This document shows, piece after piece, positions 1 through 64,000 of a stretch of 64,000 nucleotides of DNA (within the stretch, counting starts at the first letter, position 1; every line of letters starts with the position of its first letter). The stretch is from Gammaproteobacteria bacterium (GTDB lineage Bacteria > Pseudomonadota > Gammaproteobacteria > GCA-001735895). Made by a program: the position numbers and the translations under genes. Under the pieces are notes generated by a model. It searched no databases. It had not been told where the DNA came from and worked only from the letters and a program-made list of their open reading frames with translations. The stretch is taken from contig JBDNJA010000113.1 of assembly GCA_041688005.1 (NCBI GenBank), positions 537 through 64,536 of the forward strand, written 5' to 3'.

Positions 1-90
1 GAAGGCATAGATTACCCTGAAGGAAAATCGTGCCCTGAATGCAAATACTGGAAAGGGCGCAATAGATTCACCAATGAGCCATTGCACTAA
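1..90 (+). CDS. 3' end of an unidentified CDS entering from the left edge (...EGKSCPECKYWKGRNRFTNEPLH*)
   Basis: Frame 1 is open from base 1 to TAA at 88-90 and contains a CxxC pair. It is too short to assign a family. Confidence 0.3.
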   Translation, partial: EGIDYPEGKSCPECKYWKGRNRFTNEPLH

Positions 91-187
91 ATACAACCAA
101 CATAACCAGGCGCTGTTGTCGGAATCACTCGCTGCGCGCTCTCTCCGCAAAGCGCTGCGTTAGATGCCAAGGAAAGCCGTGATTACA

Positions 188-439
188 CTAGACGGAATCG
201 GAAAATATATATTCCAATACGCCACCGAGTGTTAACACTTGCGGTTTCGACAGCGCAAGAGAATTATTAAGTATGGCAAGAGGGTTTGCGGTTTCGAGAG
301 TGTCGCTGCCGCACCAAGCATATTCAAACAATTTGCTTTGCAGTTTTTTCAACTCTTCTAACAGAGCAACTGGGTCTAAACGCTCATATTGCTCATTCAA
401 AGCATCTTTGATTCCCTGGCTTACAGCCTTCACCATCAT
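188..439 (-). CDS. 83-aa hypothetical protein, possibly the C-terminal remnant of a transposase/integrase-like gene
   Basis: ORF from the track. Its 5' side abuts the ISL3 end at 479. The helical tail ...RLDPVALLEELKKLQSKLFEYAW resembles tails seen in some IS transposases, but I cannot place it. Confidence 0.25.
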   Translation of the reverse strand: MMVKAVSQGIKDALNEQYERLDPVALLEELKKLQSKLFEYAWCGSDTLETANPLAILNNSLALSKPQVLTLGGVLEYIFSDSV

Positions 440-478
440 AACCTGTTGATGAGGTGTTTTAGCCGTGTCATATTTTTT

Positions 479-1100
479 GGCTCTTCAGGAAAATTTGTGG
501 GTGAAAATAGCCCTATATTTAGGAACCAAAGTTAGTTTATCCGCAATTAAAGGGTAGTGCATCCCGCCCCGATTCTGAGAAGATGGAAGTATCGAGCTTT
601 CATCAAACAGGAAAAGAAACAGGATGCAGATCAAGACTATCCTAAATCGCGTACAAAAATTCAAATCATTTATTTACGGCACCGTTCGTTGGGTTGAAGG
701 CACGGCAGTGCCAACCCTAGAGGTCGAGATACAACCGCGCACGAACAGCCGACCCATTTGTAGTATCTGTCGATGTCAAAGACCCGGTTACGACAAGTTA
801 CCCGAACGACGTTTCGAGTTTATCCCGATGTGGGGAAACAAACTATTTTTCGTCTATGCACCGCGCCGAGTCAACTGTCCTCGCTGTGGAATCCGCGTAG
901 AGAAAATGCCCTGGGTGACAGGCAAACATCAGCTCACAGAAGCCTATGTTTGGTTTTTGGCCGGTTGGGCAAAACGACTCAGTTGGAAAGAAGTAGCCGA
1001 AGCGTTTCGAACCAGTTGGGATCATGTCTTCTGTTCAGTGGAGCGAGCCGTCAGTTGGGGCCGAGCGCACCAAGAACAAGAAGGGGTCAAGTGTTGATAA
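479..1100 (+). mobile_element. Truncated ISL3-family insertion sequence (left end plus 5' third of the transposase gene)
   Basis: GGCTCTTCAGGAAAATTT at 479 resembles the GGCTCTTC... terminal inverted repeats of ISL3-family elements. The transposase ORF begins 145 nt inside and stops after 157 aa. I saw no right end. Confidence 0.6.
624..1097 (+). pseudogene. ISL3-family transposase, N-terminal zinc-ribbon/HTH fragment (157 aa versus about 400+ aa for intact copies)
   Basis: It has C-x2-C ... C-x2-C (CSICRC...CPRCG) and the ...FVYAPRRVNCPRCGIRVEKMPW... block typical of IS204/IS1001/IS1096/IS1165-type transposase N-termini. Confidence 0.75.
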
Positions 1101-1135
1101 AATACCTTTAAAGATCTCGGGCCGGGGTTAGCTTA

Positions 1136-1168
1136 GTAGGCCTGATAAGCCACAGGTGCGATCAGGCG
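1136..1168 (+). repeat. REP-type hairpin with GTAG head (GTAGGCCTGATAAGCC...GCGATCAGGCG)
   Basis: The stem is GCCTGAT/ATCAGGC. It closely resembles the enterobacterial REP consensus ...CTTATCAGGCCTAC. Confidence 0.6.
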
Positions 1169-1248
1169 TGACCAACTTGCCAATGCTACCAAGCTGAGGA
1201 TAAAAAGTAATCGTAATAACCGACTGGATACTATGTTGTTGAGTGTTT

Positions 1249-1278
1249 GCCGGAAGGCGCTTCGCTTTTCCGGCCTAC
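1249..1278 (-). repeat. REP-type hairpin (GCCGGAAGGCGCTTCGCTTTTCCGGCCTAC)
   Basis: It has a 7-bp stem GCCGGAA/TTCCGGC with the GTAGGCC head on the minus strand. A related copy lies at 59768-59795. Confidence 0.6.
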
Positions 1279-1293
1279 AACATTATCGCCCCA

Positions 1294-2352
1294 TTAATCC
1301 GCGTATAACGCTCCAGTGCTAGTGGCTAGAAAATCATCAAGAGCTATGTCTTCTTGTTTGATAAAGCCCTGTTGGGGCAATTTGCCATCACGCACCATTT
1401 CGATGATCGCGACCACAGATGCCGAAGTCGTCCACGAAATGGCGGTTCGATGTTTGCCTGCAATTTCTATAGGCCTATAAGCTCGTACAAATTCTTTACG
1501 TGCTGGCCGAGAATCACTCATACCTTCAGCCGCGACATGGACATAAACCACATCATCATCCACCGGTGGTTTGGCATTAACCAAAATTTGTCCTGCTTCT
1601 TCGCGTCGATCCCGCATCAGTAGTTCGTGAAAAAAGAAGTTCATTAAGTCCATATGGCCGGGATAACGCATGGTTTTATAATCGATGTTGGCGACTTTTC
1701 CGTGGTAAGTGTCGCACATGGTTGCGAGCCCACCCGATGTGGTAAATGCTTCGAGTTTCATGCCGTCGATGTAAATCGTCTCTAACCATTCCATTGGTGA
1801 AACCCACTTTCGTTCACCATCTTCGATCACTTCACAGTCATTCAAGTATTCATTGACGACGCCTTCGGCTGACCAGTTAAACGAATAGCCCAATAGCCCC
1901 GTCGGGTTTTGCGGCAGTGCGCCAACGCGCATTCGACAAGATCGACATTCGCTTAGTTTGGATATCAAGCTGGCGCCGACGATACCGACAAAACCGGGGG
2001 CTAGACCGCATTGCGGTGCCATTACGCCGCGTGATGTTTTGCCTAGCTCGATAATGGCGTTGGTGGTTGCGACATCTTCGGTTAAATCGAAATAATGAAT
2101 GCCAGTATCATGGGCCAATTTGGATATTTCTATATTGAGATGAAAAGGCAGGCAGGACAGAACGGCATCTACTTTTTCGAACTCGGTGCGCATACTTTGG
2201 ACAGAACTGAGATCGACCACTTTGGTCATAAAATCAAAGTCTTCATTCGCTTCGCGCAGGTCAAAGCCAATCACCTGAAATTTGGCATCGTGCAATAGTT
2301 GAGCCGCCAGTGCGCCTACCTTGCCTAGTCCGAGTACTGCAATTTTTTCCAT
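1294..2352 (-). CDS. Saccharopine dehydrogenase-like NAD(P)-binding oxidoreductase
   Basis: N-terminal Rossmann motif IAVLGLGKVGALAAQLL. Length and overall similarity fit the saccharopine/carboxynorspermidine dehydrogenase family. I place the start at the internal ATG (MEKIAVLG), which has an AGGGG Shine-Dalgarno upstream. Confidence 0.75.
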   Translation of the reverse strand: MEKIAVLGLGKVGALAAQLLHDAKFQVIGFDLREANEDFDFMTKVVDLSSVQSMRTEFEKVDAVLSCLPFHLNIEISKLAHDTGIHYFDLTEDVATTNAIIELGKTSRGVMAPQCGLAPGFVGIVGASLISKLSECRSCRMRVGALPQNPTGLLGYSFNWSAEGVVNEYLNDCEVIEDGERKWVSPMEWLETIYIDGMKLEAFTTSGGLATMCDTYHGKVANIDYKTMRYPGHMDLMNFFFHELLMRDRREEAGQILVNAKPPVDDDVVYVHVAAEGMSDSRPARKEFVRAYRPIEIAGKHRTAISWTTSASVVAIIEMVRDGKLPQQGFIKQEDIALDDFLATSTGALYAD

Positions 2353-2439
2353 GGTTGTTCTACCCCTTTTAAATTTAGACCATCTCAATTTAGACCTTCT
2401 TTACTTAGACAATCCCAAATAAGACTTTAGAAGCGCCCG

Positions 2440-3462
2440 CTAAATCACGACCGCACGTTGTTCATCGATCCCCATCGATAGTAAAAATGGATGCTTTGCC
2501 TGCCTGTCGACAAAGTCCTGTTTGCTGCGAATGCCCTGCCAGTGTTCTGCGATCAAACATTGTGCGATAGCGCCACCCAGTGTTTGGCCTGGTCCAAGGA
2601 CGATGATGTTGTCGGGCGCAAACTCACGCAGGCTTGATCTCACCGATGCAAGAAAATCAAATGGCGTTACCACCTGGTGTCCGAGCGTGTAATCCCACAA
2701 GTCAGCTTGATTAGAGGCCTGTGGTAGCCAGACATGCCCACGACCATCGATCAGTGGTAACGTCGGCTGTCGAAATAAATTGGGTGGCAATTGCTGTTTT
2801 GCGATGGCCGTAATAGGTTGCTGTAGTGGCGAGTGGAATGCGGCGTGATTATGCAGCCGCATCGGGAACCGATCCTGTATGGGTTCGAGTGCTTGCTCGC
2901 AAGTCTTGAGCGCTTTCTCCGTACCCGCGAATACAATCATGCCGCCGAGCTGAATCGATAAATACAAATCGGGAATACGGTCGGTCAATGCCATTAGTTC
3001 ATCACGCTTGTGAGGAATCTCGATCCAGTTTTCATCGACATAGGGGTATAACAATTGACCGCCAATGAGTGCGTCCTGCATCAGCGTGCCCATGGTATTC
3101 ACCACCTCGAACCCCTGGTTAGTGTCGAGTGCACCAGCGCAGGCGAGCGCGATATACCAGCCCATCGAATTACCAGCCACACCAACGATGTCAAATTTAT
3201 CGCGATTGATCGATAAGAAGTCTGCATAGGCACAGGCAAAGATCAGCGAAGAGGCATTATCGCCTCGGGTTAAACGGCTCGTCGAATAGGTGGCAGCGCT
3301 ATCCAGTTCAGTTAGAGATGGTTGTCCCAATGCCTCGCGACGCGCATCAAATTCAGACAGCATCGGCTGTTGTCCTTGATGATTTTTTGCAAGATATCCC
3401 AACTCTTGACGGTTATAGGTGCCGCGTCCTGGGCAGATAACCAATGCTGATTGTCGTTTCAT
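2440..3462 (-). CDS. FabD-like acyltransferase (malonyl-CoA:ACP transacylase superfamily), atypical
   Basis: Nucleophile elbow GNSMGW in place of GHSxG, and a HAAFHSPL motif as in AT domains. The start lies 3 nt after the upstream E1 stop. Confidence 0.6.
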   Translation of the reverse strand: MKRQSALVICPGRGTYNRQELGYLAKNHQGQQPMLSEFDARREALGQPSLTELDSAATYSTSRLTRGDNASSLIFACAYADFLSINRDKFDIVGVAGNSMGWYIALACAGALDTNQGFEVVNTMGTLMQDALIGGQLLYPYVDENWIEIPHKRDELMALTDRIPDLYLSIQLGGMIVFAGTEKALKTCEQALEPIQDRFPMRLHNHAAFHSPLQQPITAIAKQQLPPNLFRQPTLPLIDGRGHVWLPQASNQADLWDYTLGHQVVTPFDFLASVRSSLREFAPDNIIVLGPGQTLGGAIAQCLIAEHWQGIRSKQDFVDRQAKHPFLLSMGIDEQRAVVI

Positions 3463-3465
3463 CGG

Positions 3466-5697
3466 TTACTCCTCAATCTGAGATTTCACTAATGCTAGAG
3501 CCGCATTAACAATGTCATCCCGACTCGGCATGGTTGCACCATAAGCAGGGCCGGTTGCGATAAAGGAATCCTTTGCGGCTAGGCGAGTAGGAGTATGGTT
3601 CGACTTTTCGGCGAATAATGTCATGAGAGCTTCGCTTTGTGATCCTGTGCTACGGCATTCATCCACAATCAAAACTTGTTTGCAGTCTGCAGTGGCTTCG
3701 ATGATGGCGGTTTCTGGCAAGGGGGCAATCCAGCGACTATCGATTATTCGGCAAGCAATGCCATGCGTTTCGCGGAGTATTTTTTCGGCTTGAGCTGACA
3801 GGTAAAAACCATTCGCATAACTGACAATGGCTAAATCTGTGTCATCACCTTTACAGTCGCCATGAACGCCGACTGTATCAAAAGTCATGTTGGGTTGACT
3901 GCCAACGGCTGGGTATTGGTGAGTCCACAAACCATCGTCGGGCTGATGCAGATCTCGTGTCATATACAAAGCGATCGGTTCTACAAAAACCACCACACGT
4001 TGTTCTTCCCGAGCGAGGCGTATCGATTCTCGTAGCATTAATACCGCGTCACGACCATTCGATGGGCAGGCGATGACTATGCCTGGAATATCGCGCAATA
4101 CGGCCAGAGAATTGTCATTGTGAAAATGACCACCAAAGCCACGTTGATATCCCAGACCGGCGACACGGATCACCATCGGATTGCAGAATTGACCATTGGA
4201 AAAGAAGGGCAGAGTCGCAGCCTCGCCCCGTAACTGGTCTTCGGCATTGTGTAAATAAGCCAAAAATTGAATCTCCGCAATCGGTACAAATCCGTTATGC
4301 GCCATGCCAATCGCTAATCCCATGATTGATTGCTCATCAAGTAATGTGTCGCTGACCCGGCTAACCCCGAAGCGTTTTTGTAAGTGTTGGGTGACGCCAT
4401 AGACACCACCTTTGCGGCCCACATCTTCACCGGCTAGCACGACTTCTTTATGATCCATCATTAAGTCAGTCAACGCGAAGTTGATCATTTTTGCCATATG
4501 TTGTGGTTTGTCGAGTGCACGAGTGTCTGCCGACCCGAAAGTCAGATGTCTTTGTTGTTTGGATGCGCGCACGACTGGTTCGCAGCTACGCTTAGGCGGC
4601 ACAATACTTGCCATCACTTGCTGGGCCGTTTGCAGGCGAGGTAATTTGATGACCTGTTCGGCGGCACGCTCAACACGGTCACCGATACGGTTATATATCG
4701 AGATAACTTCGATAGCACTTAAACCGGCGGACTCGATTAAAGTCTTCGCGCTATACAGCAAAGGGTCGTGAGCTTCGGTGTTTTCAATGTGCTCATTTGA
4801 TAAATAACTGGTTTGTACATCTGGCCCGGCGTGACCATATAAACGCACGCAGGACATATGCAAAAAAGCAGGTTGGCGAGTTCGCCTAACCCAATCGGCT
4901 ACTTTTTTGGTGGTGGCGTAAGTGTCTACAATATCCAGCCCATTACATTTGAAATACTGAAGGCCGGGGCGGTTCGACATAGTAGCCTCGACCCAGCCGA
5001 CGGGCGTTTTGACCGATATGCCAATGCCATTGTCTTCGCAGACGAAAACCAGTGGCAATGGAATACCTTGAAACGCATTCCAACCAGTTGTATTGAATGC
5101 GGCCTGCGACGAAGCATGATTAAGCGACGCATCACCAAAGCTGCAAAGCACGACTGCATCGTCAGGCAAAGCTTGATGTTCGGGTTTAATCCGTTTTGCC
5201 ATGCCCACCGAATAAGCGGTGCCGACTGCCTTGGGTAAATGAGAGGCGATGGTGCTGGTCTGCGGTGGAATGGCGAGAGACTTCGAGCCGAGCACCTTGT
5301 GTCGCCCACCTGAAATAGGGTCGAACATGGCAGTCGAAAAGCTAAGCAGCATATCCCAAAGTGGGGTTTGGCCTGGTACTTGTGCTGCACGAGCAATCTG
5401 AAATGCCGCATCGCGATAATGCAGAAAAGCCATATCATCGGGCCGAAAGGCGCTCGCAATCGCAGCACTGCCTTCATGGCCAGAAGAGCCAATGGTATAG
5501 AAACCCTGGCCTTGTGCCTGCATTTTACGTGACTTGCGATCAAGCTGACGACTCAAGGCTTGCGAGTAAAAGATGCTAACCAACTGCTCGTTACTCAGCC
5601 CCGCTTCGGTCAGTGATAAATCACTAATATTGAAGTCAAGATCCTGCTCGGCGACGCGACGCAGGAAGTTGTCATGAACAATATCGGCTCGATCCAT
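3466..5697 (-). CDS. Thiamine-diphosphate-dependent 2-oxoacid dehydrogenase E1 component, fused alpha-beta (743 aa)
   Basis: The N-terminal half resembles E1-alpha (TPP-binding). The C-terminal half resembles E1-beta/transketolase-like (…VVLAGEDVGRKGGVYGVT…, …AEIQFLAYLHNA…). Confidence 0.85.
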   Translation of the reverse strand: MDRADIVHDNFLRRVAEQDLDFNISDLSLTEAGLSNEQLVSIFYSQALSRQLDRKSRKMQAQGQGFYTIGSSGHEGSAAIASAFRPDDMAFLHYRDAAFQIARAAQVPGQTPLWDMLLSFSTAMFDPISGGRHKVLGSKSLAIPPQTSTIASHLPKAVGTAYSVGMAKRIKPEHQALPDDAVVLCSFGDASLNHASSQAAFNTTGWNAFQGIPLPLVFVCEDNGIGISVKTPVGWVEATMSNRPGLQYFKCNGLDIVDTYATTKKVADWVRRTRQPAFLHMSCVRLYGHAGPDVQTSYLSNEHIENTEAHDPLLYSAKTLIESAGLSAIEVISIYNRIGDRVERAAEQVIKLPRLQTAQQVMASIVPPKRSCEPVVRASKQQRHLTFGSADTRALDKPQHMAKMINFALTDLMMDHKEVVLAGEDVGRKGGVYGVTQHLQKRFGVSRVSDTLLDEQSIMGLAIGMAHNGFVPIAEIQFLAYLHNAEDQLRGEAATLPFFSNGQFCNPMVIRVAGLGYQRGFGGHFHNDNSLAVLRDIPGIVIACPSNGRDAVLMLRESIRLAREEQRVVVFVEPIALYMTRDLHQPDDGLWTHQYPAVGSQPNMTFDTVGVHGDCKGDDTDLAIVSYANGFYLSAQAEKILRETHGIACRIIDSRWIAPLPETAIIEATADCKQVLIVDECRSTGSQSEALMTLFAEKSNHTPTRLAAKDSFIATGPAYGATMPSRDDIVNAALALVKSQIEE

Positions 5698-5749
5698 ACT
5701 TGTGATTACTACCAGTTGAGCTGAGAAATTAGGGCAGGGAAAGAAGCGC

Positions 5750-6964
5750 TCAGAAAAAAGCCTGCAGGCCAGTTTGCGCGCGCCCTAGAATCAAGGCATG
5801 CACGTCGTGAGTTCCTTCATAGGTATTCACCGTTTCAAGATTTTGCATATGACGCATGACATGAAAATCTTCATGGATACCATTACCACCATGCATATCG
5901 CGCGCGTGGCGGGCAATTTCAAGCGCTTTGCCGCAATTATTACGTTTCATCATCGATATCATTTCTGGCGCCATCTGGCCGTCATCGAACAGCCGACCCA
6001 GACGAAGTGAACCCTGCATACCCAGCGTAATGTCGGTTTGCATATCGGCCAGTTTTTTCTGGAAGAGTTGAGTTTGTGCCAGCGGTCGGCCGAATTGTTT
6101 GCGGTCGAGACCATACTGTCTAGCGGCGAACCAGCAACTTTCAGCCGCGCCCAGAACGCCCCAGGCAATGCCATAGCGCGCCCTATTAAGACAACTAAAT
6201 GGGCCCTTAAGGCCTTCGGTATCAGGTAGCAAAGCGTCTTCACCAACTTCAACATTACTCATCACGATCTCGCCAGTGATTGATGCGCGCAAGCTCAGCT
6301 TGCCCTCGATCTTCGGTGTCGATAACCCAGTCATACCCCTGTCGAGAATAAACCCGCGAATCTTATTATCATGTGCTTTGGACTTTGCCCAGACCACAAA
6401 TACATCTGCGATAGGGCTATTCGAAATCCACATCTTAGAACCATTCAATCGATAGCCATTGCTCGTTTTTTCCGCTCTGGTGCTCATGCTGGCCGGGTCT
6501 GAGCCAGAGTCGGGTTCAGTTAAACCGAAGCAGCCAATGAATTCACCACTGGCGAGTTTTGGTAGATATTTTTGTTTTTGCTGTTCCGAGCCAAACGCCT
6601 GGATGGGGTACATCACCAGCGACGATTGCACCGACATCATCGAGCGATACCCTGAATCGACCCGTTCAATTTCACGGGCAATCAGGCCGTAAGAAACATA
6701 ATTTGCACCAATGCCGCCATACGCCTCCGGCACAGTGACACCAAGCAAGCCCATCTCGCCCATTTCCTTAAAAATCCCAACATCGGTGGTTTCGTTTCGA
6801 TAGGCTTCGACCACGCGCGGTAGTAATTTGTCCTGTGCAAATTCGCGGGTGGCATCTCGCAGCATGCGCTCATCATCGTTAAGTTGCTGATCAATCAGAA
6901 AAGGGTCGTCCCAGACGAAGTCCGCTGTGTGCTTGTTTGATTTTTGATTCATTTCTTGATTCAT
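5750..6964 (-). CDS. gcdH: Glutaryl-CoA dehydrogenase (acyl-CoA dehydrogenase family)
   Basis: The N-terminus [22 protein letters not shown]... and the C-terminus ...[23 protein letters not shown] are characteristic of GcdH. Confidence 0.85.
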
Positions 6965-7041
6965 GTTTTGATCCTTCGATGTAGCTCGCTTAATTAGGCT
7001 GTGCGGAATAACTATCTATTTTTACTGTGTCTTTGTCTATC

Positions 7042-7059
7042 ATAAGAGCAAAAACTTAT
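7042..7059. promoter_or_regulatory. Interrupted dyad ATAAG-N8-CTTAT in the gcdH/lysR divergent region (candidate LysR-type site)
   Basis: The dyad is seen directly in the sequence. A regulatory function is only inferred from its position. Confidence 0.3.
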
Positions 7060-7176
7060 TCCGAAACCTCATAATATTGTGTTCGCCATCATTTGATATA
7101 TAGCTCTAAACCCTAGTATATTGAGTCGAAAGTGGATTAATATTGATATTCTCACATATTTATATGCATAAACGGA

Positions 7177-8076
7177 ATGATATCCTCTAGAAGATTCTTG
7201 CCATCGACCAGTCAGTTGCTCGCATTCGAAGCGGTTGCGCGACATCAAAGCGTTACAGTGGCAGCGCAGGAGCTCTCATTAACGCAGAGTGCTGTTAGTC
7301 GGCAATTGCAGAAACTAGAAGCACAGATCGATATTGCGTTGTTTGATCGTAAAAAAAAGCGCGTGAAACTAACCGCCGCAGGCGAAATCTATTTCGAAGA
7401 AATTCAGGTCGCATTAAAACAAATTGCCAATGTCAGCCTCCGGCTTAAGTCTAATCCGGAGGGTGGTAGTCTCAATCTTGCCATCTTGCCAACCTTCGGC
7501 ACACGTTGGCTCGCCCCTCGATTGAATGATTTCCTGACGAAAAATTCTGGAGTGACCATTAATCTCAGCACTCGACTGGTTCCTTTCAATTTTGATAGTG
7601 AGGCAATGGATGCCGCAATATATTTTGGCTCACCCTCGTTATGGCCAGAGTGTGAATATCAAAAGATTATGGATGAAGCGATATTGCCTGCTTGTGCCCC
7701 TGCTTTATTGACATCGGTGAAAGTCACAACCCCGTCCGATTTGCTCAAATTTCCACTGTTGCACCTGCAAACACGGCCAAGCGCCTGGCAACAATGGATG
7801 AAGGCTCACCAGGTAGAATCGTCCAATCTGACAGGTATGTCTTTCGATCAATTCGCGATGATGAGCAATGCGGCTACGCAAGGTGTGGGTGTCGCACTTT
7901 TGCCCCAGTTTTTAATTGAATCAGAACTACGCGATGGCCAGTTAGTATCTGCCTATGGAGATGCGGCGAGTAGTCAAGGAAGCTATTATTTGGTATGGCC
8001 GAAACAAAAATCACACTATAAGCCTTTGATTCGGTTCAGAACTTGGTTGAGGGGCCAGACTGATAATGCCGTTTGA
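7177..8076 (+). CDS. LysR-family transcriptional regulator, divergent from gcdH (GcdR-like position)
   Basis: N-terminal HTH ...LLAFEAVARHQSVTVAAQELSLTQSAVSRQLQKLE... followed by a LysR substrate-binding domain. Confidence 0.9.
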   Translation: MISSRRFLPSTSQLLAFEAVARHQSVTVAAQELSLTQSAVSRQLQKLEAQIDIALFDRKKKRVKLTAAGEIYFEEIQVALKQIANVSLRLKSNPEGGSLNLAILPTFGTRWLAPRLNDFLTKNSGVTINLSTRLVPFNFDSEAMDAAIYFGSPSLWPECEYQKIMDEAILPACAPALLTSVKVTTPSDLLKFPLLHLQTRPSAWQQWMKAHQVESSNLTGMSFDQFAMMSNAATQGVGVALLPQFLIESELRDGQLVSAYGDAASSQGSYYLVWPKQKSHYKPLIRFRTWLRGQTDNAV

Positions 8077-8372
8077 AAAGAAGCTTGGGTTAAGACTCTT
8101 CGAAAAAACTATTGGGTAACATAGATTGAGCCGATTCATTTAGCTTTTGATTTATCTTCTTCATATTGGAATTGGGACTGACATCCTTCCCTGCTTTGGT
8201 ATTGGCGACAGAGTAAAGTGAACAGCGTCAGCTCGAATGCAGATAATTTCTCGCGACTACGTCATCCTGCGGATGCCGATAAAACCCACTCCACATCGTG
8301 CTCTAAAATATGACGAGTGACACCATCAAAATCGATTGAGTCGTTCGATATTTTTTGATTGCGCGATATCCC

Positions 8373-8843
8373 TCACCTCGAAGCATTGGTCAATCTATTT
8401 AAGGGGACGGCCACAGAAGAAGATACTCGTTGTGTCGTCATTATTGGTAAAGGTAGAGCCTTTAGCGTAGATTGATGATATTCCAGCACTGGCAGGAACA
8501 GATCCTTATCCGATGGGTTACCTTCTTCTATCGACAGGTAAGTAATAAAACCGCGTCGTTCACTGCTCAAATTAATCTTATGACCATACTGTACGTCGCG
8601 AAATCCTTTGACGATAATATCGGTATGCGGCTCGAAAAGGCTGACGAGTTTTCCCGAGGAATGAACCGTCTCCTTGTGGATAACACGGCGCTCAGTTTGA
8701 TCGACAATTTTCAGCATTAAGTCCCTGTAGTGCTCCAATTTTAGCATCCACTTTTCTTTCTTCTCACCTTCACAGGCGTCTGCACGGACGCTTTGCAGTC
8801 CTCTATCCACTTGTTTTAATACTAACCGTGACAGCTTTAGCAA
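8373..8843 (-). pseudogene. IS5/IS1182-like transposase, internal fragment
   Basis: The block ...GKLVSLFEPHTDIIVKGFRDVQYGHK... matches the conserved SLFEPHT-IIRKGK...FG-K signature of this transposase group. The fragment is 156 aa and lacks the DDE C-terminal part. Confidence 0.55.
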
Positions 8844-8880
8844 GTCTGGGTAAAGCCGTTCTTTTTCGGTGTTTTTCGCG

Positions 8881-8916
8881 ATAAAAATCTCGGTCGCTTG
8901 CGGCCGAGATTTTTAT
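8881..8916. terminator. Strong 16-bp hairpin (ATAAAAATCTCGGTCG-CTTG-CGGCCGAGATTTTTAT) flanked by T/A runs
   Basis: Seen directly, with one G-T wobble. It could act bidirectionally. Confidence 0.5.
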
Positions 8917-9216
8917 GAGGATTTTTTTATGCTTAACGAAAATAAATCTTTTACTTCAATGGCTTATTTGTTTCTGGATGGGCACTAGTTAATCTATTGA
9001 TATATATGGATACGCAATCCAGCCATGTATGCGCCTCTACGGCGATGCCCATGTTACTGCAGCTCTAGTGCTCGGCGCCAGCGGTGGTCTTGCCTAAGCA
9101 ACCATTACGGCGCTAATGTCCGACCCCGAAATAGACAGCATCGGCAACAAAGACTTTCGCTTGATAAGCAACGATAACCCCTGCTTTATCATTCGATGGG
9201 CCCTGGTCAAATTGGC

Positions 9217-10029
9217 CTATCCTTTAGAATGCCAACCGTTATCAACATAAAGTGCATTACCCGTAATAAAGCTAGCTTCATCTGAGGCTAAGAACACCAC
9301 AGCCGCTGCCACTTCTTCGGGTTCACAGATCCGACCCTGAGCCTCGGCCAGCGCACCGTCTTCCCAGGTTTGACCGGCTGTATCCAGTTCGTCAATTTCA
9401 CGCAAACCGTGGGCAGTTTTAACAAATCCAGGGCAGACTGCATTACATCGAATGCCTTTATCCCGGTATTCGGCTGAAATACTACGAGCAAGCTGCAACA
9501 CTGCCCCTTTGGTCATGCAGTAAAGCGATTCCAGGGCATAACCCAGTTCAGAAGCGATGGACCCGGTGATAACAATCGAGCCACCGCCATTATCACTCAT
9601 CTCTTTTACTGCGCGGCGGCACACCAAAAAGGCCGAACGAACATTGATATCCATCAAACGCTCATAATCCGCTTCGGTCGACTCGTGTAACGGCTTGACC
9701 GTAATCGTGCCAGCGTGGTTAAACAACACATTGTATCCACCAAAGACTTCGTTAACTCGATCAAAGGCTTCATCAACTTGAACCGAATCGGAAACATCGG
9801 TTTCGATAAATTCAGCGACGCCACCACTTTCACGAATGCGTTTTACGATCGCTTCACCCGCTTCTTTTTGAATATCAAGTATCACTACTCTGGCTCCTTC
9901 TCGAGCAAAAGCTAAGGATGTCGCACTGCCCATTCCCGCCGCGCCACCGGTAATAACGGCAGTTTTGCCCGCCAATCGGCCAGCGGGTTGTTTACTTTGA
10001 GCCAGACTGTTCGAAACGTCGTTTGTCAT
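9217..10029 (-). CDS. Short-chain dehydrogenase/reductase (SDR)
   Basis: Cofactor motif TGGAAGMG and a YxxxK catalytic region (LYCMTKGAV). Confidence 0.9.
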   Translation of the reverse strand: MTNDVSNSLAQSKQPAGRLAGKTAVITGGAAGMGSATSLAFAREGARVVILDIQKEAGEAIVKRIRESGGVAEFIETDVSDSVQVDEAFDRVNEVFGGYNVLFNHAGTITVKPLHESTEADYERLMDINVRSAFLVCRRAVKEMSDNGGGSIVITGSIASELGYALESLYCMTKGAVLQLARSISAEYRDKGIRCNAVCPGFVKTAHGLREIDELDTAGQTWEDGALAEAQGRICEPEEVAAAVVFLASDEASFITGNALYVDNGWHSKG

Positions 10030-10092
10030 ACATTGTTCTCCAATATCTATTTAAAAATTAAGCGCTGAAACGTTGTATAAAATATTTATCGC

Positions 10093-10932
10093 CTACTGTC
10101 TCAGTGTTTTTATTTGTTGAAAGAAAATCTCGAACAGCTCTTGCTGCGACGATATTTGCAACTTCCCGTAAACATTTCGACGGTGAATACGCACCGTACC
10201 AACAGAAATCCCAAGGCTCTTAGCAATGGCTTCTGACGAATGCCCTTCTAAAACTCGCGATACCACCTGGGTTTCTCTCGGTGTAATTCTGGCACTAAAC
10301 AACGCGCTCACTGTGTTCTCGATAATCGTTTGGCTCGAGCCTACTTCGGTGCTTGGGAGGCCGCCTTCAAAGCGCTGAGGCAAGCCATGCCAGTGATGCC
10401 TTGAGAGGCTATCGACGATGGGAAAAACGCCCTGAAGTAATTTAAATTCACGTGCAGAAAATTTAGAGTTTTCGGCTGTGCGCATTAGCGATATAACAAC
10501 CGCGACATCATCTACCGGATAAAGAGTGTAGGAGATTTCCTCTGATAACCCGGTCTGTACGTAATAAGATCGATAATATTCACTTTGGTAAAAACGATCT
10601 GGCGCGATATCACGCAATCGGTATAAGCCAGGATCTACTTTACGACTACATGCCTTGAAAAATGGATCTAGCAGATAAGGCCCCTTCAGATAGTCATCAA
10701 CGTACACAACGCGACTAGTCGGTGAGAAACCATGGTGAAGGCAAAGCGGTCTCTCGTCCAAATGATAGGCAAACGTAACCGAATAATCATAATCGGTGAT
10801 TGTTCTCAGCGCCTTATCCAGATTCTCGGAAAAAGTCTGGACGCCAAGAGAATCAATACATTCACCAAGCGACGAAACCCAGGAACTTGGCCCAATCTCG
10901 TTTTTTTTAGGCCGTTTGGTGCTAGCTACCAT
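10093..10932 (-). CDS. LuxR/GerE-family transcriptional regulator with an uncharacterised N-terminal sensor domain
   Basis: C-terminal HTH ...TPRETQVVSRVLEGHSSEAIAKSLGISVGTVRIHRRNVYGKL... Confidence 0.85.
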   Translation of the reverse strand: MVASTKRPKKNEIGPSSWVSSLGECIDSLGVQTFSENLDKALRTITDYDYSVTFAYHLDERPLCLHHGFSPTSRVVYVDDYLKGPYLLDPFFKACSRKVDPGLYRLRDIAPDRFYQSEYYRSYYVQTGLSEEISYTLYPVDDVAVVISLMRTAENSKFSAREFKLLQGVFPIVDSLSRHHWHGLPQRFEGGLPSTEVGSSQTIIENTVSALFSARITPRETQVVSRVLEGHSSEAIAKSLGISVGTVRIHRRNVYGKLQISSQQELFEIFFQQIKTLRQ

Positions 10933-10987
10933 TACTACGTTACACTCCCTACATTTAAAATTAACTTTTTCTGTTATTATTTGAATT

Positions 10988-11003
10988 TAGGGTATATACC
11001 CTA
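10988..11003. promoter_or_regulatory. Perfect 16-bp palindrome TAGGGTATATACCCTA in the luxR-like/potA divergent region (candidate operator)
   Basis: The palindrome is seen directly. Binding by the adjacent LuxR-type dimer is inferred. Confidence 0.4.
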
Positions 11004-11112
11004 TAAGCGAAAAACATTATATATATTTGCTATTTGCATGGTAGTATATTTATTCCATTGAACTCAAGATATATATTTGTCAGAGGAAGAATGCTCTTCA
11101 GGAGAAATCAAA

Positions 11113-12246
11113 TTGTCGACTCAATCTAATGATTCACACGATGTAGATATCGAGTTTCAAAATATTACCAAGCGTTTCGAAGACGTTGTGGCTGTCGACA
11201 ACGTCTCTTTAAGCGTTAACCGCGGTGCCTTTTTTAGCTTTCTGGGGCCATCTGGTTGCGGCAAAACAACCTCACTACGGCTCATAGCTGGCTTTGATCA
11301 ACCGACACAGGGTGAAGTCTTTATTGGCGGCGCCTCTGTAGTTGGAATTCCCCCACATAAACGACCAGTTAATATGGTTTTCCAGCAATATGCCCTATTC
11401 CCGCATATGACTGTCGCCGAGAATATCGGTTACGGCTTACGTCAGCGCAGTCCAAAACCAGGTAAACTCGAAATTTTAAAAAGAGTTGATGAAACCTTAG
11501 AAAAGGTACGGCTTGAGGGTTACGGGGAACGCAGAATTTGGGAGCTGTCTGGCGGCCAACAGCAACGTATAGCCCTGGCCCGCGCACTAATCAATCGTCC
11601 GACTTGCTTGTTACTGGATGAACCGCTCGCGGCACTCGATCGTAAGCTGCGTCGAGAAATGCAGATCGAACTTCAAACCTTACAACGTGACGTCGGCATT
11701 ACTTTCATATTAGTGACCCACGATCAAGAGGAAGCCCTGTCCATGAGTGATGAAATCTGCATCATGCGTGAAGGACAAATCATTCAGTCGGGCAGTCCGC
11801 GAGAGCTTTATGACGAACCACAGAACAGATATGTCGCTGACTTTGTTGGCAAAACCAATTTTTTTACTGGCGAAGTAGCTGAACTTAATGGTTCTAGAGT
11901 AACCATTAAGACGGATTCGAACGAGATATTGATTGGAACTCAGCCCAAAGGGGCCACCCCAATGATTTACGGCAACGAAGCCTCGGTAGCAGTTCGTCCG
12001 GGAATGATATCTATTTCAGCCGTAGGTGAGGCAACAAAAAGTAACAGCATTGCCATACGTGGGCAGGTGATGAACAGGATATTCCTTGGTGAAAACTCTG
12101 AGTATCTTATTAAAACTGAAGGATACGGTGAGGTAATGGTGTCATCCCCAAAATCGGTCGAAAGCGCCAGTAATAATTTTGTACCAGGAGACCCTGTTTC
12201 TCTAAGTTGGAGTTCAGAAGCTGCTCTTGTATTGGGAGACACTTAA
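11113..12246 (+). CDS. potA: Spermidine/putrescine-type ABC transporter ATP-binding protein (PotA family)
   Basis: Walker A GPSGCGKTT, signature LSGGQQQR, Walker B LLLDEP and a C-terminal TOBE-like domain. I prefer the TTG at 11113 because AGGAGA lies 7 nt upstream. The track ORF starts at TTG 11077, which has no Shine-Dalgarno. Confidence 0.85.
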   Translation: MSTQSNDSHDVDIEFQNITKRFEDVVAVDNVSLSVNRGAFFSFLGPSGCGKTTSLRLIAGFDQPTQGEVFIGGASVVGIPPHKRPVNMVFQQYALFPHMTVAENIGYGLRQRSPKPGKLEILKRVDETLEKVRLEGYGERRIWELSGGQQQRIALARALINRPTCLLLDEPLAALDRKLRREMQIELQTLQRDVGITFILVTHDQEEALSMSDEICIMREGQIIQSGSPRELYDEPQNRYVADFVGKTNFFTGEVAELNGSRVTIKTDSNEILIGTQPKGATPMIYGNEASVAVRPGMISISAVGEATKSNSIAIRGQVMNRIFLGENSEYLIKTEGYGEVMVSSPKSVESASNNFVPGDPVSLSWSSEAALVLGDT

Positions 12247-12318
12247 AATCTGTACTGACTATCCGACAGTAACAGTTATCATTTAAATCACGGATCAATT
12301 TTAACGAGGAGAGTAGTA

Positions 12319-13482
12319 ATGAGTAAAAACAACAACGATAAACCCATAACAGCAACGAAGTTCATGAAAGAACTTCGCCGTTACCAAAACGGCTCAGTTT
12401 CCCGTAGACATTTTCTCGGTATAACCGGACTCGGCACAGCTATGGCAGTGATGGGCACAGCGATGCCATCTCTGTATTCCAGCCAAGCCAATGCCTTCGG
12501 TAACGTCGGGGATCGACTGATTTTTTCAACTTGGCCTAATTATCACAACCAGGTCAATCTGGACGAATTCACCGAAATGACTGGCGCACACATCCAAGTT
12601 AATGCTTTCGGGTCAAACGAAGAAATGCTGGCTAAATTGCAAGCTGGCGGCACGGGTTGGGACGTTTTCGTACCGACTAACTACACTATTTCCAACTATG
12701 TAGAACTAGGCCTGATTCAGGAACTGGATTTATCACGAATCCCAAATTACGACGCATCGGCCAGCAACCCTAAATTTTCCGACCCCGCAACCATAGACGG
12801 CAAGGTCTACTGCGTACCTAAGAACTGGGGAACCACCGGCTTTATAGTCAATTCAAACAGGGTCAAGAGCCAGCCTAAATCATGGAAAGACTTTTTTGAT
12901 GTCACCATGGGTAAAGCGTCGGGTCATACTATTTTGCATGACTACCAATTGACTACCATCGGTGCCGCCTTGTGTGCACTGGGTTACTCGTTTAACTCTG
13001 TCGATGCCAAAGAACTAGCCGCCGCCGAAGCCTTGCTGATCAAATCCAAGCCGCACCTATTCGCAATCACTTCCGACTATCAGCCTGGAATGCGCAGCGA
13101 AGATGCCTGGTTATCGATTTGCTGGAACGGTGATGGCACGCAGCTCAAAAACGACATGCCTGAAATGGAATACGTGATCGCCAGCGATGGTGGTGAAATT
13201 TGGTCTGACTTTTATGCCATTCCAAAAGATGCACCGCATTTAGATGCGGCTTATGCCTTCTTGAACTTCATGCAGGACCCATATGTCCAGGCTCGTGACG
13301 CTGCTGTTCATGGCTATGCGCCAACTGATGCACGCGCCATTGCCTTGCAGCCAGACTCATTGGCCAGCGATCCAATTTTGCACCCTGCATTGGACTTAAT
13401 GAACGGTCTGGAGTTTGGCGCGGCTCAAACTCTGACCGACCCAATTCGAGCAGAAGTTATGGCTCGATTCAAGTCAGCTTAA
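12319..13482 (+). CDS. PotD/PotF-family periplasmic polyamine/amine-binding protein with a twin-arginine signal peptide
   Basis: SRRHFLGITGLGTAMAV...ANA-F is a Tat-type signal. The body resembles PotD/PotF-type binding proteins. Confidence 0.8.
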   Translation: MSKNNNDKPITATKFMKELRRYQNGSVSRRHFLGITGLGTAMAVMGTAMPSLYSSQANAFGNVGDRLIFSTWPNYHNQVNLDEFTEMTGAHIQVNAFGSNEEMLAKLQAGGTGWDVFVPTNYTISNYVELGLIQELDLSRIPNYDASASNPKFSDPATIDGKVYCVPKNWGTTGFIVNSNRVKSQPKSWKDFFDVTMGKASGHTILHDYQLTTIGAALCALGYSFNSVDAKELAAAEALLIKSKPHLFAITSDYQPGMRSEDAWLSICWNGDGTQLKNDMPEMEYVIASDGGEIWSDFYAIPKDAPHLDAAYAFLNFMQDPYVQARDAAVHGYAPTDARAIALQPDSLASDPILHPALDLMNGLEFGAAQTLTDPIRAEVMARFKSA

Positions 13483-13512
13483 ATCTGACGTAACACTGAA
13501 AAACGGATAACG

Positions 13513-14373
13513 ATGAGAGATCAAAGCAAATCTGGAAACTGGCTTACCGCTGTGTTGTTGGCACCCACATCTCTGTGGTTTTTGTTCATGCTGATTTTGC
13601 CTCTTGTCGTTATCCTGGTTTTTAGTTTCGGCGAACGCGCCGATGTAGGTGGCTATGCCGGAGGCTTTACTTTAGAACATTATGCGAATCTATCGACGAG
13701 ATTGAAAGCTTTTCAAAACACAATGATTATTGCGCCACTGGGTACACTTTTGTGTTTATTAGTGGCCTATCCACTGACTTATTTTTTGGCATTACGTGTT
13801 AGCCAGAAATTCAAACTGATATTACTAGTGTTAGTGATTGTGCCGTTTTGGACCAGCTTACTGGTACGAACATACGCCTGGATTTTTATACTGGGTGGCC
13901 GTGGTATACCCACACTACTAGAATTTATCGGTTTCGAAGGTGTCCGCCTCATCAATACGCAAGGGGCGGTGCTAGTCGGAATCGTTTATGGCTACTTGCC
14001 TCTAATGGTTTTCCCCATTTTTGTTTCCCTGGAGAAACTCGACAAAAGGTTGCTGGAAGCATCCAACGACCTAGGTGCCTCACCTTTCAAAACTTTTTGG
14101 CAAGTAACACTTCCTTTATCTATGCCAGGCATAGCCACTGGTTGCATGCTTGTGTTTATTCTGCTTATGGGTGAATTTATAATCCCCGCCTTTTTAGGCG
14201 GCGGTAAAGTATATTTTGTTGGTAATGCATTGGTCGACTTATTTCTGCAGTCTAGAAACTGGCCTTTTGGCGCAGCAATTTCTGTCACGTTGGTCGCTAT
14301 CATGTTGATTACTGTTACCTTTTATATGCGCATGTTTAATAGTAAAACAGGGAGAGATGAATCCCTGATGTAG
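13513..14373 (+). CDS. ABC transporter permease (PotB-like)
   Basis: Multi-pass membrane protein with the EAA-loop region ...LLEASNDLGASPFKTFWQVTLP... Confidence 0.85.
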   Translation: MRDQSKSGNWLTAVLLAPTSLWFLFMLILPLVVILVFSFGERADVGGYAGGFTLEHYANLSTRLKAFQNTMIIAPLGTLLCLLVAYPLTYFLALRVSQKFKLILLVLVIVPFWTSLLVRTYAWIFILGGRGIPTLLEFIGFEGVRLINTQGAVLVGIVYGYLPLMVFPIFVSLEKLDKRLLEASNDLGASPFKTFWQVTLPLSMPGIATGCMLVFILLMGEFIIPAFLGGGKVYFVGNALVDLFLQSRNWPFGAAISVTLVAIMLITVTFYMRMFNSKTGRDESLM

Positions 14374-14387
14374 GGGATTTAATTATT

Positions 14388-15200
14388 ATGCGAATCTACG
14401 CTATTGCAGTCTTTTTGTTTTTATACGTTCCCATCGGAATCATCGTTCTGTTTAGCTTCAACGCTGGGCAACACGCCAGCGAACTGCGCGGCCTGTCGGT
14501 TCAGTGGTATGGCAAAGCATTGTCAAATCCGTTTGTCGGTGACGCCTTTGTCACCAGCCTGATTATCGCGCTGTCTGTCGCTGTACTTTCGAGTTTACTG
14601 GGAACCACGGCTGCGTTAGCTTTGCAGCGCTTAAAAGGCCCTTTGCGAACCTTTTTCGACGGTATGATTTACGTATCAGTGATGATACCCGGTATTGTCA
14701 TCGGCATCGCCACGCTAGTAGCGCTAGTCACCGTGTTCGACTATCTCAATCCGTTACTCGCCTCCGCCTGGCCCGAAGGAATGAAGCCCCCAAAACTTCA
14801 TATGGGCTATGCCTCGGTGATTGCCGCTCATACTCTTTTCACCATGTCTCTGGTCATTATCCTAGTTAGAGCCAGAATTGCCGGCATGGACCGAACCCTA
14901 ATAGAAGCCTCGATGGATTTATACGCAACTCCGTGGCGTACTTTTTATCAAGTGACTTTGCCACAGATCTTTCCTGCCATTTTGGCCGGATTCTTACTTA
15001 GTTTCACCTTTAGCTTCGACGACTTTATTATTTCGTTTTTTGTCGCTGGGCCGAACACTACACTGCCTGTTTATATCTTCTCGTCAATTCGCAGGGGCAT
15101 AACACCGGAAGTTAACGCAATCGGCACCATGGTTCTGGCTGCTTCATTGATTTTACTGATGGCGGCTCAGTATGCCTTGCACCGTCACGGTAAGCGTTAA
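14388..15200 (+). CDS. ABC transporter permease (PotC-like)
   Basis: EAA loop ...LIEASMDLYATPWRTFYQVTLP... and operon position. Confidence 0.85.
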   Translation: MRIYAIAVFLFLYVPIGIIVLFSFNAGQHASELRGLSVQWYGKALSNPFVGDAFVTSLIIALSVAVLSSLLGTTAALALQRLKGPLRTFFDGMIYVSVMIPGIVIGIATLVALVTVFDYLNPLLASAWPEGMKPPKLHMGYASVIAAHTLFTMSLVIILVRARIAGMDRTLIEASMDLYATPWRTFYQVTLPQIFPAILAGFLLSFTFSFDDFIISFFVAGPNTTLPVYIFSSIRRGITPEVNAIGTMVLAASLILLMAAQYALHRHGKR

Positions 15201-15220
15201 CGCAACTAAAATCTACCACA

Positions 15221-15523
15221 TCAAGTCTCCATCTGGTGTTTGATAACCCGCATAGCAATGAAACTGGGCCTGCCATCGACACTTTCACAAGCGATCAAAA
15301 CAGATACTTTACCCTCAGCCCCACGACCTCTTTTCCCTGCCTTTTTTCCACCAATCAGGGCATCGTCTAGCTCTATCACCTCAGACAGACGATAAATAGA
15401 ATCTCTGTGGCCCATGGCGGTTCTAAGTTTTGTTAGCACTCGATAAGCACTACGCCAGGCGACACCAATGAGTTTCGATAATCGTAATGCGGATATGCCG
15501 CTATTTTCGATATTATTTATGAA
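15221..15523 (-). pseudogene. IS1595-family transposase, about 100-aa internal fragment
   Basis: The in-frame reading ...ENSGISALRLSKLIGVAWRSAYRVLTKLR...ELDDALIGGKKAGKRGRGAEGKVSVLIA... matches the HTH/ISXO2-like core of IS1595 transposases. The N-terminal zinc ribbon and most of the DDE domain are missing. Confidence 0.7.
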
Positions 15524-15741
15524 CTAACTGAATGACTGGTTAGTCAGGTTCAAGTAATATGTTTCACTTCACAAGATTATCAATGTGTCGTTTAAGAGAC
15601 ACTCTGCTGGATGCCAAATTGCCAAATTCTGCGATGCAGTTAATTGCGGTGCCAATGAACGCCTGAGGGTTAAGGGTGCTGACATATAACGGATCATATA
15701 AACGTCCAAATAAACTACTGAATTGCTGAGGTTTAAAAAAC

Positions 15742-17820
15742 ATGCCACGTGATCCTCGTTATGACGTTCTGTTCGAACCGGTAAAAATAGGGCCAGTTAC
15801 TGCAAAAAACCGTTTTTATCAGGCACCACATTGCAATGGAATGGGGCGTACCTTCCCATCCAGTATGGCAGCAATGCGAGGCGTGAAGGCCGAAGGTGGT
15901 TGGGCTGTAATATCAACCGAACAAATTGACATTCATCCAAGCAGCGATATAACACCCGGTACAGAAGGACGACTCTGGTCGGATAAGGACATTCCTTATC
16001 TCGCACGTATGTGTGATGCGGTTCATGAGCATGGTTCACTGGCTTCAATTGAGCCAGTTCATAATGGCTATGTGGCATCTAACCTTTACAGCCGGGAGGT
16101 ACCGATATTCCCAACACACATGCCGGTTGCTACGCATAACCATCCACTGCAGGCACGAGCCATGAATAGAACCGATATTAGAAATTATCGTCGCTGGCAC
16201 CTTGATGCGGTAAAGCGAGCTAAGAAGGCTGGTTATGATATTATTTGTTGCTATGCCGGACATAATCTGTCGCTGGCCGGCATGTTCATGCTGGACCGGT
16301 ACAATTTTCGTACCGACGAATACGGCGGCAACCTCGAGAATCGGGTTCGATTGTTTCGTGAAATCATAGAAGATACCAAGGACGCTGTAGGTGACACAAT
16401 GGGCGTTATTGTACGATTCTCTGTAGACGAACTGCGCGGTAGCGAAGGTTTGGAGGCAGACAAGGAAGGTCGCGAAATCGTCGAAATGCTAGCAGAGCTT
16501 CCCGATCTATGGGATGTCAATATTGCTGAGTGGGAAAACGACAGCATGACTAGTCGTTTTTCTGATGAAGGCTATCAGGAACCTTTTATCGACTTTGTTA
16601 AAAAAGTGACCACGAAACCGGTTGTTGCGGTTGGTCGCTACACATCACCAGACCGAATGGTCTCGCTGGTTAACAAGGGAGTTATTGATATGATTGGCGC
16701 CGCTCGGCCCTCTATTGCAGACCCTTTCCTGCCGAAAAAAATAGAAGAAGGACGTATAGACGAAATTCGAGAATGTATTGGCTGCAATATCTGTGTAGCT
16801 TGGGACAACATGATCGCACCGATGCGCTGCACTCAAAATCCAACCGCTTCGGAGGAGTGGCGTAAAGGTTGGCATCCGGAACGGATAGCTGCAAAGAAAG
16901 ATGATGGTTCAGTTCTTGTTGTGGGCGCTGGGCCCGCAGGTCTCGAGGCTGCACTAGCTGCGGGGCGGCGTGGATACGATGTCATTCTTGCCGAAGCTCG
17001 TGACGAATTGGGTGGCAGGGTCAGTTTGGAAAGTCGGTTGCCGGGCCTTGGTGCTTGGTCGAGAGTGCGCGACTACCGCAGTTATCTGCTGTCACAAATG
17101 CCCAACGTAGAAATCTACCTTAATAACCCTTTGACCTCGGCAGAAATACTGGAACTAGGATCAGCACATATAGCAATAGCAACCGGTGCAAAGTGGAGAC
17201 ATGATGGATATGGCCGCAACCATCAGTTCCCAATTCCTGGTTTGGATAAAACTAATTTACTAACGCCTGACGATATTATTGGTGGGGTTTGTCCAAAAGG
17301 GGACGTATTAATTTATGACGACGACCACTATTATATAGCTTCGGTAGTAGCTGAGTTGCTGGTTAGCCAGGGGTGCAATGTTACATTTGTAACGCCGGAA
17401 TCAGTGGTTTCGGCATGGACTGAATATACTTTGGAACAGCGCCGCATCCAGTCTCGTTTAATCGAAGTTGGCGTGACCATTGTGACCGGTTATAGACTCC
17501 GACAAGTTTCCTCAGAAGCTGTCGTTCTGGGTTGTACTTATTCTGAAAACACAAAAAATATCGAAGCATCATCTATCGTTATGGTTACTTCGCGACTACC
17601 GCAGGATAGCCTTTTTCTTGAGCTAGGGGGCGAACAGACTGACCGAGATTTAGGCCAGCTCAAGACATTGAAGGCCATAGGCGACTGTCATGGGCCAGCA
17701 ACCATTGCCGCGGCCGTATACGAAGGTCACCTATTTGCGCGAGAACTGGGCGAAGAGCCTTCCGATATACCCTATAGGCGCGAGTTGACCGAATTATCAG
17801 TAGAGTTCAAGCTACCCTAG
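15742..17820 (+). CDS. Trimethylamine/dimethylamine/histamine-dehydrogenase-family flavoprotein, paralogue 1 (FMN OYE-like domain + 4Fe-4S + ADP/FAD-type domain)
   Basis: N-terminus RDPRYDVLFEPVKIGPVTAKNRFYQAPHCNGMG, whose Cys corresponds to the 6-S-cysteinyl-FMN Cys of TMADH. Also CIGCNICx9-12C cluster motif and VLVVGAGPAGLEAA. Confidence 0.85.
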   Translation: MPRDPRYDVLFEPVKIGPVTAKNRFYQAPHCNGMGRTFPSSMAAMRGVKAEGGWAVISTEQIDIHPSSDITPGTEGRLWSDKDIPYLARMCDAVHEHGSLASIEPVHNGYVASNLYSREVPIFPTHMPVATHNHPLQARAMNRTDIRNYRRWHLDAVKRAKKAGYDIICCYAGHNLSLAGMFMLDRYNFRTDEYGGNLENRVRLFREIIEDTKDAVGDTMGVIVRFSVDELRGSEGLEADKEGREIVEMLAELPDLWDVNIAEWENDSMTSRFSDEGYQEPFIDFVKKVTTKPVVAVGRYTSPDRMVSLVNKGVIDMIGAARPSIADPFLPKKIEEGRIDEIRECIGCNICVAWDNMIAPMRCTQNPTASEEWRKGWHPERIAAKKDDGSVLVVGAGPAGLEAALAAGRRGYDVILAEARDELGGRVSLESRLPGLGAWSRVRDYRSYLLSQMPNVEIYLNNPLTSAEILELGSAHIAIATGAKWRHDGYGRNHQFPIPGLDKTNLLTPDDIIGGVCPKGDVLIYDDDHYYIASVVAELLVSQGCNVTFVTPESVVSAWTEYTLEQRRIQSRLIEVGVTIVTGYRLRQVSSEAVVLGCTYSENTKNIEASSIVMVTSRLPQDSLFLELGGEQTDRDLGQLKTLKAIGDCHGPATIAAAVYEGHLFARELGEEPSDIPYRRELTELSVEFKLP

Positions 17821-18805
17821 AGGTTAACCACTAGATAATTTGAAGTTGAAGGTAGCGTTGTAGAAAATTTACTGGCTGATTCCAGGCATCTCTATTAGTT
17901 ATGGTCGCTGCTCCATCAACATTGTAAAACCGAGCGGTGGCTTGGCTGTACTCTCTTCAAGGTCACTACAAAATTTGGATATATCACAGTCCAGCTCCTT
18001 AAAATAACGTAACTTCAGTCCGCAATCGATTCCCGACATCAGAATTTCGTCGAGGCGATGCATGAAACTGTAATTGGGTTTTGGGACACCGAGCCGAGTA
18101 ATCATTAGCCAATTTAACAGCAAGGTGGTGAGACCGACGGAAAATTCGTTCACGAATTCGGAACAGCCGTTCACCACGGCCTTGAAGATTTCTCGCCAGT
18201 TTCCGGCTAATTTTTTGGGTTTGAGCTTAGTACCCGGTTTAAAAAAATAGGGCAGTAGAATAAACAGAACAGCTGAATGAGCAAATCCTGTAGCGTATGC
18301 CGCCCCCTTGTCTCCTTTGAAATAGGTTGTAATGAGCGCCCTCTTAATCGTATTGACGCCGCACTAATCTTTCCGCTTCCGGGAGACTTTGCAATCCCTT
18401 GAATCTGTGGTTTAGTAAGAACGTCGCCACTGAATTTAGATCCGAATTGGTCGGGTTTTGGGTCGAATCGATATGCTGCAATAGCATCGTTTCCTTTTTT
18501 AGCGTCGCCTCGGATAAACCCATCTGTATTATTATAGCTCTTAATTCGATCATTTTCTTCGATATTGTGTTTATCGTCGCCTACCTTTCAATCAAGACAA
18601 TCAACGGATGGCGTTAACGGCAACAAAGGAAGTTACCAAGCTGAGTCTGCAGGCGAACCTTCTCGATAGCAGCCGTTCACAAATCTAATCGGTGAGGTAT
18701 CAGTATCAGGTACATATACCTCCTGCACTCTCCACTAAGGAGGATCAATGTGCGACTACGCTAATTTCTGTGTCGATAGTTGCTACACGGAGATTTCAAT
18801 TTCTG

Positions 18806-19588
18806 CTACGAGGTGGAGTTGTCGGCAACGACCTTTCCTGGGGTGAAGGCACAGTAGACCTTGGTGACAGGGACATCGCACTGCCATTTGTATTGCGCGC
18901 CTAGTGGAACGAAACAAGCCTCCCCGCTCTTGAACACCTGGCTATTGCCAACACCATCTGAGACAGTTGCTTCGCCTTCAAGAATGCACATCAAGTCGAA
19001 ATGATCGAATTCGCATACCGGACGCTCAAAGGCAGTGCTGTTCCAGATGCCAACCGTAAACTGGCCTGTAACGTCGGTGTAATAGATATGGTTATGCTGA
19101 TCAGGGACAATACCGATGATCTGACTGGTGTCCGCAATGACGATAGGTGTCTTGGCGTCGCTCGGTCTTGGAGTCATAATGCCATACCGAGCAGGGTTAT
19201 CGTGAACTTCGTCTCCCCTACCAGAGAAGATAACGAAGTACTTGCGTATATACTCGGTTTGCACCCAGCGGCAAATCAAGCCTTTCGGGACGATAAAACT
19301 TTCACCTGCAGAAATGGTTGTTGAGGCGCCGTCTTCCAGCTCCATGGTGACTGACCCTTCCAGTACATACATGAATTCTTCGACCGAATAGGGTTCCATT
19401 TTTCCTCGAAAAGGAGTGCAGTCCCAGACTCCAGCCATCAGGCCTGAAGCTTCGTCATTGTAATATAAATGCCCGCGCTGGACTGGCTCACCGCTCTCAA
19501 TGTCAGCCGGGTCCATGACATCCCACTCCACTAGTTTAGTGTCAGCTGGGCCTTCAAGTTCAAACCGGGTAACTTTATTAACATTCAT
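18806..19588 (-). CDS. Bicupin protein (two cupin_3/DUF861-like repeats)
   Basis: There are two internally repeated halves, each with a ...G.W.ST/CTPF...E...ILEG...V... pattern. Confidence 0.7.
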   Translation of the reverse strand: MNVNKVTRFELEGPADTKLVEWDVMDPADIESGEPVQRGHLYYNDEASGLMAGVWDCTPFRGKMEPYSVEEFMYVLEGSVTMELEDGASTTISAGESFIVPKGLICRWVQTEYIRKYFVIFSGRGDEVHDNPARYGIMTPRPSDAKTPIVIADTSQIIGIVPDQHNHIYYTDVTGQFTVGIWNSTAFERPVCEFDHFDLMCILEGEATVSDGVGNSQVFKSGEACFVPLGAQYKWQCDVPVTKVYCAFTPGKVVADNSTS

Positions 19589-20193
19589 AGGACGTTCCTT
19601 AGTGCATCAAATTAATCAATACCATAGGTTATATGGTTAGCGAGAAAGCGATTAAACTTCTGAGTTCGGCTAATATATCACCTGCTGTCGGCATCGTAGA
19701 GACCTTTTTTATTCATAACTTTAATTTAATAATATGCTCGAATCGATGGCTGTTTTGTCGATGCGATTTTCATTGACTAATAGAATCTTAAAAATAGAGA
19801 GCCTCTTAGAAATGATTGACAGAAGTCTAAGGGTTAGTCTCACGCGGAAGTATCCAGTTTACAGCACCGTTAGCGAGGGTCATGTTTCGCATTTCTGACA
19901 GCTTTCTTGAAGCAAAAGTCCTGATGCAATTTGCGAAAATAGCACGACTTTTTCGGGTGAACTTGAGTGACTGATTTCAAAATTAACAACCTTGCAGTAA
20001 CTGATCAAAATTTTAATCCGTTGTCACCTTTTACCTCTCCTTTTCTCCATCAAGCCAAGACAAACATGTTGTTTTTCCCGTGAGGCAGTTCGGGTAGCCA
20101 CGCTTCACGCCGCGTTATTTGGACTCATGAAACTGCTTGAGATTGAATAAGGACTCGCCGGAGCCGTTAGTACGATATAATGCTTTGGTTATA

Positions 20194-20209
20194 TTGATTG
20201 ATCAGTCAA
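20194..20209. promoter_or_regulatory. Candidate TetR/BetI-type operator TTGATTGATCAGTCAA (7 of 8 dyad positions)
   Basis: It lies 61 nt upstream of the tetR start, within the TATTGATTGATCAGTCAAAATA context. It resembles the BetI-type TTGATTG half-site. Confidence 0.45.
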
Positions 20210-20269
20210 AATAAAGTAAAATACACTTCCCTTATAGATATAATCAGCGATTTATAGAGTCATGTATTT

Positions 20270-20908
20270 ATGTTGATTTCAACTCAACCCAGTCGGCCTC
20301 AAAAACGAGATCGATCTGTCGGTAACGAAGCTCGACGACGACAGTTAATCGAGGCGACGATAGAGTCGATCTCAGTTCATGGGCTTAACAAAACGACCTT
20401 GGGTACAGTTACCAAAATTGCGAACCTCTCGCATGGCGTGGTCAACTTTCATTTCAAGAGCAAAGATTTGCTATTACTTGAAGCGTTGCGTTTTCTTGTT
20501 GATGAGCATATTGATCATTGGCAGGCAGGCCTAAACCAAGCCGGTGACAGCGCGCCCGATAAACTGTTGGCAATGGTTGCTACTGATTTTGACGAAGAAA
20601 TTGCCAATCCGAAACGTCTCTCGGTTTGGTTTGCTTATTGGGGCGAAGTTAATAATCGTCCCGCCTATCGCGAAATTGCCGGTAACAATGATCGACAACG
20701 ACGGAATGAAATCAAACGACTCTGTCAGAGTTTAATCGAGCAAGGTGACTACAAAGGCATCGATGCCGAAGTATTCAGTACTAATCTCGAAGCACTTATC
20801 GATGGCTTATGGTTAAGCATCTTGATGGCGCCGAGTAAAATGACGGCGCAAAAGGCAAAAAACAATTGCCGGACATTTCTGTCAGCCATTTTTTTCAAAC
20901 ATTTTTAA
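20270..20908 (+). CDS. TetR-family transcriptional regulator (BetI-like C-terminal domain)
   Basis: N-terminal HTH ...RRRQLIEATIESISVHGLNKTTLGTVTKIANLSHGVVNFHFKSKDLLL... Confidence 0.85.
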   Translation: MLISTQPSRPQKRDRSVGNEARRRQLIEATIESISVHGLNKTTLGTVTKIANLSHGVVNFHFKSKDLLLLEALRFLVDEHIDHWQAGLNQAGDSAPDKLLAMVATDFDEEIANPKRLSVWFAYWGEVNNRPAYREIAGNNDRQRRNEIKRLCQSLIEQGDYKGIDAEVFSTNLEALIDGLWLSILMAPSKMTAQKAKNNCRTFLSAIFFKHF

Positions 20909-20929
20909 ATAAAAGTTAAGGTTTTAGCT

Positions 20930-22996
20930 ATGGCTCGCAATCCTCGTTATGACATTTTATTCGAACCAGTGAAAATTGGCCCAGTAACGGCCAAGAATCG
21001 TTTTTATCAAGTACCACATTGCAATGGTATGGGTCACCAGTACCCATCTAGCATGGCAGAAATGCGCGGTGTCAAAGCCGAAGGTGGCTGGGCTGTCGTG
21101 TGCACCGAAGAAGTCGAAGTATCGCATATTTCTGAACATAGCCCTCTGGTTGAAGGTCGACTTTGGGACGACAGGGACATTCCTGTGTTTGAGAAAATGA
21201 CGGATAAAATTCATCAGTATGGTGGATTAGCGGGTATTCAGCCCACTTTTCTCGGTGCGAACGCAGGAAATTTATACAGTCGTGAAATTCCGCTAGCTCC
21301 ATCTTTGAGGCCGGTAGAAGGTTACGCGCCGATTCAGGCTCGCGCTATGACTCGAGCAGACATTCGTAACGTACGCAAATGCTATGTCGATGCGGCCTTA
21401 CGTGCCAAACGAGCGGGGTTCGACATTATTTACAATTACGCGGCGCATGACGAAACTGTTCAAATGCATTTTCTATCGCGTCGGCACAACCAGCGTACGG
21501 ATGAATACGGCGGTTCTTTGGAGAACCGAAGCCGCTTGTTTCGAGAAGTCATGTCGGACATGAAAGATGCGGTGGGTGATACCTGTGCCATAGCCGTACG
21601 CTTTGCTGTCGATGAATTGCTCGGTTTAGACGGTATATCTTGCGATGCGGAAGGGCACGATATTATCGAAATGTTAGCCGAAGTACCGGACCTTTGGGAT
21701 GTTAACGTCAGTTCCTGGGAAAACGACTCGCTGCCATCACGGTTTGGAGAAATGGGAAGTCAGGAACAGTACACATCGTTTGTTAAACAGGTTACTGGTA
21801 AGCCGGTTGTCGGCGTTGGCCGCTACACTTCGCCGGATAAAATGGTGTCGCTCATTAAAAGCGGGAAGCTGGACTTGATTGGTGCTGCGCGCCCCTCGAT
21901 TGCAGATCCCTTCTTACCGAATAAAATCGACGAAGGCCGAGAAGAAGACATACGTGAATGTATCGGCTGTAATATTTGTGTCACTGCCGACTTTACTTGC
22001 ACACCGTTTCGTTGTACGCAAAACCCGACCATGGGTGAAGAATGGCGACGTGGCTGGCATCCGGAAAATATAGCCCCTAAAAAGAGTGACGATAGTGTTT
22101 TGATAGTCGGAGCAGGTCCTGCCGGACTCGAAGCCGCTCAAGCATTGGGCAAGCGAGGTTATGAAGTCATTCTCGCCGAAGTAGGTACCGAGTTGGGTGG
22201 TCGTGTTATTAAAGAATCCAGTTTGCCGGGGCTAAGTGAATGGATACGGGTGCGGGACTATCGAGAAGGCCAGTTAATCAAGCTCGCTAATGTTGAAATC
22301 TATCGAGACAACTGGTTAGACGCAGCACAAATTCTAGAATTCGGTTTCCAGCATGTCGCCATTGCTACCGGCTCCCAATGGCTAAGTGATGGCCGAGGTC
22401 GAATTAACCACTTTGCCATTGATGGTCATCAACAAGCACATGTATTCACGCCTGACGATATTATGAAGGGTGCTGTGTTACAGGGCAGCGTCACCATTTT
22501 TGACGACGACCATTTTTACATGGGCGGTGTTCTGGCTGAAAAACTACGCAGTGAAGGTCACGAGGTAACGCTGGTTACACCGGCCGCGGATGTGTCAAGC
22601 TGGACACATAACACGCTCGAACAGGAACGTATTCAAACACGCTTGCTGGAAATGGACGTTATCATCAAAGCGCATCGAAACCTCTGTGAGATTAAAGTAG
22701 GCGAAGTCGAATTAGCCTGCACCTTTACCGATAGGCGCGAACGCTTACAAGCCGATAATGTCGTCATGGTGACCATGCGTGAACCCATTGATGGGCTTTA
22801 TCAGGAATTGAGTGACAATCAATTGGCACTGGATACGGCGGGTATTAAGTCGCTGACCTCAATTGGTGATTGCCTCTCCCCCGGCATTATAGCGGCGGCC
22901 GTTTGGAGTGGGCACCGTTATGCCCGTGAGCTTGATGAACCTGTCAGTGATGAAGTCCCATTTAAACGCGAGCTGCCAGGGCAACTGGTTGTATAG
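20930..22996 (+). CDS. TMADH-family flavoprotein, paralogue 2
   Basis: Same architecture and motifs as paralogue 1 (VPHCNGMG, CIGCNICVTADFTCTPFRCTQN, VLIVGAGPAGLEAA). It starts 21 nt after tetR. Confidence 0.85.
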   Translation: MARNPRYDILFEPVKIGPVTAKNRFYQVPHCNGMGHQYPSSMAEMRGVKAEGGWAVVCTEEVEVSHISEHSPLVEGRLWDDRDIPVFEKMTDKIHQYGGLAGIQPTFLGANAGNLYSREIPLAPSLRPVEGYAPIQARAMTRADIRNVRKCYVDAALRAKRAGFDIIYNYAAHDETVQMHFLSRRHNQRTDEYGGSLENRSRLFREVMSDMKDAVGDTCAIAVRFAVDELLGLDGISCDAEGHDIIEMLAEVPDLWDVNVSSWENDSLPSRFGEMGSQEQYTSFVKQVTGKPVVGVGRYTSPDKMVSLIKSGKLDLIGAARPSIADPFLPNKIDEGREEDIRECIGCNICVTADFTCTPFRCTQNPTMGEEWRRGWHPENIAPKKSDDSVLIVGAGPAGLEAAQALGKRGYEVILAEVGTELGGRVIKESSLPGLSEWIRVRDYREGQLIKLANVEIYRDNWLDAAQILEFGFQHVAIATGSQWLSDGRGRINHFAIDGHQQAHVFTPDDIMKGAVLQGSVTIFDDDHFYMGGVLAEKLRSEGHEVTLVTPAADVSSWTHNTLEQERIQTRLLEMDVIIKAHRNLCEIKVGEVELACTFTDRRERLQADNVVMVTMREPIDGLYQELSDNQLALDTAGIKSLTSIGDCLSPGIIAAAVWSGHRYARELDEPVSDEVPFKRELPGQLVV

Positions 22997-23035
22997 CAAA
23001 TCATCTAATCCATAGTTAGGCCGGAAGTTAGTCTT

Positions 23036-25108
23036 ATGAGTAAACGTGATCCTCGATACGACCCTTTATTTGAACCTGTAAAAATCGGGCCGGTTACGGC
23101 TAAAAATCGATTTTATCAAGTTCCCCACTGTACTGGCATGGGTTGGATGCGGCCACGTATGGTGGCCGACTTGCGTGGCGTGAAGGCCGAAGGTGGTTGG
23201 GGTGTGGTTTGCACGGAGTATTGCTCAATACACCCAAGTTCTGACGATGCGCCATACCCATCACATTCGCTTTGGGATAAAAACGATATCAAATCGCATC
23301 GGTTAATGACCGACAAACTACACGAGCACGGTGCGCTTGCGGGCGCTGAGCTTTGGGTGTCGGGCAGTCGTTCTGCTAATTTACTCACTCGTGAAGTACC
23401 TATGGATGTGGCGTCATTGCCCAATAGTAACGGTGACCCCTATCAATCCCGAACAATGGACAGAGCTGACATCAAAGAACTCAAGCGTTGGCACCGTAAC
23501 GCCGCATTGCGAGCCAGGGACGCCGGGTTCGATATCGTTTATGTTTACGCGACACATGAATATTTGTTTGACAATTTTCTCAATCCTAAATTGAATACGC
23601 GCAGCGACGAATATGGTGGCTCACTTGAGAATAGAATGCGATTGGTGCGCGAAATTATCGAAGAAACCAAAGATGCGGTTGGCGACAAATGCGCCGTCGC
23701 CGTTCGTTTTACCGTCGATGATGGTGGTGGTGCTGATGGCGTTCCTGTTCACGGCGAACGAATGGAGATGTTCGAATCAATGGCTGAGTTACCGGATCTT
23801 TGGGATATCAATATCTCGGATTACTCGTTGGAAATGGGCGTATCCCGATTCGTCAAAGAAGGCTCACTCGAAACTTATATGTCGGAGGTTAAATCGAAAA
23901 CCAGTAAACCGGTTGTTACCGTCGGACGGTTTACCTCGCCAGATACCATGATTAGCCAGGTGAATCGCGGCATTGTTGATTTTATTGGTGCCGCCCGACC
24001 ATCGATAGCAGACCCTTTTTTACCCCAAAAAATTGAGCAGGGCAGACCTGAAGATATTCGCGAGTGCATTGGTTGTAATATTTGCTATACCGGTGACAGT
24101 CGGCATGTGCCAATTCGGTGTACCCAAAATCCAACCATGGGCGAAGAATGGCGACGTGGCTGGCACCCAGAAAAGATTGATCCGAAAGGGTCGGACAGCC
24201 AAATATTGATTGTCGGTGCAGGCCCAACTGGTTTGGAAGCCGCTCGCGCACTCGGTCAGCGAGGTTACGACGTGATACTGGCCGAAGCCAGTCGGGAACT
24301 GGGTGGTCGTGTCAACCACGAAAGCCGGCTTCCAGGTTTAGCCGAGTGGGCCAGAGTACGTGATTATCGAGTGACTCAAATGGCCAAAATGCCCAATGTA
24401 GCGGTTTACCTAGAAAATAATCTAGCGCTCGACGATATTCTGGAAATTGGCGCCGACCATGTTGCCATTGCAACAGGGGCAACATGGCGTCGGGATGGTT
24501 TTGGCAGCTACCATATTGTTCCAATGCAGCCTTTGCCACCGACCGAATCGACATATACTCCCGACGACATTATGTCGGGGCGCTTACCTGTTGGCAGCAC
24601 ACTGGTGTATGACGACGATGGTTTTTATATGGGCAGTGTTATTGCCGAGAAACTCCGAGAGAATGGTAACCCGGTCATTTACTTGACGCCGGAACCGAAG
24701 GTTTCAAGTTGGAGTAGTAACAATGCCGAGCAACCTCGAGTTCATCGTCGCTTGGTTGAACTGGGTGTTGAAATTATATTAAATTATGGGCTGGATGCCT
24801 TCGATGGCGAACAGGCCGTTTTAGGATGCAGCTATACCGGTCAGCAGCGGAACGTCTCGGTCGAGAATGTCGTCATGGTTAGTAGTCGTACGCCTCAGGA
24901 TCAGCTTTATTATAGTTTGCTTGGTGCAATAGAGAATAATCGACCAGGCGCACCGAAAACAGTTAAACGAATCGGGGATGCTGAAGCACCCGCGATTATT
25001 GCGGCTGCGGTCTTTTCTGGTCATAAGTATGCCCGCGAAATCGACGTCGAAATCGACCGTGATAACCCTTTCAAACACGATAGAGTCTTTTTTGAAGACA
25101 ACCAGTAA
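23036..25108 (+). CDS. TMADH-family flavoprotein, paralogue 3
   Basis: VPHCTGMG, TEYCSIHPSSDD (closest of the three to the TMADH motif as I recall it), CIGCNICYTGDSRHVPIRCTQN and ILIVGAGPTGLEAA. Confidence 0.85.
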   Translation: MSKRDPRYDPLFEPVKIGPVTAKNRFYQVPHCTGMGWMRPRMVADLRGVKAEGGWGVVCTEYCSIHPSSDDAPYPSHSLWDKNDIKSHRLMTDKLHEHGALAGAELWVSGSRSANLLTREVPMDVASLPNSNGDPYQSRTMDRADIKELKRWHRNAALRARDAGFDIVYVYATHEYLFDNFLNPKLNTRSDEYGGSLENRMRLVREIIEETKDAVGDKCAVAVRFTVDDGGGADGVPVHGERMEMFESMAELPDLWDINISDYSLEMGVSRFVKEGSLETYMSEVKSKTSKPVVTVGRFTSPDTMISQVNRGIVDFIGAARPSIADPFLPQKIEQGRPEDIRECIGCNICYTGDSRHVPIRCTQNPTMGEEWRRGWHPEKIDPKGSDSQILIVGAGPTGLEAARALGQRGYDVILAEASRELGGRVNHESRLPGLAEWARVRDYRVTQMAKMPNVAVYLENNLALDDILEIGADHVAIATGATWRRDGFGSYHIVPMQPLPPTESTYTPDDIMSGRLPVGSTLVYDDDGFYMGSVIAEKLRENGNPVIYLTPEPKVSSWSSNNAEQPRVHRRLVELGVEIILNYGLDAFDGEQAVLGCSYTGQQRNVSVENVVMVSSRTPQDQLYYSLLGAIENNRPGAPKTVKRIGDAEAPAIIAAAVFSGHKYAREIDVEIDRDNPFKHDRVFFEDNQ

Positions 25109-25122
25109 TCTGGAAATTAACT

Positions 25123-27525
25123 ATGCCCGCTAGCGATGAAAATGATATCCGCTTTCTAAACCCTGAACCGCCAAAATTTACGCAACAGCAGGCTAAGCAA
25201 AGCGCCTTCGACCTGTTTGGACTGACTGGGGAAATGAAACCCTTATATAGCGAACGTGATCAAAATTTCCGAATTCGAAGTCCGAAAGACGATTTTGTTT
25301 TCAAAATTTCAAATGCGCATGAAGATGCCAGCGTGATCGATTTGCAAACTAAAACATTGTTGCATCTAGCTAAAAATGATCCGAACTTACCTGTACCAGA
25401 AGTGGTTCTAAACAAAAATGGTAAAGACCACGACTTCATAGAAGCTGATGATGGCAAACAGCATATGGTTAGAGTATTAACTTACTTGCCCGGCGTAGTC
25501 ATGGCCGACCTGCCTACCAGTGACGCTTTGTATCAAGATGTCGGTGCCGTTATGGCAAGATCTGGCATTGCCTTGAGAGATTTTTTCCACCCCGCCGCCG
25601 GTTATGATTTGCTGTGGGATCTGCGCCAATTACCCAAAATTCGTTGTTTGACTCAATACCTTGACGACGCCACTTTGCGTGAAATGGTTGAGCAGGATCT
25701 CGATTTTACCTGCGAATATATTCTGCCGCAGTTATCCGGTATGCGTAGTCAAATAATTCACAATGATGGCAATATTCACAACCTCATCGTTGATCCCAAT
25801 AATCCCGACAAGGTCAGCGGGCTAGTCGATTTTGGTGACATGATGCACGCTCCCCTTATCTTTGACCTAGCCGTTTCGGCGGGCTCATTGACGTTAGACT
25901 CGACTGATCCTTTGGCAGTGATGTGTCAGGTTGCTGCGGGCTATGACCGTGTCTTACCGCTTGAAGAAAAAGAAATCGACCTGTTGTCGCATTTGGCCGT
26001 TGGTCGAATAAGTCAGGAACTATTAATCGCTGCAAAACGCCGACACGATGACCCTAATGCGGCTGAGTATGTGCTGGCGGACGAAGCTTCGTTTTCTAAA
26101 ATCATACTAGTATTACTCAATGTTGGACATCAGGCTATGCGCGCCCGCCTACGCGAAATTTGTCGCTTTCCCTGTGCAGATAATGGCAAAGTCGAAGTGC
26201 CCAATTCTCAAGTCGATGATATTGCACCCTTGCTTAAACGTCGCGAACAGACCTTAGGTAAAACGCTGGAACTGGCTTACGACAAGCCTTTTCATGTCGT
26301 TCGCGGTGAAGGAGTTTGGCTATATGACGCGGATGGAAATCGCCATCTAGACGTTTATAACAATGTTCCTCATGTCGGTCATTGTCATCCACATGTGGTA
26401 AAAACAGTGAGCCGACAACTGGCCACCCTAAACACCAATACACGGTATTTGTTTGACAATGTAGTGAGCTACGCCGAACGTTTGGCTGCGAGTTTGCCGA
26501 GTGATCTTAGTAGCTGTATTTTTGTTAATTCGGGCAGTGAGGCCAACGATGCGGCGATGCGTATTGCCCGCACCCTGACTAAGAAACAGGGTGCAATCAT
26601 AATGGAAGACGCGTATCACGGCATAACCGAATCAATCGACGAACTATCGCCTGCGGCCTATCCTGGGGTGCAAGCACCAAATCCGGTAGCAAGGGTGCGT
26701 ACCCTCGAAGCTCCCGATATGTATCGTGGACGTTTTCGCGACGATCCTGAAAATGCGTCTAGGCTTTACGCGCAAAGTGCAGACACAGCGATACAAAGCT
26801 TGCAGGAAATCGGTCTGGGTACGGCAGCCTTTATGATCGATTCATCATTTAGTAGCAATGGTATTTTGCCGGTATTACCCGGCTATTTACCCGCCGTAAC
26901 CGATAAGGTACGAGCGGCTGGTGGTTTGATAATCGCCGACGAAGTTCAAATAGGTTTTGGTCGTTGCGGCTCCCATTTTTGGGGGTTCGAAGCGCAGGCA
27001 ATCATGCCCGATATCGTCACGCTCGGAAAACCCATCGGTAACGGTATTTCTCTGGGTGTCGTCGTCACCACGCCCGCTATTCGTGAAGCGTTTGGCGAGG
27101 AAATCGACTTTTTCAGTACCTTTGGTGGTAACCCGGTAGCCTGCGCGGCAGCCCATGCCGTGTTCGACGTTATCGAGCAGGAAGGTTTATTAGAAAATGC
27201 GCGTGACAATGGCCACTATATGCGGGAAGGCTTACGTCAGATAAGCGACCAATATCCTGCAATAGGTGACGTGCGTGGACAGGGTTTGTTCATCGGCATC
27301 GAAATAGTAACAGACCGTATTAGCAAGCAACCAGACGCTATGATGGCGGACCGAATTCGAAACCGCCTTCGAGAAAAACGGGTGTTGGTCGGTCGTGAAT
27401 CGCGCACTGGAAACGTCATCAAAGTTCGACCCCCGCTAGCCTTTCGTCGCGAACACACGGATATTTTGCTGGAAGCCTTTGGAGAGACGCTAGCCGAACT
27501 TTGCCCATCAGTTCAACCTAGATAG
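25123..27525 (+). CDS. Fusion protein: N-terminal APH-type (aminoglycoside-phosphotransferase-fold) kinase plus C-terminal class-III aminotransferase-fold PLP enzyme (AGXT2L/phospho-lyase-like)
   Basis: The kinase half has the Brenner motif IHNDGNIHN and Mg site LVDFGDM. The PLP half has ...VNSGSEANDAA..., ...IADEVQIGFGRCG... and the PLP-lysine context DIVTLGKPIGNG. Confidence 0.8.
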   Translation: MPASDENDIRFLNPEPPKFTQQQAKQSAFDLFGLTGEMKPLYSERDQNFRIRSPKDDFVFKISNAHEDASVIDLQTKTLLHLAKNDPNLPVPEVVLNKNGKDHDFIEADDGKQHMVRVLTYLPGVVMADLPTSDALYQDVGAVMARSGIALRDFFHPAAGYDLLWDLRQLPKIRCLTQYLDDATLREMVEQDLDFTCEYILPQLSGMRSQIIHNDGNIHNLIVDPNNPDKVSGLVDFGDMMHAPLIFDLAVSAGSLTLDSTDPLAVMCQVAAGYDRVLPLEEKEIDLLSHLAVGRISQELLIAAKRRHDDPNAAEYVLADEASFSKIILVLLNVGHQAMRARLREICRFPCADNGKVEVPNSQVDDIAPLLKRREQTLGKTLELAYDKPFHVVRGEGVWLYDADGNRHLDVYNNVPHVGHCHPHVVKTVSRQLATLNTNTRYLFDNVVSYAERLAASLPSDLSSCIFVNSGSEANDAAMRIARTLTKKQGAIIMEDAYHGITESIDELSPAAYPGVQAPNPVARVRTLEAPDMYRGRFRDDPENASRLYAQSADTAIQSLQEIGLGTAAFMIDSSFSSNGILPVLPGYLPAVTDKVRAAGGLIIADEVQIGFGRCGSHFWGFEAQAIMPDIVTLGKPIGNGISLGVVVTTPAIREAFGEEIDFFSTFGGNPVACAAAHAVFDVIEQEGLLENARDNGHYMREGLRQISDQYPAIGDVRGQGLFIGIEIVTDRISKQPDAMMADRIRNRLREKRVLVGRESRTGNVIKVRPPLAFRREHTDILLEAFGETLAELCPSVQPR

Positions 27526-27561
27526 GTAAGATATGGCATATATGTCTGTTTTTCAGGCGCA

Positions 27562-28455
27562 TCAGTCTTTCACATAGGTCCGCCAATTGTGTTCCTCAAC
27601 AAACCCTAGCATTTCGCGTATCTTGCGGTTGGAAAACAACGCTTCATGCTCCTCAAGAGTGCGCGTTACTGGAGTGCCGGGAAAAAATTGATCAATAAGG
27701 TCTGCCGATGGAATATTCGCCGTATTGGTATCATTGCCTGCGTTGAAAACCTGGTATCCCAATCCGTCCTTCTCAACACAGAGATCTACGATCTGTCCAA
27801 GATCACGAGCATCAATATAGCAAAAGGCATTACGTCGGCGCTGCTCTGGATTGATAAAGAAGTCAAGGAAACGGTGGTATTCATGTGGCTCGATCACGTT
27901 GCCGATACGAAGGGCATAGATATCTATTCCAGATCGTCTTTGGAAGGCTCGCGCGGTATGTTCATTCACCACTTTAGACAGACCATAGCTATCCATTGGG
28001 TCGACATCGTAATCTTCTTCCAGTGGGAATGACTTCGGGTTCACCCGGCCATCAGAAAAGCAAATTCCGTAAGTTGTTTCGGAAGAAGCAATAACTACCT
28101 TCTTGATGCCGAGTTTCACCGCGGCCTCGATCACGTTATACGTCCCAATCGTATTCACCCTAAACGTCTCGTTGTCTGGATTGATAAGGATGCGTGGAAC
28201 CGCAGCGAAGTGTACAACAGCATCAAATCGAGGGACACCAGTGCCCGTTTCCATTTCGTCCCAATCAGCATAGCTCGTCATGACATTGAACATCTGTCCA
28301 GAATCAGTGATGTCAGCAATCAGCGTTTCAACACCATCAAGTTCAAGGGGGACCAAATCAACGTTCAAGACGCGATGGCCCTGAGAAACCAGGTACTCGA
28401 TGGCATACTTACCTGCCTTACCAGAACCACCTGTGAATAGAATGCGCTTACCCAT
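27562..28455 (-). CDS. NAD-dependent epimerase/dehydratase-family (extended SDR) protein
   Basis: N-terminal ILFTGGSGKAGKY Rossmann motif and a YxxxK region (SYGLSKVV). Confidence 0.8.
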   Translation of the reverse strand: MGKRILFTGGSGKAGKYAIEYLVSQGHRVLNVDLVPLELDGVETLIADITDSGQMFNVMTSYADWDEMETGTGVPRFDAVVHFAAVPRILINPDNETFRVNTIGTYNVIEAAVKLGIKKVVIASSETTYGICFSDGRVNPKSFPLEEDYDVDPMDSYGLSKVVNEHTARAFQRRSGIDIYALRIGNVIEPHEYHRFLDFFINPEQRRRNAFCYIDARDLGQIVDLCVEKDGLGYQVFNAGNDTNTANIPSADLIDQFFPGTPVTRTLEEHEALFSNRKIREMLGFVEEHNWRTYVKD

Positions 28456-28707
28456 GCTTGACGATTTCCTTTATCGTAATTTATTTCTCAACTTAGCCAC
28501 CACTCTATCGTCATTGAAGGAATGGCGCGAATTATAATATGAGTAGATGATACGATTTTGTCGAAATCTCGTATATATGCCAATTAACACGACGCGCCGA
28601 CATAGATGGTGTCCCAGCAGGACTCGGGTCTGAATCAAAGAATAAAAAAAGGGCAAAGCAGAATGACACTAAGTTAAGCCCCTTCCCAAAAAAACATAGC
28701 AAAACAG

Positions 28708-28915
28708 GGGCTGTATGACGACATCCTAGTTATCTTGGTCCAAAGCCGAAAGAACATAAAAGGCAGCGGAAACGTTTTTTGAAAGTTGCTCAAAGGATTA
28801 AAGTACCCACCCAATAAAATAGTCACTGATCAGTTTCAAAGCTATGGTACTGCTCATAGAGAAATAAGATTGCCAGTACCAAAACAATCGGGCTGAAAAA
28901 TCACATCAGCGAACA
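28708..28915 (+). pseudogene. IS6-family transposase remnant with an in-frame stop and a frameshift
   Basis: It reads GLYDDILVILVQSRKNIKGSGNVF*KLLKGLKYPPNKIVTDQFQSYGTAHREI..., then AEKSHQRT in the +1 frame. These correspond to the IS6 blocks ...vlD.lvq.rRd..AA..Ff.kll...P..ivTD.l.SY.aA.rei... and RAENSHQPTR. Confidence 0.65.
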
Positions 28916-29592
28916 TGACGCTGCTGAACGAACATTTGACCGATGTAACTCACTCCGACGGTGGCATCATCACGATGAATTTCTGCGAACCCACCTACGG
29001 CGTCGACGACGGAGGCTATCACCCCGCCGATTTATATAGTCCTTGGGTGAGCTGCTGTATCTGACTGACTTCGCTTACTTCGATAAACCTTTTGTGGAGA
29101 TAGGTATAGAGTTCGACCGAAATTTCGAGCCGGACAGTTTCCGACAATACTATTCATTTTATGATCTGAATTTCGGCAGAAGCTTGCTCGACTTAATTTA
29201 CCCACAATTTCACCGACTACTAATGTTCGGGCATCAAGATCGTCTTGCTGTCCGTGTCTATCACTATTTGAAGCCTATTTTTCGCGATCAAAAAGATGCA
29301 CGGCTGCGAATCATTATGCTTTTGGGTTGGCCCAAGTGGCTGGCCTACGACAGGCTGCCAGCCTCACCATACTCTGTCGCAATTTCGCGTCCCATAGTTC
29401 CCCCATGTAGTGGCCGAAATCTTCCCAGGTCGGCAAATCTGGAGGACTCTGAGCAGGCACTGACTGATGCAGAGAGGCACAGATTCAGCTGCAAGGAGAA
29501 TCGTCAGATGGAAAATGCGCAAAACTCGGTACCTTATATGAAGAAAAAAACACCGAGGCCAATATGCAACTAATCACCAACATAAATCACTC

Positions 29593-29838
29593 GCGACAGG
29601 GCTAGTAACACAAATAGTTGAAGATGCTGAACTGGAATCAACCGTTTTAGGGCTCGCAACCAAACTAGCCACCTTCCCTCCGGTTGGTATGAAGAATATA
29701 AAGCATTCATTCAATGCTGCCTTGGAGGCCAGCTTAACTTCAACCCTAGAATTAGAATCGAAGTTTGATCTGGAATGCTACCAGTCAACTGAAACTCGCC
29801 AGGCACTAAAGGCGTTTATTGATTCAAGGCGTAAATAG
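29593..29838 (+). pseudogene. Enoyl-CoA hydratase/isomerase (crotonase) C-terminal remnant, about 80 aa with no start
   Basis: The in-frame reading ...GLVTQIVEDAELESTVLGLATKLATFPPVGMKNIKHSFNAALEASLTSTLELESKFDLECYQSTETRQALKAFIDSRRK* is a typical crotonase tail. Confidence 0.6.
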
Positions 29839-29982
29839 GTATCAAGCATAAACAATTGTTCTGGGCTCACAGGCGATAGATTAAGGCATAGCCGATACAG
29901 ACACCTTTACTGATAATATTTTGTACCTCGGAGTACATCGCTTGTAGCTAATCACCCCTATAGACCCAACACACGGACGATA

Positions 29983-30019
29983 CCGTAGGGCGCAATAGCG
30001 AAGCATATTGCGCCGAATG
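29983..30019 (+). repeat. REP-type hairpin CCGTAGGGCGCAATAGCGAAGCATATTGCGCCGAATG
   Basis: 9-bp stem GGCGCAATA/TATTGCGCC with a GTAG head. Related copies lie at 40559-40596 and 40741-40780. Confidence 0.65.
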
Positions 30020-30293
30020 GAAACAACGATTAAAGGAACAATCGACTCTGGCAGATTACAAAAGAAACCACAGTAACAGTTATTGTAGATCCTCACCGTC
30101 AACCTGCCATAACGTTATAGAAATCACTTGCTCATCGAACAAACCGATTTGGCGCTGGTTCGATATTTTTAGTCGGTATGACCTCGCAAGAAATCTATTA
30201 GTTTGATTGCTGAAAACCACCCTGGCTGTTGATAAAAGGGTGGTGAAAATATTTGGCCTGTATTCTCGTTCTCGAGGCTGGTACATTTAGCGA

Positions 30294-31589
30294 ATGATTA
30301 CTTCAAACCTCAAAAACCATCCGCAGCGAATTAGCCTCAATAACGAGGTGCACGCGCGGCCTTATCAAATTATGAGCGCCCCACTGCGGGTGACGCATGT
30401 GGCCTTGCTGTCGGATGATCGTAGTAAAGACCTTCACGCTATTAGAGAACTCTGTGAGCGCTACGGCGTCAATAGACCCAATCAGGACGCCAGATTTTAT
30501 ATCGGCGATTTCCCACTATTTCAACTGCGTTGGGAACGGCACACCGAGTTTTCTACCTATACGATTAGTGAAGCGTGCTCAAACTCAACGCCATTCAAAG
30601 AAACAGTACTGTCGAAGTTACCCATTGAGTGGATTGCGCGCTTGCCTGGTGAAGTGATTACGATGCTAAGCCTTGAGTTGCTTGCTAGACAAGATGATAA
30701 CCAAGCAGAACATCGCGATTTTGATGCGCTATCGGAATTATTCTCGTCGAATACTGTGGCCGGAAGTGAGGTGTCAGATGGCGCGGCTCGAGTTTGGTCC
30801 GACTTTCATATTCATGCCAATGGCTTCAATCGAATTTTGATCGAGAATCACCATTTGCGGCATCGACAGGCGGGGCGTCTGGTGCAACGTATTCTTGAAA
30901 TCGAAACTTATCGAATGTTTGCGCTACTAGGGCTACCACTAGCCAGACAATATTCGCTGGACTTAACCGATTGTGATTCAAGACTGGAAACAGTGACTCA
31001 GAAATTGGCTTTACACAGTGAAGGCGAGAATGAACAACAGTTATTAGATGAGTTAAGCCGGATTGCTGCCAATGTAGAGCATATAGCAGCAACGGGTGGT
31101 TATCGTTTTTCAGCAACCAATGCTTATTATGGCCTGGTTAAGCGTCGGATTAGTGAATTACGTGAAAAGAGAATCGAAGGCGCGCAGTCATTTAACGAAT
31201 TTATGGAGCGACGTCTGGCGCCGGCGGTGCGAACCTGTGAATCAGTATCTGATCGAATGCAGGCATTATCGAATCGTATTGCGCGAGTCAGTGCCTTATT
31301 ACGAACCCGCATTAACATCAATCTGGAGGCTCAAAATCGCGATTTGTTACGCTCGATGGATCGACGAGCAGCGATGCAGTTGCGCTTGCAGGAAATGGTT
31401 GAAGGGTTGTCGGTTGTCGTATTAAGTTACTACAGCGTGGGATTGCTTGGTTATGCGTTAAAGGGCTTGAAGCAATTCGGCGTCAACCTGAATGTTGATT
31501 TAGTGGTTGGCATTTCGGTGCCTGTTATCGTCATCGCAGTATTGGTGGGTTTGCGAATGACTCGTCGTAGGTTAGAAAAAAAAGGTTGA
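30294..31589 (+). CDS. DUF3422-like membrane-anchored protein (two C-terminal TM helices)
   Basis: The N-terminus ...HPQRISLNNEVHARPYQIMSAPLRVTHVALL... matches my recollection of DUF3422 proteins. The C-terminus has hydrophobic segments. Confidence 0.5.
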   Translation: MITSNLKNHPQRISLNNEVHARPYQIMSAPLRVTHVALLSDDRSKDLHAIRELCERYGVNRPNQDARFYIGDFPLFQLRWERHTEFSTYTISEACSNSTPFKETVLSKLPIEWIARLPGEVITMLSLELLARQDDNQAEHRDFDALSELFSSNTVAGSEVSDGAARVWSDFHIHANGFNRILIENHHLRHRQAGRLVQRILEIETYRMFALLGLPLARQYSLDLTDCDSRLETVTQKLALHSEGENEQQLLDELSRIAANVEHIAATGGYRFSATNAYYGLVKRRISELREKRIEGAQSFNEFMERRLAPAVRTCESVSDRMQALSNRIARVSALLRTRININLEAQNRDLLRSMDRRAAMQLRLQEMVEGLSVVVLSYYSVGLLGYALKGLKQFGVNLNVDLVVGISVPVIVIAVLVGLRMTRRRLEKKG

Positions 31590-31766
31590 GCGAGTTAATC
31601 TGTTTAACTATCCATGTAACCTAACCTATGCGGGGCATACTTCTGGTCAGGGTGTTTAATTGGCGGAATACTCCCATGATGATTTTGCTGTGACGCCATT
31701 TCATTAATATAATAAAATGTCGGCTCTCATCCATCAAAATAACTAAATGAAGAAGTTGCAATCGCC

Positions 31767-32240
31767 ATGAGTTTGATCAAGTTAGATGCTATTGACCTTC
31801 GTATTCTGGCCGCTGTCCAGGCACACGGGCGTTTGAGTAAAACGGCGTTGGCTGAGAAGGTTAATCTATCGGCAACACCTTGTTGGACTCGTCTAACACG
31901 ACTGGAGAAAACGGGTGTTATTAGCGGTTATCATGCTGAGATAGCGTTTGGCAAAATTGCCAATGTGGCAACAGTCATGCTGGAAATTTCGCTCAAACAA
32001 CATCGTTATCAGGACTTCGAGCATTTTGAAAAACGAATTTGTGAGATTGATGAAATTGTCGAGTGCATTGCCACTGGTGGTGGCATCGATTACATCATGA
32101 AACTGATAGTACCAAGTATTGCGGCATATCAGGCACTTATCGATAATTTGCTCATCGAAAATATTGGCATAGACCGTTTTTTTACCTACATCGTCACACG
32201 TGAAATCAAGTCGATTAAACGCAGGTTAACTGATTTATAG
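31767..32240 (+). CDS. Lrp/AsnC-family transcriptional regulator
   Basis: LDAIDLRILAAVQAHGRLSKTALAEKVNLSATPCWTRLTRLEKTGVISGY... followed by a RAM domain. Confidence 0.9.
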   Translation: MSLIKLDAIDLRILAAVQAHGRLSKTALAEKVNLSATPCWTRLTRLEKTGVISGYHAEIAFGKIANVATVMLEISLKQHRYQDFEHFEKRICEIDEIVECIATGGGIDYIMKLIVPSIAAYQALIDNLLIENIGIDRFFTYIVTREIKSIKRRLTDL

Positions 32241-32406
32241 CCGGTGTTTCTATCAGCCTGTTCGCTAACAGTCTAAACAGACTGTATATCACTGAAAATC
32301 AATCTGATCATACCACACTGGCGCGCTAATAGAGTCCAGACTGGCGATTCAATCCGAGTATGCTCACTGCTTCGAATTCAATTCAACTAAAAGCAAGAGT
32401 ATTTAT

Positions 32407-33561
32407 ATGAACAATTTTATGGTCGGCGATGTCGGTTTCGGCACGCAGATTCGCAAGTCACCCTATTTCGATGCGACGGTTCGCTGGGGCGCACAGGGCT
32501 TCTCTGTTTACAATCACATGTACATACCTCGTGATTTTGGAGATCCTGTGCAAAATTTCTGGAATTTGGTGAATGAGGCTATTTTGTGCGATGTGGCTGT
32601 CGAGCGACAGGTTCAAATTACAGGACCTGACGCCGCGCAATTTGTTCAATTGCTAACGCCTCGTAATCTCTCCCAGTGTGCAGTTGGTCAGTGCAAATAT
32701 ATTTTGATCACCAATGCCGAAGGGGGTATTTTAAATGACCCCGTTCTACTACGTCTGGCGGTAAACCACTTTTGGATGTCACTTGCTGATAGCGATATTT
32801 TATTGTGGGCGCAGGGCGTTGCGATCAATTCTGGATTGGATGTCACCATCGGTGAACCTGATGTCTCACCCCTGCAGTTACAGGGCCCGAAATCAGGCGA
32901 AGTGATGAAAGCAGTGTTTGGTGACGAGATTGAAGACCTGCCTTATTTCTGGCTGCGAGAGTTTGATTTGAATGGCATGCCTTTGATCATTTCTCGAACA
33001 GGTTGGTCGAGCGAACTTGGATATGAAATCTACTTGCGTGATGGCCGCTATGGCGAAGCACTCTGGGAGCATTTGATGTCAGTGGGTGAGCCACTCGGGC
33101 TGAAGCCAGGGCATACCTCGTCAATACGTCGTATTGAGGGCGGCATGTTGTCCTACCATGCCGATATGGATAGTAATACCAATCCCTACGAGCTAGGCTT
33201 GGGTCGTCTGGTCGATTTAAGTATGGAAGCCGACTTCATTGGTAAAGTGGCACTGAGTAAAATTGAACAGCAGGGCGTTCGCCGTCAACAGGTAGGTATC
33301 GAAATCGATTGTCCTGCGCTGCAAAACCTGAATCCCCGTCGTTGGGTGATTTCCGATGGAGAAGTCGAAGTTGGCTATGTGACCTCTGCCATTTATTCAC
33401 CACGTTTAAAGCGCAACATAGCGCTGGCTATGGTAGATGTTGGGTTTAGCAAAACTGGCACCGCAGGGATGGTTCAGTTGCCATCGGGGCCGGCGCCAAT
33501 AACCGTTGTGCCAAAACCATTTTATGATCCAAAGAAAAGTCTGGCCGGAGGCGGCGCGTAA
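32407..33561 (+). CDS. GcvT-family aminomethyltransferase (tetrahydrofolate-dependent demethylase type, DmdA-like)
   Basis: ...VYNHMYIPRDF...ERQVQITGPDAAQFVQLLTPRNL...GGILNDPVLLRLA...SLADSDILLWAQG...EPDVSPLQLQGP...RTGWSSELGYEIY... Block order and spacing resemble DmdA as I recall it. The substrate cannot be assigned by eye. Confidence 0.6.
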   Translation: MNNFMVGDVGFGTQIRKSPYFDATVRWGAQGFSVYNHMYIPRDFGDPVQNFWNLVNEAILCDVAVERQVQITGPDAAQFVQLLTPRNLSQCAVGQCKYILITNAEGGILNDPVLLRLAVNHFWMSLADSDILLWAQGVAINSGLDVTIGEPDVSPLQLQGPKSGEVMKAVFGDEIEDLPYFWLREFDLNGMPLIISRTGWSSELGYEIYLRDGRYGEALWEHLMSVGEPLGLKPGHTSSIRRIEGGMLSYHADMDSNTNPYELGLGRLVDLSMEADFIGKVALSKIEQQGVRRQQVGIEIDCPALQNLNPRRWVISDGEVEVGYVTSAIYSPRLKRNIALAMVDVGFSKTGTAGMVQLPSGPAPITVVPKPFYDPKKSLAGGGA

Positions 33562-33588
33562 TGGCTCTGATGATAACAGGAGAGAGCA

Positions 33589-34038
33589 ATGTCTGATCTA
33601 TCAGTTGATATTGTCTGGAACAGAACCTCAGCGGAGTTGATGCCGGGTCAATTTTCGAATGCCCATGATGTAAACTACAATCAACAGATTAGAGTGAAGG
33701 CCGATGCGGCACCTGACTGGGGAGGCAATGCGGAATATACCAATCCCGAGCAAGCTTTGGCAGCGGCAGTGAGTAGCTGTCATTTGATGACTTTTCTGGC
33801 GTTAGCTGCAAAAACAAAGTGGTCTGTTGCTTCGTTCACAGATCACGCAGTTGCTCATTTAGGTAAGAATGCCAAAGGTCAAATATCGGTCACGAGAATT
33901 GATTTACATCCAGTGGTTGAGTTTGATTTAGGTTTTAACGTGAGTGCGGATGAGCTACAAAAAATGCATGAAAGAGCGCATCGATATTGCTTCATTGCCA
34001 ATACACTCGATGCTAGTGTTGAAATTAATATTTACTGA
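33589..34038 (+). CDS. OsmC/Ohr-family peroxiredoxin-like protein
   Basis: Size, a conserved Cys context (...AVSSCHLMTFL...) and a second Cys (...AHRYCFIANT...). Confidence 0.7.
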   Translation: MSDLSVDIVWNRTSAELMPGQFSNAHDVNYNQQIRVKADAAPDWGGNAEYTNPEQALAAAVSSCHLMTFLALAAKTKWSVASFTDHAVAHLGKNAKGQISVTRIDLHPVVEFDLGFNVSADELQKMHERAHRYCFIANTLDASVEINIY

Positions 34039-34086
34039 TAACATAGTTGCGTTTGGTAGTCCTGTTAGTCATACGAGGTTGAAGTC

Positions 34087-34911
34087 ATGAGTAATATCAA
34101 AATTAATAACAACGCTAGCGATGAGTTGCTGCTGCAGGAACATTGCGAAGGTGGCATATTGCGACTCACCATGAATGACATGAAACGTCGTAATGCACTG
34201 TCGGAGGAAATGATGGCGGCGCTAGTCGATGCTTTGCAGCAAGCCGAATCGAACGATTCAGTGCGTGTCATTATTCTGGCTGCGAAGGGCCCAGCCTTTA
34301 GTGCCGGCCACGATTTGAAACAAATGACGGCCGAGCGAGCCAATGCAGATAGTGGTCGAAATTATTTCACGCATGTATTGTCGACTTGCTCGGCGTTGAT
34401 GCAGTCATTCGTCAATCATTCGAAACCCATCATCGCCGAGGTGACGGGTGTCGCCACCGCAGCAGGTTGTCAGTTGGTCGCGAGTTGTGACCTGGCAGTA
34501 GCGGCTGAATCGGCATCTTTCAGTACACCAGGTGTTCATATCGGTTTGTTTTGTTCGACGCCGATGGTCGCGTTGTCACGTAATGTATCAAATAAAGCGG
34601 CCATGGAGATGCTGTTAACTGGAGGCATGGTAAGCTCACTAAAGGCTGAAAAAATTGGTTTGGTCAATCAGACTGTGGCGGATGAAAGTCTGACAACAGC
34701 AGCTATGGCAATGGCGTCGACTATTGCCTCAAAGTCAAGTATGACTCTGGCAACTGGGAAAAAAGCATTTTACGAACAACGAGAAATGACTCTATCTGAC
34801 GCCTATGACTATGCATCGCAGGTGATGGTCGACAACATGTTAAAAAATGATGCTGAAGAAGGCATTAATGCCTTTATCGAAAAACGTTCCCCGGAATGGC
34901 AGGACAAGTAA
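34087..34911 (+). CDS. Enoyl-CoA hydratase/isomerase-family protein
   Basis: ...VIILAAKGPAFSAGHDLKQM...IAEVTGVATAAGCQLVASCDLAVAAE... is a crotonase fold. Confidence 0.85.
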   Translation: MSNIKINNNASDELLLQEHCEGGILRLTMNDMKRRNALSEEMMAALVDALQQAESNDSVRVIILAAKGPAFSAGHDLKQMTAERANADSGRNYFTHVLSTCSALMQSFVNHSKPIIAEVTGVATAAGCQLVASCDLAVAAESASFSTPGVHIGLFCSTPMVALSRNVSNKAAMEMLLTGGMVSSLKAEKIGLVNQTVADESLTTAAMAMASTIASKSSMTLATGKKAFYEQREMTLSDAYDYASQVMVDNMLKNDAEEGINAFIEKRSPEWQDK

Positions 34912-34912
34912 C

Positions 34913-36553
34913 GTGACGAATCCATACAATACTGACCTGGATCGAAATCCAGCTAACTTTCAACCGCTGACACCGCTGACATTTCTTGAGCGTGCCGCCA
35001 GTGTTTTCCCCAAGAAAATCGCGATTATTCACGGTCAGCAGCGTCTTAACTACCAGGATTTCTATAGCCGATCTCGACAGCTAGCTTCTTCTCTGGCAAA
35101 GCAGGGCATTGGGCGGGGTGATGCAGTTTCGGTCATGCTTGCGAATACCCCCGCCATGCTGGAGGCACATTACGGGGTTCCAATGTGCGGCGGTGTTTTA
35201 CATTCGATTAATACCCGACTAGACCCGAAAGTAATTGCGTTTCAACTGGAGCATGCTGAGGCCAAGGTTCTTATTGTTGACCGGGAATTCGTTGATACTA
35301 TCGAATCGGCACTAGCGCTTACTAGTGTGACCCCGTTAATAATAGAATATAACGATGTTGAATTTCTCCAGATAGGCGAGACAGGCGCGATAACCGCAGC
35401 GACCGATTACGAACATTTTATTTCTCAGGGTGACGCTGATTTCGAATGGCTAATGCCGGAGGATGAATGGGACGCAATATCAGTTAACTATACCTCTGGC
35501 ACAACCGGTGACCCGAAGGGCGTTGTCTATCATCACCGAGGTGCGTATCTGCTGGCGCAAGGCAATGCGCTCACTGCGTCAATGGTAAAACACTCGGTAT
35601 ATTTATGGACCTTACCCATGTTTCATTGCAATGGCTGGTGCTTTCCATGGACGATGTCAGCGATTAGCGGCACGCATGTTTGCCTGCGCTGGGTCAGGCC
35701 GAAGGCTATGTGGGATGCATTGGCAGATCATCGCGTAACCCATCTTTGTGGTGCGCCTGTAGTCATGTCAACACTGTTATCAGCCGAGCTTGCTGACAAA
35801 CGCGAACTGCATCATGCCGTCGATTTTTTTACCGCCGCTGCACCGCCCCCTGAGCGCATTTTAGCCGATATGAAATCAGCTGGATTCAATGTGACTCACC
35901 TTTATGGTCTAACCGAAACCTATGGGCCTGCGGTCGTTAATGACTGGCATGCCGAGTGGGATGGTTTGGATAGCTCTGCTCAAGCATCGCTCAAAGCGAG
36001 GCAAGGTGTACGATATCTCCCGCTGGAAGGGCTGGATGTTTTTGACACTGATAGCATGAGCCCAGTGCCGAATGATGGCATCACGATTGGCGAAATTATG
36101 TTTCGCGGTAATGTCGTCATGAAAGGTTATCTGAAAAACAGAGCTGCCTGTGATGATGCTTTTGCTGGTGGTTGGTTTCACTCGGGCGATCTGGGGGTTA
36201 AACATCCGGACGGTTATATTCAGATTAAGGATCGTTCGAAAGATATTATTATCTCTGGCGGGGAAAATATTTCGTCGATAGAAATTGAAAATGTTCTGTA
36301 CCAACACCCAGCCGTTTCAGTTGCAGCAGTGGTTGCAATGTCCAGTGAAAAATGGGGTGAAACACCCTGTGCCTTTGTTGAGTTAAAGGCAGATAAAATG
36401 GTGACAGAAGCTGAATTGAGGCAGTGGTGCCGAGATGGTCTAGCATCCTTTAAAGTACCGGGTAAATTTTTATTTACCGATATTCCGAAAACTTCAACAG
36501 GCAAAATTCAGAAATTTCTATTACGGGATCAACTTGGCTCTAGAGTAAAATGA
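34913..36553 (+). CDS. AMP-forming acyl-CoA synthetase (medium/short-chain, AAE7/ACN1-like)
   Basis: AMP-binding motifs VNYTSGTTGDPKGV, LYGLTETYGP, GWFHSGDLG and TSTGKIQK. The start is moved to the in-frame GTG at 34913, 1 nt after the upstream stop. The track start at 34847 overlaps the crotonase gene by 65 nt. Confidence 0.85.
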   Translation: MTNPYNTDLDRNPANFQPLTPLTFLERAASVFPKKIAIIHGQQRLNYQDFYSRSRQLASSLAKQGIGRGDAVSVMLANTPAMLEAHYGVPMCGGVLHSINTRLDPKVIAFQLEHAEAKVLIVDREFVDTIESALALTSVTPLIIEYNDVEFLQIGETGAITAATDYEHFISQGDADFEWLMPEDEWDAISVNYTSGTTGDPKGVVYHHRGAYLLAQGNALTASMVKHSVYLWTLPMFHCNGWCFPWTMSAISGTHVCLRWVRPKAMWDALADHRVTHLCGAPVVMSTLLSAELADKRELHHAVDFFTAAAPPPERILADMKSAGFNVTHLYGLTETYGPAVVNDWHAEWDGLDSSAQASLKARQGVRYLPLEGLDVFDTDSMSPVPNDGITIGEIMFRGNVVMKGYLKNRAACDDAFAGGWFHSGDLGVKHPDGYIQIKDRSKDIIISGGENISSIEIENVLYQHPAVSVAAVVAMSSEKWGETPCAFVELKADKMVTEAELRQWCRDGLASFKVPGKFLFTDIPKTSTGKIQKFLLRDQLGSRVK

Positions 36554-36559
36554 ATTGCC

Positions 36560-37459
36560 TCAATCTCGAGTCAATATATCGTGAACGTCCTGATATTTTT
36601 GCTGGGTTCTGTCGATGATGTTCTGTGGAATACTCGGTGCCGGTGGTGTCTTGTCCCAATCGAGCGTTTCCAGATAATCACGAATAAATTGTTTGTCGTA
36701 GCTGGGTGGACTGATGCCTTTCTGATATTGATCCGCAGGCCAGTATCGAGATGAGTCTGGCGTTAGTATTTCGTCAATCAAGACTAGCCGGTTGTTTTCA
36801 TCGACGCCGAATTCAAATTTAGTGTCGGCAATAATAATGCCTCGCTCACAGGCATAGTCCGAAGCCATTTTGTAGAGTGCAATACTGACGTCTCTAACCT
36901 GATTCGCCAGCTCCTCACCGATAAGCTCAACCGCATCATCGAAACTGATATTGATATCGTGATCCCCAACGGCCGCTTTGCTAGATGGCGTAAAGATAGG
37001 CTCGGCTAATTGCTCGGCCTGCTGTAACCCAATGGGCAATTTGATACCACATAATTCACCAGTCGCCTGGTAATCTTTCCAGCCCGAACCGATGATATAG
37101 CCTCGAACGATAGCCTCGACAGGCAATGTTTTGAGGCGCTTAGCAATGATCGATCTCGATTGAAGTTGCGGTAAGTCTTCGGCAGAAACATAATCTTCAA
37201 GGCGTAAATCGCTGAGATGATTTCGAATGATATGTCCGGTACGTGCAAACCAGAAATTAGAAACCTGGGTCAGTAACGCGCCTTTCTTCGGGATGGTTTG
37301 TGAAAATACTACATCGAATGCCGATAGCCGATCGGTCGATACGATGAGCATGTGTTCATCGTCAATACGATAGATATCGCGTACCTTGCCTCGGGCAATT
37401 AATTCAAGGTTCTTGATATTAGTTTCAAATACAGCTGAGGAAGTGTTTATTGCGTTCAT
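36560..37459 (-). CDS. purC: Phosphoribosylaminoimidazole-succinocarboxamide (SAICAR) synthase
   Basis: ...LIARGKVRDIY...LIVSTDRLSAFD... is a long-form PurC. Confidence 0.9.
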   Translation of the reverse strand: MNAINTSSAVFETNIKNLELIARGKVRDIYRIDDEHMLIVSTDRLSAFDVVFSQTIPKKGALLTQVSNFWFARTGHIIRNHLSDLRLEDYVSAEDLPQLQSRSIIAKRLKTLPVEAIVRGYIIGSGWKDYQATGELCGIKLPIGLQQAEQLAEPIFTPSSKAAVGDHDINISFDDAVELIGEELANQVRDVSIALYKMASDYACERGIIIADTKFEFGVDENNRLVLIDEILTPDSSRYWPADQYQKGISPPSYDKQFIRDYLETLDWDKTPPAPSIPQNIIDRTQQKYQDVHDILTRD

Positions 37460-37646
37460 TGTTATCTATGCTTTCTATAGTTTTCGATAAATGAAGAAGT
37501 GGTGGTTAGAGTCTACAGACATAGATCTAAAGAGGACGGATAGTAGCATATAGAATGGCGATATTCAGATCATCCAAAGCGAATGGTTATTTCTTTTGGA
37601 AAAGGGGTATAATCGCTCGCTTTTTCTAAACGACACGGAGATCACC

Positions 37647-38141
37647 ATGTCGAAATTGAAGGTTGCAGTAGTAATGGGTAGTGACAGCGATTGGCCTGTC
37701 ATGCAATTTGCCGTGGAATATCTGGAACAGTTTGGCATTGAATACGAAGCCAAGGTGGTATCGGCGCATCGTACTCCAGATTTACTCACTGATTTTGGAA
37801 AGTCTGCTCGCGAAAACGGGTTCAGCTGTATTATTGCTGGCGCGGGTGGTGCGGCACACTTGCCTGGCATGTTGGCGGCGAATACGACAATTCCAGTATT
37901 GGGTGTGCCAGTTCCGAGTGAACATTTAAAAGGGCAAGATTCATTATTGTCTATCGTACAAATGCCGAAAGGCATTCCTGTTGCCACGTTTGCTATCGGT
38001 AAAGCGGGTTCAATCAATGCGGCACTTTTTGCTGTGTCAATGTTGTCTGTATTTGATAGCGAAGTTGCAGACAAGCTTGAAGCATTTCGTCAGCAACAAA
38101 AGAATGCCGTATTAGAAATGACCTTACCTCCGGGAAATTAA
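37647..38141 (+). CDS. purE: N5-carboxyaminoimidazole ribonucleotide mutase
   Basis: [19 protein letters not shown]...VSAHRTPD...[13 protein letters not shown]. The start is at the ATG with GGAGA 5-6 nt upstream. Confidence 0.9.
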
Positions 38142-39295
38142 TGATGTCGAACGCAATACGGCCTGACGTAATACTGCCAGGCGCAAAACTGGGGTTGTTG
38201 GGTGGTGGTCAACTAGGTCGCATGTTTGTTAGTGCAGCCAGAACGATGGGTTATGAAGTGATCGTGCTTGATCCCGATGCGAATAGCCCCGCTGGTAGTA
38301 TGGCAAGCGAGCATTTGCAAGCCAGCTATGATGATCGCGAAACGCTGGACTATATGGCTAAATATTGCGCGGCTGTTAGTACAGAGTTTGAAAATATCCC
38401 CGCAGATACACTCGAATATCTTGCGAATTCGGTGCCGGTTCATCCTTCTGCCAGTGCCTTAAGAATCGCGCAAAATCGCTATAGCGAAAAAACCTTCTTC
38501 CAGTCCTTGGGGTTAAGTGTTACCGATTTTTTATCGATAGAATCTGAGGTTGATATCGAGCAGGCTAAGAACTTTAGTTTCCCTGCCATCTTAAAAACTA
38601 ATACCCTTGGGTACGACGGTAAAGGGCAGGTAGTTTGTCAAAACCACGATGAATTAGTGGAAGCATTTTCCCAGATTGGATCAATATCCTGCGTACTCGA
38701 AAAACGTATCGACCTGGCAAAGGAAGTCTCGGTTGTGTTATGTCGCAGCCAGGCAGGTGAGGTTGATTGTTTTCCATTGGCTGAAAATCAACATAGCAAT
38801 GGCATACTCGATATTTCTATTGCGCCCGCTAATTTGTCGCAGGAAATGGCAGCTGAAGTAACCGATGCGGCAACAAAAATAGCACATGGTTTAGGTTATT
38901 GTGGCGTCTTAGCAGTTGAATTTTTCATCTCATCAGACAACGAGGTCTTAATCAACGAAATGGCGCCGCGTCCACATAACTCCGGTCATTACACATTAGA
39001 TGCTTGCTTCACCTCTCAGTTCGAGCAGCAGGTGCGTATGATGTGCGGCCTTTCGGCTGGTGATAGTACGCTACACACGCCAGTCGCTATGTGGAATGTG
39101 TTAGGTGATATCTGGCCTGACGCGGCTTCACCGAATTGGGATGACTTGCTGCAACACGGTAAGGCAAAATTACATTTGTATGGAAAAGCCGAAGCTAGGG
39201 CAGGTCGAAAAATGGGGCATGTCAATTTTCTCGCCGATAGCACGCTTCAAGCGCTTGAATTACTCGCCCTCACTAAACAAAGCCTAGTCAGGTAG
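38141..39295 (+). CDS. purK: N5-carboxyaminoimidazole ribonucleotide synthase
   Basis: ATP-grasp protein with LGLLGGGQLGRM and ...EMAPRPHNSGH... Its start overlaps the purE stop (TAATGATG). Confidence 0.9.
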   Translation: MMSNAIRPDVILPGAKLGLLGGGQLGRMFVSAARTMGYEVIVLDPDANSPAGSMASEHLQASYDDRETLDYMAKYCAAVSTEFENIPADTLEYLANSVPVHPSASALRIAQNRYSEKTFFQSLGLSVTDFLSIESEVDIEQAKNFSFPAILKTNTLGYDGKGQVVCQNHDELVEAFSQIGSISCVLEKRIDLAKEVSVVLCRSQAGEVDCFPLAENQHSNGILDISIAPANLSQEMAAEVTDAATKIAHGLGYCGVLAVEFFISSDNEVLINEMAPRPHNSGHYTLDACFTSQFEQQVRMMCGLSAGDSTLHTPVAMWNVLGDIWPDAASPNWDDLLQHGKAKLHLYGKAEARAGRKMGHVNFLADSTLQALELLALTKQSLVR

Positions 39296-39351
39296 TCACC
39301 ACGAAAATCCTGCGGTTTAAAAAATAAGGGGGTAGAGACGCCCATTGGTCA

Positions 39352-39945
39352 TTACGCCTGTTTGATGCCCCTTGCAACAGTATATGTCTTACCCTGTTTT
39401 ATCTTTTCATAATGTCCGAAAACTTCGTTAAAGCCCCGTTTGAAAAATTGACGTAGCCCCGTGATGGTGACGATATAGAATGAACCGCCGGGTTTTAGAT
39501 ATTCGAGTGCGTCGAATAAATAGATATACAGCATTTCTTTGCCAACTTTAGCCGGAATATTGGAGACGATAATATCAAAACTTTGTTTTGGAATGTGAAC
39601 GAAGCCATTGCTTAGTAGGCAGCTGGCGTTATCAAGTTTATTCAAAATGCGATTTTTTTCAGAGTATTCAACCGCAATGAAATCTTTGTCGACCAACAGG
39701 GTATGACCATTAGGTGCCAGTTTGGCCATAGTTAAACCGAGAACACCGTAGCCGCAGCCCATATCAAGGCAATCATCAGCTGAACCTATATCCAGAAAGT
39801 CGAGCAGCATTTGAGAGCCGTTATCAATCGCGCGTGGCGAAAATAATCCCCAGGTGGTTTTAAATTTTAAAGCGTGTTTATTGCTGTCGCTAGGGATAGT
39901 TAAATCCTGTCGGATCGTTTGGTTGTAGCTTTTCAAATCGGTCAT
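39352..39945 (-). CDS. Class I SAM-dependent methyltransferase (RsmC/RsmD-like small methyltransferase domain)
   Basis: DMGCGYGVLGL motif I and ...IIVSNIPAKVG... motif IV variant. Confidence 0.7.
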   Translation of the reverse strand: MTDLKSYNQTIRQDLTIPSDSNKHALKFKTTWGLFSPRAIDNGSQMLLDFLDIGSADDCLDMGCGYGVLGLTMAKLAPNGHTLLVDKDFIAVEYSEKNRILNKLDNASCLLSNGFVHIPKQSFDIIVSNIPAKVGKEMLYIYLFDALEYLKPGGSFYIVTITGLRQFFKRGFNEVFGHYEKIKQGKTYTVARGIKQA

Positions 39946-40121
39946 ATTAGGTACTGTTCAGTGTTGGTTCAGCTGGGATTCATATCCTTTACATCAACGA
40001 GTGGCTTTGCCACAATGTATGGGATTTGTCGTCGCTATTATATATCGTTTTATTTAGGTGTTTTACTTTATCAGTATTATCTAATGGCATACCAAAATTT
40101 ACTACTACGGAGTTTAGGAAA

Positions 40122-40427
40122 ATGAAGTTTGTTGCAATAGTTGTTTGTTCCTTGTCAGTTTTGCTTAGCGGTGCGGCTTACGCCGACGTTGCTGCTGGTC
40201 AGTCGGCTTATGCCGCTAAAGGCTGCATTGGTTGTCATGGTGCAGGTGGGCAAAGTGTTGTACCGACTAACCCCGTATTGAAGGGGCGAGATGCTGCCTT
40301 TGTTATGAAAAACCTGATCGATTTCCGTAGTGGTGCTCGCCAAAACCCGACTATGAACGCGATGGCCGCTGGTTTGAGCGATGCTGATATTAAAAATTTG
40401 GCTGACTACATTGGAAGCCTGAAATAA
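40122..40427 (+). CDS. Small soluble class-I c-type cytochrome (about 101 aa precursor)
   Basis: Signal peptide MKFVAIVVCSLSVLLSGAAYA, haem motif CIGCHG and a distal Met (NPTMNAMA). I chose the start at ATG 40122, which has an AGGAA Shine-Dalgarno. Confidence 0.85.
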   Translation: MKFVAIVVCSLSVLLSGAAYADVAAGQSAYAAKGCIGCHGAGGQSVVPTNPVLKGRDAAFVMKNLIDFRSGARQNPTMNAMAAGLSDADIKNLADYIGSLK

Positions 40428-40447
40428 ATAATCGAGCAAAATGTTTT

Positions 40448-40472
40448 AAAAGCCGGCAATAGCCGACTTTTT
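40448..40472 (+). terminator. Rho-independent terminator after the cytochrome c gene
   Basis: AAAAGCCGGC-AATA-GCCGACTTTTT. The stem has one mismatch and is followed by a T run. Confidence 0.6.
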
Positions 40473-40555
40473 ATGTTCAGGATGAACGGTATGTCACGGG
40501 CGCATGGATGCGCAGGAGTGACGATGTTCAGGATGAACGGTATGTCACGGGCGCA
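40473..40555 (+). repeat. Two copies of a 32-bp direct repeat (ATGTTCAGGATGAACGGTATGTCACGGGCGCA) with a 51-bp period
   Basis: The copies at 40473-40504 and 40524-40555 are identical. Confidence 0.9.
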
Positions 40556-40558
40556 AAA

Positions 40559-40596
40559 CCGTAGGGTGCCAATAGCGAAGCGTATTGCACCGCATG
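40559..40596 (+). repeat. REP-type hairpin CCGTAGGGTGCCAATAGCGAAGCGTATTGCACCGCATG
   Basis: Same family as 29983-30019. Confidence 0.65.
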
Positions 40597-40740
40597 TCTC
40601 AAAATGCTCACCAACCTTAAGATAAACGCCTTTACTAGCCCCCATTTTTGCGAGTTTTGCCTGACAATTGAGGGGTGTTCTGTCTTCGGTAGTTTGGCAT
40701 GAATGCATATTGCTTTAAGGTTGAATCTGCCGCTTGCGTT

Positions 40741-40780
40741 CATTCGGCGCAATACGCTTTGCGCTATTGACACCCTACGG
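40741..40780 (-). repeat. REP-type hairpin, inverted copy (reverse complement CCGTAGGGTGTCAATAGCGCAAAGCGTATTGCGCCGAATG)
   Basis: It forms an inverted pair with 40559-40596, about 145 bp apart (REPIN/BIME-like arrangement). Confidence 0.65.
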
Positions 40781-41029
40781 TATTACGGTATCAATTCGTT
40801 TTTAGTTGGGGCGTAGCAAAAAGAAAAGTTACTGGATACCAATGCCCTTCGTCGTCGACATGACGATAAGCTGAGGTTCATGCGGTTATGCGTTGATCAT
40901 AAGTCCATGTGACACTTGGCGTGGTAGAGCAGAGTCATGAAAACTAATCCCAGCAGCCAACGCTCACAGAGCTGAAATCGCCATTAAAATCGTGTACATT
41001 GCGGGTCAAATTGACGCCTCGGAATACTT

Positions 41030-41731
41030 ATGCCAGATTTCCTAAAGACAGACTTCCAAATTGCACCTTCGATATTAGCCGCAGACTTCGCTCGCTTAGG
41101 AGAGGAAGTCGATAATGTACTTGCCTCTGGCGCTGATATTGTCCATTTTGATGTGATGGATAATCACTATGTGCCAAACCTGACTATCGGCCCGATGGTT
41201 TGCGATGCATTGCGCAATCACGGCGTTACCGCGCCGATTGATGTGCATTTGATGGTAAAGCCTGTTGATCGGATCATTCCTGATTTTGCCAAAGCAGGTG
41301 CCAGTTATATTACCTTTCACCCGGAAGCCTCCGATCATGTTGATCGTAGTCTTGGTTTGGTTCGTGACAGTGGCTGTAAAGCTGGGTTAGTTTTTAATCC
41401 GGCAACGCCGCTCTCTTATCTTGAATATGTGATGGATAAAGTCGATATGATTTTGTTGATGTCAGTTAACCCTGGCTTTGGAGGGCAGAGTTTCATTCCT
41501 GCCACGCTGGATAAATTGAAGCAGGTTCGCAGTCTGATTGATCAGTCAGGACACAATATTCGACTTGAAGTCGATGGTGGTGTTAAGGCGAACAATATTC
41601 AATCGATTGCCGAAGCGGGTGCAGATACTTTCGTACTTGGTTCGGGAATTTTTGGCCATGCACAACAAAGCGATGCCAATCGATACGATAGTATCATCGC
41701 CGAAGTGAGAGCAGCGCTAGCGAATAGTTAG
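41030..41731 (+). CDS. rpe: Ribulose-phosphate 3-epimerase
   Basis: ...[17 protein letters not shown]...[19 protein letters not shown]... Confidence 0.95.
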
Positions 41732-41752
41732 TCTAGAGTTGGATTAGTCGTG

Positions 41753-42424
41753 ATGAGTTTGTTCCAAAATCGAAAAGTGGTATTGATCGACCTGGACGGC
41801 ACGTTGGTTGATAGCGTGCCAGACCTGGCCTACGGCATCGACCAAATGATGCTGCAATTGTCGATGCCGGTCCGAGGCATTGATGCCGTCACCGAATGGG
41901 TTGGTAATGGAGTCGAGCACCTGGTCAAGCGAGCGTTAGTCAATTCTATGATGGGCGATCCGAGCGAAGCTTTATTTCAAAAAGCACTGCCTCTGTTCGA
42001 GGTGGCTTATGCGGCTAACAATGGTAAGCACAGTTACCTGTATGACGGTGTTGAAATGGGCTTGAACTATCTACAACAGCAGGGATATCGGCTCGGTTGC
42101 GTAACCAATAAACCCATTGCATTCACCCAGCCTTTGCTGGCGGCGATGGGCATCGCCGATTTCTTTGATGTCACCATCGGTGGCGATCAGGTCGCAAGAA
42201 GAAAGCCAGACCCGCAACCACTCTTAATGGCAGCCGAAAAATTGCGGGTCGATCCAAAACAGGCGGTTATGTTGGGAGATTCCGTCAGCGACGTTATGGC
42301 TGCTCGCGGCGCAGGTATGCCAATTATCTGTGTCAGTTATGGCTATAACCACGGGCAAGATATTCGTAGCCATCATCCTGATGCTGTGATAAATTCTTTG
42401 GCCGAACTCAAAACACTGATCTAA
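41753..42424 (+). CDS. gph: Phosphoglycolate phosphatase (HAD family)
   Basis: DLDGTLVDS motif I, ...VTNKP... and ...MLGDSVSDVMAARGAG..., plus conserved rpe-gph linkage. Confidence 0.85.
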   Translation: MSLFQNRKVVLIDLDGTLVDSVPDLAYGIDQMMLQLSMPVRGIDAVTEWVGNGVEHLVKRALVNSMMGDPSEALFQKALPLFEVAYAANNGKHSYLYDGVEMGLNYLQQQGYRLGCVTNKPIAFTQPLLAAMGIADFFDVTIGGDQVARRKPDPQPLLMAAEKLRVDPKQAVMLGDSVSDVMAARGAGMPIICVSYGYNHGQDIRSHHPDAVINSLAELKTLI

Positions 42425-42426
42425 CT

Positions 42427-42480
42427 ATGAGCCAGCAAGGTCAATACAGCAAGGTCCACAACATCCCCTGGCAATGGTGA
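42427..42480 (+). promoter_or_regulatory. Candidate trp leader peptide ORF (17 codons, MSQQGQYSKVHNIPWQW*)
   Basis: Two Trp codons fall in the last three sense codons, 67 nt upstream of trpE. I could not find a convincing downstream terminator hairpin. Confidence 0.4.
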
Positions 42481-42547
42481 TTCGTTACAGTTACACCCCT
42501 GTACTTTCGATCATTTTATCCTTGTTTCCGTATTTTGAGTTATTGCC

Positions 42548-44086
42548 ATGAATTCCACACAGTTCGACCAAATTAAGCACGATTACAATCGCATACCATT
42601 GGTGAGAGAAGTCCTCGCCGACCTGGACACACCACTAGGCACCTATCTTAAACTGGCTGACGAGCCATATTCCTATTTATTCGAATCCGTTCAGGGTGGC
42701 GAAAAATGGGGGCGATATTCGATTATTGGGCTGGCTTGTCATACCCGGCTAAAGGTCTTCGGTCATCGAGTGTCAGTCGAGATAGGTGGGAAGATAGTGG
42801 ATGAAGAAGAAACCAGCGACCCACTGCAATATATCGAAGATTTCATCAATACTTTTAAGGTTGCTGAAACCGACTTCTTACCCAAGTTCCATGGTGGGCT
42901 AGTGGGATATTTTGGTTATGACACGGTGCGCTATGTCGAGCCAAAACTGAAGCAATGTCCTAATCCAGATAAACACGATACGCCCGATATTTTGCTTATG
43001 CTGAGTGAAGACCTAGTCGTTTTTGATAATTTGTCGTCCAGGATGTTTGTGATCGTACATGTCGATCCAGCGTTAGACAATGCCTGGGCTGGCGGCCAGC
43101 AACGACTCGATGATTTAGAGTCCAAGTTAATCAATGTACGCCTCGATCGCTCTCCCAGCAGTGTCAACCAAGCGGTGTCTGAAAGTGACTTCCAGTCTGA
43201 ATTCACTCAGCAGGGATATCAGGACGCAGTAGCAAAGGCGCGCCAATATATTATCGATGGCGATGCGATGCAGATTGTTTTATCGCAACGAATGTCGATT
43301 CCATTTAAAGCCAAGCCGATTGATCTTTACCGCGCATTACGCAGCTTGAATCCCTCTCCTTATATGTATTATCTAAATTTGGATGATCATTTTGTGGTCG
43401 GTTCTTCACCCGAAATTTTGGTGCGCCTCGAAGATGATAGCGTCACCGTCAGGCCAATCGCTGGTACTCGCCCGCGAGGCAAGGATAACGATCATGACCT
43501 AGCTTTAGAAAAAGAATTGTTAGCTGACCCAAAGGAGCTGGCCGAGCACTTGATGTTGATCGACCTCGGTCGAAATGACGCCGGGCGTGTGAGTCAAACA
43601 GGCAGCGTAATACTGACAGAAAAAATGATTGTCGAACGGTATTCGCATGTGATGCATATTGTTTCCAACGTCGAAGGAAAGTTAAAGCCAGATATGTCGG
43701 CGATGGATGTATTACGCGCCACTTTTCCGGCAGGCACGGTGTCCGGCGCACCTAAAATTCGAGCGATGGAAATCATCGATGAGCTGGAGGCAGTGAAGCG
43801 TGGTATTTATTCCGGTGCGGTTGGTTATCTTTCCTGGAGCGGTAATATGGATACCGCAATCGCGATTCGTACGGCCGTGATTAAAGACGAAACGCTTTAC
43901 ATTCAGGCGGGTGCCGGAATTGTCTACGACTCTGTCCCTGAAAATGAATGGGCCGAGACTATGAATAAAGGACGGGCTATCTTTCGAGCAGTAGCATTGG
44001 CTGAAGCTGGTTTGTCTACCAACTTATCTATAAACGCACCCACTAAGAATGATGGTGAAGCTACAGATCAAGAGGCAGCATCATGA
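42548..44086 (+). CDS. trpE: Anthranilate synthase component I
   Basis: ...[15 protein letters not shown]... and ...[29 protein letters not shown]... Confidence 0.95.
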
Positions 44087-44676
44087 AAGTACTAATGATC
44101 GATAATTATGATTCCTTTACCTATAACCTGGTGCAATATTTGGGTGAGCTCGGCGCCGAAGTCGAGGTCGTCCGAAATGATCAGATGAGCGTTGAGCAAG
44201 TTATCAATAGTGATGCAACTCATATCATGATATCACCTGGCCCCTGCACACCCAATGAAGCAGGCATTTCGATGGATGCGATTAAAGCTCTGGCTGGTGT
44301 TAAACCTATGCTCGGCGTATGCCTCGGGCATCAGAGTATTGGTCAGGTTTATGGCGGTGATATTGTTCATGCCAAACAAATTATGCATGGTAAAACATCG
44401 ATGATAAAACATACTGATCAAGGTGTTTTTAATGGTCTTTCTAATCCATTCGAAGCAACACGATACCACTCATTAGTGATCGATAAAAACAGCCTGCCTG
44501 ATTGTCTCGAGTTAACCGCCTGGACTGAAAATGAAGATGGCAGTATCGATGAAATAATGGGGGTCAGACATAAGGTCCTGGCTATCGAAGGAGTGCAGTT
44601 TCATCCTGAATCGATATTGACTGAACATGGTCACGATATGTTGCGTAACTTTTTAAATATGCAATGCTGTCAATGA
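44083..44676 (+). CDS. trpG: Anthranilate synthase component II (glutamine amidotransferase)
   Basis: ...[12 protein letters not shown]...GVCLGHQ...HPES... It overlaps the trpE stop by 4 nt (ATGA). Confidence 0.95.
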
Positions 44677-44683
44677 GGAAGTG

Positions 44684-45703
44684 ATGAATATTCAAGCAGC
44701 TATTAAGTCGGCTATTGCCCGTCAGGATCTTAGTAAGCAGGACATGACAGCGGTCATGAATCAAATTATGACCGGTGAATGTACGCCTGCACAAACTGGT
44801 GGGTTCCTGGTCGGCATGCGAATGAAAGGCGAGACTGTCGACGAGATTACAGCCGCCGCCACGGTGATGCGCGAACTATCAACACGAGTGAAGGTCGATG
44901 TCGATCATCTGGTTGATACCTGCGGCACTGGGGGCGATGCCTCTGGCAGTTTTAATATATCGACCGCGAGTGCAATCGTCACTGCTGCTGCTGGCGCGCA
45001 TGTGGCAAAACATGGTAATCGATCGGTATCGGGTGCTACTGGCAGTGCGGATGTGCTCGAAGCTGCTGGTGTAAATCTGAATATTACGCCAGAACAGGTT
45101 GCTGACTGTATTAGTCAGGTCGGCGTGGGGTTCATGTTTGCGCAAAAGCATCATAGTGCGATGCGCCATGCCATTGGGCCACGAAAAGAGATGGCTGTCA
45201 GAACAATTTTTAATGTACTAGGGCCGCTGACCAATCCAGCCAGTGCACCGAATCAAGTGATTGGCGTGTTTGACAAAGCGTTAGTCGAGCCAATTGCACG
45301 TGTGTTAGCACAGCTGGGAAGTCGTCATGTGATGGTTGCTCATTCGGAAGATGGCATGGATGAGGTCAGTGTCTCCGCAGTCACCCATATCGCTGAACTT
45401 AAAGATGGTGAAGTTAAAACCTATAGCGTGTCGCCTTCTGACCTTGGGCTACAAATGTCTGACATAGCGTCACTCAAAGTAGACACGGTGGCGCAAAGCC
45501 TGGATGTTATTCAGTCGGTGCTGGCCAATACCTCGGGCCCGGCGCGAGATATTGTTTGCGTTAATGCGGGTGCTGCGATTTATGTGTCTGGTATAGCTGA
45601 TAGTTGGCAAGCAGGTGTGCAAATGGCGCAAAGCGTTATTGCTGATGGTAAGGCTGCCGACATCCTGAAAAATCTGGTGGAAAAATCGAATAGTTATGAG
45701 TAG
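44684..45703 (+). CDS. trpD: Anthranilate phosphoribosyltransferase
   Basis: ...[18 protein letters not shown]...[17 protein letters not shown]... Confidence 0.95.
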
Positions 45704-46514
45704 CCCAGTCCCCAATATACTGTTAAAGATACTGGCGCGTAAGACAGTTGAAATTGCAGCCCGCAAGCATTTGGTTGCTACCAGTCAATTGCAAGCGGCG
45801 CTAGGCTCGGCATCCGCACCATCCCCACCTCGGGGTTTTATTCAATCACTGCGCAATAAAAATGAGCAGGGCTTATCGGCTGTCATTGCTGAAGTTAAAA
45901 AAGCATCACCAAGCCAGGGTGTTATACGAGAGAATTTTAACCCGGTCGAAATTGCGCAATCTTATGCGAATGGCGGAGCCGCCTGTTTATCTGTGCTGAC
46001 CGATGTTGATTTTTTTCAAGGGCATGATGACTATCTGGTCGCCGCCCGAAATGCGTGTTCATTGCCTGTCATACGAAAAGATTTCATCATCGACGAATAT
46101 CAAATAGTTGAAGCCAGAACACTAGGTGCCGATTGTATTTTGCTCATCGTAGCCGCATTGGATGACAAGGTACTGAATCATCTGTATCAAGTTGCCAATG
46201 ACCTGGGAATGGACGTGCTGGTCGAAGTGCATGATCGGCAAGAGTTAGATCGCGCCATGAAGCTCGGCCTGTCACTAGTCGGTATTAATAATCGAAATTT
46301 GCGAACATTTGAAACCAGCTTATCGACAACAATTGATCTGCTCGATCAAATACCGGACGACTGTACCGTAGTAACCGAAAGCGGCATTCATACCAGCGCT
46401 GACGTAAAGCTCATGCGTGATCATAATGTGAATTCATTTTTGGTTGGCGAAGCGTTCATGCGTGCTGAACAACCAGGAGACGCGTTGCGCTCGTTATTCT
46501 TTAGTTCTAAATAG
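45696..46514 (+). CDS. trpC: Indole-3-glycerol-phosphate synthase
   Basis: ...[13 protein letters not shown]...LSVLTD..FFQG...IRKDFI...GINNRNL.TF... Confidence 0.95.
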
Positions 46515-46528
46515 TCAGTTCTAAATAA

Positions 46529-46900
46529 TCAACTCTGAATAACGATAGCCACAACATCGCGATCCTCTGCGACCAAAATATTGAATGTTCGACATAACGC
46601 ACCGGTATTCATCACTTCAAGGCCAATGCCTTTTTCACCTAGCAATCCAAAAATTCTGGGTTCTGGAAAAATCTGTTTTTCACCAGTGCCGAGTAATACC
46701 ACATCGGGATTTAAGTCGAGAACGCTTTGCAACGTGTGTTCGTTCAGATCATCAACGGAGTTGATTGGAGAAGGGGTGATCAATACTTCAGGCGACAGGA
46801 TCAGGCTTTGCTGATACTGCTTTTCGTTGACCGTAATATCGTTCGATGTGTAAGCCGAAATACTGTAACGGCTGGTGATTCTGTCTTCGGCTAGGGGCAT
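46529..46900 (-). CDS. Mth938-like (DUF498, NDUFAF3-like) domain protein
   Basis: Size and pattern ...VVLLGTGEKQIFP...GIGLEVMNTGALCRTFNILVAEDR.V... Confidence 0.7.
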   Translation of the reverse strand: MPLAEDRITSRYSISAYTSNDITVNEKQYQQSLILSPEVLITPSPINSVDDLNEHTLQSVLDLNPDVVLLGTGEKQIFPEPRIFGLLGEKGIGLEVMNTGALCRTFNILVAEDRDVVAIVIQS

Positions 46901-47011
46901 GTGCGCATCATAATCGAAACTAGGTTGGTGATCAAATCAGGTATTGTTAGCTGAAGCAACTTTGCTAACCACCCCAATGAACGAGGCGGTAAGTGTGGTT
47001 ACTGATGAAGG

Positions 47012-47659
47012 CTAGCGAGTACCAAATACCACAATAGTTTTACCATGAGCCGTAATCAGGCCATCCACTTCAAGCGTCTTCATCACACGTCCTGCCATTT
47101 CGCGAGAGCAGCCTGCTATTTTGGCAATTTCCTGGCGTGTAATTTTAATTTGCATACCATCAGGATGGGTGATTGCATCGGGTTCGCGGGCAAGATCTAG
47201 TAGCGTTCTGGCAACTCGGCCTGTGACATCCATAAATGCAAGGTTGCTTACTTTACGGCTAGTGTTACGTAAACGACTGGCTAGCTGAGACGATAGCTGG
47301 AAAAGAATTCCCGGTGTTTCTTTCGCCAGTGTCATGAACTGGTTGTAGTGAATTTCAGCAACTTCGCAAGGGGTTCGAGTGTTCACCCAGGCGCTACGTT
47401 TTGTGTCTTCTTCGAATAAACCCATCTCACCAAAAAAGTCCCCCGGGTTGAGATAAGCCAAGATGATTTCGTTGCAATCCTCGTCTTCGATGACTACGCT
47501 AACCGAGCCCTCGGTGATATAGTAAAGCGTATCGGAATCGTCACCTGCGTGGATGATCGTGCTTCGAGCGGCGTACTTTTTGACATGACAGTGACCTAAA
47601 AAGCTTTCGAGTGCAGGGTTTTGACGAGGTGATACTTTAACAATGGGATTAACAATCAT
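47012..47659 (-). CDS. crp: cAMP receptor protein (Crp/Vfr)
   Basis: It is near-colinear with P. aeruginosa Vfr as I recall it (...[54 protein letters not shown]......KTIVVFGTR). The start is set at the internal ATG, giving 215 aa. Confidence 0.9.
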
Positions 47660-47739
47660 GTTCCATCTGACTATTGTAGTTACTAGTCCGCTTAAACTAA
47701 CACAAATTAAGTAGTGCAATATTAATTGAGTGAAAAATT

Positions 47740-48159
47740 ATGAGATGCAGGGTTAAGTGGCTGGATAATATGACATTTGTTGGCGAGTCCGGCAGTGGTC
47801 ACGCAGTAGTGATGGACGGTGCTCCGGAGCATGGTGGGCGTGACATGGGTGTTCGCCCAATGGAAATGTTATTGCTAGGATTAGGCGGTTGTACGGCTTT
47901 TGATGTTGTGATGATATTAAATAAATCGAGGCAGAAGTTTGTCGATTGTCATGTCGAAATTGAAGCCGAGCGCGCCGAAGAGGTGCCCAAAGTATTCACT
48001 CGTATCCATGCCCATTTTGTTGTCAGTGGCAAAGATCTTAATCCTGCTAAAGTGAAAAAAGCAGTTAATTTATCGGCAGAAAAATATTGCTCAGCTTCAA
48101 AGATGTTCGAAACTACGGTGCAAATGACACACGATTTTGAAATTGTCGAAGTCGACTAA
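47740..48159 (+). CDS. OsmC-family protein (YhfA-like), divergent from crp
   Basis: OsmC fold pattern ...LLGLGGCTAFDV... and ...SAEKYCSASKM... A crp neighbour is conserved in E. coli (yhfA) and Pseudomonas. Confidence 0.8.
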   Translation: MRCRVKWLDNMTFVGESGSGHAVVMDGAPEHGGRDMGVRPMEMLLLGLGGCTAFDVVMILNKSRQKFVDCHVEIEAERAEEVPKVFTRIHAHFVVSGKDLNPAKVKKAVNLSAEKYCSASKMFETTVQMTHDFEIVEVD

Positions 48160-48204
48160 AGTGCTTCTCCGAAAACGCCGGCTCTAGCTGACTTTAGATG
48201 CCTT

Positions 48205-48846
48205 TTAAGTTCGATAGGCCGCGAAGGTCATAACCCTGCTTGTCAGTGTCATGGCTCGTCTGATGACGCTAGGAAGTTCGGCTGCACCGGCCTCGTGGGC
48301 GTTAATCGCATGCCTCATTTCGTCGGCGTGCATCGTTTCGAGAACAGCCTTGCTGCGCAGGTCTTGCTCGGGTAGTTTTTGCAGATGGCTTTCGAGGTGT
48401 TCGCAGACCTGTTTTTCAGTCTCTTCGACAAAGCCTAAACTCCATTTGTCGCCAATAGCACCGGCGACCGAGCCAATTGCAAATGAGCCTAAATACCAAA
48501 GCCCGTCGAGCTTACTGCGACTTTCACCCAGTTCTGACAGGCGCTGCTGGCACCAGTTGAGGTGCTCGTTTTCTTCTTCGGCAGCGGTTCGCATGGCCTC
48601 ACTCGTTATTGGGTCGTGGGCACTAAAAGCCTGGCCGCGGTATAGTCCCTGTGCAGCCACTTCACCCGCATTGTTAACCCGCATTAATCCGGCTGCATGC
48701 TTTTGTTCGCTGTCTGATAGTGGTGTGTTTTCAATTGCCGAGCCAGGATAAGGTCTGGCATCGGTAAAAGGACGCAGCTGGCAAGTTTTTAAGCCATGTT
48801 GGAGCTCACCAATCAGGGTGTCGAACAAATTCAGTTTTTGTAGCAT
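48205..48846 (-). CDS. coq7: Demethoxyubiquinone hydroxylase (di-iron carboxylate, Coq7 family)
   Basis: Repeated E..H di-iron motifs (EEENEHL, HADEMRH) and ...MRVNNAGEVAAQGLY... Confidence 0.9.
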   Translation of the reverse strand: MLQKLNLFDTLIGELQHGLKTCQLRPFTDARPYPGSAIENTPLSDSEQKHAAGLMRVNNAGEVAAQGLYRGQAFSAHDPITSEAMRTAAEEENEHLNWCQQRLSELGESRSKLDGLWYLGSFAIGSVAGAIGDKWSLGFVEETEKQVCEHLESHLQKLPEQDLRSKAVLETMHADEMRHAINAHEAGAAELPSVIRRAMTLTSRVMTFAAYRT

Positions 48847-49250
48847 TAGGTTAATTTCCAGTAGATAGCCGCTTCAAGTGACGATTATACAGATAATTTC
48901 AGGATCGATCAGCTTCTCTATTTAGGGTGGTGCAGCAAAAAAGTCGGCTCTGACATGCGTACCGGTGAATTTTCTGTCGGTGGCAAAATCGAAAGCGTCG
49001 GCAGCGACGCCTAAATCGTCGACAGAGCGTCAGGGGATTTAGAGTCAAACATGGCGCGTAGTTTGAATACGCAAAGCCAGCGCTTTAAAAAAGCTAGTAA
49101 ACCCTCTAATGCTGAACTCTTAGGGACAATTTCGATCTAATCGATTCATCTCTAGGGTATCTAGCTCATGATATTGGGCTTATGATATTTGGCCCAGTAT
49201 GCCAGGCTGGGTATTCTGGGGTTTTTGAACCAAAGGTTTAAGAGGTCGTT

Positions 49251-49880
49251 ATGGTCGCGTCACCGATTGTTATTCCACCCGTTGTAATCCAGGTCTATCG
49301 CTGGGCAGGCAAGTGGGGGCCATTTCAAGTCAATATTCCTTGCGGTGAGTGTTCACTCACTAAAGACATTATTACCGACACAATCGAAGCCGAGCTAGAA
49401 GGCATTCCGGTCGAACTGGATATGCGCGACTGGCTGAGTGAATGGTGGAAGCCATTGCCTAAAGGCGGTTGGCATGCACCAGTTGTGATCGTCGATAAAA
49501 AAATAATCAGTCAAGGTAAAGCGCTGAACCGAGGGGTTCTAACGCAGGCGGTTATCGAAGCTTATGTGAGGTACACGGAAGTGACTGGCAATGTGGTTTT
49601 CGGCAAACAAAGCTGCCCTCATTGCCAGCACGCAAAAACCTATCTTAAACAAGCCGATCTTGATTTTCAGTATAGAGACGTAGTGAAAGAGCCGCGAGCG
49701 CTCTATGAAATGCTCGCCAGAGTAAAGCCTATTGTTGGCCCCAAAACCCCCATCACTGTTCCCCAAATCTGGATCGATGGTGACTATGTCGGCGGCGCGA
49801 GTGACTTAAGCAACCGATTGAAAGTGAAGGTGGAGCCAAATCTCGATCGAGGGCAATGTTCGCTTTCCGCGCCTCGTTAA
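49251..49880 (+). CDS. Two-domain thioredoxin-fold protein with a C-terminal glutaredoxin domain
   Basis: CPHC active site (VVFGKQSCPHCQHAK), ...TVPQIWIDGDYVGGASDL..., and an N-terminal CGEC motif. Confidence 0.7.
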   Translation: MVASPIVIPPVVIQVYRWAGKWGPFQVNIPCGECSLTKDIITDTIEAELEGIPVELDMRDWLSEWWKPLPKGGWHAPVVIVDKKIISQGKALNRGVLTQAVIEAYVRYTEVTGNVVFGKQSCPHCQHAKTYLKQADLDFQYRDVVKEPRALYEMLARVKPIVGPKTPITVPQIWIDGDYVGGASDLSNRLKVKVEPNLDRGQCSLSAPR

Positions 49881-49915
49881 ACTGCCTTGTAGACAGCGCC
49901 TCTGGCAATTCGCTT

Positions 49916-50293
49916 CTATACGGGTAGATCACTCACGTGACTGGAGTTAAAGCGGATAGCAGTACCACCTGGCTCGGTCATAATAAACTCATCGTGAATG
50001 TTGCCCCTTTCGATGTCAGACGGCTTCAAATTTAAATCAGTAAATGCTCGATGGCTGGCATCAATATCATCAACCATCAAGTCGAAGCTAGACATGACTA
50101 ATCCAGAGTCAGGATTGCTGGTAATGACCAAATGTGTTCCACCTCGCATTTCCAATACGGCAATACCGTCGTCTGAAAAAATATCTCGCATGCCAATCGA
50201 TAGCATAAACTCACGCGATGCCATAACCTTGTCGCTGTGCATGGCGACATGTCCAATCCACACGGCAGGCCGTTGATCCTTATTATTCATCAT
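49916..50293 (-). CDS. VOC (glyoxalase/bleomycin-resistance/dioxygenase) family protein
   Basis: Size and beta-alpha-beta-beta-beta pattern (...IGHVAMHS...FM..IGM...). Confidence 0.6.
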   Translation of the reverse strand: MMNNKDQRPAVWIGHVAMHSDKVMASREFMLSIGMRDIFSDDGIAVLEMRGGTHLVITSNPDSGLVMSSFDLMVDDIDASHRAFTDLNLKPSDIERGNIHDEFIMTEPGGTAIRFNSSHVSDLPV

Positions 50294-50648
50294 AGTCTTA
50301 GTCGGGTATCATTTTTGTCAGTTTTAATATTAAAGCTAGTCATCATAGTGATCAAGACGCAATATTTGATATCGTATTTTAAACGATTGCTGCTATAATC
50401 CCGCGTCCTGAATATGCTTAGTTAATTGATATAACATCAAAGGGCATCTCTAAAAATGCGCTTTTTCCGCGATTGCCGCGTCAGCTCCGTGCTCGAATCC
50501 TCATGTACTTCATGTACACAGCGGTTCTTCGCGCGGCGCTTCCTAGCACTCACGAAAAAAATCACTATGTTTACAGACGCCCTAAAGGCAATTCAGGCAG
50601 CGGCATTAGAGCTAACAGAATATTTCAACTTTCAACGCCTAATTTGGC

Positions 50649-50677
50649 TTGTCAAGGTTGGTTTTATCCGTTAGTAT
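50649..50677 (+). promoter_or_regulatory. Candidate sigma70 promoter for rplM-rpsI (TTGTCA-17 nt-TAGTAT)
   Basis: The hexamers and 17-nt spacer are seen directly, about 55 nt upstream of the rplM start. Confidence 0.45.
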
Positions 50678-50733
50678 TCGCGCCCTTTGTTGAAGAAGCC
50701 AAAGCGTAATAATGACGCTTAACAGGAATTAGT

Positions 50734-51162
50734 ATGAAAACCTTTAGTGCCAAGCAAGAAACTGTTAAACGAGAGTGGTTCGTTATCGATGCTACTGATA
50801 AGATCCTAGGTCGTTTGTCGACAGAGATTGCGCGTCGTTTACGTGGTAAACATAAGCCAGAATATACGCCCCATGTCGATACAGGTGATTACATCGTAAT
50901 CGTCAATGCAGACAAAGTGCGTGTTACCGGCAACAAAGAGCAAAACAAGATTTATTATCATCACACAGGTTTTATCGGAAGTTTGAAATCAGTCAATCTT
51001 GCAAAGCTGCGTAAAGAGCATCCTGAAAGAATACTCGAAAAGTCAGTTAAGGGAATGTTACCAAAAAATTCACTTGGCCGGACTATGTTTAAAAAGCTGA
51101 AAGTTTATGCTGGTGCAACACATGAGCATGCAGCACAACAACCACAGCCACTAGAAATTTAA
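50734..51162 (+). CDS. rplM: 50S ribosomal protein L13
   Basis: [28 protein letters not shown]... Confidence 0.97.
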
Positions 51163-51177
51163 AGGGTCGTTATTATT

Positions 51178-51570
51178 ATGTCAGCCGAACAATATTATGG
51201 TACTGGTCGTCGCAAGAGTTCAGCAGCACGAGTTTATTTAACTGCTGGTAAAGGCGCGATTACAGTCAACAAGAAAAGCATCGAAGATTATTTTGGGCGT
51301 GAAACCTCACGTATGGTTATTCGTCAGCCATTAGAAACTGTTGATATGTTAGAAACTTTCGACATCAATGTCAGCGTTGCTGGTGGCGGCCCAAGCGGAC
51401 AAGCTGGTGCCATTCGTTTGGGCATTACCCGTGCATTAATGCAGTACGACGAAACATTTCGTCCAGCATTGCGTAAAGAAGGTTTTGTTACACGCGATGC
51501 GAGAGCAGTAGAACGTAAGAAAGTCGGCCTGCGTAAAGCACGTCGTGGCGTTCAGTTCTCTAAGCGTTAA
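51178..51570 (+). CDS. rpsI: 30S ribosomal protein S9
   Basis: ...[16 protein letters not shown]... and ...[14 protein letters not shown]. Confidence 0.97.
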
Positions 51571-51591
51571 GACGGAAGTTACAAGTTTTGG

Positions 51592-51621
51592 AAAAAGCCT
51601 GCTTTATGCAGGCTTTTTTTT
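51592..51621 (+). terminator. Rho-independent terminator after rpsI
   Basis: AAAAAGCCTGC-TTTAT-GCAGGCTTTTTTTT. Confidence 0.85.
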
Positions 51622-51835
51622 GCCTGTGATTTGAATTCCTGGTATTTATGTTTCGTACGCCAGCACAGGTAAGTATTCGCCTCGTGGCGGTTTTATTGCC
51701 GGCATGGGGGGCGCAGGGGCGAGAACATATGTCCATGGATGGACGGTATTAGAACAACGCAGGAGCAGTTGTCGAGGATGCGCTAAGCTTTGGTACTTTT
51801 CCAGCGGTTGGAAAAAGGCACGCTCCAGCGCGACC

Positions 51836-52498
51836 TTAGGTAAAAACCTTTCGAGCACCATCATCTTCCCCAAGAATCAAAACATCCGCTGGACGATGCG
51901 CAAATAAACCTACGCAGACAACGCCAGTCATTTGATTGATTTGATTCTCTAACGCAAGCGGCTCTTCAATTTGAAGGCCGTGCAAGTCGAGGATGATATT
52001 GCCATTATCAGTCACAAAACCTTCTCTTAGTTTTGCTTCACAGCCAAGTTTTTCTAACTGTCTAGCGACTAGATTTTGAGCCATTGGAATGACTTCGACT
52101 GGTAGCGGGAAGTCGCCGAGTACATTAACCAGCTTACTGGCATCCGCAATACAAATGAATTCATCACTGGCGGCGGCAATGATTTTTTCGCGAGTGAGTG
52201 CGCCACCACCGCCTTTGATCAAATGTAATTGATGATTAGATTCATCAGCACCATCGACATAGATAGACAAGCGCCCAGCCTCATTGAGATCGATGACTGG
52301 TATGCCGTATTTTTGCATGCGTTCGGTTGAAGCAACCGAGCTGGAGACTGCCGCTTTTATTTGCCCTTTAAAATTTTCAGCGATTAAATCGATGAAATGA
52401 TTAACCGTCGATCCAGTTCCGACGCCGATAATGGTGTTTGGTTTGATATAGTCGAGTGCAGCCTGTGCGGCTACTATTTTTTTCTCATCTGGGGTCAT
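51836..52498 (-). CDS. rpiA: Ribose-5-phosphate isomerase A
   Basis: ...[15 protein letters not shown]... and ...DGADE......[13 protein letters not shown]... Confidence 0.95.
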
Positions 52499-52677
52499 TA
52501 AAGTCGTCCAATGCTAGGGTTTGGCGCATCTTATCGACTAGATAATTAATTGTCATGCAAATCCTATTTATCAAGCATGTTTACTTGCATAATAATTGAC
52601 CCGCTAGAGTTGACTTTGTTAGTCCCTCAAGCACAATCGGTCACTCTTTTTAATTTAATGCTAAAGCGACTCAGGTT

Positions 52678-54201
52678 ATGGTACGACAACAGTTTTTGAA
52701 AAAAGTACTCACGGCAAGAGTGTACGATCTCGCACGCGAAACATCCTTAGACTACATGGGTCGAATTTCGAACCGCACTGGTAATAAAGTTTGGCTTAAG
52801 CGAGAAGACTTACAACCAGTGTTCTCTTTTAAGGTTCGTGGTGCATTTAATAAAATATATCAAATGCGAAGAGCTAACCCGGAGCTATCGGGTGTTATTA
52901 CCGCATCTGCAGGGAACCATGCACAGGGAGTGGCGCTATCAGCCAAAAAACTCGGCCTTAAAGCCATTATCGTGATGCCAGTAACAACGCCTGACATAAA
53001 AGTATCCGCGGTTAAAAGCTATGGTGCTAAGGCGATATTGCATGGTGAGGACTTCGATGCCGCAAAAGCATACGCATTAGAAATGTGCGAAAAAGAAGGG
53101 CTAGCCTTTATTCATCCATTCGATGATGTGGATGTGATGGCAGGGCAAGGGACCATTGCACACGAAATCATTCGACAGCACCCCGATCATATCGATGCTA
53201 TTTTTGTCCCAGTCGGTGGCGGTGGATTAGCCGCAGGCATCGCTGGCTTTCTAAAGGCCGTTAGACCCGAAATTAAGATCATTGCAGTAGAGCCAGACGA
53301 TTCAGCCTGTTTTTACGAGGCCAGAAAGGCTGGGCGTCGAGTGACTTTAAAAGAGGTGGGTACATTCGCCGATGGCGTCGCCGTTAAACAGATAGGCAAG
53401 CATACATTTGACATGCTTAAAAACCTGGCGGATGACTCTATCATGGTCACCACCGATCAAATCTGTGCCGCGATTAAAGATACCTTTGAAGATACTCGGG
53501 CGATATGCGAACCCGCTGGTGCGGTGTCTCTGGCCGGGCTTAAAAAGTATGCCGACATGCATGGGTTACGTGGACAAACACTGATTGCTATCAATAGTGG
53601 CGCTAATATGAACTTTGATCGCTTACGCCACGTTGCTGAACGTGCAGAAATAGGTGAGGATCGAGAAGCGTTGCTCGCGGTGCAAATTCCGGAACGTCCG
53701 GGGAGCTTTAAAGAGTTTTGCCAGTTAATTGGTAAACGTTCTATTACTGAGTTCAACTATCGTTATTCTGACGACAATCTGGCCCGTGTTTTTGCGGGTA
53801 TTCAACTTAGTAAGGGCGCTGACGAAAAAAAACAATTTATCGAACAATTACAAACGCATGGCTACTCTGTGGTGGATATGACTCAAAATGAAGTAGCTAA
53901 GTTACATACCCGTTATATGGTAGGCGGGCATCCTGGCGGTGGTGTGAATAATGAGCTGTTATATCGATTTCAGTTCCCAGAAAAGCCAGGCGCGCTATTA
54001 AATTTTTTAATGAAGATGGGCAAGAAGTGGAATATCAGTTTGTTTCATTATCGCAATCACGGCTCAAATTTCGGCCGAATACTGATGGGCTTTCAGGTTG
54101 AAAAGGCAGATTATAAAGCATTTAACGCATTTCTAGTGGGCTTGAATATTCCGTATTGGAATGAAACTGAAAATGATGCTTATCAATTATTTTTGAAGTA
54201 A
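52678..54201 (+). CDS. ilvA: Biosynthetic threonine ammonia-lyase (threonine dehydratase) with two C-terminal regulatory domains
   Basis: PLP-lysine context ...QPVFSFKVRGAFN..., ...SAGNHAQGVA..., and a 507-aa length. Confidence 0.95.
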   Translation: MVRQQFLKKVLTARVYDLARETSLDYMGRISNRTGNKVWLKREDLQPVFSFKVRGAFNKIYQMRRANPELSGVITASAGNHAQGVALSAKKLGLKAIIVMPVTTPDIKVSAVKSYGAKAILHGEDFDAAKAYALEMCEKEGLAFIHPFDDVDVMAGQGTIAHEIIRQHPDHIDAIFVPVGGGGLAAGIAGFLKAVRPEIKIIAVEPDDSACFYEARKAGRRVTLKEVGTFADGVAVKQIGKHTFDMLKNLADDSIMVTTDQICAAIKDTFEDTRAICEPAGAVSLAGLKKYADMHGLRGQTLIAINSGANMNFDRLRHVAERAEIGEDREALLAVQIPERPGSFKEFCQLIGKRSITEFNYRYSDDNLARVFAGIQLSKGADEKKQFIEQLQTHGYSVVDMTQNEVAKLHTRYMVGGHPGGGVNNELLYRFQFPEKPGALLNFLMKMGKKWNISLFHYRNHGSNFGRILMGFQVEKADYKAFNAFLVGLNIPYWNETENDAYQLFLK

Positions 54202-54295
54202 ACCGATGTCGACTTAAGGTTGTTTCTGAGAGAAATGAGTTAAGTGACGGAAATTGCTATTTAAGATATTAATTGACTAGAAAGAACATACTAAA

Positions 54296-54487
54296 AAGAA
54301 TACCAACCACGATGCCGTCGCAAATCTATCAACCTTGAACCTAAGGTTCAGGTGGGGTTATTGACAACCTCATCAGGCTTCCCGACGAATCGGGCATGCA
54401 CACCAGCGTTGTACGAAAGACCCCGAGGCGGATAAAACGGCTCAAGGATTTTGATGGCTGCTAACGAACATCGCAGTAGGTATAAAT
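54296..54487 (-). ncRNA. ssrS: 6S RNA
   Basis: The minus strand reads ...CUGCGAUGUUCG...CCUUGAGCCG...GCAUGCCCGAUUCGUCGGGAAGCCU...CACCUGAACCUUAGGUUCAAGG...GCGACGGCAUCGUGG... This parallels the E. coli 6S blocks GAUGUUCG / CCUGAGCCG / GCAUGCUCGGUCCGUCCGAGAAGCCU / CACCUUGAACCAAGGGUUCAAGG / GCGGCGGCAUC. The 5' and 3' ends can pair as a closing stem. It lies immediately downstream of zapA, as in other gammaproteobacteria. The ends are approximate, within about 5 nt. Confidence 0.85.
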
Positions 54488-54520
54488 CTACTATACGCTT
54501 GATGAAGACGAAAAGTAAAT

Positions 54521-54832
54521 TTAATTTTTTAATGACTCTGACTGTTCAAGAACACGTGAAATTTTGGTTTCGAGGCTTTTTAATCGGGGCGATAAATCGT
54601 CACTGATGCCTTTCACGGCGTCGCTGGTGCTAAGAAAATCGTTGGCAATATTTAATGCGGTAATGACCGCGATACGTTCCGACCCGAGGATGTTGCCGTT
54701 GTCGCGAACTTCGCGCATTTTCTCGTCCAGGTATTTCGCCGACGCTAGCAGCGCGGTCTGTTCGCCGACAGGGCAAGCGATCTTATATTCTTTGTCGAGA
54801 ATAGTGATGCTAATCGGTTGTGGACTGCTCAT
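54521..54832 (-). CDS. zapA: Cell division protein ZapA
   Basis: ...ISITILDKEYKIACPVGEQTALLASAKYLDEKMREVR... Confidence 0.9.
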   Translation of the reverse strand: MSSPQPISITILDKEYKIACPVGEQTALLASAKYLDEKMREVRDNGNILGSERIAVITALNIANDFLSTSDAVKGISDDLSPRLKSLETKISRVLEQSESLKN

Positions 54833-55059
54833 GAGCCTAACTCAAGTGAGCGTAATCTTGAAATCATTGCTTCAACCCGGGTTCTTGCCGTTTCGGTTTT
54901 TTCGAATAATTGGGAACGCTCGGTCACCAGTTTTTCCTGTTGTTGGCGCAGGCTGGTATTTTCATTTTTTAATGACCCAACCGTGTCGATTAACTGGTCG
55001 ATACGCTGTTCCAGCTGGCGAAGGTCATTTTCGGTAAAAAGCGTTTTATTTGAATCCAT
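54829..55059 (-). CDS. Small coiled-coil protein (TIGR02449/ZapB-like) upstream of zapA
   Basis: Heptad-rich sequence ...LRQLEQRIDQLIDTVGSLKNENTSLRQQQEKLVTERSQLFEK... It overlaps the zapA start by 4 nt. I prefer the ATG at 55059 over the TTG at 55086. Confidence 0.7.
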   Translation of the reverse strand: MDSNKTLFTENDLRQLEQRIDQLIDTVGSLKNENTSLRQQQEKLVTERSQLFEKTETARTRVEAMISRLRSLELGS

Positions 55060-55323
55060 AAGTGAATCATCGTGCTTAAAATACAATCAGTCAACCGATG
55101 TGTATTTTTTGCCAGCTATGTGAGTGGTAGAATACAATAATGAGTAACGACTCACTCGCGTTTGGCATAGCTCATCTCAGCGTTAAATGAACATTTATAC
55201 TAGTAAACTCATATTTTTCGCCTTGATCTAAGCTATGACAGAAGCAATCCGAGCTGTTACTGTTAATTCCGACTACTTCTTAGAGTAGTTTTTAAAATTA
55301 TACAAATTTATAGGTTTTCTACA

Positions 55324-55878
55324 ATGCCGGAATTTGATTCAGTGCAAAATGCACTCGAAAAACTGGGTGCTACCGTCGATGCATCGGAGTCTCACGGAAC
55401 CCTTTGTGGACTATTATTGGATAATTGCGGGATGGCAGTGTGGTTGCAGCATACGCTCGACGAGCTGCCGAGTAGCGCCAATGTCTTAGCCGTCGAACAT
55501 TTACAGGTGCTCAAGCAGCTATTCGAGAGTAGTCGCGAACAGTTAAACACCGAGGATTTATCTTTTGAGTTATTACTGCCTGACGATTCGGATGATTTTG
55601 GTGTCCAGTTGTTAGGATTGTCGACATGGTGTGTTGGATTTTTATATGGATTAGGTGTCATATTCAAAAGTGAAGCAAAGAACAATTCGAAAGAATTGGA
55701 CGAGCAGTCGCAAGAGTGTTTGTCTGATTTACTCGAAATAAGTAAACTCGATCACGACGAAATTGAAAGCCCTGAAACTGAAGGCCAGTTAGTTGAAATT
55801 GTCGAGCATGTACGGATGTCTGTTTTGTTTTTAAACGAAGCCATCAATCGTGTCATGCCCGCACCACCACTGCAGTAA
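55324..55878 (+). CDS. ygfB: UPF0149-family protein YgfB
   Basis: Acidic protein of about 184 aa at the conserved position upstream of pepP, with ...SESHGTLCGLL... and ...WC.GFL.G... Confidence 0.8.
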   Translation: MPEFDSVQNALEKLGATVDASESHGTLCGLLLDNCGMAVWLQHTLDELPSSANVLAVEHLQVLKQLFESSREQLNTEDLSFELLLPDDSDDFGVQLLGLSTWCVGFLYGLGVIFKSEAKNNSKELDEQSQECLSDLLEISKLDHDEIESPETEGQLVEIVEHVRMSVLFLNEAINRVMPAPPLQ

Positions 55879-55886
55879 AAAATAGT

Positions 55887-57197
55887 ATGAAACAATCAGA
55901 ATTTAAGCGCCGTCGCGCCCAGTTGATGAAGATGATGGGTAAAAATAGCATCGCTATCTTACCGTCATCATCAGAGGTAGCCCGTAACCGTGATGTCGAC
56001 TTTCCGTTCCGACAGGATAGTGATTTTCTATATCTAACCGGGTTTAACGAACCCGATGCCGTGGTTGTTTTGGCTCCAGGTCGAAAGCATGGACAGTATA
56101 TTTTATTCTGTCGCGAAAAAGACCCCAAACAGGAAACCTGGCATGGCAGGCGAGCAGGGCAGGAAGGGGCCATCGAAACTTATGGTGCCGATGATTCTTT
56201 CCCTATCGACGACATAGACGATATTTTACCCGGACTGCTAGAAGGCCGAGAGAGTATTTACAATGTGATGGGCCTGTCCCCTGAGTTTGACCAAAGATTG
56301 ATCGGTTGGGTGAGTCATATCAAAGCCCAGTCACGCAATGGTATGCAGGTGCCATCTGAATTTTTGGCGCTGGATTTTATTTTGCACGATATGCGCCTAT
56401 TCAAGAGCAAGGCCGAGTTGAAGTTGATGCGTGAGGCGGCGGCTATCAATGTTGTCGCCCATAAAAGAGCGATGCAGATATGCGAGCCAGGCCAATATGA
56501 ATATCAGGTAGCGGCCGAATTTGATCATGAATTCAAACGAAACAATACCGAACATGCGTACCCGGCCATTGTCGGCGGGGGGGCTAACAGCTGTATTCTG
56601 CATTACACCGAAAATACCGAAGTGCTCAACGATGGTGACTTATTACTCATCGATGCAGGCTGCGAAGTGCAGGGTTATGCGTCGGATATTTCACGTACCT
56701 TTCCCGTTAACGGAAAATACAGTGCCGCTCAGCGTGAGGTTTACGAGATAGTGTTAGCCGCACAAACGGCAGCGATTAAAAAGGTAAAGCCGGGTAATCA
56801 TTGGAATGATGCGCACCAAACAGCCGTGCGTGTGATTACCAAAGGCTTGATCGAGATGAAGTTACTCAAGGGCACGCTGTCAAAATTGATTAAAGAGCAG
56901 GCCTATCGGCGTTTTTACATGCATCGTACTGGTCACTGGCTGGGGCTTGACGTACACGATGTCGGCGATTACAAAGTGGGTGATCAATGGCGTCTGTTAG
57001 AACCTGGCATGGTATTAACTGTTGAACCCGGTATTTATATTCCCGCGAATAGTAAGTCGGTCCACCGCAAATGGTGGGATATCGGTATTCGCATCGAGGA
57101 TGACGTGTTAGTCACCAACACCGGTTGCGAGGTGCTAACCGAAGCGCTGCCAAGAAAAATTGACGAAATCGAAGCCTTGATGGCGAGTCGCAAGTAA
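55887..57197 (+). CDS. pepP: Xaa-Pro aminopeptidase
   Basis: ...FRQDSDFLYLTGF.EPDAV... and metal ligands in ...LIDAGCE..GYASDI.RTFP... and ...HGLGLDVHD... Confidence 0.95.
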   Translation: MKQSEFKRRRAQLMKMMGKNSIAILPSSSEVARNRDVDFPFRQDSDFLYLTGFNEPDAVVVLAPGRKHGQYILFCREKDPKQETWHGRRAGQEGAIETYGADDSFPIDDIDDILPGLLEGRESIYNVMGLSPEFDQRLIGWVSHIKAQSRNGMQVPSEFLALDFILHDMRLFKSKAELKLMREAAAINVVAHKRAMQICEPGQYEYQVAAEFDHEFKRNNTEHAYPAIVGGGANSCILHYTENTEVLNDGDLLLIDAGCEVQGYASDISRTFPVNGKYSAAQREVYEIVLAAQTAAIKKVKPGNHWNDAHQTAVRVITKGLIEMKLLKGTLSKLIKEQAYRRFYMHRTGHWLGLDVHDVGDYKVGDQWRLLEPGMVLTVEPGIYIPANSKSVHRKWWDIGIRIEDDVLVTNTGCEVLTEALPRKIDEIEALMASRK

Positions 57198-57211
57198 GCT
57201 GGCCCTAAACA

Positions 57212-58480
57212 ATGGATACATCGATAATAGGTAGTTCGCAAAAACAAGAGAGTATTGCCATTGTTGGTGGTGGTCTGATCGGTTTATGTGCCGCATTGGC
57301 ACTGCAACACTCTAGCCAACACCCTGGCCGAGCCGTTTCGGTTATCGAATCGAGCTCATTGTTGCAAAGCGAAAAAGATCCAACCGGTCTCAATACGCGT
57401 TCAATCGCCTTGTCTTATGCTAGCGTCCAAATTTTTAAGGCGCTGGATATCTGGAACGAGGTGAAGCACTTAGCCGCACCGATTCGAACCATTCATGTCT
57501 CGTCGAAAGGGCATTGGGGCGTCAGTCGTTTAAAAGCATCCGATTACGATCTCGACGCACTGGGTTATGTCATCGAAAGCCAATTGCTTGGCAACTGCCT
57601 ACTTGAAAAAATCAACCAGTCAAAATCAATTAAGCTCTTTACTCTCTCTACGTTTGAGTCCATCGAAGTCGAGGAGACTGTACAACTCAGTTACCGAAGT
57701 CCTGAAGGCATTAACAAATTACAGGCAGATCTAGTATTGATAGCCGATGGTGCGCAATCGAAGGCCAGAGAAAGCCTCGGCATCAAGCACGAGACCATCG
57801 ATTATGTGCAGTCTGCCATCATCACCAATGTTTGTTTCGACAAGCCAATTGCAGCCGCCGCTTTCGAACGATTTACCGAATCGGGGCCCTTGGCGATGCT
57901 ACCGCTCGGCCACAATCGATACGCCTGCGTCTGGACTTGCAAGCCTGATGCTGCACTCAAATTGATGGCGCTGGATGATGCGGCATTTATGCAATCGTTA
58001 CAGCAGTGCTTTGGCTTTCGACTTGGGTTTATCGAACAAGTAGGCAAACGATTTAGTTTCCCATTACAACGAACCGAGGCAAAATCGTTAACTGAAAATC
58101 GCTGCGTGATGGTTGGAAATGCGGCCAATGCATTGCACCCGGTGGCTGGGCAGGGGTTTAACCTAGGTCTGCGCGATATTGCAAGCTTGCAAGGTTTGCT
58201 GGAAGGCCAGTCGATTGCAGATCAGATAGCTAACCCAGAAACATTATCGCAACTGCTGGCAGCATACGAGCAGTTAAGGCAGTCCGAACAAACGCAGGTG
58301 ATACGTTTAGGCGATGGTCTGGTAAGCCTGTTCTCGAATGATTTACCCTTGCTTAACCACCTTCGTTCAGCCGCTTTAGGCTTGCTCGATATAATACCTG
58401 GGTTGAAATCCGAAGTGGCGCTATCAGGCATGGGTTTAGCGACAGGTGGCAACGCTATGGTGCGAGGCCATTTGAGATGA
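57212..58480 (+). CDS. ubiH: 2-octaprenyl-6-methoxyphenol hydroxylase (FAD-dependent, UbiH family)
   Basis: IAIVGGGLIGL..., ...IADGAQS..R... and ...GNAANALHPVAGQGFNLGLRD..., plus pepP-ubiH synteny. Confidence 0.85.
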   Translation: MDTSIIGSSQKQESIAIVGGGLIGLCAALALQHSSQHPGRAVSVIESSSLLQSEKDPTGLNTRSIALSYASVQIFKALDIWNEVKHLAAPIRTIHVSSKGHWGVSRLKASDYDLDALGYVIESQLLGNCLLEKINQSKSIKLFTLSTFESIEVEETVQLSYRSPEGINKLQADLVLIADGAQSKARESLGIKHETIDYVQSAIITNVCFDKPIAAAAFERFTESGPLAMLPLGHNRYACVWTCKPDAALKLMALDDAAFMQSLQQCFGFRLGFIEQVGKRFSFPLQRTEAKSLTENRCVMVGNAANALHPVAGQGFNLGLRDIASLQGLLEGQSIADQIANPETLSQLLAAYEQLRQSEQTQVIRLGDGLVSLFSNDLPLLNHLRSAALGLLDIIPGLKSEVALSGMGLATGGNAMVRGHLR

Positions 58481-59718
58481 AGCCGAGTAAGATGAAACAG
58501 GATGAGATGAAGCAGAGTAAACAAGCAAACAATTATGACGTTATTGTCGCAGGTGCCGGCATGGTGGGTGCTTGCGCGGCGTTATCGTTTGCGCGCAAAG
58601 GGTTTCGAGTCGCGCTGGTCGAGCCGTCGTCAGCCATCAAAAAGATAGACCCTGCTGATGCAGTCTATGATCTGCGCTTATCCGCGATTAGCCCTACTTC
58701 ACAAAAAGTATTAGATGATCTAGGGGTTTGGTCTGCGATCGATCAAAATCGAGTCTGTGACTACGAAAAAATGTTTGTCTGGCATGCGAATGGCAACGCG
58801 GCAATCGATTTTGATTGCGCTCAGTTAGCAAGCCAGAGTCTCGGGGCCATAGTTGAAAATAATCAAATTCTGGCAGCACTGCACAATGCCTGTCAGGCGC
58901 AGCAATCAATCGACTGGTTTCTATCAGACAAAATTATAACACTGACTGAAAACTCCGAAACCACTGTTTCTGTCGTCCTTGAATCGGACGTGACTCTATC
59001 GGCAGACCTACTTATTGCCGCGGATGGCCGAGGGTCGAACACACGCGCCCTAACCGACATCGAAGTGATGAGTGGCAGTTATGATCAAATCGCCATCGTA
59101 GCCAATGTGACAACCGAATTACCGCATCAGTTAACGGCCTGGCAGAAATTCCTCAGCACTGGGCCACTCGCCTTTTTGCCACTCGCCAATGGCGATAGCT
59201 CGATAGTCTGGTCCTGTGATACCGAATTTGGGCAAACAATGATGTCACTAGACGATGACGCTTTCTGTGTGGCACTCGGTGAGGCCTTCGATGGTCGGTT
59301 GGGCCAAATAACTGGTATTGGCAATCGGCAGAGTTTCCCGCTGGGTTGGCATAGTTGCAACCAGTGGTTGAGCCATCGAGTATTACTCATTGGCGATGCC
59401 GCACACGGCGTACATCCTTTGGCGGGGCAGGGCGTTAATCTGGGCTTTAGTGACGTTGCATTATTGATACAGCTGATAGGCGATCTCGAAAGCCCTTGGC
59501 ATAAAAACTCAGGGCACAAGAAGAAGCTACGCCAATTCGAGCGCCAACGAAAAAGTGAAACAGCTTTAGCCACCCATTTATTCAGTGGCCTGAAATTATT
59601 ATATGGGGCAGATAATCCGCTGCAAAATACGATTCGAGATTGTGGCATGCAACTGGTCCAATCGAATAACAGCCTCAAACGCCAGCTGATGCGTCAGGCA
59701 ATACGAAATATGGCTTGA
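58477..59718 (+). CDS. ubiI: FAD-dependent ubiquinone-biosynthesis hydroxylase (UbiI/VisC/UbiF family)
   Basis: YDVIVAGAGMVG..., ...AADGRGS.TR... and ...GDAAHGVHPLAGQGVNLGF.D... It overlaps the ubiH stop (ATGA). Confidence 0.8.
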   Translation: MKPSKMKQDEMKQSKQANNYDVIVAGAGMVGACAALSFARKGFRVALVEPSSAIKKIDPADAVYDLRLSAISPTSQKVLDDLGVWSAIDQNRVCDYEKMFVWHANGNAAIDFDCAQLASQSLGAIVENNQILAALHNACQAQQSIDWFLSDKIITLTENSETTVSVVLESDVTLSADLLIAADGRGSNTRALTDIEVMSGSYDQIAIVANVTTELPHQLTAWQKFLSTGPLAFLPLANGDSSIVWSCDTEFGQTMMSLDDDAFCVALGEAFDGRLGQITGIGNRQSFPLGWHSCNQWLSHRVLLIGDAAHGVHPLAGQGVNLGFSDVALLIQLIGDLESPWHKNSGHKKKLRQFERQRKSETALATHLFSGLKLLYGADNPLQNTIRDCGMQLVQSNNSLKRQLMRQAIRNMA

Positions 59719-59767
59719 TGCTCAGCTATTCTCACCTATTCTCGCCTATTATGGGGGCGATAACAGC

Positions 59768-59795
59768 GTAGGCCGCAAAAGAGAAGCGCCTTCCG
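59768..59795 (+). repeat. REP-type element GTAGGCCGCAAAAGAGAAGCGCCTTCCG
   Basis: Its reverse complement matches the 1249-1278 copy at most positions. Confidence 0.55.
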
Positions 59796-59854
59796 AAAAA
59801 CGCATCAGAATTTTCAGACTAGTCACTTAACGTTCATTTCAAGAGGGGTTTAAC

Positions 59855-60973
59855 ATGTTAGTAGGCGTACCAAAAGAGATTAAAGACAATGAATACCGAG
59901 TTGGTCTGGCGCCAGAGTCGGTACGCGAAATGGTTGCACATGGACATCAGGTCATAGTTGAAACAAATGCTGGTGACGGTATCAGTGCGCCTGATGATGA
60001 ATATAAGCGAGCGGGCGCGACGATTGTCGACACCGCAGCCGAAATATTTGCCCGAGCCGACATGGTGGTAAAAGTTAAAGAACCCCAGGCTGGTGAGCGA
60101 GCAATGCTACGCGAAGGTCAAATTTTATATACTTACTTACATCTCGCGCCAGACCCAGCGCAAACTCGCGATCTGGTGAACTCAGGTGCCGTCTGCATCG
60201 CCTACGAAACAGTCACCTCTCCCTTTGGCGGATTACCATTACTACGCCCCATGTCCGAAGTGGCAGGCCGTATGTCGATTCAGGCAGCGGCACACAACCT
60301 CGAAAAACCCCACGGTGGCATTGGCATGTTGATGGGTGGTGTGCCCGGTGTCGACCCAGCCAAGGTAGTGGTTATCGGTGGTGGTGTGGTGGGTACACAC
60401 GCGACTCACATCGCCGTTGGCATGGGGGCAGACGTTTGGGTGCTCGACCGATCCAACGAAACCCTGGGACGACTATGGACGCAGTTTGGCCGATCCGTGA
60501 ATACAGTCTACTCAACCCGTGATGCGATAGAGCGACACGTGCTCGAAGCCGATGTCGTCATCGGTGGTGTCTTAATCCCCGGTGCTGCAGCACCAAAGCT
60601 AGTCACCGCAGAGCATGTCAAAGCGATGAAACCAGGCGCAGTCATGGTCGACGTCGCGATAGACCAGGGCGGTTGTTTCGAAACCTCACACGCCACCACG
60701 CATAGCAACCCAACCTATGTGGTTGATGATGTCGTACATTACTGTGTCGCCAACATGCCCGGCGGTGTGCCGCGTACATCAACCTTTGCGCTTAACAATG
60801 CCACCTTGGCAGGCGCACTCGCGCTGGCTAATAAAGGCTATAAACAAGCGCTAATAGATGACTCACATTTACGCAATGGCCTGAATGTCCATCGCGGCGA
60901 TATTACCCATAGGGAAGTTGCCGAAGACCTTGGGTATGACTATGTTGAAGCTTTGGTTTCTATGGGGAAGTGA
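59855..60973 (+). CDS. ald: Alanine dehydrogenase
   Basis: MLVGVPKEIKDNEYRVGL.PE.V... and ...VVVIGGGVVGTHA... Confidence 0.95.
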   Translation: MLVGVPKEIKDNEYRVGLAPESVREMVAHGHQVIVETNAGDGISAPDDEYKRAGATIVDTAAEIFARADMVVKVKEPQAGERAMLREGQILYTYLHLAPDPAQTRDLVNSGAVCIAYETVTSPFGGLPLLRPMSEVAGRMSIQAAAHNLEKPHGGIGMLMGGVPGVDPAKVVVIGGGVVGTHATHIAVGMGADVWVLDRSNETLGRLWTQFGRSVNTVYSTRDAIERHVLEADVVIGGVLIPGAAAPKLVTAEHVKAMKPGAVMVDVAIDQGGCFETSHATTHSNPTYVVDDVVHYCVANMPGGVPRTSTFALNNATLAGALALANKGYKQALIDDSHLRNGLNVHRGDITHREVAEDLGYDYVEALVSMGK

Positions 60974-61140
60974 TGCGTCATTAGAGAGAGCTTAAAACTC
61001 CCGAGCCCAAGCAGGGTGTCGGGAATGCTCATTGAAGGGCTTCCCTATCAAACACTAATGTCCAGTGTGCTACACAAATACGTCACTGGCCGCTTAAAAG
61101 TAAAACGTAAAACTAAGCAAAGCCCTTATATTACAAGCGT

Positions 61141-62355
61141 CTAAGCCAAAGGCGCGAGGTCTGGAAAATACCAAGGTTCAGCATGTTCAGGAATCTCCCA
61201 TCGCAATGGTGATTTACTGCTCGTTTCACTCAGTAGTCCATCACTTTTCAACTGGCTCAATAAGCGGCTGGCACTTCGCTCGGGCATACCACATAACTCT
61301 ACCGCCCGAGAACGATCAATTTCGCCATAAATAAATGCCGTATGCAATACGAGCCCCGCCACTGGTTTAAGCTCTTTATCCATACCGTTAACCCTATAAT
61401 CGTTTCTAGCTTGAATATAACCATCAATGCGTTTTCTTAAGGCAGCCAAATCAAGCAACCCACTCATGTAATCAACCTGGTCAATAGCGGTATTTAACAT
61501 ATAGTCACAAAACGCCAACAAGCCTTTATCGGTTAACTTACCTCGGCCGTCAAGGTCACCCTGCCTGGGCTTATCAGCCAGTGCTAATGTCCTTTTGTAA
61601 TCGTCGTATTTATTTGCTAAACCTCGGCTTAAACACCACGCACCATAACTTTCTAAGCCAGCCGCTCGCAGTGCCGCATCGGTTATCAATCTGCCTACTC
61701 GACCATTACCATCTAAAAAGGGGTGAATCCAGGCAAAGCGATGATGTGCTGCCACTATTGCAATTAATTTTTTATCGCCCCTGAAGCGCTGCGGATGGTA
61801 GGTTTCGCAAAAGCTATCCATTAAGGCGGGGATGCTATCCACTTCGGGCGGAATATGGCGTCCCACTTCAACTTTTTGTTTGCGCCACTCCCCCGGCACA
61901 ACTTCGCCAATGACTTCATCCCGGCTATTTTTTATCAACCACATGCTTTGTGGAATATGACAATAAAACTGCCGATGCACTTCCTTGATAAATTCAGGGC
62001 TAAAAATCCGCTCCAAATCTGGAGACTGCTCTTGTAACCATTGCTGTACAGCCATATGCCCTAAGGACTCCTCCTGCAAATCCCGCTTTGCTGGATCGGT
62101 GCTGTAAATACCACGCTGAGCCGCCCTTATCTCGTGAGGCCGTGTCGCATTACCTTCGATCAAATTGGAGTAATAGGAATTAATGACCCGCATATACGCC
62201 TCAAGCGTATTCAGTGTTCGTTCTGTTAACTGGCCTGATAATTTTGCTGACTTTTGACTTAATACGATCGATTGATCCGGCAAAGAAGAGCTTTCCAAAG
62301 ATTTGCCACCCGGTATAAAAGGTGTAATATCAAATATTGACCCACTCATCCTCAT
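61141..62355 (-). CDS. Fic-family protein (class II, intramolecular inhibitory helix) with a C-terminal wHTH-like domain
   Basis: Fic core HPFLDGNGRVGR. An N-terminal SNLIEG fits the [S/T]xxxE[G/N] inhibitory motif. The start could be either of two ATGs (62355 or 62349). Confidence 0.9.
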   Translation of the reverse strand: MRMSGSIFDITPFIPGGKSLESSSLPDQSIVLSQKSAKLSGQLTERTLNTLEAYMRVINSYYSNLIEGNATRPHEIRAAQRGIYSTDPAKRDLQEESLGHMAVQQWLQEQSPDLERIFSPEFIKEVHRQFYCHIPQSMWLIKNSRDEVIGEVVPGEWRKQKVEVGRHIPPEVDSIPALMDSFCETYHPQRFRGDKKLIAIVAAHHRFAWIHPFLDGNGRVGRLITDAALRAAGLESYGAWCLSRGLANKYDDYKRTLALADKPRQGDLDGRGKLTDKGLLAFCDYMLNTAIDQVDYMSGLLDLAALRKRIDGYIQARNDYRVNGMDKELKPVAGLVLHTAFIYGEIDRSRAVELCGMPERSASRLLSQLKSDGLLSETSSKSPLRWEIPEHAEPWYFPDLAPLA

Positions 62356-62391
62356 CCCCTACCGTTAATCTGCTAATATATTAGGCACTAT

Positions 62392-62412
62392 TTTGGCCGG
62401 TTTGTTGGCCGA
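62392..62412 (+). repeat. 21-bp direct repeat copy 1 (TTTGGCCGGTTTGTTGGCCGA)
   Basis: It matches 62480-62500 at 19 of 21 positions. It lies 37 nt upstream of the Fic start. Confidence 0.8.
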
Positions 62413-62479
62413 TTTAAAAAAATATAACTAATTGATATTATTGAATTATAAGTACACTAACACAACTAAAATTACAACG

Positions 62480-62500
62480 TTTGGCCGGTTTGATGGCCGG
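62480..62500 (+). repeat. 21-bp direct repeat copy 2 (TTTGGCCGGTTTGATGGCCGG)
   Basis: It lies 35 nt downstream of the metallophosphoesterase stop. Each copy can fold into a short GGCC/GGCC hairpin. Confidence 0.8.
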
Positions 62501-62535
62501 ATGGTATTAGTGTTTCTTTTCTGTGATTTCCTACG

Positions 62536-63333
62536 TCAGATTTCAATTGTAAAACAGGCATCGAAGTTGCTCACATTTTCACCCGGGTAACCAGCCTGAT
62601 TCGAGACTATCCGCGTATCAAAAATCATCTCGTCTACATTGGCGTGAGTATGACCAAACACCCATGAATCGACATCGCTGGATTCGATTAAATCATCTAA
62701 ATTTGAATAAAACGCAGGAGTCATTTCGTTTAAGGGAAAGTCCGGATGTTGGCAGACGGCATGCGGACCATGGTGGGTAATAACAACCGTTTTGGCATCA
62801 GTGGATTGTGCTATTTGCGTTTCCAGCCATCGTAATTCCTTTGAGTGAATGGCAAGTGCATGCTCAGGTTTAAACCTTACATCTGAGTCCCCCGATTTAA
62901 TTTTTATGCGACGGTGATCTGTCAGTAATTTATCCACATTAAACATAGCCAAATCTTGAGGCACCTGAATATTTGCTTTATAGTTTGTCCATAGAGTCGT
63001 CCCGATAAAACGAACATCACCCAGCGTAAACACGTCTGAATCCAGACAGAACACTTGTGTGCCTTCACATAACCTCAAAACCTTTTCTTTAATACTCCAA
63101 TACTCATAACCATAAAATTCGTGGTTACCCAATACATACAAAATAGGTTTAGCCAGACGTTCTGATTCTAGAATAGCCCATTCAGCACCGCTGGTGCCAG
63201 TGTCGATATCACCCGCCAAAATGATAACTTCTGCATCGGTATCGGGAATAGTGCCCGACCAATGGTGCGAGGGAGCTTCTTTACCACTTCGCAGGAATTC
63301 ATTATGCAAGTCACTGAGGATTTGTATCTTCAT
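62536..63333 (-). CDS. Calcineurin-like metallophosphoesterase
   Basis: All five signature blocks are present: SDLHNE (DxH), AGDIDTG (GDxxD), GNHEFY (GNHE), ITHHGP and FGHTHAN (GHxH). Confidence 0.9.
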   Translation of the reverse strand: MKIQILSDLHNEFLRSGKEAPSHHWSGTIPDTDAEVIILAGDIDTGTSGAEWAILESERLAKPILYVLGNHEFYGYEYWSIKEKVLRLCEGTQVFCLDSDVFTLGDVRFIGTTLWTNYKANIQVPQDLAMFNVDKLLTDHRRIKIKSGDSDVRFKPEHALAIHSKELRWLETQIAQSTDAKTVVITHHGPHAVCQHPDFPLNEMTPAFYSNLDDLIESSDVDSWVFGHTHANVDEMIFDTRIVSNQAGYPGENVSNFDACFTIEI

Positions 63334-63898
63334 CATTCCCCTTTATCAGTTTAATTAATAGTGTTCTTGCTATCGTTAGCTCGCCTGGTTTGCCACCTCT
63401 TATCGCCTCAAGCAACGCCAAGACTCGGTAAAGATGCTTATCCCGACTGGCCGCAAATGGAACCGAACTATAAAAGGGGTGAATTAATACACCTTCTATA
63501 GATCCACCAGAGACAGGCCATATCCAGGCTGGAACGTGTGGCACCACCTTACTTTCCAGAGCAGGGCAGTTCCACGAAGTGGCCATACCATGCCCATATC
63601 CGACACTCTTTTGAGGATAGGCATACCGTATACCATAGCTAAGCCACTCGAGCAGAGCATTCGGCTCTGCAAAAAAGTTAGCATTGTGTTCCACCACCAA
63701 ACCTGCAGCTACTAGTCGTCTAGTCCCTTTGCTCACTTCACTCGCACTAATCCCGATAGACTCCGCGATATCACAACCACTGCTATTTGAATTGCTCTGT
63801 TTAAGTGACCAATATTTAAGCGCTAATAAAGTATCCTGTGGTTTTAGATGCACCCGATCAATCCTGTTTCGAAACAAGAAACACTTTAGATCAAACAA
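63311..63898 (-). CDS. Uncharacterised 195-aa protein with a probable N-terminal winged-HTH, translationally overlapped with the metallophosphoesterase gene
   Basis: ...CDIAESIGISASEVSKGTRRLVAAGLVV... looks like a wHTH recognition helix plus wing. I do not recognise the C-terminal 120 aa. The 3' end overlaps the next gene by 23-26 nt. Confidence 0.5.
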   Translation of the reverse strand: MFDLKCFLFRNRIDRVHLKPQDTLLALKYWSLKQSNSNSSGCDIAESIGISASEVSKGTRRLVAAGLVVEHNANFFAEPNALLEWLSYGIRYAYPQKSVGYGHGMATSWNCPALESKVVPHVPAWIWPVSGGSIEGVLIHPFYSSVPFAASRDKHLYRVLALLEAIRGGKPGELTIARTLLIKLIKGNDEDTNPQ

Positions 63899-64000
63899 AA
63901 CTGCTATGTCAAAAGGTATGACGCTTTGTTATTTCTTTTCAGCTTTTTGGAGTAGTAAGCCATATACGAAATTGTAAGAATACGTATCAACGACAGGAGG

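Follow-up and report, generated by a model that had tools for sequence, protein, structure and literature searches.

Breakdown of lysine, and possibly of tryptophan, via 2-aminoadipate in bacteria requires a step from 2-oxoadipate to glutaryl-CoA, and no bacterial gene assigned to this step was found in the literature that we searched. One locus in the stretch of gammaproteobacterial DNA analysed here (64,000 nucleotides, hereafter the window) raises the question of whether a single-chain 2-oxoacid dehydrogenase E1 and a FabD-fold acyltransferase (AT), encoded side by side behind gcdH, are concrete candidates for it. Five genes flanked by insertion sequences compose the locus: a divergent LysR-family regulator and, on the minus strand, gcdH, E1, AT and a saccharopine-dehydrogenase-like (SDH-like) gene. 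Rechecking the open reading frames reproduced to the base the coordinates, strands and lengths of the initial annotation, as well as the gaps of 52, 3 and 87 nt in the minus-strand series. The flanks carry an ISL3 transposase fragment at 624-1097 (plus strand; NF033550 transpos_ISL3, profile positions 2-123 of 370 only) and an ISNCY/IS5-type transposase fragment at 8373-8843 (minus strand; NF033593, profile positions 215-345 of 444 only). Since DNA homology to the closest relative, locus L074, is confined to window positions 1294-8086, at 86-91% identity, the cassette is a discrete unit. We lean slightly towards reading it as a LysR-controlled catabolic cassette that takes lysine carbon through glutaryl-CoA to crotonyl-CoA, in which E1 would work on a borrowed lipoyl-E2 and E3 and AT would move the glutaryl group to CoA. 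The cassette probably provides bacteria with the conversion of 2-oxoadipate to glutaryl-CoA.

The regulator (7177-8076, plus strand, 299 aa) contains the Pfam domains HTH_1 and LysR_substrate and belongs to a GcvA-like subfamily; its best NCBIfam model is NF008352 GcvA, with a score of 260.8 bits that is below the cutoff of 288. As first described, it is transcribed divergently from the gcdH operon, which is a trait of the Pseudomonas GcdR arrangement. Of the 85 related E1 loci that we surveyed, about 26 have a homologue (47-54% identity) that is placed divergently ahead of gcdH or E1. The control region between the two genes (6965-7176, no strand) includes a 62-nt segment beside the LysR start (7115-7176) that is identical to L074 at 61 of 62 positions, and the remainder of the spacer is far more diverged in the same alignment. 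A short A+T-rich dyad is located at 7136-7147, and promoter-like hexamers, which are consensus matches only, are found at 7093-7122 (plus strand) and 7039-7011 (minus strand).

The product of gcdH (5750-6964, minus strand, 404 aa) is a true glutaryl-CoA dehydrogenase, as it had been assigned. Its residues 13-404 match the characterised enzymes, with 634 bits to the Burkholderia protein 3gnc and 555 bits to the human protein 1sir; the score to 4w9u is 701 bits, and all three Acyl-CoA_dh domains of Pfam (N, M and C) are present. The gene is directly upstream of E1 in about 30 of the 85 loci, with GcdH identities of 68-94%, and is not adjacent in more than half of them. GcdH is nevertheless encoded elsewhere (E ≤ 1e-100) in 23 of the 26 E1-bearing genomes without adjacent gcdH, and it is present in all four AT-positive genomes of an even Alphaproteobacteria sample, against a background of 147 of 251 genomes. 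Because GcdH is common, the genome-level co-occurrence of E1 and GcdH (~95% vs 59%, with related genomes counted, so that these are not independent observations) is only a moderate enrichment.

The E1 gene (3466-5697, minus strand) encodes a ThDP-dependent enzyme for which we propose 2-oxoadipate as the substrate. That it is a single 743-aa alpha-beta fusion is confirmed by three Pfam domains in one open reading frame, all above cutoff: E1_dh (46-351), Transket_pyr (400-575) and Transketolase_C (618-717). Heterotetrameric alpha2beta2 E1s (T. thermophilus 1um9, human 1dtw, G. stearothermophilus 1w85) have the same order of three domains, and the cassette E1 has in common with them the ThDP motif, the activating Glu and the two active-site histidines. 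In an alignment of 12 diverse family members, the ThDP motif GDA...EDNG, the Glu of DTLLDE, H289 and H526 are all invariant. H289 aligns with the second His of R-I-G-H-H-S in human E1b alpha (the HHS loop), and H526, in GGHFHNDN, corresponds to the His in GGHHHSQS of T. thermophilus. The alpha and beta active-site histidines of E1b serve the reductive acylation of lipoamide. In contrast to the alpha2beta2 E1s of BCKDH and PDH, the cassette E1 is fused in one chain and has no adjacent E2 or E3; each of its halves reaches only 50-120 bits (phmmer) against characterised E1s, and the gene context suggests a dicarboxylic substrate.

The lineage of E1 nonetheless invites another reading. Its best solved relatives are the alpha and beta subunits of BCKDH and PDH, OGDH or DHTKD1 chains are absent among its 38 matches to solved structures, and SucA of the same genome has no match anywhere in the window. 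Judged by sequence, E1 is of the BCKDH/PDH alpha-beta lineage and not of the OGDH/DHTKD1 lineage, whereas it is the latter that handles dicarboxylic 2-oxoacids in known systems, which would count against 2-oxoadipate as the substrate. E1 may instead act on 2-oxo-6-aminohexanoate, 2-oxopimelate, or a branched-chain or aromatic 2-oxoacid, with the proximity of gcdH reflecting co-regulated amine and amino-acid catabolism instead of successive reactions. Besides the branched-chain and pyruvate E1s being nearest among solved structures, the database label (2-oxoisovalerate dehydrogenase E1), the loci in which gcdH is not adjacent, and the neighbours of the closest lineage member (L004), namely an SBP and an alpha/beta hydrolase instead, are consistent with this alternative. 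We consider it unlikely, however, in view of the low identity to characterised E1s and of the strong conservation within the family, in which gamma- and alphaproteobacterial members share 65-70% identity and the columns of the 12-member alignment are on average 76% identical. Moreover, the recurrent neighbours exactly match the enzymes before 2-oxoadipate (from lysine) and after it (GcdH), the association with gcdH persists on a eukaryote-like contig, and a BCKDH-type E2 was not found in this genome.

No E2 catalytic domain occurs on the window's contig, and E2o, E2p and E3 of this genome, used as tblastn queries, detected neither E2 nor E3 in the window, in agreement with the initial annotation. 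It had named dedicated E2/E3 genes beside orthologous units as evidence that would speak against its reading; such genes were not encountered, since, up to 10 kb from E1, the range in which neighbours were checked for E2/E3, an E2 homologue was absent in all 85 loci, and a single locus has a distant E3-like flavoprotein 7 kb from E1. The same genome encodes, outside the window, E2o, E2p and an E3 of 583 aa whose N-terminus carries a lipoyl domain. From these we infer a borrowed carrier: the single-chain E1 would decarboxylate 2-oxoadipate on ThDP and reductively glutarylate the lipoyl group of E2o, E2p or the lipoyl-bearing E3, and GcdH would convert the resulting glutaryl-CoA to crotonyl-CoA.

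Borrowing of this kind has a precedent in the animal 2-oxoadipate dehydrogenase, in which, according to the account in PMC9367764, the E1a DHTKD1 borrows the E2o DLST and the E3 DLD. As far as that account describes the animal complex, neither E1 has an E2 or E3 of its own, and the reaction proposed here would be the same, namely the conversion of 2-oxoadipate to glutaryl-CoA ahead of GcdH when lysine and tryptophan are degraded. DHTKD1 is an OGDH-type homodimer, however, whereas the cassette E1 is an alpha-beta fusion of the BCKDH/PDH lineage and is usually accompanied by a private FabD-fold AT, which has no animal counterpart.

AT (2440-3462, minus strand, 340 aa) starts 3 nt past the E1 stop codon and is a serine acyltransferase of FabD fold, not FabD. 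The top Foldseek matches of its AlphaFold model (pLDDT 94.9) are MCAT/FabD structures (E ~1e-17, 17-22% identity, TM ~0.7-0.8). Residues S99, H210, N98 and M124 correspond to S92, H201, H91 and R117 of E. coli FabD (1mla), so that AT keeps the catalytic Ser-His dyad (S99, H210) in places equivalent to those of FabD, trans-AT acyltransferases or acyl hydrolases of the same fold. The motifs GNSMG (97-101, for GHSxG) and AFHS (208-211) had been pointed out before and are indeed invariant or nearly so in the family: R13, N98, S99 and H210 are invariant, and Met124, at the place of the malonyl-binding Arg117, nearly so. Arg13 sits in a PGRG loop and is new relative to FabD. Assignment as FabD itself was rejected on the basis of the replaced Arg117, a TIGR00128 fabD score of 52.5 bits, far under the equivalog cutoff of 260.9, and the lack of an Acyl_transf_1 match, no Pfam family being detected at E ≤ 0.001. 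The gene also differs from fabD in adjoining E1 rather than fatty-acid or polyketide genes. The labels that databases currently give to E1 and AT ('2-oxoisovalerate dehydrogenase E1', 'ACP S-malonyltransferase', even 'MFS transporter') are probably wrong.

ACPs are the usual partners of the FabD fold, and alpha-proteobacterial biotin synthesis uses glutaryl-CoA from lysine or 2-oxoadipate (PMC7645780). AT could thus be imagined to load glutaryl or another dicarboxylic acyl group onto ACP for biosynthesis (BioZ-type pimeloyl-ACP/biotin, lipid or polyketide) rather than to form a catabolic CoA thioester. We regard this as very improbable: no ACP, ketosynthase or biotin gene is recurrent near the pair, the constant companion GcdH consumes glutaryl-CoA, and BioZ itself takes glutaryl-CoA as the acyl donor (PMC7645780).

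In the catabolic role that we prefer, AT would use Ser99 and His210 to take glutaryl off the dihydrolipoyl thioester and pass it to CoA, or at least to clear it, and would thereby ease a glutaryl step that housekeeping E2 cores handle poorly. The replacement of the malonyl-binding Arg by Met124, together with the invariant Arg13, may be a clue to such a specificity. There is a parallel in the recently found need of mammals for ABHD11 to handle glutaryl-lipoyl adducts; this serine hydrolase is required to free the lipoyl arm of the 2-oxoglutarate dehydrogenase E2 from glutaryl (PMC12643935). As proposed for AT, ABHD11 is a separate serine enzyme clearing glutaryl-lipoyl, but it has an alpha/beta hydrolase fold and hydrolyses the adduct, whereas AT would transfer the acyl group to CoA. 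The likeness would therefore be functional only.

How closely AT depends on E1, and E1 on AT, bears on whether a lipoyl carrier is needed at all. The conserved core of the surveyed loci is the E1-AT pair, and in about 63 of the 85 AT immediately follows E1. In marine contigs of eukaryote-like character, a single open reading frame holds the C-terminal domain of E1 together with AT, and a GcdH homologue lies beside it in divergent orientation. In addition, three E1 positions, selected post hoc out of 315 conserved columns, track the presence of AT; among them position 114 is aromatic in 61 of 62 AT-bearing rows and in 3 of 12 AT-less rows (independent pairs 6:0). This coupling, namely the 3-nt spacing here, the adjacency, the single-frame fusion and the co-varying residues, together with the lack of any E2 homologue or lipoyl carrier recurring near the pair, agrees with the reading preferred here but would also suit a self-contained, lipoyl-independent mechanism, in which another acceptor would oxidise the E1-bound enamine to glutaryl-ThDP and Ser99 would accept the acyl group directly from ThDP and pass it to CoA, the FabD-like protein replacing E2.

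This mechanism seems improbable to us, because, of the 15 genomes in which E1 is not followed by AT, 14 lack AT altogether (E ≤ 1e-20), and six of these 14 keep gcdH beside E1, so that E1 must be able to deliver its product without AT. Retention of both histidines for lipoamide acylation in E1 also argues against it, and no candidate oxidant (ferredoxin, ETF or flavoprotein) recurs in the neighbourhoods. On the E1 tree, the absence of AT needs at least 10 changes. AT is thus an accessory and dispensable component, not an obligatory E2 substitute, and the acyl-transfer step initially proposed for it would not be an obligatory part of the pathway. A broader proposal, which we find doubtful though somewhat less so, is that the fused E1 together with the FabD-like protein makes up a 2-oxoacid-to-acyl-CoA machine of a novel type, the missing 2-oxoadipate dehydrogenase of bacteria and picoeukaryotes, in which AT would do the work of the lipoyl-E2 core, either by accepting the acyl group directly from ThDP or by acting in trans as a private E2 catalytic domain for a lipoyl arm that is borrowed. 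Our literature search returned no paper on the E1/AT family and none assigning the pair a function. If the pairing of a 2-oxoacid dehydrogenase E1 with a FabD-fold AT is as we propose, this enzyme class would include an architecture that has so far gone undescribed.

The SDH-like gene (1294-2352, minus strand; Sacchrp_dh_NADP and Sacchrp_dh_C in Pfam) offers a view of what may feed the cassette. Its reading frame is open over 1294-2388, with a likely ATG start at 2352 and an alternative TTG start at 2388. The top PDB match is 3abi (E 2.9e-16), the L-lysine 6-dehydrogenase of P. horikoshii (PMC10413350), a member of the same Pfam family and the best solved relative. In Ruegeria, an aldehyde dehydrogenase gene comes after the homologue (43% identity), and this is the lysdh-aasadh layout of the verified R. 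pomeroyi pair LysDH SPO0234 and AASADH SPO0235 (PMC4334477); the window gene, in contrast, has no aldehyde dehydrogenase beside it. The protein is probably an L-lysine 6-dehydrogenase-like amine dehydrogenase. Because of its best solved relative and the layout around the Ruegeria homologue, lysine is more likely to be oxidised directly at its epsilon-amino group than to enter the saccharopine route suggested initially.

An aldehyde dehydrogenase and an aminotransferase encoded outside the cassette would then carry the lysine-derived product to 2-oxoadipate. An ALDH7-type gene was found neither in the window nor in the 87%-complete genome (best match 31% identity). As far as can be seen, the module therefore does not suffice by itself, and the lysine-to-2-oxoadipate route is not visible in this genome. 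The initial interpretation is therefore supported in part. Its compact path from lysine to crotonyl-CoA is incomplete as seen here, its saccharopine route is the less likely one, AT is an accessory, and the E1/AT/SDH-like trio is not the conserved unit, given that SDH-like orthologues (67-94% identity) occur in only 11 of the 85 loci. Its placement of the cassette in the lysine pathway stands, together with the lack of E2/E3 nearby. All 11 loci with the SDH-like gene also have gcdH-E1-AT, and this series is elsewhere joined by genes for a LysDH-like enzyme, for aminotransferases of class I/II or III and for an aldehyde dehydrogenase. Other than gcdH and AT, the recurrent neighbours are Aldedh (14 loci), SDH-like (11), Aminotran_1_2 (9), DAO (8) and Aminotran_3 (6), and a single locus (L017) carries LysR, SDH-like, aminotransferase, gcdH, E1, AT and Aldedh together. 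The E1-AT pair itself occurs in over 600 species representatives, most of them Alphaproteobacteria from the sea and from soil.

The cassette consists of four genes on the minus strand, gcdH (5750-6964), E1 (3466-5697), the gene of the 340-aa acyltransferase (AT; 2440-3462) and the SDH-like gene (1294-2352, with an upstream TTG at 2388), separated by gaps of 52, 3 and 87 nt, together with a LysR regulator gene on the plus strand (7177-8076). These coordinates, taken from the initial annotation, match the ORF list of the window. By Pfam, the gcdH product is a three-domain acyl-CoA dehydrogenase; it scores 634 bits against Burkholderia GcdH and 555 bits against human GcdH, and at the sequence level it is a genuine GcdH. 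The alpha-beta fusion claimed for E1 is borne out by the presence of E1_dh, Transket_pyr and Transketolase_C in one chain. The SDH-like protein carries Sacchrp_dh_NADP and Sacchrp_dh_C, and the regulator is assigned to the LysR family, with GcvA as the best model at a score slightly below its cutoff, while AT has no Pfam match.

Together the five genes make up a discrete unit: similarity at the DNA level to L074, the closest relative, spans 1294-8086 of the window and stops there, and fragments of ISL3-type and ISNCY-type transposases lie on both sides. The 62 nt adjoining the LysR start are nearly identical in L074, the rest of the spacer having diverged, and this block is a likely operator and promoter. 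Scans for promoters and terminators gave counts near those expected from shuffled sequence, and they revealed no clear terminator inside the operon. Directly downstream of the cassette, a REP-like stretch (1138-1278) matches an L074 site distant from the cassette (76% over 142 nt) and is probably a dispersed repeat of the lineage.

AT scores 52.5 bits against the fabD equivalog, the cutoff of which is 260.9. Its predicted structure (pLDDT 94.9) has the FabD fold, and Foldseek matches it to FabD-fold structures with E-values of about 1e-17 at 17-22% identity. Ser99 and His210 align with the catalytic Ser92 and His201 of E. coli FabD, whereas Asn98 replaces His91 and Met124 replaces the malonyl-binding Arg117. 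Arg13 in the PGRG loop, at what is presumably the Gln11 position of FabD, does not vary among 26 family members. The retained fold and the replaced residues therefore indicate that AT is a FabD-fold enzyme, yet not FabD.

More than 600 species representatives match the E1 family, of which the best 80 were kept; conservation is good, with 65-70% identity between Gamma- and Alphaproteobacteria. In alignments, the two halves of E1 pair with the alpha and the beta subunit of E1s from branched-chain and pyruvate dehydrogenases, and not with OGDH/DHTKD1. Across 12 diverse homologues, there is no variation in the ThDP motif or in the glutamate of DTLLDE, and two histidines are likewise invariant: H289 in the alpha half, aligned with the second His in R-I-G-H-H-S of human E1b, and H526 in the beta half, within GGHFHNDN opposite GGHHHSQS. 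In E1b, this pair of histidines acts in the reductive acylation of lipoamide. Their retention speaks for an E1 that still addresses a lipoyl arm.

The source of such an arm would lie outside the cassette. The window had been described as free of E2 and E3 genes, and indeed the E2o, E2p and lipoyl-E3 of the genome, a metagenome-assembled one of 2.83 Mb and 87% completeness, have no homologue in the 64 kb. The only E2 catalytic domains of the genome are on other contigs, E2o-like beside a sucA-like gene and E2p-like beside an aceE-like gene. A 583-aa E3 with a lipoyl-domain-like N-terminus adjoins the E2p gene in the aceE/aceF region (contig C101:8489-10240, outside the window) and could, judging from this N-terminus, be a lipoyl carrier for the orphan E1. 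Dedicated E2/E3 genes beside orthologues, named in the initial annotation among the observations that would count against its reading, were looked for at 85 E1 loci over up to 10 kb on either side. No locus has an E2 homologue near E1, and at a single one a distant E3-like flavoprotein is encoded at 7 kb from it; thus this objection does not arise.

In the same survey, AT directly follows E1 in about 63 of the 85 loci, a GcdH gene with 68-94% identity lies before E1 in about 30, and a LysR gene (47-54% identity) is divergent from the unit in about 26. Eleven loci, each with gcdH-E1-AT, contain the SDH-like gene at 67-94% identity. Other recurrent families are aldehyde dehydrogenases (14 loci), class I/II aminotransferases (9), DAO-type flavoproteins (8) and class III aminotransferases (6). 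These recurrent neighbours are the enzymes expected for the conversion of lysine via 2-aminoadipate semialdehyde and 2-aminoadipate to 2-oxoadipate, and at one related locus, L017, all of them surround gcdH-E1-AT. The best solved relative of the SDH-like protein, 3ABI, is an L-lysine 6-dehydrogenase. In Ruegeria arenilitoris, a homologue of 43% identity is followed by an aldehyde dehydrogenase gene, the same layout as the lysdh-aasadh pair of R. pomeroyi, which is recorded with experimental support (PMC4334477). The window cassette itself contains neither an aldehyde dehydrogenase nor an aminotransferase gene. A class I/II aminotransferase with 50% identity to that of L017 is encoded on another contig of the genome, in which, incomplete as it is, no ALDH7-type aldehyde dehydrogenase was found (best match 31% identity), so that the steps leading from lysine to 2-oxoadipate can be traced there only in part.

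We infer the substrate of E1, its lipoyl donor, and the donor and acceptor of AT as follows. E1 would decarboxylate 2-oxoadipate and glutarylate the lipoyl arm of a housekeeping protein, borrowing it in the manner of animal DHTKD1. AT, as an add-on, would shift glutaryl from the dihydrolipoyl thioester onto CoA via an acyl-Ser99 intermediate, relieving a transfer perhaps performed poorly by E2 cores specific for succinyl or acetyl, and GcdH would then convert glutaryl-CoA to crotonyl-CoA. In mammals, glutaryl-lipoyl adducts are a real burden, and a distinct serine enzyme, ABHD11, deals with them (PMC12643935).

Genomes with E1 and without AT gave the most informative result. In 14 of the 15 genomes in which AT does not follow E1, it is absent genome-wide (E ≤ 1e-20). 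This absence, in one sixth of the E1 carriers, is newly described here; among the genomes concerned are type-strain assemblies and one complete genome, of Sulfitobacter. In six of the AT-less genomes, gcdH lies directly before E1, the genes after E1 are mutually unrelated in the AT-less set, and on the E1 tree a minimum of 10 changes is needed to account for the AT-less state. E1 genomes without any AT imply that E1 can do its job without AT. These genomes, and also the retained histidines of E1, make less likely an E2-less alternative in which AT would accept the acyl group from ThDP itself. A 359-aa ORF after the Marinobacterium E1 was considered as a diverged AT and rejected (hhalign probability 0.02).

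Further observations speak for joint action of AT and E1. In a comparison of 62 AT-bearing with 12 AT-less rows, position 114 is aromatic in 61 versus 3, Arg344 is present in 55 versus 2, and Arg341 in 42 versus 1; phylogenetically independent pairs for position 114 are 6:0. Such positions tracking AT are new. Since the columns were picked after the data had been viewed, 114, 341 and 344 are candidate, not demonstrated, parts of a surface for docking or coupling. Longer, fused relatives of AT were not found in the word-indexed collection. The exhaustive representative search with AT (137 clusters at E ≤ 1e-30) detected, on three contigs from marine metagenomes (L093:4355-9788, L094 and L095), a 595-aa protein that joins the C-terminal domain of E1 to AT in a single open frame. 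The remainder of E1 lies directly upstream in another frame, the gap of about 285 nt being intron-like, and an adjacent, divergent gene encodes a GcdH homologue with 50-68% identity. The contigs have 63-65% G+C and also contain genes for septin, metacaspase and SAP-domain proteins; the arrangement resembles a picoeukaryote version of the gcdH-E1-AT unit of bacteria. Independent confirmation of this E1-AT fusion, with gcdH beside it, is likewise added here. No function is assigned to the E1 or AT family in the literature searched (bacterial 2-oxoadipate dehydrogenase, GapMind, fitness data, Phaeobacter lysine catabolism), and public annotations of both are generic or wrong.

AT is rare in even genome samples: it occurs in 4 of 251 Alphaproteobacteria and, within the class to which the window belongs, in 1 of 300 genomes, the sole carrier being the window's own genome. 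Neither E1 nor AT is present in a same-genus representative that is 99% complete. On the unrooted E1 tree, the window sequence clusters with two close metagenomic relatives, and this group, with an Ilumatobacter bin, falls within an alphaproteobacterial clade (SH-aLRT 97), separate from a second gammaproteobacterial group. This placement and the IS remnants suggest that the cassette was acquired by transfer, without a direction on an unrooted tree; the IS-flanked, probably transferred state is also newly described here. L004 (7962-14217) holds the second-closest relative of the window E1-AT pair (89% and 87% identity), with no adjacent gcdH, LysR or SDH-like gene, a peptide-type solute-binding protein gene upstream and an alpha/beta hydrolase gene downstream. 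These different neighbours indicate that the cassette has been rearranged within the lineage of the pair.

GcdH is encoded elsewhere in 23 of the 26 E1 genomes without an adjacent gcdH, against a background of 147 of 251 in the even alphaproteobacterial sample; the enrichment is moderate, and the genomes are related to one another. The same-genus genome G152 has a lone gcdH (L091, C82:3080-5864) with 69% identity to that of the window, and the region of the window's genome syntenic with it breaks at a contig edge. In G152, this gene follows a DAO-type flavoprotein gene and adjoins leuCDB.

Follow-up and report, generated by a model that had tools for sequence, protein, structure and literature searches.

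A conserved operon combining a BetI-like operator, two flavoprotein amine dehydrogenases and a kinase::phospho-lyase fusion: a candidate cassette for amino-alcohol catabolism

Which metabolic task could unite a TetR-family regulator, two flavoprotein amine dehydrogenases and a fused kinase::PLP enzyme in a single operon? The question is raised by a gammaproteobacterial contig (JBDNJA010000113.1), of which a stretch of 64,000 nt, referred to as the window, was analysed. The host is a marine bacterium. A first-pass annotation had proposed a tight plus-strand operon of four genes, i.e. tetR, two dehydrogenase genes (T2 and T3) and the fusion gene. Every open reading frame was found where it had been placed, and the gaps calculated from the ORF coordinates are 21, 39 and 14 nt, as claimed. 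Rfam and tRNA scans gave no match in the region. The features are as follows:

20190..27503, plus strand: conserved cassette block (operator/promoter and tetR-T2-T3-fusion), the blastn block shared with contig L166
20194..20209, no strand: operator palindrome TTGATTGATCAGTCAA, 16 nt, dyad
20270-20908, plus strand: TetR-family repressor, TetR_N and BetI-type TetR_C_6 domains
20930-22996, plus strand: T2, FMN/[4Fe-4S]/ADP amine dehydrogenase, Oxidored_FMN and Pyr_redox-type domains
23036-25108, plus strand: T3, second histamine-dehydrogenase/TMADH-family enzyme, Oxidored_FMN and Pyr_redox-type domains
25123-27525, plus strand: fusion, APH kinase::class-III PLP enzyme, Pfam APH and Aminotran_3
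18806-19588, minus strand: bicupin (DUF861/Cupin_3 x2), two Cupin_3 domains
15742-17820, plus strand: T1, third paralogue, a separate locus, the most histamine-dehydrogenase-like of the three
11077-15200, plus strand: PotA/D/B/C-type ABC importer genes, upstream of T1
27562-28455, minus strand: NAD-dependent epimerase/dehydratase-family SDR, convergent to the fusion

Co-occurrence of the fusion with TMADH-family genes in other genomes had been set beforehand as a test, and it was found in L003, L019, L084, L166 and L168/L169. In at least four further contigs the arrangement tetR-T2-T3-fusion is found again, with fusions that are 69-85% identical. The complete order is present in L166 (fusion 85% identical, same gene spacing), L168/L169 (71%) and L084 (70%), and T2-T3-fusion is present in L003 (69%), a contig that begins inside T2. 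The similarity to L166 forms a single blastn block of 7,314 bp (L166 positions 5069-12381, 86.7% identity), which starts at the operator; the flanks are unrelated. In L084 and L168, T3 and the fusion gene share 4 nt. The four genes are thus conserved and inherited together as a unit, to which a BetI-like operator belongs; the gene order, the conservation of the unit and of its operator, and the family assignments are established. Tentatively, we regard 20190-27525 as a self-contained catabolic cassette with a history of relocation between genomes.

An independent second association of a fusion with a dehydrogenase is found in L019, an alphaproteobacterial MAG, in which a bicupin-fusion arrangement is divergent from SBP-permease-permease-ATPase-TetR-T2-like genes. 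The association is limited to one gammaproteobacterial clade and this one alphaproteobacterial MAG. A TMADH-type neighbour is absent from 78 of 80 diverse fusion-bearing genomes, and two fusions with identities of 71-72% occur without dehydrogenases. The fusion usually stands alone and lacks a conserved neighbour, the commonest being an ABC ATPase (11 of 80 loci). The kinase of the fusion was found in none of 80 marine T3-like loci, 50 of which extend at least 2.5 kb downstream, and the T3 orthologue of Ca. Njordibacter (90% identical) has no fusion nearby. T3-like genes elsewhere adjoin genes for Rieske oxygenases, MttB-family proteins, DMGDH-like proteins and class-III aminotransferases, which is the layout expected for stepwise demethylation to a primary amine. 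Related T2/T3 modules are accompanied by PotD/F-type importers, aldehyde dehydrogenases, class-III aminotransferases and flavin amine oxidases, and also by an AruI-like 5-guanidino-2-oxopentanoate decarboxylase. A different OYE-family ORF (27-31% identical) adjoins T2/T3 in L094-L110.

The bicupin, T1, the ABC importer and the SDR had initially been drawn into the system, but they lie outside the conserved unit and were rejected as cassette parts. The homology block ends at 27503, and the SDR is missing from every other cassette, i.e. beside those of L166, L168 and L084. T1 and the bicupin stem from another locus, represented by L178: T1 is 94% identical to a 692-aa L178 protein, and the bicupin is 83% identical to the bicupin of the same T1-containing locus. 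Its identity to bicupins accompanying T2/T3 modules elsewhere is 25-39%, and its nearest structure is the uncharacterised 3myx. In L178, DAO, ALDH and methyltransferase genes lie between T1 and the bicupin, where the window has a 666-bp junction. The gap between T1 and the bicupin is free of transposase remnants and, based on this synteny, is a deletion junction. The earlier reading of IS scars is correct only in part: a single IS1595-type transposase fragment is present at 15221-15439, and it is a weak match (23 bits; the Pfam cut-off is 27). The Pot-type importer is only 22-48% identical to transporters of T2/T3 modules, and its binding protein is a family-level match only (equivalog models: PotD, 121 versus a cut-off of 582; PotF, 97 versus 636).

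The BetI-like operator-type dyad, also part of the first-pass annotation, proved to be real. The 16 nt at 20194-20209 form a palindrome in which 14 of the 16 bases pair. It is located 60 nt upstream of the tetR start and overlaps a sigma-70-like -35/-10 pair; scans for promoters and terminators did no better than chance and served for position alone. Four dyad-like matches were observed in the window, versus 0.77 expected from shuffled sequence. A second site, at 41534, lies within a ribulose-phosphate epimerase gene and was regarded as a chance match. The dyad is conserved at the equivalent promoter position upstream of related operons: the L166 site at 5073 is identical to TTGATTGATCAGTCAA, the corresponding L084 site at 5116 is TTGATTGACTAGTCAA, and TTGAATGAnCATTCAA sites are present in the module promoters of L099, L132, L144, L152 and L110. 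Compared with the E. coli betI-betT dyad TTGATTGGACGTTCAA, the half-sites TTGATTG...TCAA agree at 12 of 16 positions.

The TetR protein shares with E. coli BetI the TetR_C_6 ligand domain (Pfam, 2.9e-22) and an overall identity of 29%. In contrast to BetI, it scores below the cut-offs of both BetI models (TIGR03384, 109.5 bits versus 201.3; NF001978, 105.6 versus 118), and the regulated genes differ, with no betA, betB or betT in the cassette or its homologues. On these scores, TetR is classified as a BetI paralogue, not as BetI itself.

The dehydrogenases had been described as TMADH paralogues; they are not orthologues of TMADH. Histamine dehydrogenase is the best PDB match for all three proteins, with 728-802 bits compared to 540-565 bits for TMADH: T2 has 795 bits to 6de6/3k30 versus 565 bits, T3 has 728 bits to 6de6 versus 552 bits, and T1 has 802 bits to 3k30. 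The similarity to histamine dehydrogenase (>50%) and the conserved FMN-linking cysteine assign T1-T3, at the level of sequence, to the HADH/TMADH branch. Like the histamine dehydrogenases of Nocardioides simplex (3K30) and Rhizobium sp. 4-9 (6DE6), they have the three-domain FMN/[4Fe-4S]/ADP architecture, the 6-S-cysteinyl-FMN cysteine (Cys30 in TMADH), the four cluster cysteines (Cys-X2-Cys-X2-Cys-X11-Cys) and Asp at the Asp358 position. T1-T3 all keep the cofactor residues C32, C344, C347, C350 and C362, in the numbering of T3. The histamine dehydrogenases differ in genomic context and in their full histamine-binding set. Of the proposed positions Gln65, Ile74, Phe77, Glu79, Asn115, Tyr181, Trp267 and Asp358 (PMC10180351), five of the eight are kept in T1, four in T2 and two in T3.

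TMADH of Methylophilus methylotrophus (1DJN/2TMD) shares the family and the cofactor motifs with T1-T3, and Tyr60 is kept in T3 within an identical TEYCSI motif. However, the aromatic bowl Tyr60/Trp264/Trp355 is incomplete in all three, i.e. Y/Y/D in T3, E/W/D in T2 and Q/W/D in T1. Orthology to TMADH (EC 1.5.8.2) was ruled out by these pocket residues and the PDB ranking, so that stepwise N-dealkylation is unsupported by the family assignment. A precedent within the branch is Pno (6-hydroxypseudooxynicotine dehydrogenase), which is 48% identical to histamine dehydrogenase and cleaves a secondary N-methyl amine (PMC5500553). The T2 pocket is rich in acidic residues (E, E, W, D, D), and its signature CEHLENEWDD is shared by the three cassettes whose T2 sequence is intact and was not seen in fusion-less loci. 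The T3 pocket (Tyr/Asp/Tyr/Tyr/Glu/Asp) is conserved across marine homologues, the signature C-Y-D-x-x-x-Y-Y-E-D being found in about 80 of them, and is identical between loci with and without a fusion. T3 is a member of a 132-member cluster at 90% identity that includes the Arctic Ca. Njordibacter.

The fusion is an 800-aa protein with an APH-fold kinase (residues ~1-350) and a class-III PLP domain (~365-800). In the PDB, the PLP half matches human ETNPPL (6tor, 2e-108) and an Arthrobacter phospholyase (5g4i, 2e-103), and the best transaminase match is far behind (1e-57). The PLP lysine K636 is invariant within a GKPxGNG motif. The kinase half matches Pfam APH (9e-25), and H213, D215 and N220 (HxD...N) as well as D236-F-G-D239 are invariant. 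A PDB search with the single kinase-half sequence gave no match, so that a profile was needed; its top match was 6ef6 (1.8e-10), an aminopropanol kinase (PMC7314540). These nearest relatives and the kept motifs are in line with the earlier annotation of the fusion, which can credibly be regarded as an amino-alcohol kinase joined to an O-phospho-amino-alcohol phospho-lyase.

Both halves have homologues among known pairs, i.e. human HYKK and PHYKPL, human ETNPPL, the aminopropanol kinase (6EF6) and phospho-lyase of M. smegmatis, and Arthrobacter A1RDF1 (5G4I). Unlike these, the cassette fuses both halves and places them behind two amine dehydrogenases. An amino-alcohol kinase/phospho-lyase route in Erwinia and Pseudomonas was reportedly described by Jones, Faulkner and Turner in 1973, and bacterial kinase fusions are said to have been noted by Veiga-da-Cunha et al. 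in 2012. We know of no substrate assigned to the bacterial kinase::phospho-lyase fusions. Full-length fusions are common, as both domains are present in all of the best 120 database matches.

The simplest reading, to which we assign a probability of about 0.45, is that the cassette encodes a stepwise dealkylation of N-alkyl amino alcohols, followed by phosphorylation and lyase cleavage. The reaction order, the ligand and the substrate are our inference. The BetI paralogue would bind the palindrome TTGATTGATCAGTCAA and would be released by a choline-like amine, and its release would allow transcription of the two FMN/[4Fe-4S] amine dehydrogenases and the bifunctional enzyme. The dehydrogenases, with their differing pockets, would oxidise the C-N bonds of an N-substituted amine, freeing aldehydes and leaving a primary 1-amino-2-hydroxy compound, e.g. 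ethanolamine or 1-amino-2-propanol. By homology, the kinase half would then phosphorylate the hydroxyl group, and the PLP half would eliminate phosphate and ammonia to yield an aldehyde. The simplest substrates would be N,N-dimethyl- and N-methyl-ethanolamine, or else further ethanolamines or propanolamines with N-alkyl groups; the pair of dehydrogenases would fit a pair of removable groups.

In its most far-reaching form, which we consider less likely than not, the proposal is an undescribed compact pathway for N-methylated or N-alkylated amino alcohols, e.g. from dimethylethanolamine via methylethanolamine and ethanolamine to acetaldehyde, NH3 and Pi. The two Fe-S flavoproteins would act as sequential N-dealkylases, the BetI paralogue would sense a choline analogue, and the fused kinase/phospho-lyase would substitute for a B12-dependent ethanolamine ammonia-lyase. 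A literature search revealed no publication linking these enzyme families. The degradation of diethanolamine and triethanolamine resembles the proposal in that N-substituted ethanolamines are dealkylated before a kinase and a phospho-lyase act. It was reportedly described by Williams and Callely in 1982 as proceeding via ethanolamine O-phosphate to acetaldehyde, with no genes assigned, and dealkylation is said to follow a monooxygenase/N-oxide route, not one of Fe-S flavoprotein dehydrogenases.

Several observations speak against the stepwise dealkylation model. T1-T3 resemble histamine dehydrogenase, which acts on primary amines, more than TMADH, whose aromatic bowl none of them has, and the carboxylate-rich pocket of T2 is a better fit for di-cationic amines than for an amino alcohol with a single positive charge. 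In addition, the T3 pocket is unchanged by the presence of the fusion, and most fusion loci have no TMADH-family neighbour.

A rival reading has a different substrate class, i.e. hydroxylated di- or polyamines, of which 2-hydroxyputrescine and hydroxylated analogues of spermidine are examples. Here, the 1-amino-2-hydroxy end would be turned into an aldehyde by the fusion, and the other amino groups, primary or secondary, would be oxidised by T2 and T3. This is compatible with the T2 pocket and with histamine dehydrogenase as the nearest relative, an enzyme that also acts on agmatine, putrescine and 1,3-diaminopropane (PMC10180351). It would also fit the PotD/F-type importers, aldehyde dehydrogenases, class-III aminotransferases, flavin amine oxidases and AruI-like decarboxylase of related T2/T3 modules. 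However, the BetI-type regulator and its operator suggest a choline-like ligand, and all cassettes lack an aldehyde dehydrogenase and an aminotransferase. The transporter family is not diagnostic of the substrate class, because betaines and DMSP are bound by a SAR11 protein that carries the annotation PotD (PMC11485210), and the Pot-type binding protein was set aside as polyamine evidence on this precedent. We regard the breakdown of such hydroxylated di- or polyamines as unlikely. A further candidate substrate, 5-hydroxylysine or N-methyl-hydroxylysine, with the window genes at 1294-6964 as a lysine/2-aminoadipate pathway, was rejected as unsupported, since NCBIfam gave only generic acyl-CoA dehydrogenase, E1 and acyltransferase matches for these genes.

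It is also conceivable, at a lower probability still, that the activities are co-regulated and chemically unconnected. Here, as in the many genomes that lack the fusion, the substrate of T2 and T3 would be some common marine amine, and the fusion would independently scavenge free ethanolamine or aminopropanol, within a shared nitrogen-scavenging operon in which neither activity feeds the other. The mostly stand-alone fusions with an ABC ATPase as top neighbour, the T3 pocket that is alike with and without a fusion, and the fusion-less Ca. Njordibacter orthologue are compatible with such a division. In contrast, intact inheritance over 69-85% fusion identity, translational coupling and an own operator argue for a functional connection, as do the independent association in L019 and the distinct pocket signature of the cassette T2. 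By far the least probable alternative is a plain oxidation of trimethylamine or dimethylamine next to an unrelated fusion. Members of the T3 cluster are named 'dimethylamine/trimethylamine dehydrogenase' by JGI and other sources, and T3 keeps the TMADH-like Tyr60; yet histamine dehydrogenase is ahead by 170-260 bits, T3 has Tyr in place of Trp264 and Asp in place of Trp355, T2 has Glu in place of Tyr60, and the cassette contains no methylamine-handling genes.

The kinds of enzymes in the cassette are already known, and their joining in one cassette is new. Marine metagenomes are rich in the T3 family, which is annotated as DMA/TMA dehydrogenase by analogy only; a conserved cassette that joins it to a kinase::phospho-lyase offers a testable handle on both. 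Even if the two functions are unconnected, the TMADH annotation is corrected and a conserved BetI-like operator is defined. If the dealkylation reading is true, the kinase::phospho-lyase fusions that are widespread in bacteria would gain a first substrate, and so would the abundant marine 'dimethylamine/trimethylamine dehydrogenase' homologues. The cassette would then enable B12-independent recovery of nitrogen and carbon from choline-related amines, which would bear on the turnover of marine dissolved organic nitrogen.

The ORF list reproduced the coordinates of the first-pass annotation exactly, and all domain calls were borne out by Pfam and NCBIfam. The genes concerned are as follows:

11077-15200 (+), four ABC-transporter genes, ahead of T1
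15742-17820 (+), T1, the third flavoprotein dehydrogenase paralogue
18806-19588 (-), bicupin
20270-20908 (+), tetR
20930-22996 (+), T2, a flavoprotein gene (688/690-aa pair with T3)
23036-25108 (+), T3, the other flavoprotein gene of this pair
25123-27525 (+), fusion of an APH kinase and a class-III PLP domain, 800 aa
27562-28455 (-), SDR/epimerase, convergent

The gaps between tetR, T2, T3, and the fusion are 21, 39, and 14 nt. The window aligns with the homologous locus L166 in one block of 7,314 bp (window 20190-27503, 86.7% identity), which extends from the operator to 22 nt ahead of the fusion stop codon; outside this block no alignment was found. T1 and the bicupin are 94% and 83% identical to proteins of another locus, L178, where DAO, ALDH, and methyltransferase genes fill the 4.4 kb between them (8841-13260), whereas in the window this interval (18082-18747) holds 666 bp of non-coding DNA, a deletion junction relative to L178. 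From this synteny, T1 and the bicupin belong to a different, partly deleted locus, beside which the cassette came to lie. The importer is only distantly related to those of T2/T3 modules, and no SDR/epimerase was found next to other cassettes. The proposed system, which had included all of these genes, should shrink to the operator, tetR, T2, T3, and the fusion. The IS scars postulated upstream were recovered as one weak, sub-threshold IS1595-type fragment (15221-15439), but no transposase-like sequence was found in the T1-bicupin interval.

The left part of the window, with a truncated ISL3 transposase at 624-1097, forms a mosaic catabolic island, and from ~36.5 kb onward housekeeping genes follow (purC, purK, rpe, trpEGDC, ilvA). 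Genes for an AsnC regulator, a GcvT-family protein, OsmC, an enoyl-CoA hydratase, and an acyl-CoA synthetase, all in one direction (31767-36553), look like a DMSP-demethylation-type cluster; with the DmdA (DMSP demethylase) model, which has a cut-off of 410, the GcvT protein reaches 366 bits. A bicupin homologue (74% identical) lies amid cupins at L180 (241-4081), two ectoine-synthase-like and one of the DMSP-lyase family, which hints at osmolyte-type compounds for this subfamily. The 1.8 kb at 28456-30293 hold no credible gene, the sole long ORF (29043-29573, 176 aa) having family matches at noise level, and 6S RNA (SsrS) is found at 54300-54482 (-) with 99.9 bits.

The TetR protein carries a BetI-type C-terminal domain. 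Its scores do not reach the BetI cut-offs, and it shares 29% identity with E. coli BetI. The dyad ahead of its gene (20194-20209, TTGATTGATCAGTCAA) has 14 of 16 self-complementary bases. Matches to it in the window outnumber those predicted by shuffles (4 observed versus 0.77 expected). Upstream of tetR an identical palindrome is present in L166, and near-identical ones in L084 (TTGATTGACTAGTCAA) and L168 (TTGACTGACCAATCAG); the variant TTGAATGAnCATTCAA occurs in the divergent promoters of five related modules (L099, L110, L132, L144, L152). TTGA-N8-TCAA near-palindromes occur only nine times in the 1.04 Mb of fetched loci, and six of the nine are of the operator type. The E. coli betI-betT intergenic sequence TTGATTGGACGTTCAA matches the dyad at 12/16 positions. 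Judged by this recurrence and the betI-betT match, the dyad is a predicted genuine operator, and its description as BetI-like is well founded.

T1, T2, and T3, about 53% identical to one another, all match histamine dehydrogenase (HADH) best (6de6/3k30, 728-802 bits), followed by 6l6j and then trimethylamine dehydrogenase (TMADH) at 540-565 bits. The 6-S-cysteinyl-FMN cysteine and the four cluster cysteines are kept in all three. The aromatic-bowl positions of TMADH (Tyr60/Trp264/Trp355) are Y/Y/D in T3, E/W/D in T2, and Q/W/D in T1, and of the eight residues proposed to bind histamine in the N. simplex enzyme (PMC10180351), five are retained in T1, four in T2, and two in T3. The T2 signature CEHLENEWDD is specific to the cassette (three cassettes with intact T2 sequence), and T3 homologues throughout share the pocket C-Y-D-x-x-x-Y-Y-E-D. 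Based on these residues, the "TMADH paralogues" are assigned to the HADH/TMADH family, with three different predicted pockets; TMADH orthology is ruled out by the score ranking together with the bowl and pocket residues. The likeness to histamine dehydrogenase does not exclude secondary-amine substrates, because 6-hydroxypseudooxynicotine dehydrogenase, 48% identical to that enzyme, cleaves an N-methyl secondary amine (PMC5500553).

The closest relatives of the PLP half of the fusion are human ethanolamine-phosphate phospho-lyase (2e-108) and the Arthrobacter phospholyase 5g4i (2e-103), with transaminases and decarboxylases trailing far behind (1e-57 or worse). The other half is an APH-fold kinase (Pfam), and in a profile search its best solved relative was 6ef6 (1.8e-10), an aminopropanol kinase (PMC7314540). 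Full-length fusions are common, both domains being present in 120 of the 120 best database matches.

Of 80 loci taken from species-representative genomes, where the fusions are 35-69% identical, a TMADH-family neighbour is present in just two: L003 (T2-T3-fusion, then bicupin) and L019, an alphaproteobacterial MAG (bicupin-fusion divergent from binding protein-permease-permease-ATPase-TetR-T2-like). None of the other neighbour families is conserved; the commonest is an ABC ATPase (11/80). By contrast, in the close clade (64-85% identity), L166 (85%) has tetR-T2-T3-fusion with spacing identical to the window in a wholly different neighbourhood, and L168/L169 (71%) and L084 (70%) have tetR-T2-T3-fusion-GST-bicupin-Hpt, with a T3/fusion overlap of 4 nt; in L083 (72%) and L167 (71%) the fusion stands without dehydrogenases. 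Homologues (24-40% identical) of an SDR (9217-10029) and a LuxR/GerE-type regulator (10093-10932), which in the window lie upstream of the ABC genes, directly precede the fusion in several unrelated genomes (L024-L026, L054 from Marinomonas spartinae, L007-L010, L034-L051).

Around T3 homologues (57-90% identical) in 80 marine metagenome loci, 50 of them with at least 2.5 kb downstream, no kinase domain was found. A T2-like gene is immediately upstream in 8 of the 52 loci with enough flank, and 24 loci carry a Pot-type ABC ATPase, 15 a TetR, and 10 a bicupin. Clustering revealed as recurrent neighbours aldehyde dehydrogenase, DAO-type oxidase, class-III aminotransferase, MttB-family methyltransferase, DMGDH-like DAO+GcvT proteins, flavin amine oxidase, and Rieske oxygenase; a single locus has a GbdR-like regulator and an AruI-like decarboxylase. 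The T3 cluster at 90% identity has 132 members, including Ca. Njordibacter. The neighbours of T3 in that genome are another dehydrogenase of the family, two TetR_C_6 regulators, a Pot-type importer, a class-III aminotransferase, and a Rieske oxygenase; the fusion is absent from the locus. A conserved ORF of ~160 aa without Pfam match directly follows T3-like genes in at least five marine loci (e.g. L099 12067-12543, L132 12085-12567, L124 2738-3220).

The comparisons show a co-inherited, translationally coupled, and autonomously regulated set of two predicted amine dehydrogenases and an amino-alcohol kinase/phospho-lyase. The BetI paralogue would leave the palindrome upon binding a choline-like amine, T2 and T3 would oxidise C-N bonds with release of aldehydes, and the leftover primary 1-amino-2-hydroxy compound would be phosphorylated and split into aldehyde, NH3, and Pi. 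Under this tentative scheme (probability roughly 0.45), a three-enzyme cassette with neither an aldehyde dehydrogenase nor an aminotransferase would best fit a tertiary N-alkyl amino alcohol as substrate, since two groups would have to go before one deamination. Breakdown of a hydroxylated di- or polyamine, to which the likeness of T1-T3 to histamine dehydrogenase and the acidic T2 pocket point, is somewhat unlikely. The narrow distribution of the fusion-dehydrogenase link speaks for co-regulation of T2/T3 and a fusion of unconnected function, which we regard as unlikely, and plain TMA/DMA oxidation is very improbable.

Each part of the cassette belongs to a known kind. The amino-alcohol kinase/phospho-lyase route is long-standing biochemical knowledge, and bacterial kinase fusions were already pointed out in the work that identified the human enzymes. 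No literature was found that links this route to HADH/TMADH-family dehydrogenases or a BetI-like regulator. The cassette is a testable handle on two abundant protein families without an assigned role.

Follow-up and report, generated by a model that had tools for sequence, protein, structure and literature searches.

Ethanolamine-phosphate phospho-lyase (ETNPPL/AGXT2L1; PDB 6TOR) removes phosphate and ammonia from its substrate in a 1,2-elimination carried out on a class-III pyridoxal phosphate (PLP) fold. In vertebrates this enzyme and its paralogue PHYKPL/AGXT2L2 are stand-alone proteins whose kinase partner is the product of a separate gene. Human hydroxylysine kinase (HYKK/AGPHD1), which acts on 5-hydroxylysine, is likewise stand-alone, as is the bacterial phospholyase A1RDF1 of Arthrobacter aurescens (446 aa; 5G4I/5G4J), which has no fused kinase. 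An aminopropanol kinase of Mycobacterium smegmatis (6EF6) belongs to an aminoacetone/aminopropanol microcompartment locus in which kinase and lyase are separate genes and for which the logic of a kinase followed by a class-III phospho-lyase was proposed. Ethanolamine is also turned into acetaldehyde and ammonia, in net terms, by the EutBC ethanolamine ammonia-lyase, a functional analogue only: its fold is unrelated and it uses a radical mechanism that depends on adenosylcobalamin and not on ATP. Work of the 1970s on Erwinia and Pseudomonas reportedly described bacterial activities of both kinds, amino-alcohol kinase and O-phosphate phospho-lyase; the genes behind them are not known to have been firmly assigned. 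A fusion of the two types of domain is said to have been noticed already by Veiga-da-Cunha in 2012. A 2025 review cites that work in relation to gene fusions, which can reveal what uncharacterised partners do. No characterised bacterial fusion was found in the literature searched, within which the statement of an earlier note on this DNA that these proteins lack biochemical characterisation is borne out.

The window studied here (the whole stretch of 64,000 nucleotides of gammaproteobacterial DNA) carries such a fusion (Table 1). As the earlier note had it, the 800 aa are encoded by a single ORF that starts 14 nt downstream from a gene of the trimethylamine dehydrogenase (TMADH) type; the spacer that separates it from this 690-aa ORF (end at 25108) contains a weak GGAA sequence. 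The motifs quoted were all found (IHNDGNIHN, aa 212-220; LVDFGDM, aa 234-240; DIVTLGKPIGNG, aa 630-641) and the suggested Pfam search assigned APH (PF01636) to aa 45-272 (E 9e-25) and Aminotran_3 (PF00202) to aa 389-789 (E 4e-73). The fusion is genuine and widespread. The identical protein was recovered on contigs of two separate sequencing runs and the GC content is even on both sides of the junction. The two halves are contiguous on one strand in 114 collected loci and split by an insert in 18 more, while the junction residues R344, R374, Y386 and P389 are kept in 93-100% of 188 homologues. The best matches among thousands of metagenome proteins are all ~790 aa long and have both domains. 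An artefact is further contradicted by the occurrence of the fusion in at least 594 species-level genomes from many phyla. These data refute the idea of a sequencing or assembly error that fused two independent genes, to which we leave a practically nil probability. Rfam and tRNA scans gave no matches near the locus, and a search of 19.4-28.7 kb for promoters and terminators gave counts that were not above those of shuffled sequence.

Table 1. Features of the fusion gene and of its surroundings in the window. Positions are those of the window; L numbers are collected loci; fractions refer to the 188 aligned fusions.
Feature	Position	Strand	Remarks
PotABCD-like ABC importer	11077..15200	+	ATPase, PotD/PotF-like binding protein, two permeases
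TMADH/histamine-dehydrogenase paralogue 1	15742..17820	+	
Double Cupin_3 (DUF861, EutQ-like) protein	18806..19588	-	Pfam; accompanies cassette in L003, L019, L085, L086, L092
BetI-type TetR regulator	20270..20908	+	Pfam TetR_N + TetR_C_6; same position in L083, L085, L086
TMADH/histamine-dehydrogenase paralogue 2	20930..22996	+	Orthologue with 81-93% identity in L083, L086
TMADH/histamine-dehydrogenase paralogue 3	23036..25108	+	Directly upstream of fusion; 6DE6 E 8e-218, 3K30 E 4e-216, TMADH E 1e-164
Fusion ORF	25123..27525	+	800 aa; ATG start; stop codon included in coordinates
N-terminal kinase half, HYKK-type APH/protein-kinase-like fold	25144..26166	+	~aa 8-348
Lys61 (VFKISN), predicted ATP-binding lysine	25303..25305	+	Invariant in 188 fusions; HYKK VLKISN
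HxDxxxxN catalytic loop, H213-N-D215-G-N-I-H-N220	25759..25782	+	Aligns with HYKK HGDLNDHN
LVDFGDM, DFG-like Mg2+-binding Asp236	25822..25842	+	aa 234-240; D236 188/188; HYKK ILDFGDM
Inter-domain linker	26167..26220	+	aa 349-366; length and sequence variable
C-terminal class-III-fold PLP half, phospho-lyase clade	26221..27522	+	aa 367-800; Pfam Aminotran_3, PDB scores
NNVPHVGHC	26359..26385	+	aa 413-421; also in ETNPPL, A1RDF1; two residues shorter than the stretch in dialkylglycine decarboxylase (DGD)
Arg441 (NTNTRYL), candidate phosphate ligand	26443..26445	+	188/188; Arg in ETNPPL, A1RDF1; Glu in DGD
DEVQ	26938..26949	+	aa 606-609; D606, Q609 invariant in 188 fusions
DIVTLGKPIGNG, Schiff-base Lys636	27010..27045	+	aa 630-641; K636 188/188; aligns with GKP lysine of 6TOR, 5G4I
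Lys767 (NVIKVRPP)	27421..27423	+	K767 188/188; position of DGD carboxylate-binding Arg

The N-terminal half has the APH fold and is of the HYKK type. It is homologous to human HYKK from end to end (BLASTP: 28% identity over 353 residues, E 1e-45, 148 bits; hhalign profile-profile comparison: probability 100%, E 7e-51, 329 columns), so that hydroxylysine kinase, an enzyme named in the earlier note, is its closest characterised relative; the identity of the HYKK query was secured by a database match of 100% and by primate orthologues that carry the name. The KISN, TYLPG, HxDxxxxN and DFGDM motifs are common to both proteins, and the ATP lysine, the HxDxxxxN loop and the DFG-like Asp are all in place (D215 and N220 are found in 188 of the 188 fusions, H213 in 186). 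The ATP-binding role of Lys61 is predicted from the kinase fold. Searches of solved structures required a profile, the single-sequence search of the PDB having returned only noise that included DARPins. The best profile match is 6EF6 (E 2e-10), and Foldseek with the AF2 model of this half (pLDDT 89, pTM 0.87) gave a TM of 0.70 both to 2PPQ, the top match, and to 6EF6. The latter is the mycobacterial aminopropanol kinase (PMC7314540) and is 16% identical to the N-terminal half. Because identity amounts to 28% with HYKK and to 16-17% with any solved kinase, the kinase substrate is not readable from the sequence. Aminoglycoside-resistance enzymes of the APH(2''), APH(3') and APH(9) types are matched by the profile at E ~3e-3, over a core of 70-80 residues, and by the model at TM 0.43-0.56, which sets the N-terminal half apart from them.

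The C-terminal half has the class-III PLP fold, and its closest characterised relatives are phospho-lyases of the ETNPPL type, to which the earlier note had pointed: human ETNPPL (6TOR; 42% identity over 417 residues, 366 bits) and Arthrobacter A1RDF1 (5G4I; 44% identity over 425 residues, 350 bits). The next solved relative is DGD with 199 bits. The assignment to the phospho-lyase clade is a matter of score margin, namely a gap of at least 150 bits that separates the phospho-lyases from every transaminase, decarboxylase and racemase in a PDB set that holds no AGXT2-type transaminases. Note that a true class III transaminase, Arabidopsis At3g08860, is found at ~36% identity to 5G4I (PMC6750192). 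In NCBIfam the fusion models PRK06148 and PRK06149 (801 and 575 bits) rank well ahead of the best aminotransferase model (243 bits). The C-terminal half and ETNPPL have the NNVxHVGHCHP, NTNxR[YF]L, GKPxGNG and NV[IL]K motifs in common, and A1RDF1 has the same signature residues. When aligned with 6TOR, 5G4I and DGD, Arg441, a candidate phosphate ligand, and the NNVxHVGH motif are common only to the lyases, and the carboxylate-binding Arg of DGD gives way to a Lys both in the window protein and in the two solved lyases (GGVFRIAPPL in DGD, GNVIKVRPPL here, NVLKIKPP in ETNPPL and NVLKMRPP in A1RDF1). The Arg in question is presumably DGD Arg406. The carboxylate-binding Arg that would place the protein among class-III aminotransferases is therefore replaced by Lys767. 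The lyase signature present here (Lys for Arg before PP, NNVxHVGH and NTNxR) was derived in this analysis and has no published definition. N413, N414 and H420 are invariant in the 188 fusions, and Asp606 is the presumed partner of the PLP pyridine nitrogen, as expected from the class-III fold.

The fusion is likely a bifunctional enzyme that would deaminate a primary 1,2-amino alcohol in two steps; both activities and their order are inferred from the homologues. The HYKK-type kinase (Lys61, Asp215, Asn220, Asp236) would transfer phosphate from ATP to the hydroxyl adjacent to the aminomethyl group. The PLP domain (Lys636, Asp606) would then bind the primary amine as an external aldimine, followed by removal of the alpha-proton and loss of the phosphate in the same 1,2-elimination as that of ETNPPL, and the enamine/imine product would hydrolyse to an aldehyde and ammonia. 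The predicted net reaction is amino alcohol + ATP + H2O -> aldehyde + NH3 + Pi + ADP. It would require neither a 2-oxoacid acceptor nor cobalamin and, unlike EutBC, would run on one ATP and PLP alone. Ethanolamine or 1-amino-2-propanol is the most likely substrate and would yield acetaldehyde or propionaldehyde; in this the bacterial kinase half may differ from HYKK by taking smaller amino alcohols. Against this reading, no gene for an aldehyde dehydrogenase was found in the cassette described below or among the other window ORFs scanned with Pfam. The proposal that the phosphorylated intermediate is channelled between the halves found no support: the linker has a pLDDT below 50 in both models and its columns are mostly gaps in the 188-sequence alignment, and the full-length monomer model has a pTM of 0.51, with low confidence in the linker and in aa 382-440. 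The window also differs from the RMM microcompartment setting, as no shell, amino-alcohol dehydrogenase or aldehyde dehydrogenase was found among its ORFs scanned with Pfam or in a precomputed Pfam listing for 15-37 kb.

The closeness of the N-terminal half to HYKK itself raises the question of whether the protein corresponds, in bacteria, to the vertebrate HYKK/PHYKPL pair, in which case free 5-hydroxy-L-lysine (e.g. from collagen breakdown) would be converted via 5-phosphohydroxylysine to 2-aminoadipate semialdehyde with release of NH3 and Pi. Genes 17-24 kb upstream for a saccharopine-dehydrogenase-like protein, for an acyl-CoA dehydrogenase and for an E1 dehydrogenase would suit this pathway, but these genes are distant and on the opposite strand, and an NCBIfam search for a lysine or hydroxylysine pathway at 1-8 kb gave no lysine-pathway model above cut-off. 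Moreover, the two solved relatives of the C-terminal half, in a comparison with PDB sequences, carry the names ethanolamine-phosphate phospho-lyase and phospholyase, and the regulator and transporter of the cassette described below resemble choline/polyamine systems and not amino-acid ones. We consider hydroxylysine an improbable substrate.

It is more improbable still that the C-terminal half is an ordinary class-III aminotransferase to which an unrelated or regulatory kinase half is attached. Close homologues are named [quoted passage not shown] at NCBI, and transaminases are the majority of the characterised class-III enzymes (PMC8154272). Against this stand the gap in score to the PDB transaminases and the Lys767 that is invariant at the carboxylate-Arg position in 188 sequences. 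The fusion itself would be explained by a kinase that makes a good leaving group beside the amine, and not by a transaminase. A1RDF1, to which the C-terminal half is 44% identical, was reportedly without transaminase activity in the hands of Cuetos et al. in 2016. Hardly credible, finally, is a chance fusion in which the kinase half is a resistance aminoglycoside phosphotransferase or a type-II homoserine kinase. The Pfam family is indeed APH and the top Foldseek match, 2PPQ, was deposited as a homoserine kinase, but 2PPQ is 17% identical to this half, far behind HYKK with its 148 bits in pairwise comparison, and it was described as a kinase with unknown target (PMC7314540). Resistance enzymes likewise appear only at the marginal profile E of ~3e-3, with TM 0.45-0.56.

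The window protein is an ordinary additional member of a known, uncharacterised fusion family. Its 14 checked catalytic and signature residues, which belong to both halves, are invariant across the 188 aligned fusions, whose members are 35-100% identical. Bi-domain and tri-domain (APH-M23-class III) forms were both confirmed, the latter in soil metagenomes. PRK06148 ("hypothetical protein") and PRK06149 ("aminotransferase"), the best NCBIfam matches, represent ~1000-aa proteins with APH, Peptidase_M23 and class-III domains, that is, with the same two end domains. The scores remain below the respective cut-offs (PRK06148, NF004799, 801 versus 1128; PRK06149, NF004800, 575 versus 973), and Pfam detects Peptidase_M23 in the relatives of 1001-1015 aa and not in the window protein, which has no ~200-aa M23 insert. 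Judged by its sequence, it is a bi-domain relative of PRK06148/PRK06149 and not a member. Stand-alone kinases account for many of the best 150 representatives. No adjacent lyase gene was called at two of their loci (L172, L174), the ORF that follows the kinase in a third (L173) has no similarity to the C-terminal half, and no kinase was found within the flanks of five stand-alone lyase loci.

A family-wide conserved partner gene is absent. Of 80 genome loci searched by BLAST with the window proteins, just two had TMADH-like genes, all-against-all clustering of neighbours yielded nothing recurrent near the fusion gene, and a Pfam census of 77 co-directional neighbours counted at most three per family. 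A close co-directional neighbour is missing in 25 of 70 loci and no neighbour family recurs, which fits a self-sufficient two-step module. The family is the obvious candidate for the bacterial activities of the 1970s. It is also found in thousands of metagenome proteins, publicly labelled as aminotransferases. If the proposed reaction holds, bacteria would be able to turn ethanolamine-type compounds into aldehyde and ammonia at the expense of ATP and independently of cobalamin, which would bear on how nitrogen and carbon are scavenged in seawater and soil poor in B12, and a systematic misannotation would be corrected.

The window copy adds little to the family beyond one more member; what distinguishes it is an operon, specific to its clade, that includes TMADH-like dehydrogenases and gives a clue to the natural substrate. 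The TetR gene comes first in a co-directional run, followed by TMADH paralogues 2 and 3 and the fusion. A cassette of TetR, TMADH-like and bicupin genes is found in six of the eight evaluable loci of the window's clade and in a single distant locus; its bearers are marine Gammaproteobacteria of one clade and a single distant MAG of the Alphaproteobacteria. The link to TMADH-like genes is confined to this small clade. The gene directly upstream of the fusion had been called TMADH paralogue 3. The family is correct, but the label is less so, histamine dehydrogenase being closer than trimethylamine dehydrogenase (Table 1); substrate-pocket residues differ among the paralogues. BetI models score 105-110 bits on the TetR protein, below their own cut-offs, and the sole structure match of the bicupin is the uncharacterised 3MYX, its EutQ match being sub-threshold.

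This context hints at N-alkylated or polyamine-like amino alcohols as substrates. A more elaborate proposal, which we regard as rather unlikely, is a so far undescribed catabolic cassette whose final reaction falls to the fusion and which further comprises the BetI-type TetR, two or three TMADH/histamine-dehydrogenase paralogues, the DUF861 bicupin and, in some cases, a PotD-type importer. The flavoproteins would first act on an amino alcohol that is N-substituted or polyamine-like (N-methyl- or N,N-dimethylethanolamine, diethanolamine and 2-hydroxyputrescine are candidates), either removing its N-alkyl groups or breaking a C-N bond, and the fusion would deaminate the primary 1,2-amino alcohol so exposed, spending one ATP and using no cobalamin. 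No TMADH-linked amino-alcohol pathway was found in the literature searched. The PotABCD-like importer is a possible uptake system for the cassette, although the link is weak, a similar transporter adjoining the cassette in L019 only. In L003, L083, L085, L086 and L092 the gene immediately upstream of the fusion is an orthologue of paralogue 3 (79-92% identity), and in L085 and L086 the stop of this orthologue overlaps the start of the fusion by 4 nt.

The kinase-PLP fusion is encoded by a single ORF (800 aa, ATG start) separated from the stop codon of the preceding 690-aa ORF at 25108 by a 14-nt spacer, in agreement with the earlier note; the spacer holds a weak GGAA. The three motifs quoted there are all present (IHNDGNIHN, aa 212-220; LVDFGDM, aa 234-240; DIVTLGKPIGNG, aa 630-641) and the proposed Pfam search matched both domains, PF01636 (APH) at aa 45-272 (E 9e-25) and PF00202 (Aminotran_3) at aa 389-789 (E 4e-73). 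The two-domain fusion is genuine. An artefactual joining of two genes is refuted by an identical protein on contigs of two different sequencing runs, by a flat GC content across the junction and by the collected loci, in 114 of which the halves are contiguous (18 others have an insert between them). The best 120 database relatives (46-100% identity, ~790 aa) all carry both domains. With one genome scanned per species, at least 594 genomes encode a relative; the matches listed include Alpha- and Gammaproteobacteria, Actinomycetota, Chloroflexota, Acidobacteriota, Bacteroidota, Planctomycetota and others. No kinase gene was found in the flanks of five stand-alone lyase loci of the collection.

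The kinase half (N-half) had no solved relative in the PDB by single-sequence search. A profile of 15 N-half sequences gave three matches: 6EF6 (E 2e-10), an aminopropanol kinase (PMC7314540), followed by amicoumacin kinase and 2PPQ. The AlphaFold model of aa 1-366 (pLDDT 89, pTM 0.87; aa 351-366 disordered) superimposes by Foldseek with a TM of 0.70 on both 2PPQ and 6EF6, and of 0.43-0.56 on resistance APH enzymes. The N-half is 28% identical to human hydroxylysine kinase (HYKK) across 353 residues (E 1e-45; profile against profile, probability 100%, E 7e-51, 329 columns); the HYKK query was identical (100%) to a database protein whose primate orthologues, at 94-95% identity, bear the name hydroxylysine kinase. 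Lys61, H213-x-D215-x4-N220 and Asp236, predicted to be the ATP-binding lysine, catalytic loop and Mg-binding residue, show little or no variation across 188 aligned fusions (35-100% identity). Among 1.84 billion cluster representatives searched, 1108 clusters matched at E <=1e-30. The best 150 of these mix stand-alone proteins (~350 aa) with ~780-aa and ~1000-aa forms, and in the longest a Peptidase_M23 domain separates the kinase from the PLP half. A 2012 paper is said to speak of "bi- or tri-functional" bacterial proteins, in agreement with these two longer forms.

In the PDB the PLP half (C-half) scores highest with human ethanolamine-phosphate phospho-lyase (6TOR, 366 bits, 42% identity) and the Arthrobacter phospholyase A1RDF1 (5G4I/5G4J, 350 bits, 44% to 5G4I), over ~420 residues; dialkylglycine decarboxylase (199 bits) comes next, then racemases and transaminases (<=182 bits). 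Among NCBIfam models the fusion scores 801 bits with PRK06148, 575 with PRK06149 and 243 with the top aminotransferase model. When aligned with both lyases and the decarboxylase, the C-half shares with the lyases NNVPHVGHCHP (absent from the decarboxylase, whose equivalent stretch is longer by two residues), Arg441 (NTNTRYL; Glu in the decarboxylase) and Lys767 (GNVIKVRPPL). The last replaces the Arg of GGVFRIAPPL in the decarboxylase (Arg406), the residue with which class-III enzymes bind the carboxylate. N413, N414, H420, R441, Y498, H499, D606, Q609, K636 (the Schiff-base lysine) and K767 are invariant among the 188 fusions. Caution is called for: the PDB set compared lacks AGXT2-type transaminases, and a genuine alanine aminotransferase of Arabidopsis shares 36% identity with 5G4I (PMC6750192). 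Placement of the C-half in the phospho-lyase clade thus rests on the large score margin and on the signature derived here rather than on a full tree.

The most likely and simplest reading of the sequence is a two-step reaction, in which the kinase half would phosphorylate a hydroxyl beside a primary aminomethyl group and the PLP half would eliminate phosphate and ammonia (1,2-elimination) to yield an aldehyde. The two halves are homologous to the consecutive enzymes of the vertebrate pathway (hydroxylysine kinase, then phospho-lyase) and parallel a mycobacterial pair (aminopropanol kinase and class-III enzyme). Both catalytic residue sets are under strict conservation, and the gene is often alone among the loci, with no recurring neighbour family, which fits a self-contained two-step module. 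Substrate clues are hydroxylysine for the closest kinase (HYKK) and aminopropanol for the closest solved one (6EF6). The PDB entries of the two solved C-half relatives are both labelled phospho-lyases, 6TOR being named for ethanolamine phosphate; A1RDF1 is said to act also on O-phosphoethanolamine (work by Cuetos, 2016). The description in the earlier note and its inference are sound, except that channelling cannot be claimed; the full-length monomer model has a pTM of 0.51, a disordered linker (aa 349-364) and low confidence at aa 382-440.

The fusion type is already known. The bacterial fusions reportedly served the 2012 study as a clue for assigning the vertebrate enzymes. A 2025 review cites that paper when treating fusions as functional evidence. 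No paper characterising a bacterial fusion was found in the literature searched, in line with the earlier note. The present protein is a further member of this uncharacterised family, and a specialist would not be surprised by it. Its homologues are publicly annotated as aminotransferases, and it lies outside any microcompartment locus. It is a two-domain relative of PRK06148/PRK06149; the absence of the M23 insert brings its score below the cut-off of each. What it still offers is a way to assign orphan amino-alcohol kinase and phospho-lyase activities of bacteria and, through its cassette, a substrate lead.

The fusion gene ends a co-directional run of four genes (see table). Paralogue 3, which precedes it and had been named a trimethylamine dehydrogenase (TMADH) paralogue, is nearer to histamine dehydrogenases (E 8e-218) than to TMADH (E 1e-164). 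It keeps the Cys for 6-S-cysteinyl-FMN and four Fe-S cysteines, as do paralogues 1 and 2. All three (688-692 aa; 53-58% mutual identity) have the histamine-dehydrogenase-type Asp. At the sites of Tyr60 and Trp264 in TMADH, paralogues 1-3 have TEQ/TEE/TEY and Trp/Trp/Tyr; these pocket differences suggest that each acts on a different amine or that they catalyse successive steps.

Features of the window and of related loci (L-numbers, genome or metagenome contigs)
Feature	Locus	Position	Strand	Remark
PotABCD-like importer	window	11077-15200		upstream of paralogue 1
64-aa fragment	window	~15221-15415	-	L001 99-293
Paralogue 1	window	15742-17820	+	upstream of run
DUF861 bicupin (double Cupin_3, EutQ-like)	window	18806-19588	-	upstream, strand opposite to run
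BetI-type TetR	window	20270-20908	+	first in run
Paralogue 2	window	20930-22996	+	TMADH/histamine-dehydrogenase type
Paralogue 3	window	23036-25108	+	directly before fusion
Fusion	window	25123-27525	+	last in run
176-aa ORF	window	29043-29573	+	
DUF3422 protein	window	30294-31589	+	E 3e-163
Four-gene run	window	32407-36553	+	preceded by AsnC regulator
6S RNA	window	54300-54482	-	RF00013
Bicupin	L003	5803-6552		
Bicupin	L019	9158-9895		
Bicupin	L085	13095-13847		
Bicupin	L086	13097-13849		
Bicupin	L092	~4346-5110		
Split paralogue-2 orthologue	L085	5869-7645		ORFs of 216 and 377 aa
Fusion-less island	L089-L091	7111-20251		~91% paralogue-3 protein, second TMADH-like gene, two TetR, Pot-type ABC importer
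M23-bearing relatives (1001-1015 aa)	L124; L125	7001-10045; 7001-10003		soil metagenomes; Peptidase_M23 between kinase and PLP halves

Nine close loci have fusions 64-100% identical, eight of them judgeable (L087 is cut off upstream). In six of them (the window, L083, L085, L086, L003 and L092) the fusion is immediately preceded by a paralogue-3 orthologue, the stop of which overlaps the fusion start by 4 nt in L085 and L086; L084 and L088 lack such a gene. A distant fusion (L019, 43% identity) is adjoined by a TMADH-like gene, TetR, bicupin and Pot-type importer. The bicupin (250-260 aa) accompanies the cassette in six loci, its sole solved relative being the uncharacterised 3MYX; a GST-like gene stands between it and the fusion in L085 and L086. 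The link with a TMADH-like gene is real but clade-specific and facultative, since it occurs in 7 of 148 fusion-bearing loci, is missing in L084 and L088, and paralogue 3 also exists without the fusion. A protein of the same 90% cluster (~91% identical), assigned by NCBI to Candidatus Njordibacter (sp. Uisw_056), lies on three ENA metagenome contigs (L089-L091) in a fusion-less island that also encodes a Rieske oxygenase and a stand-alone class-III PLP enzyme (460 aa); a close relative seems to have another arrangement for amine catabolism here. The cassette link suggests, as a rather unlikely possibility, that an N-substituted or polyamine-like amino alcohol is broken down here with the fusion as the final step.

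The split paralogue-2 orthologue of L085 is a frameshift or sequencing error of that contig. The 64-aa fragment that separates paralogue 1 from the ABC permease gene is weakly similar to an IS1595-family DDE transposase, which hints at a past rearrangement at this join. Just downstream of the fusion locus lie a 176-aa ORF that matches no family and the DUF3422 protein. The four-gene run beyond (DmdA-like GcvT-family protein, OsmC-like protein, enoyl-CoA hydratase, acyl-CoA synthetase) resembles a DMSP-demethylation-type cluster, the DmdA-like protein scoring 366 bits against a DMSP demethylase model cut-off of 410. The window is chromosomal core, as housekeeping genes (purK, trp operon, ilvA, pepP, ald) surround its 6S RNA (Rfam, 99.9 bits).
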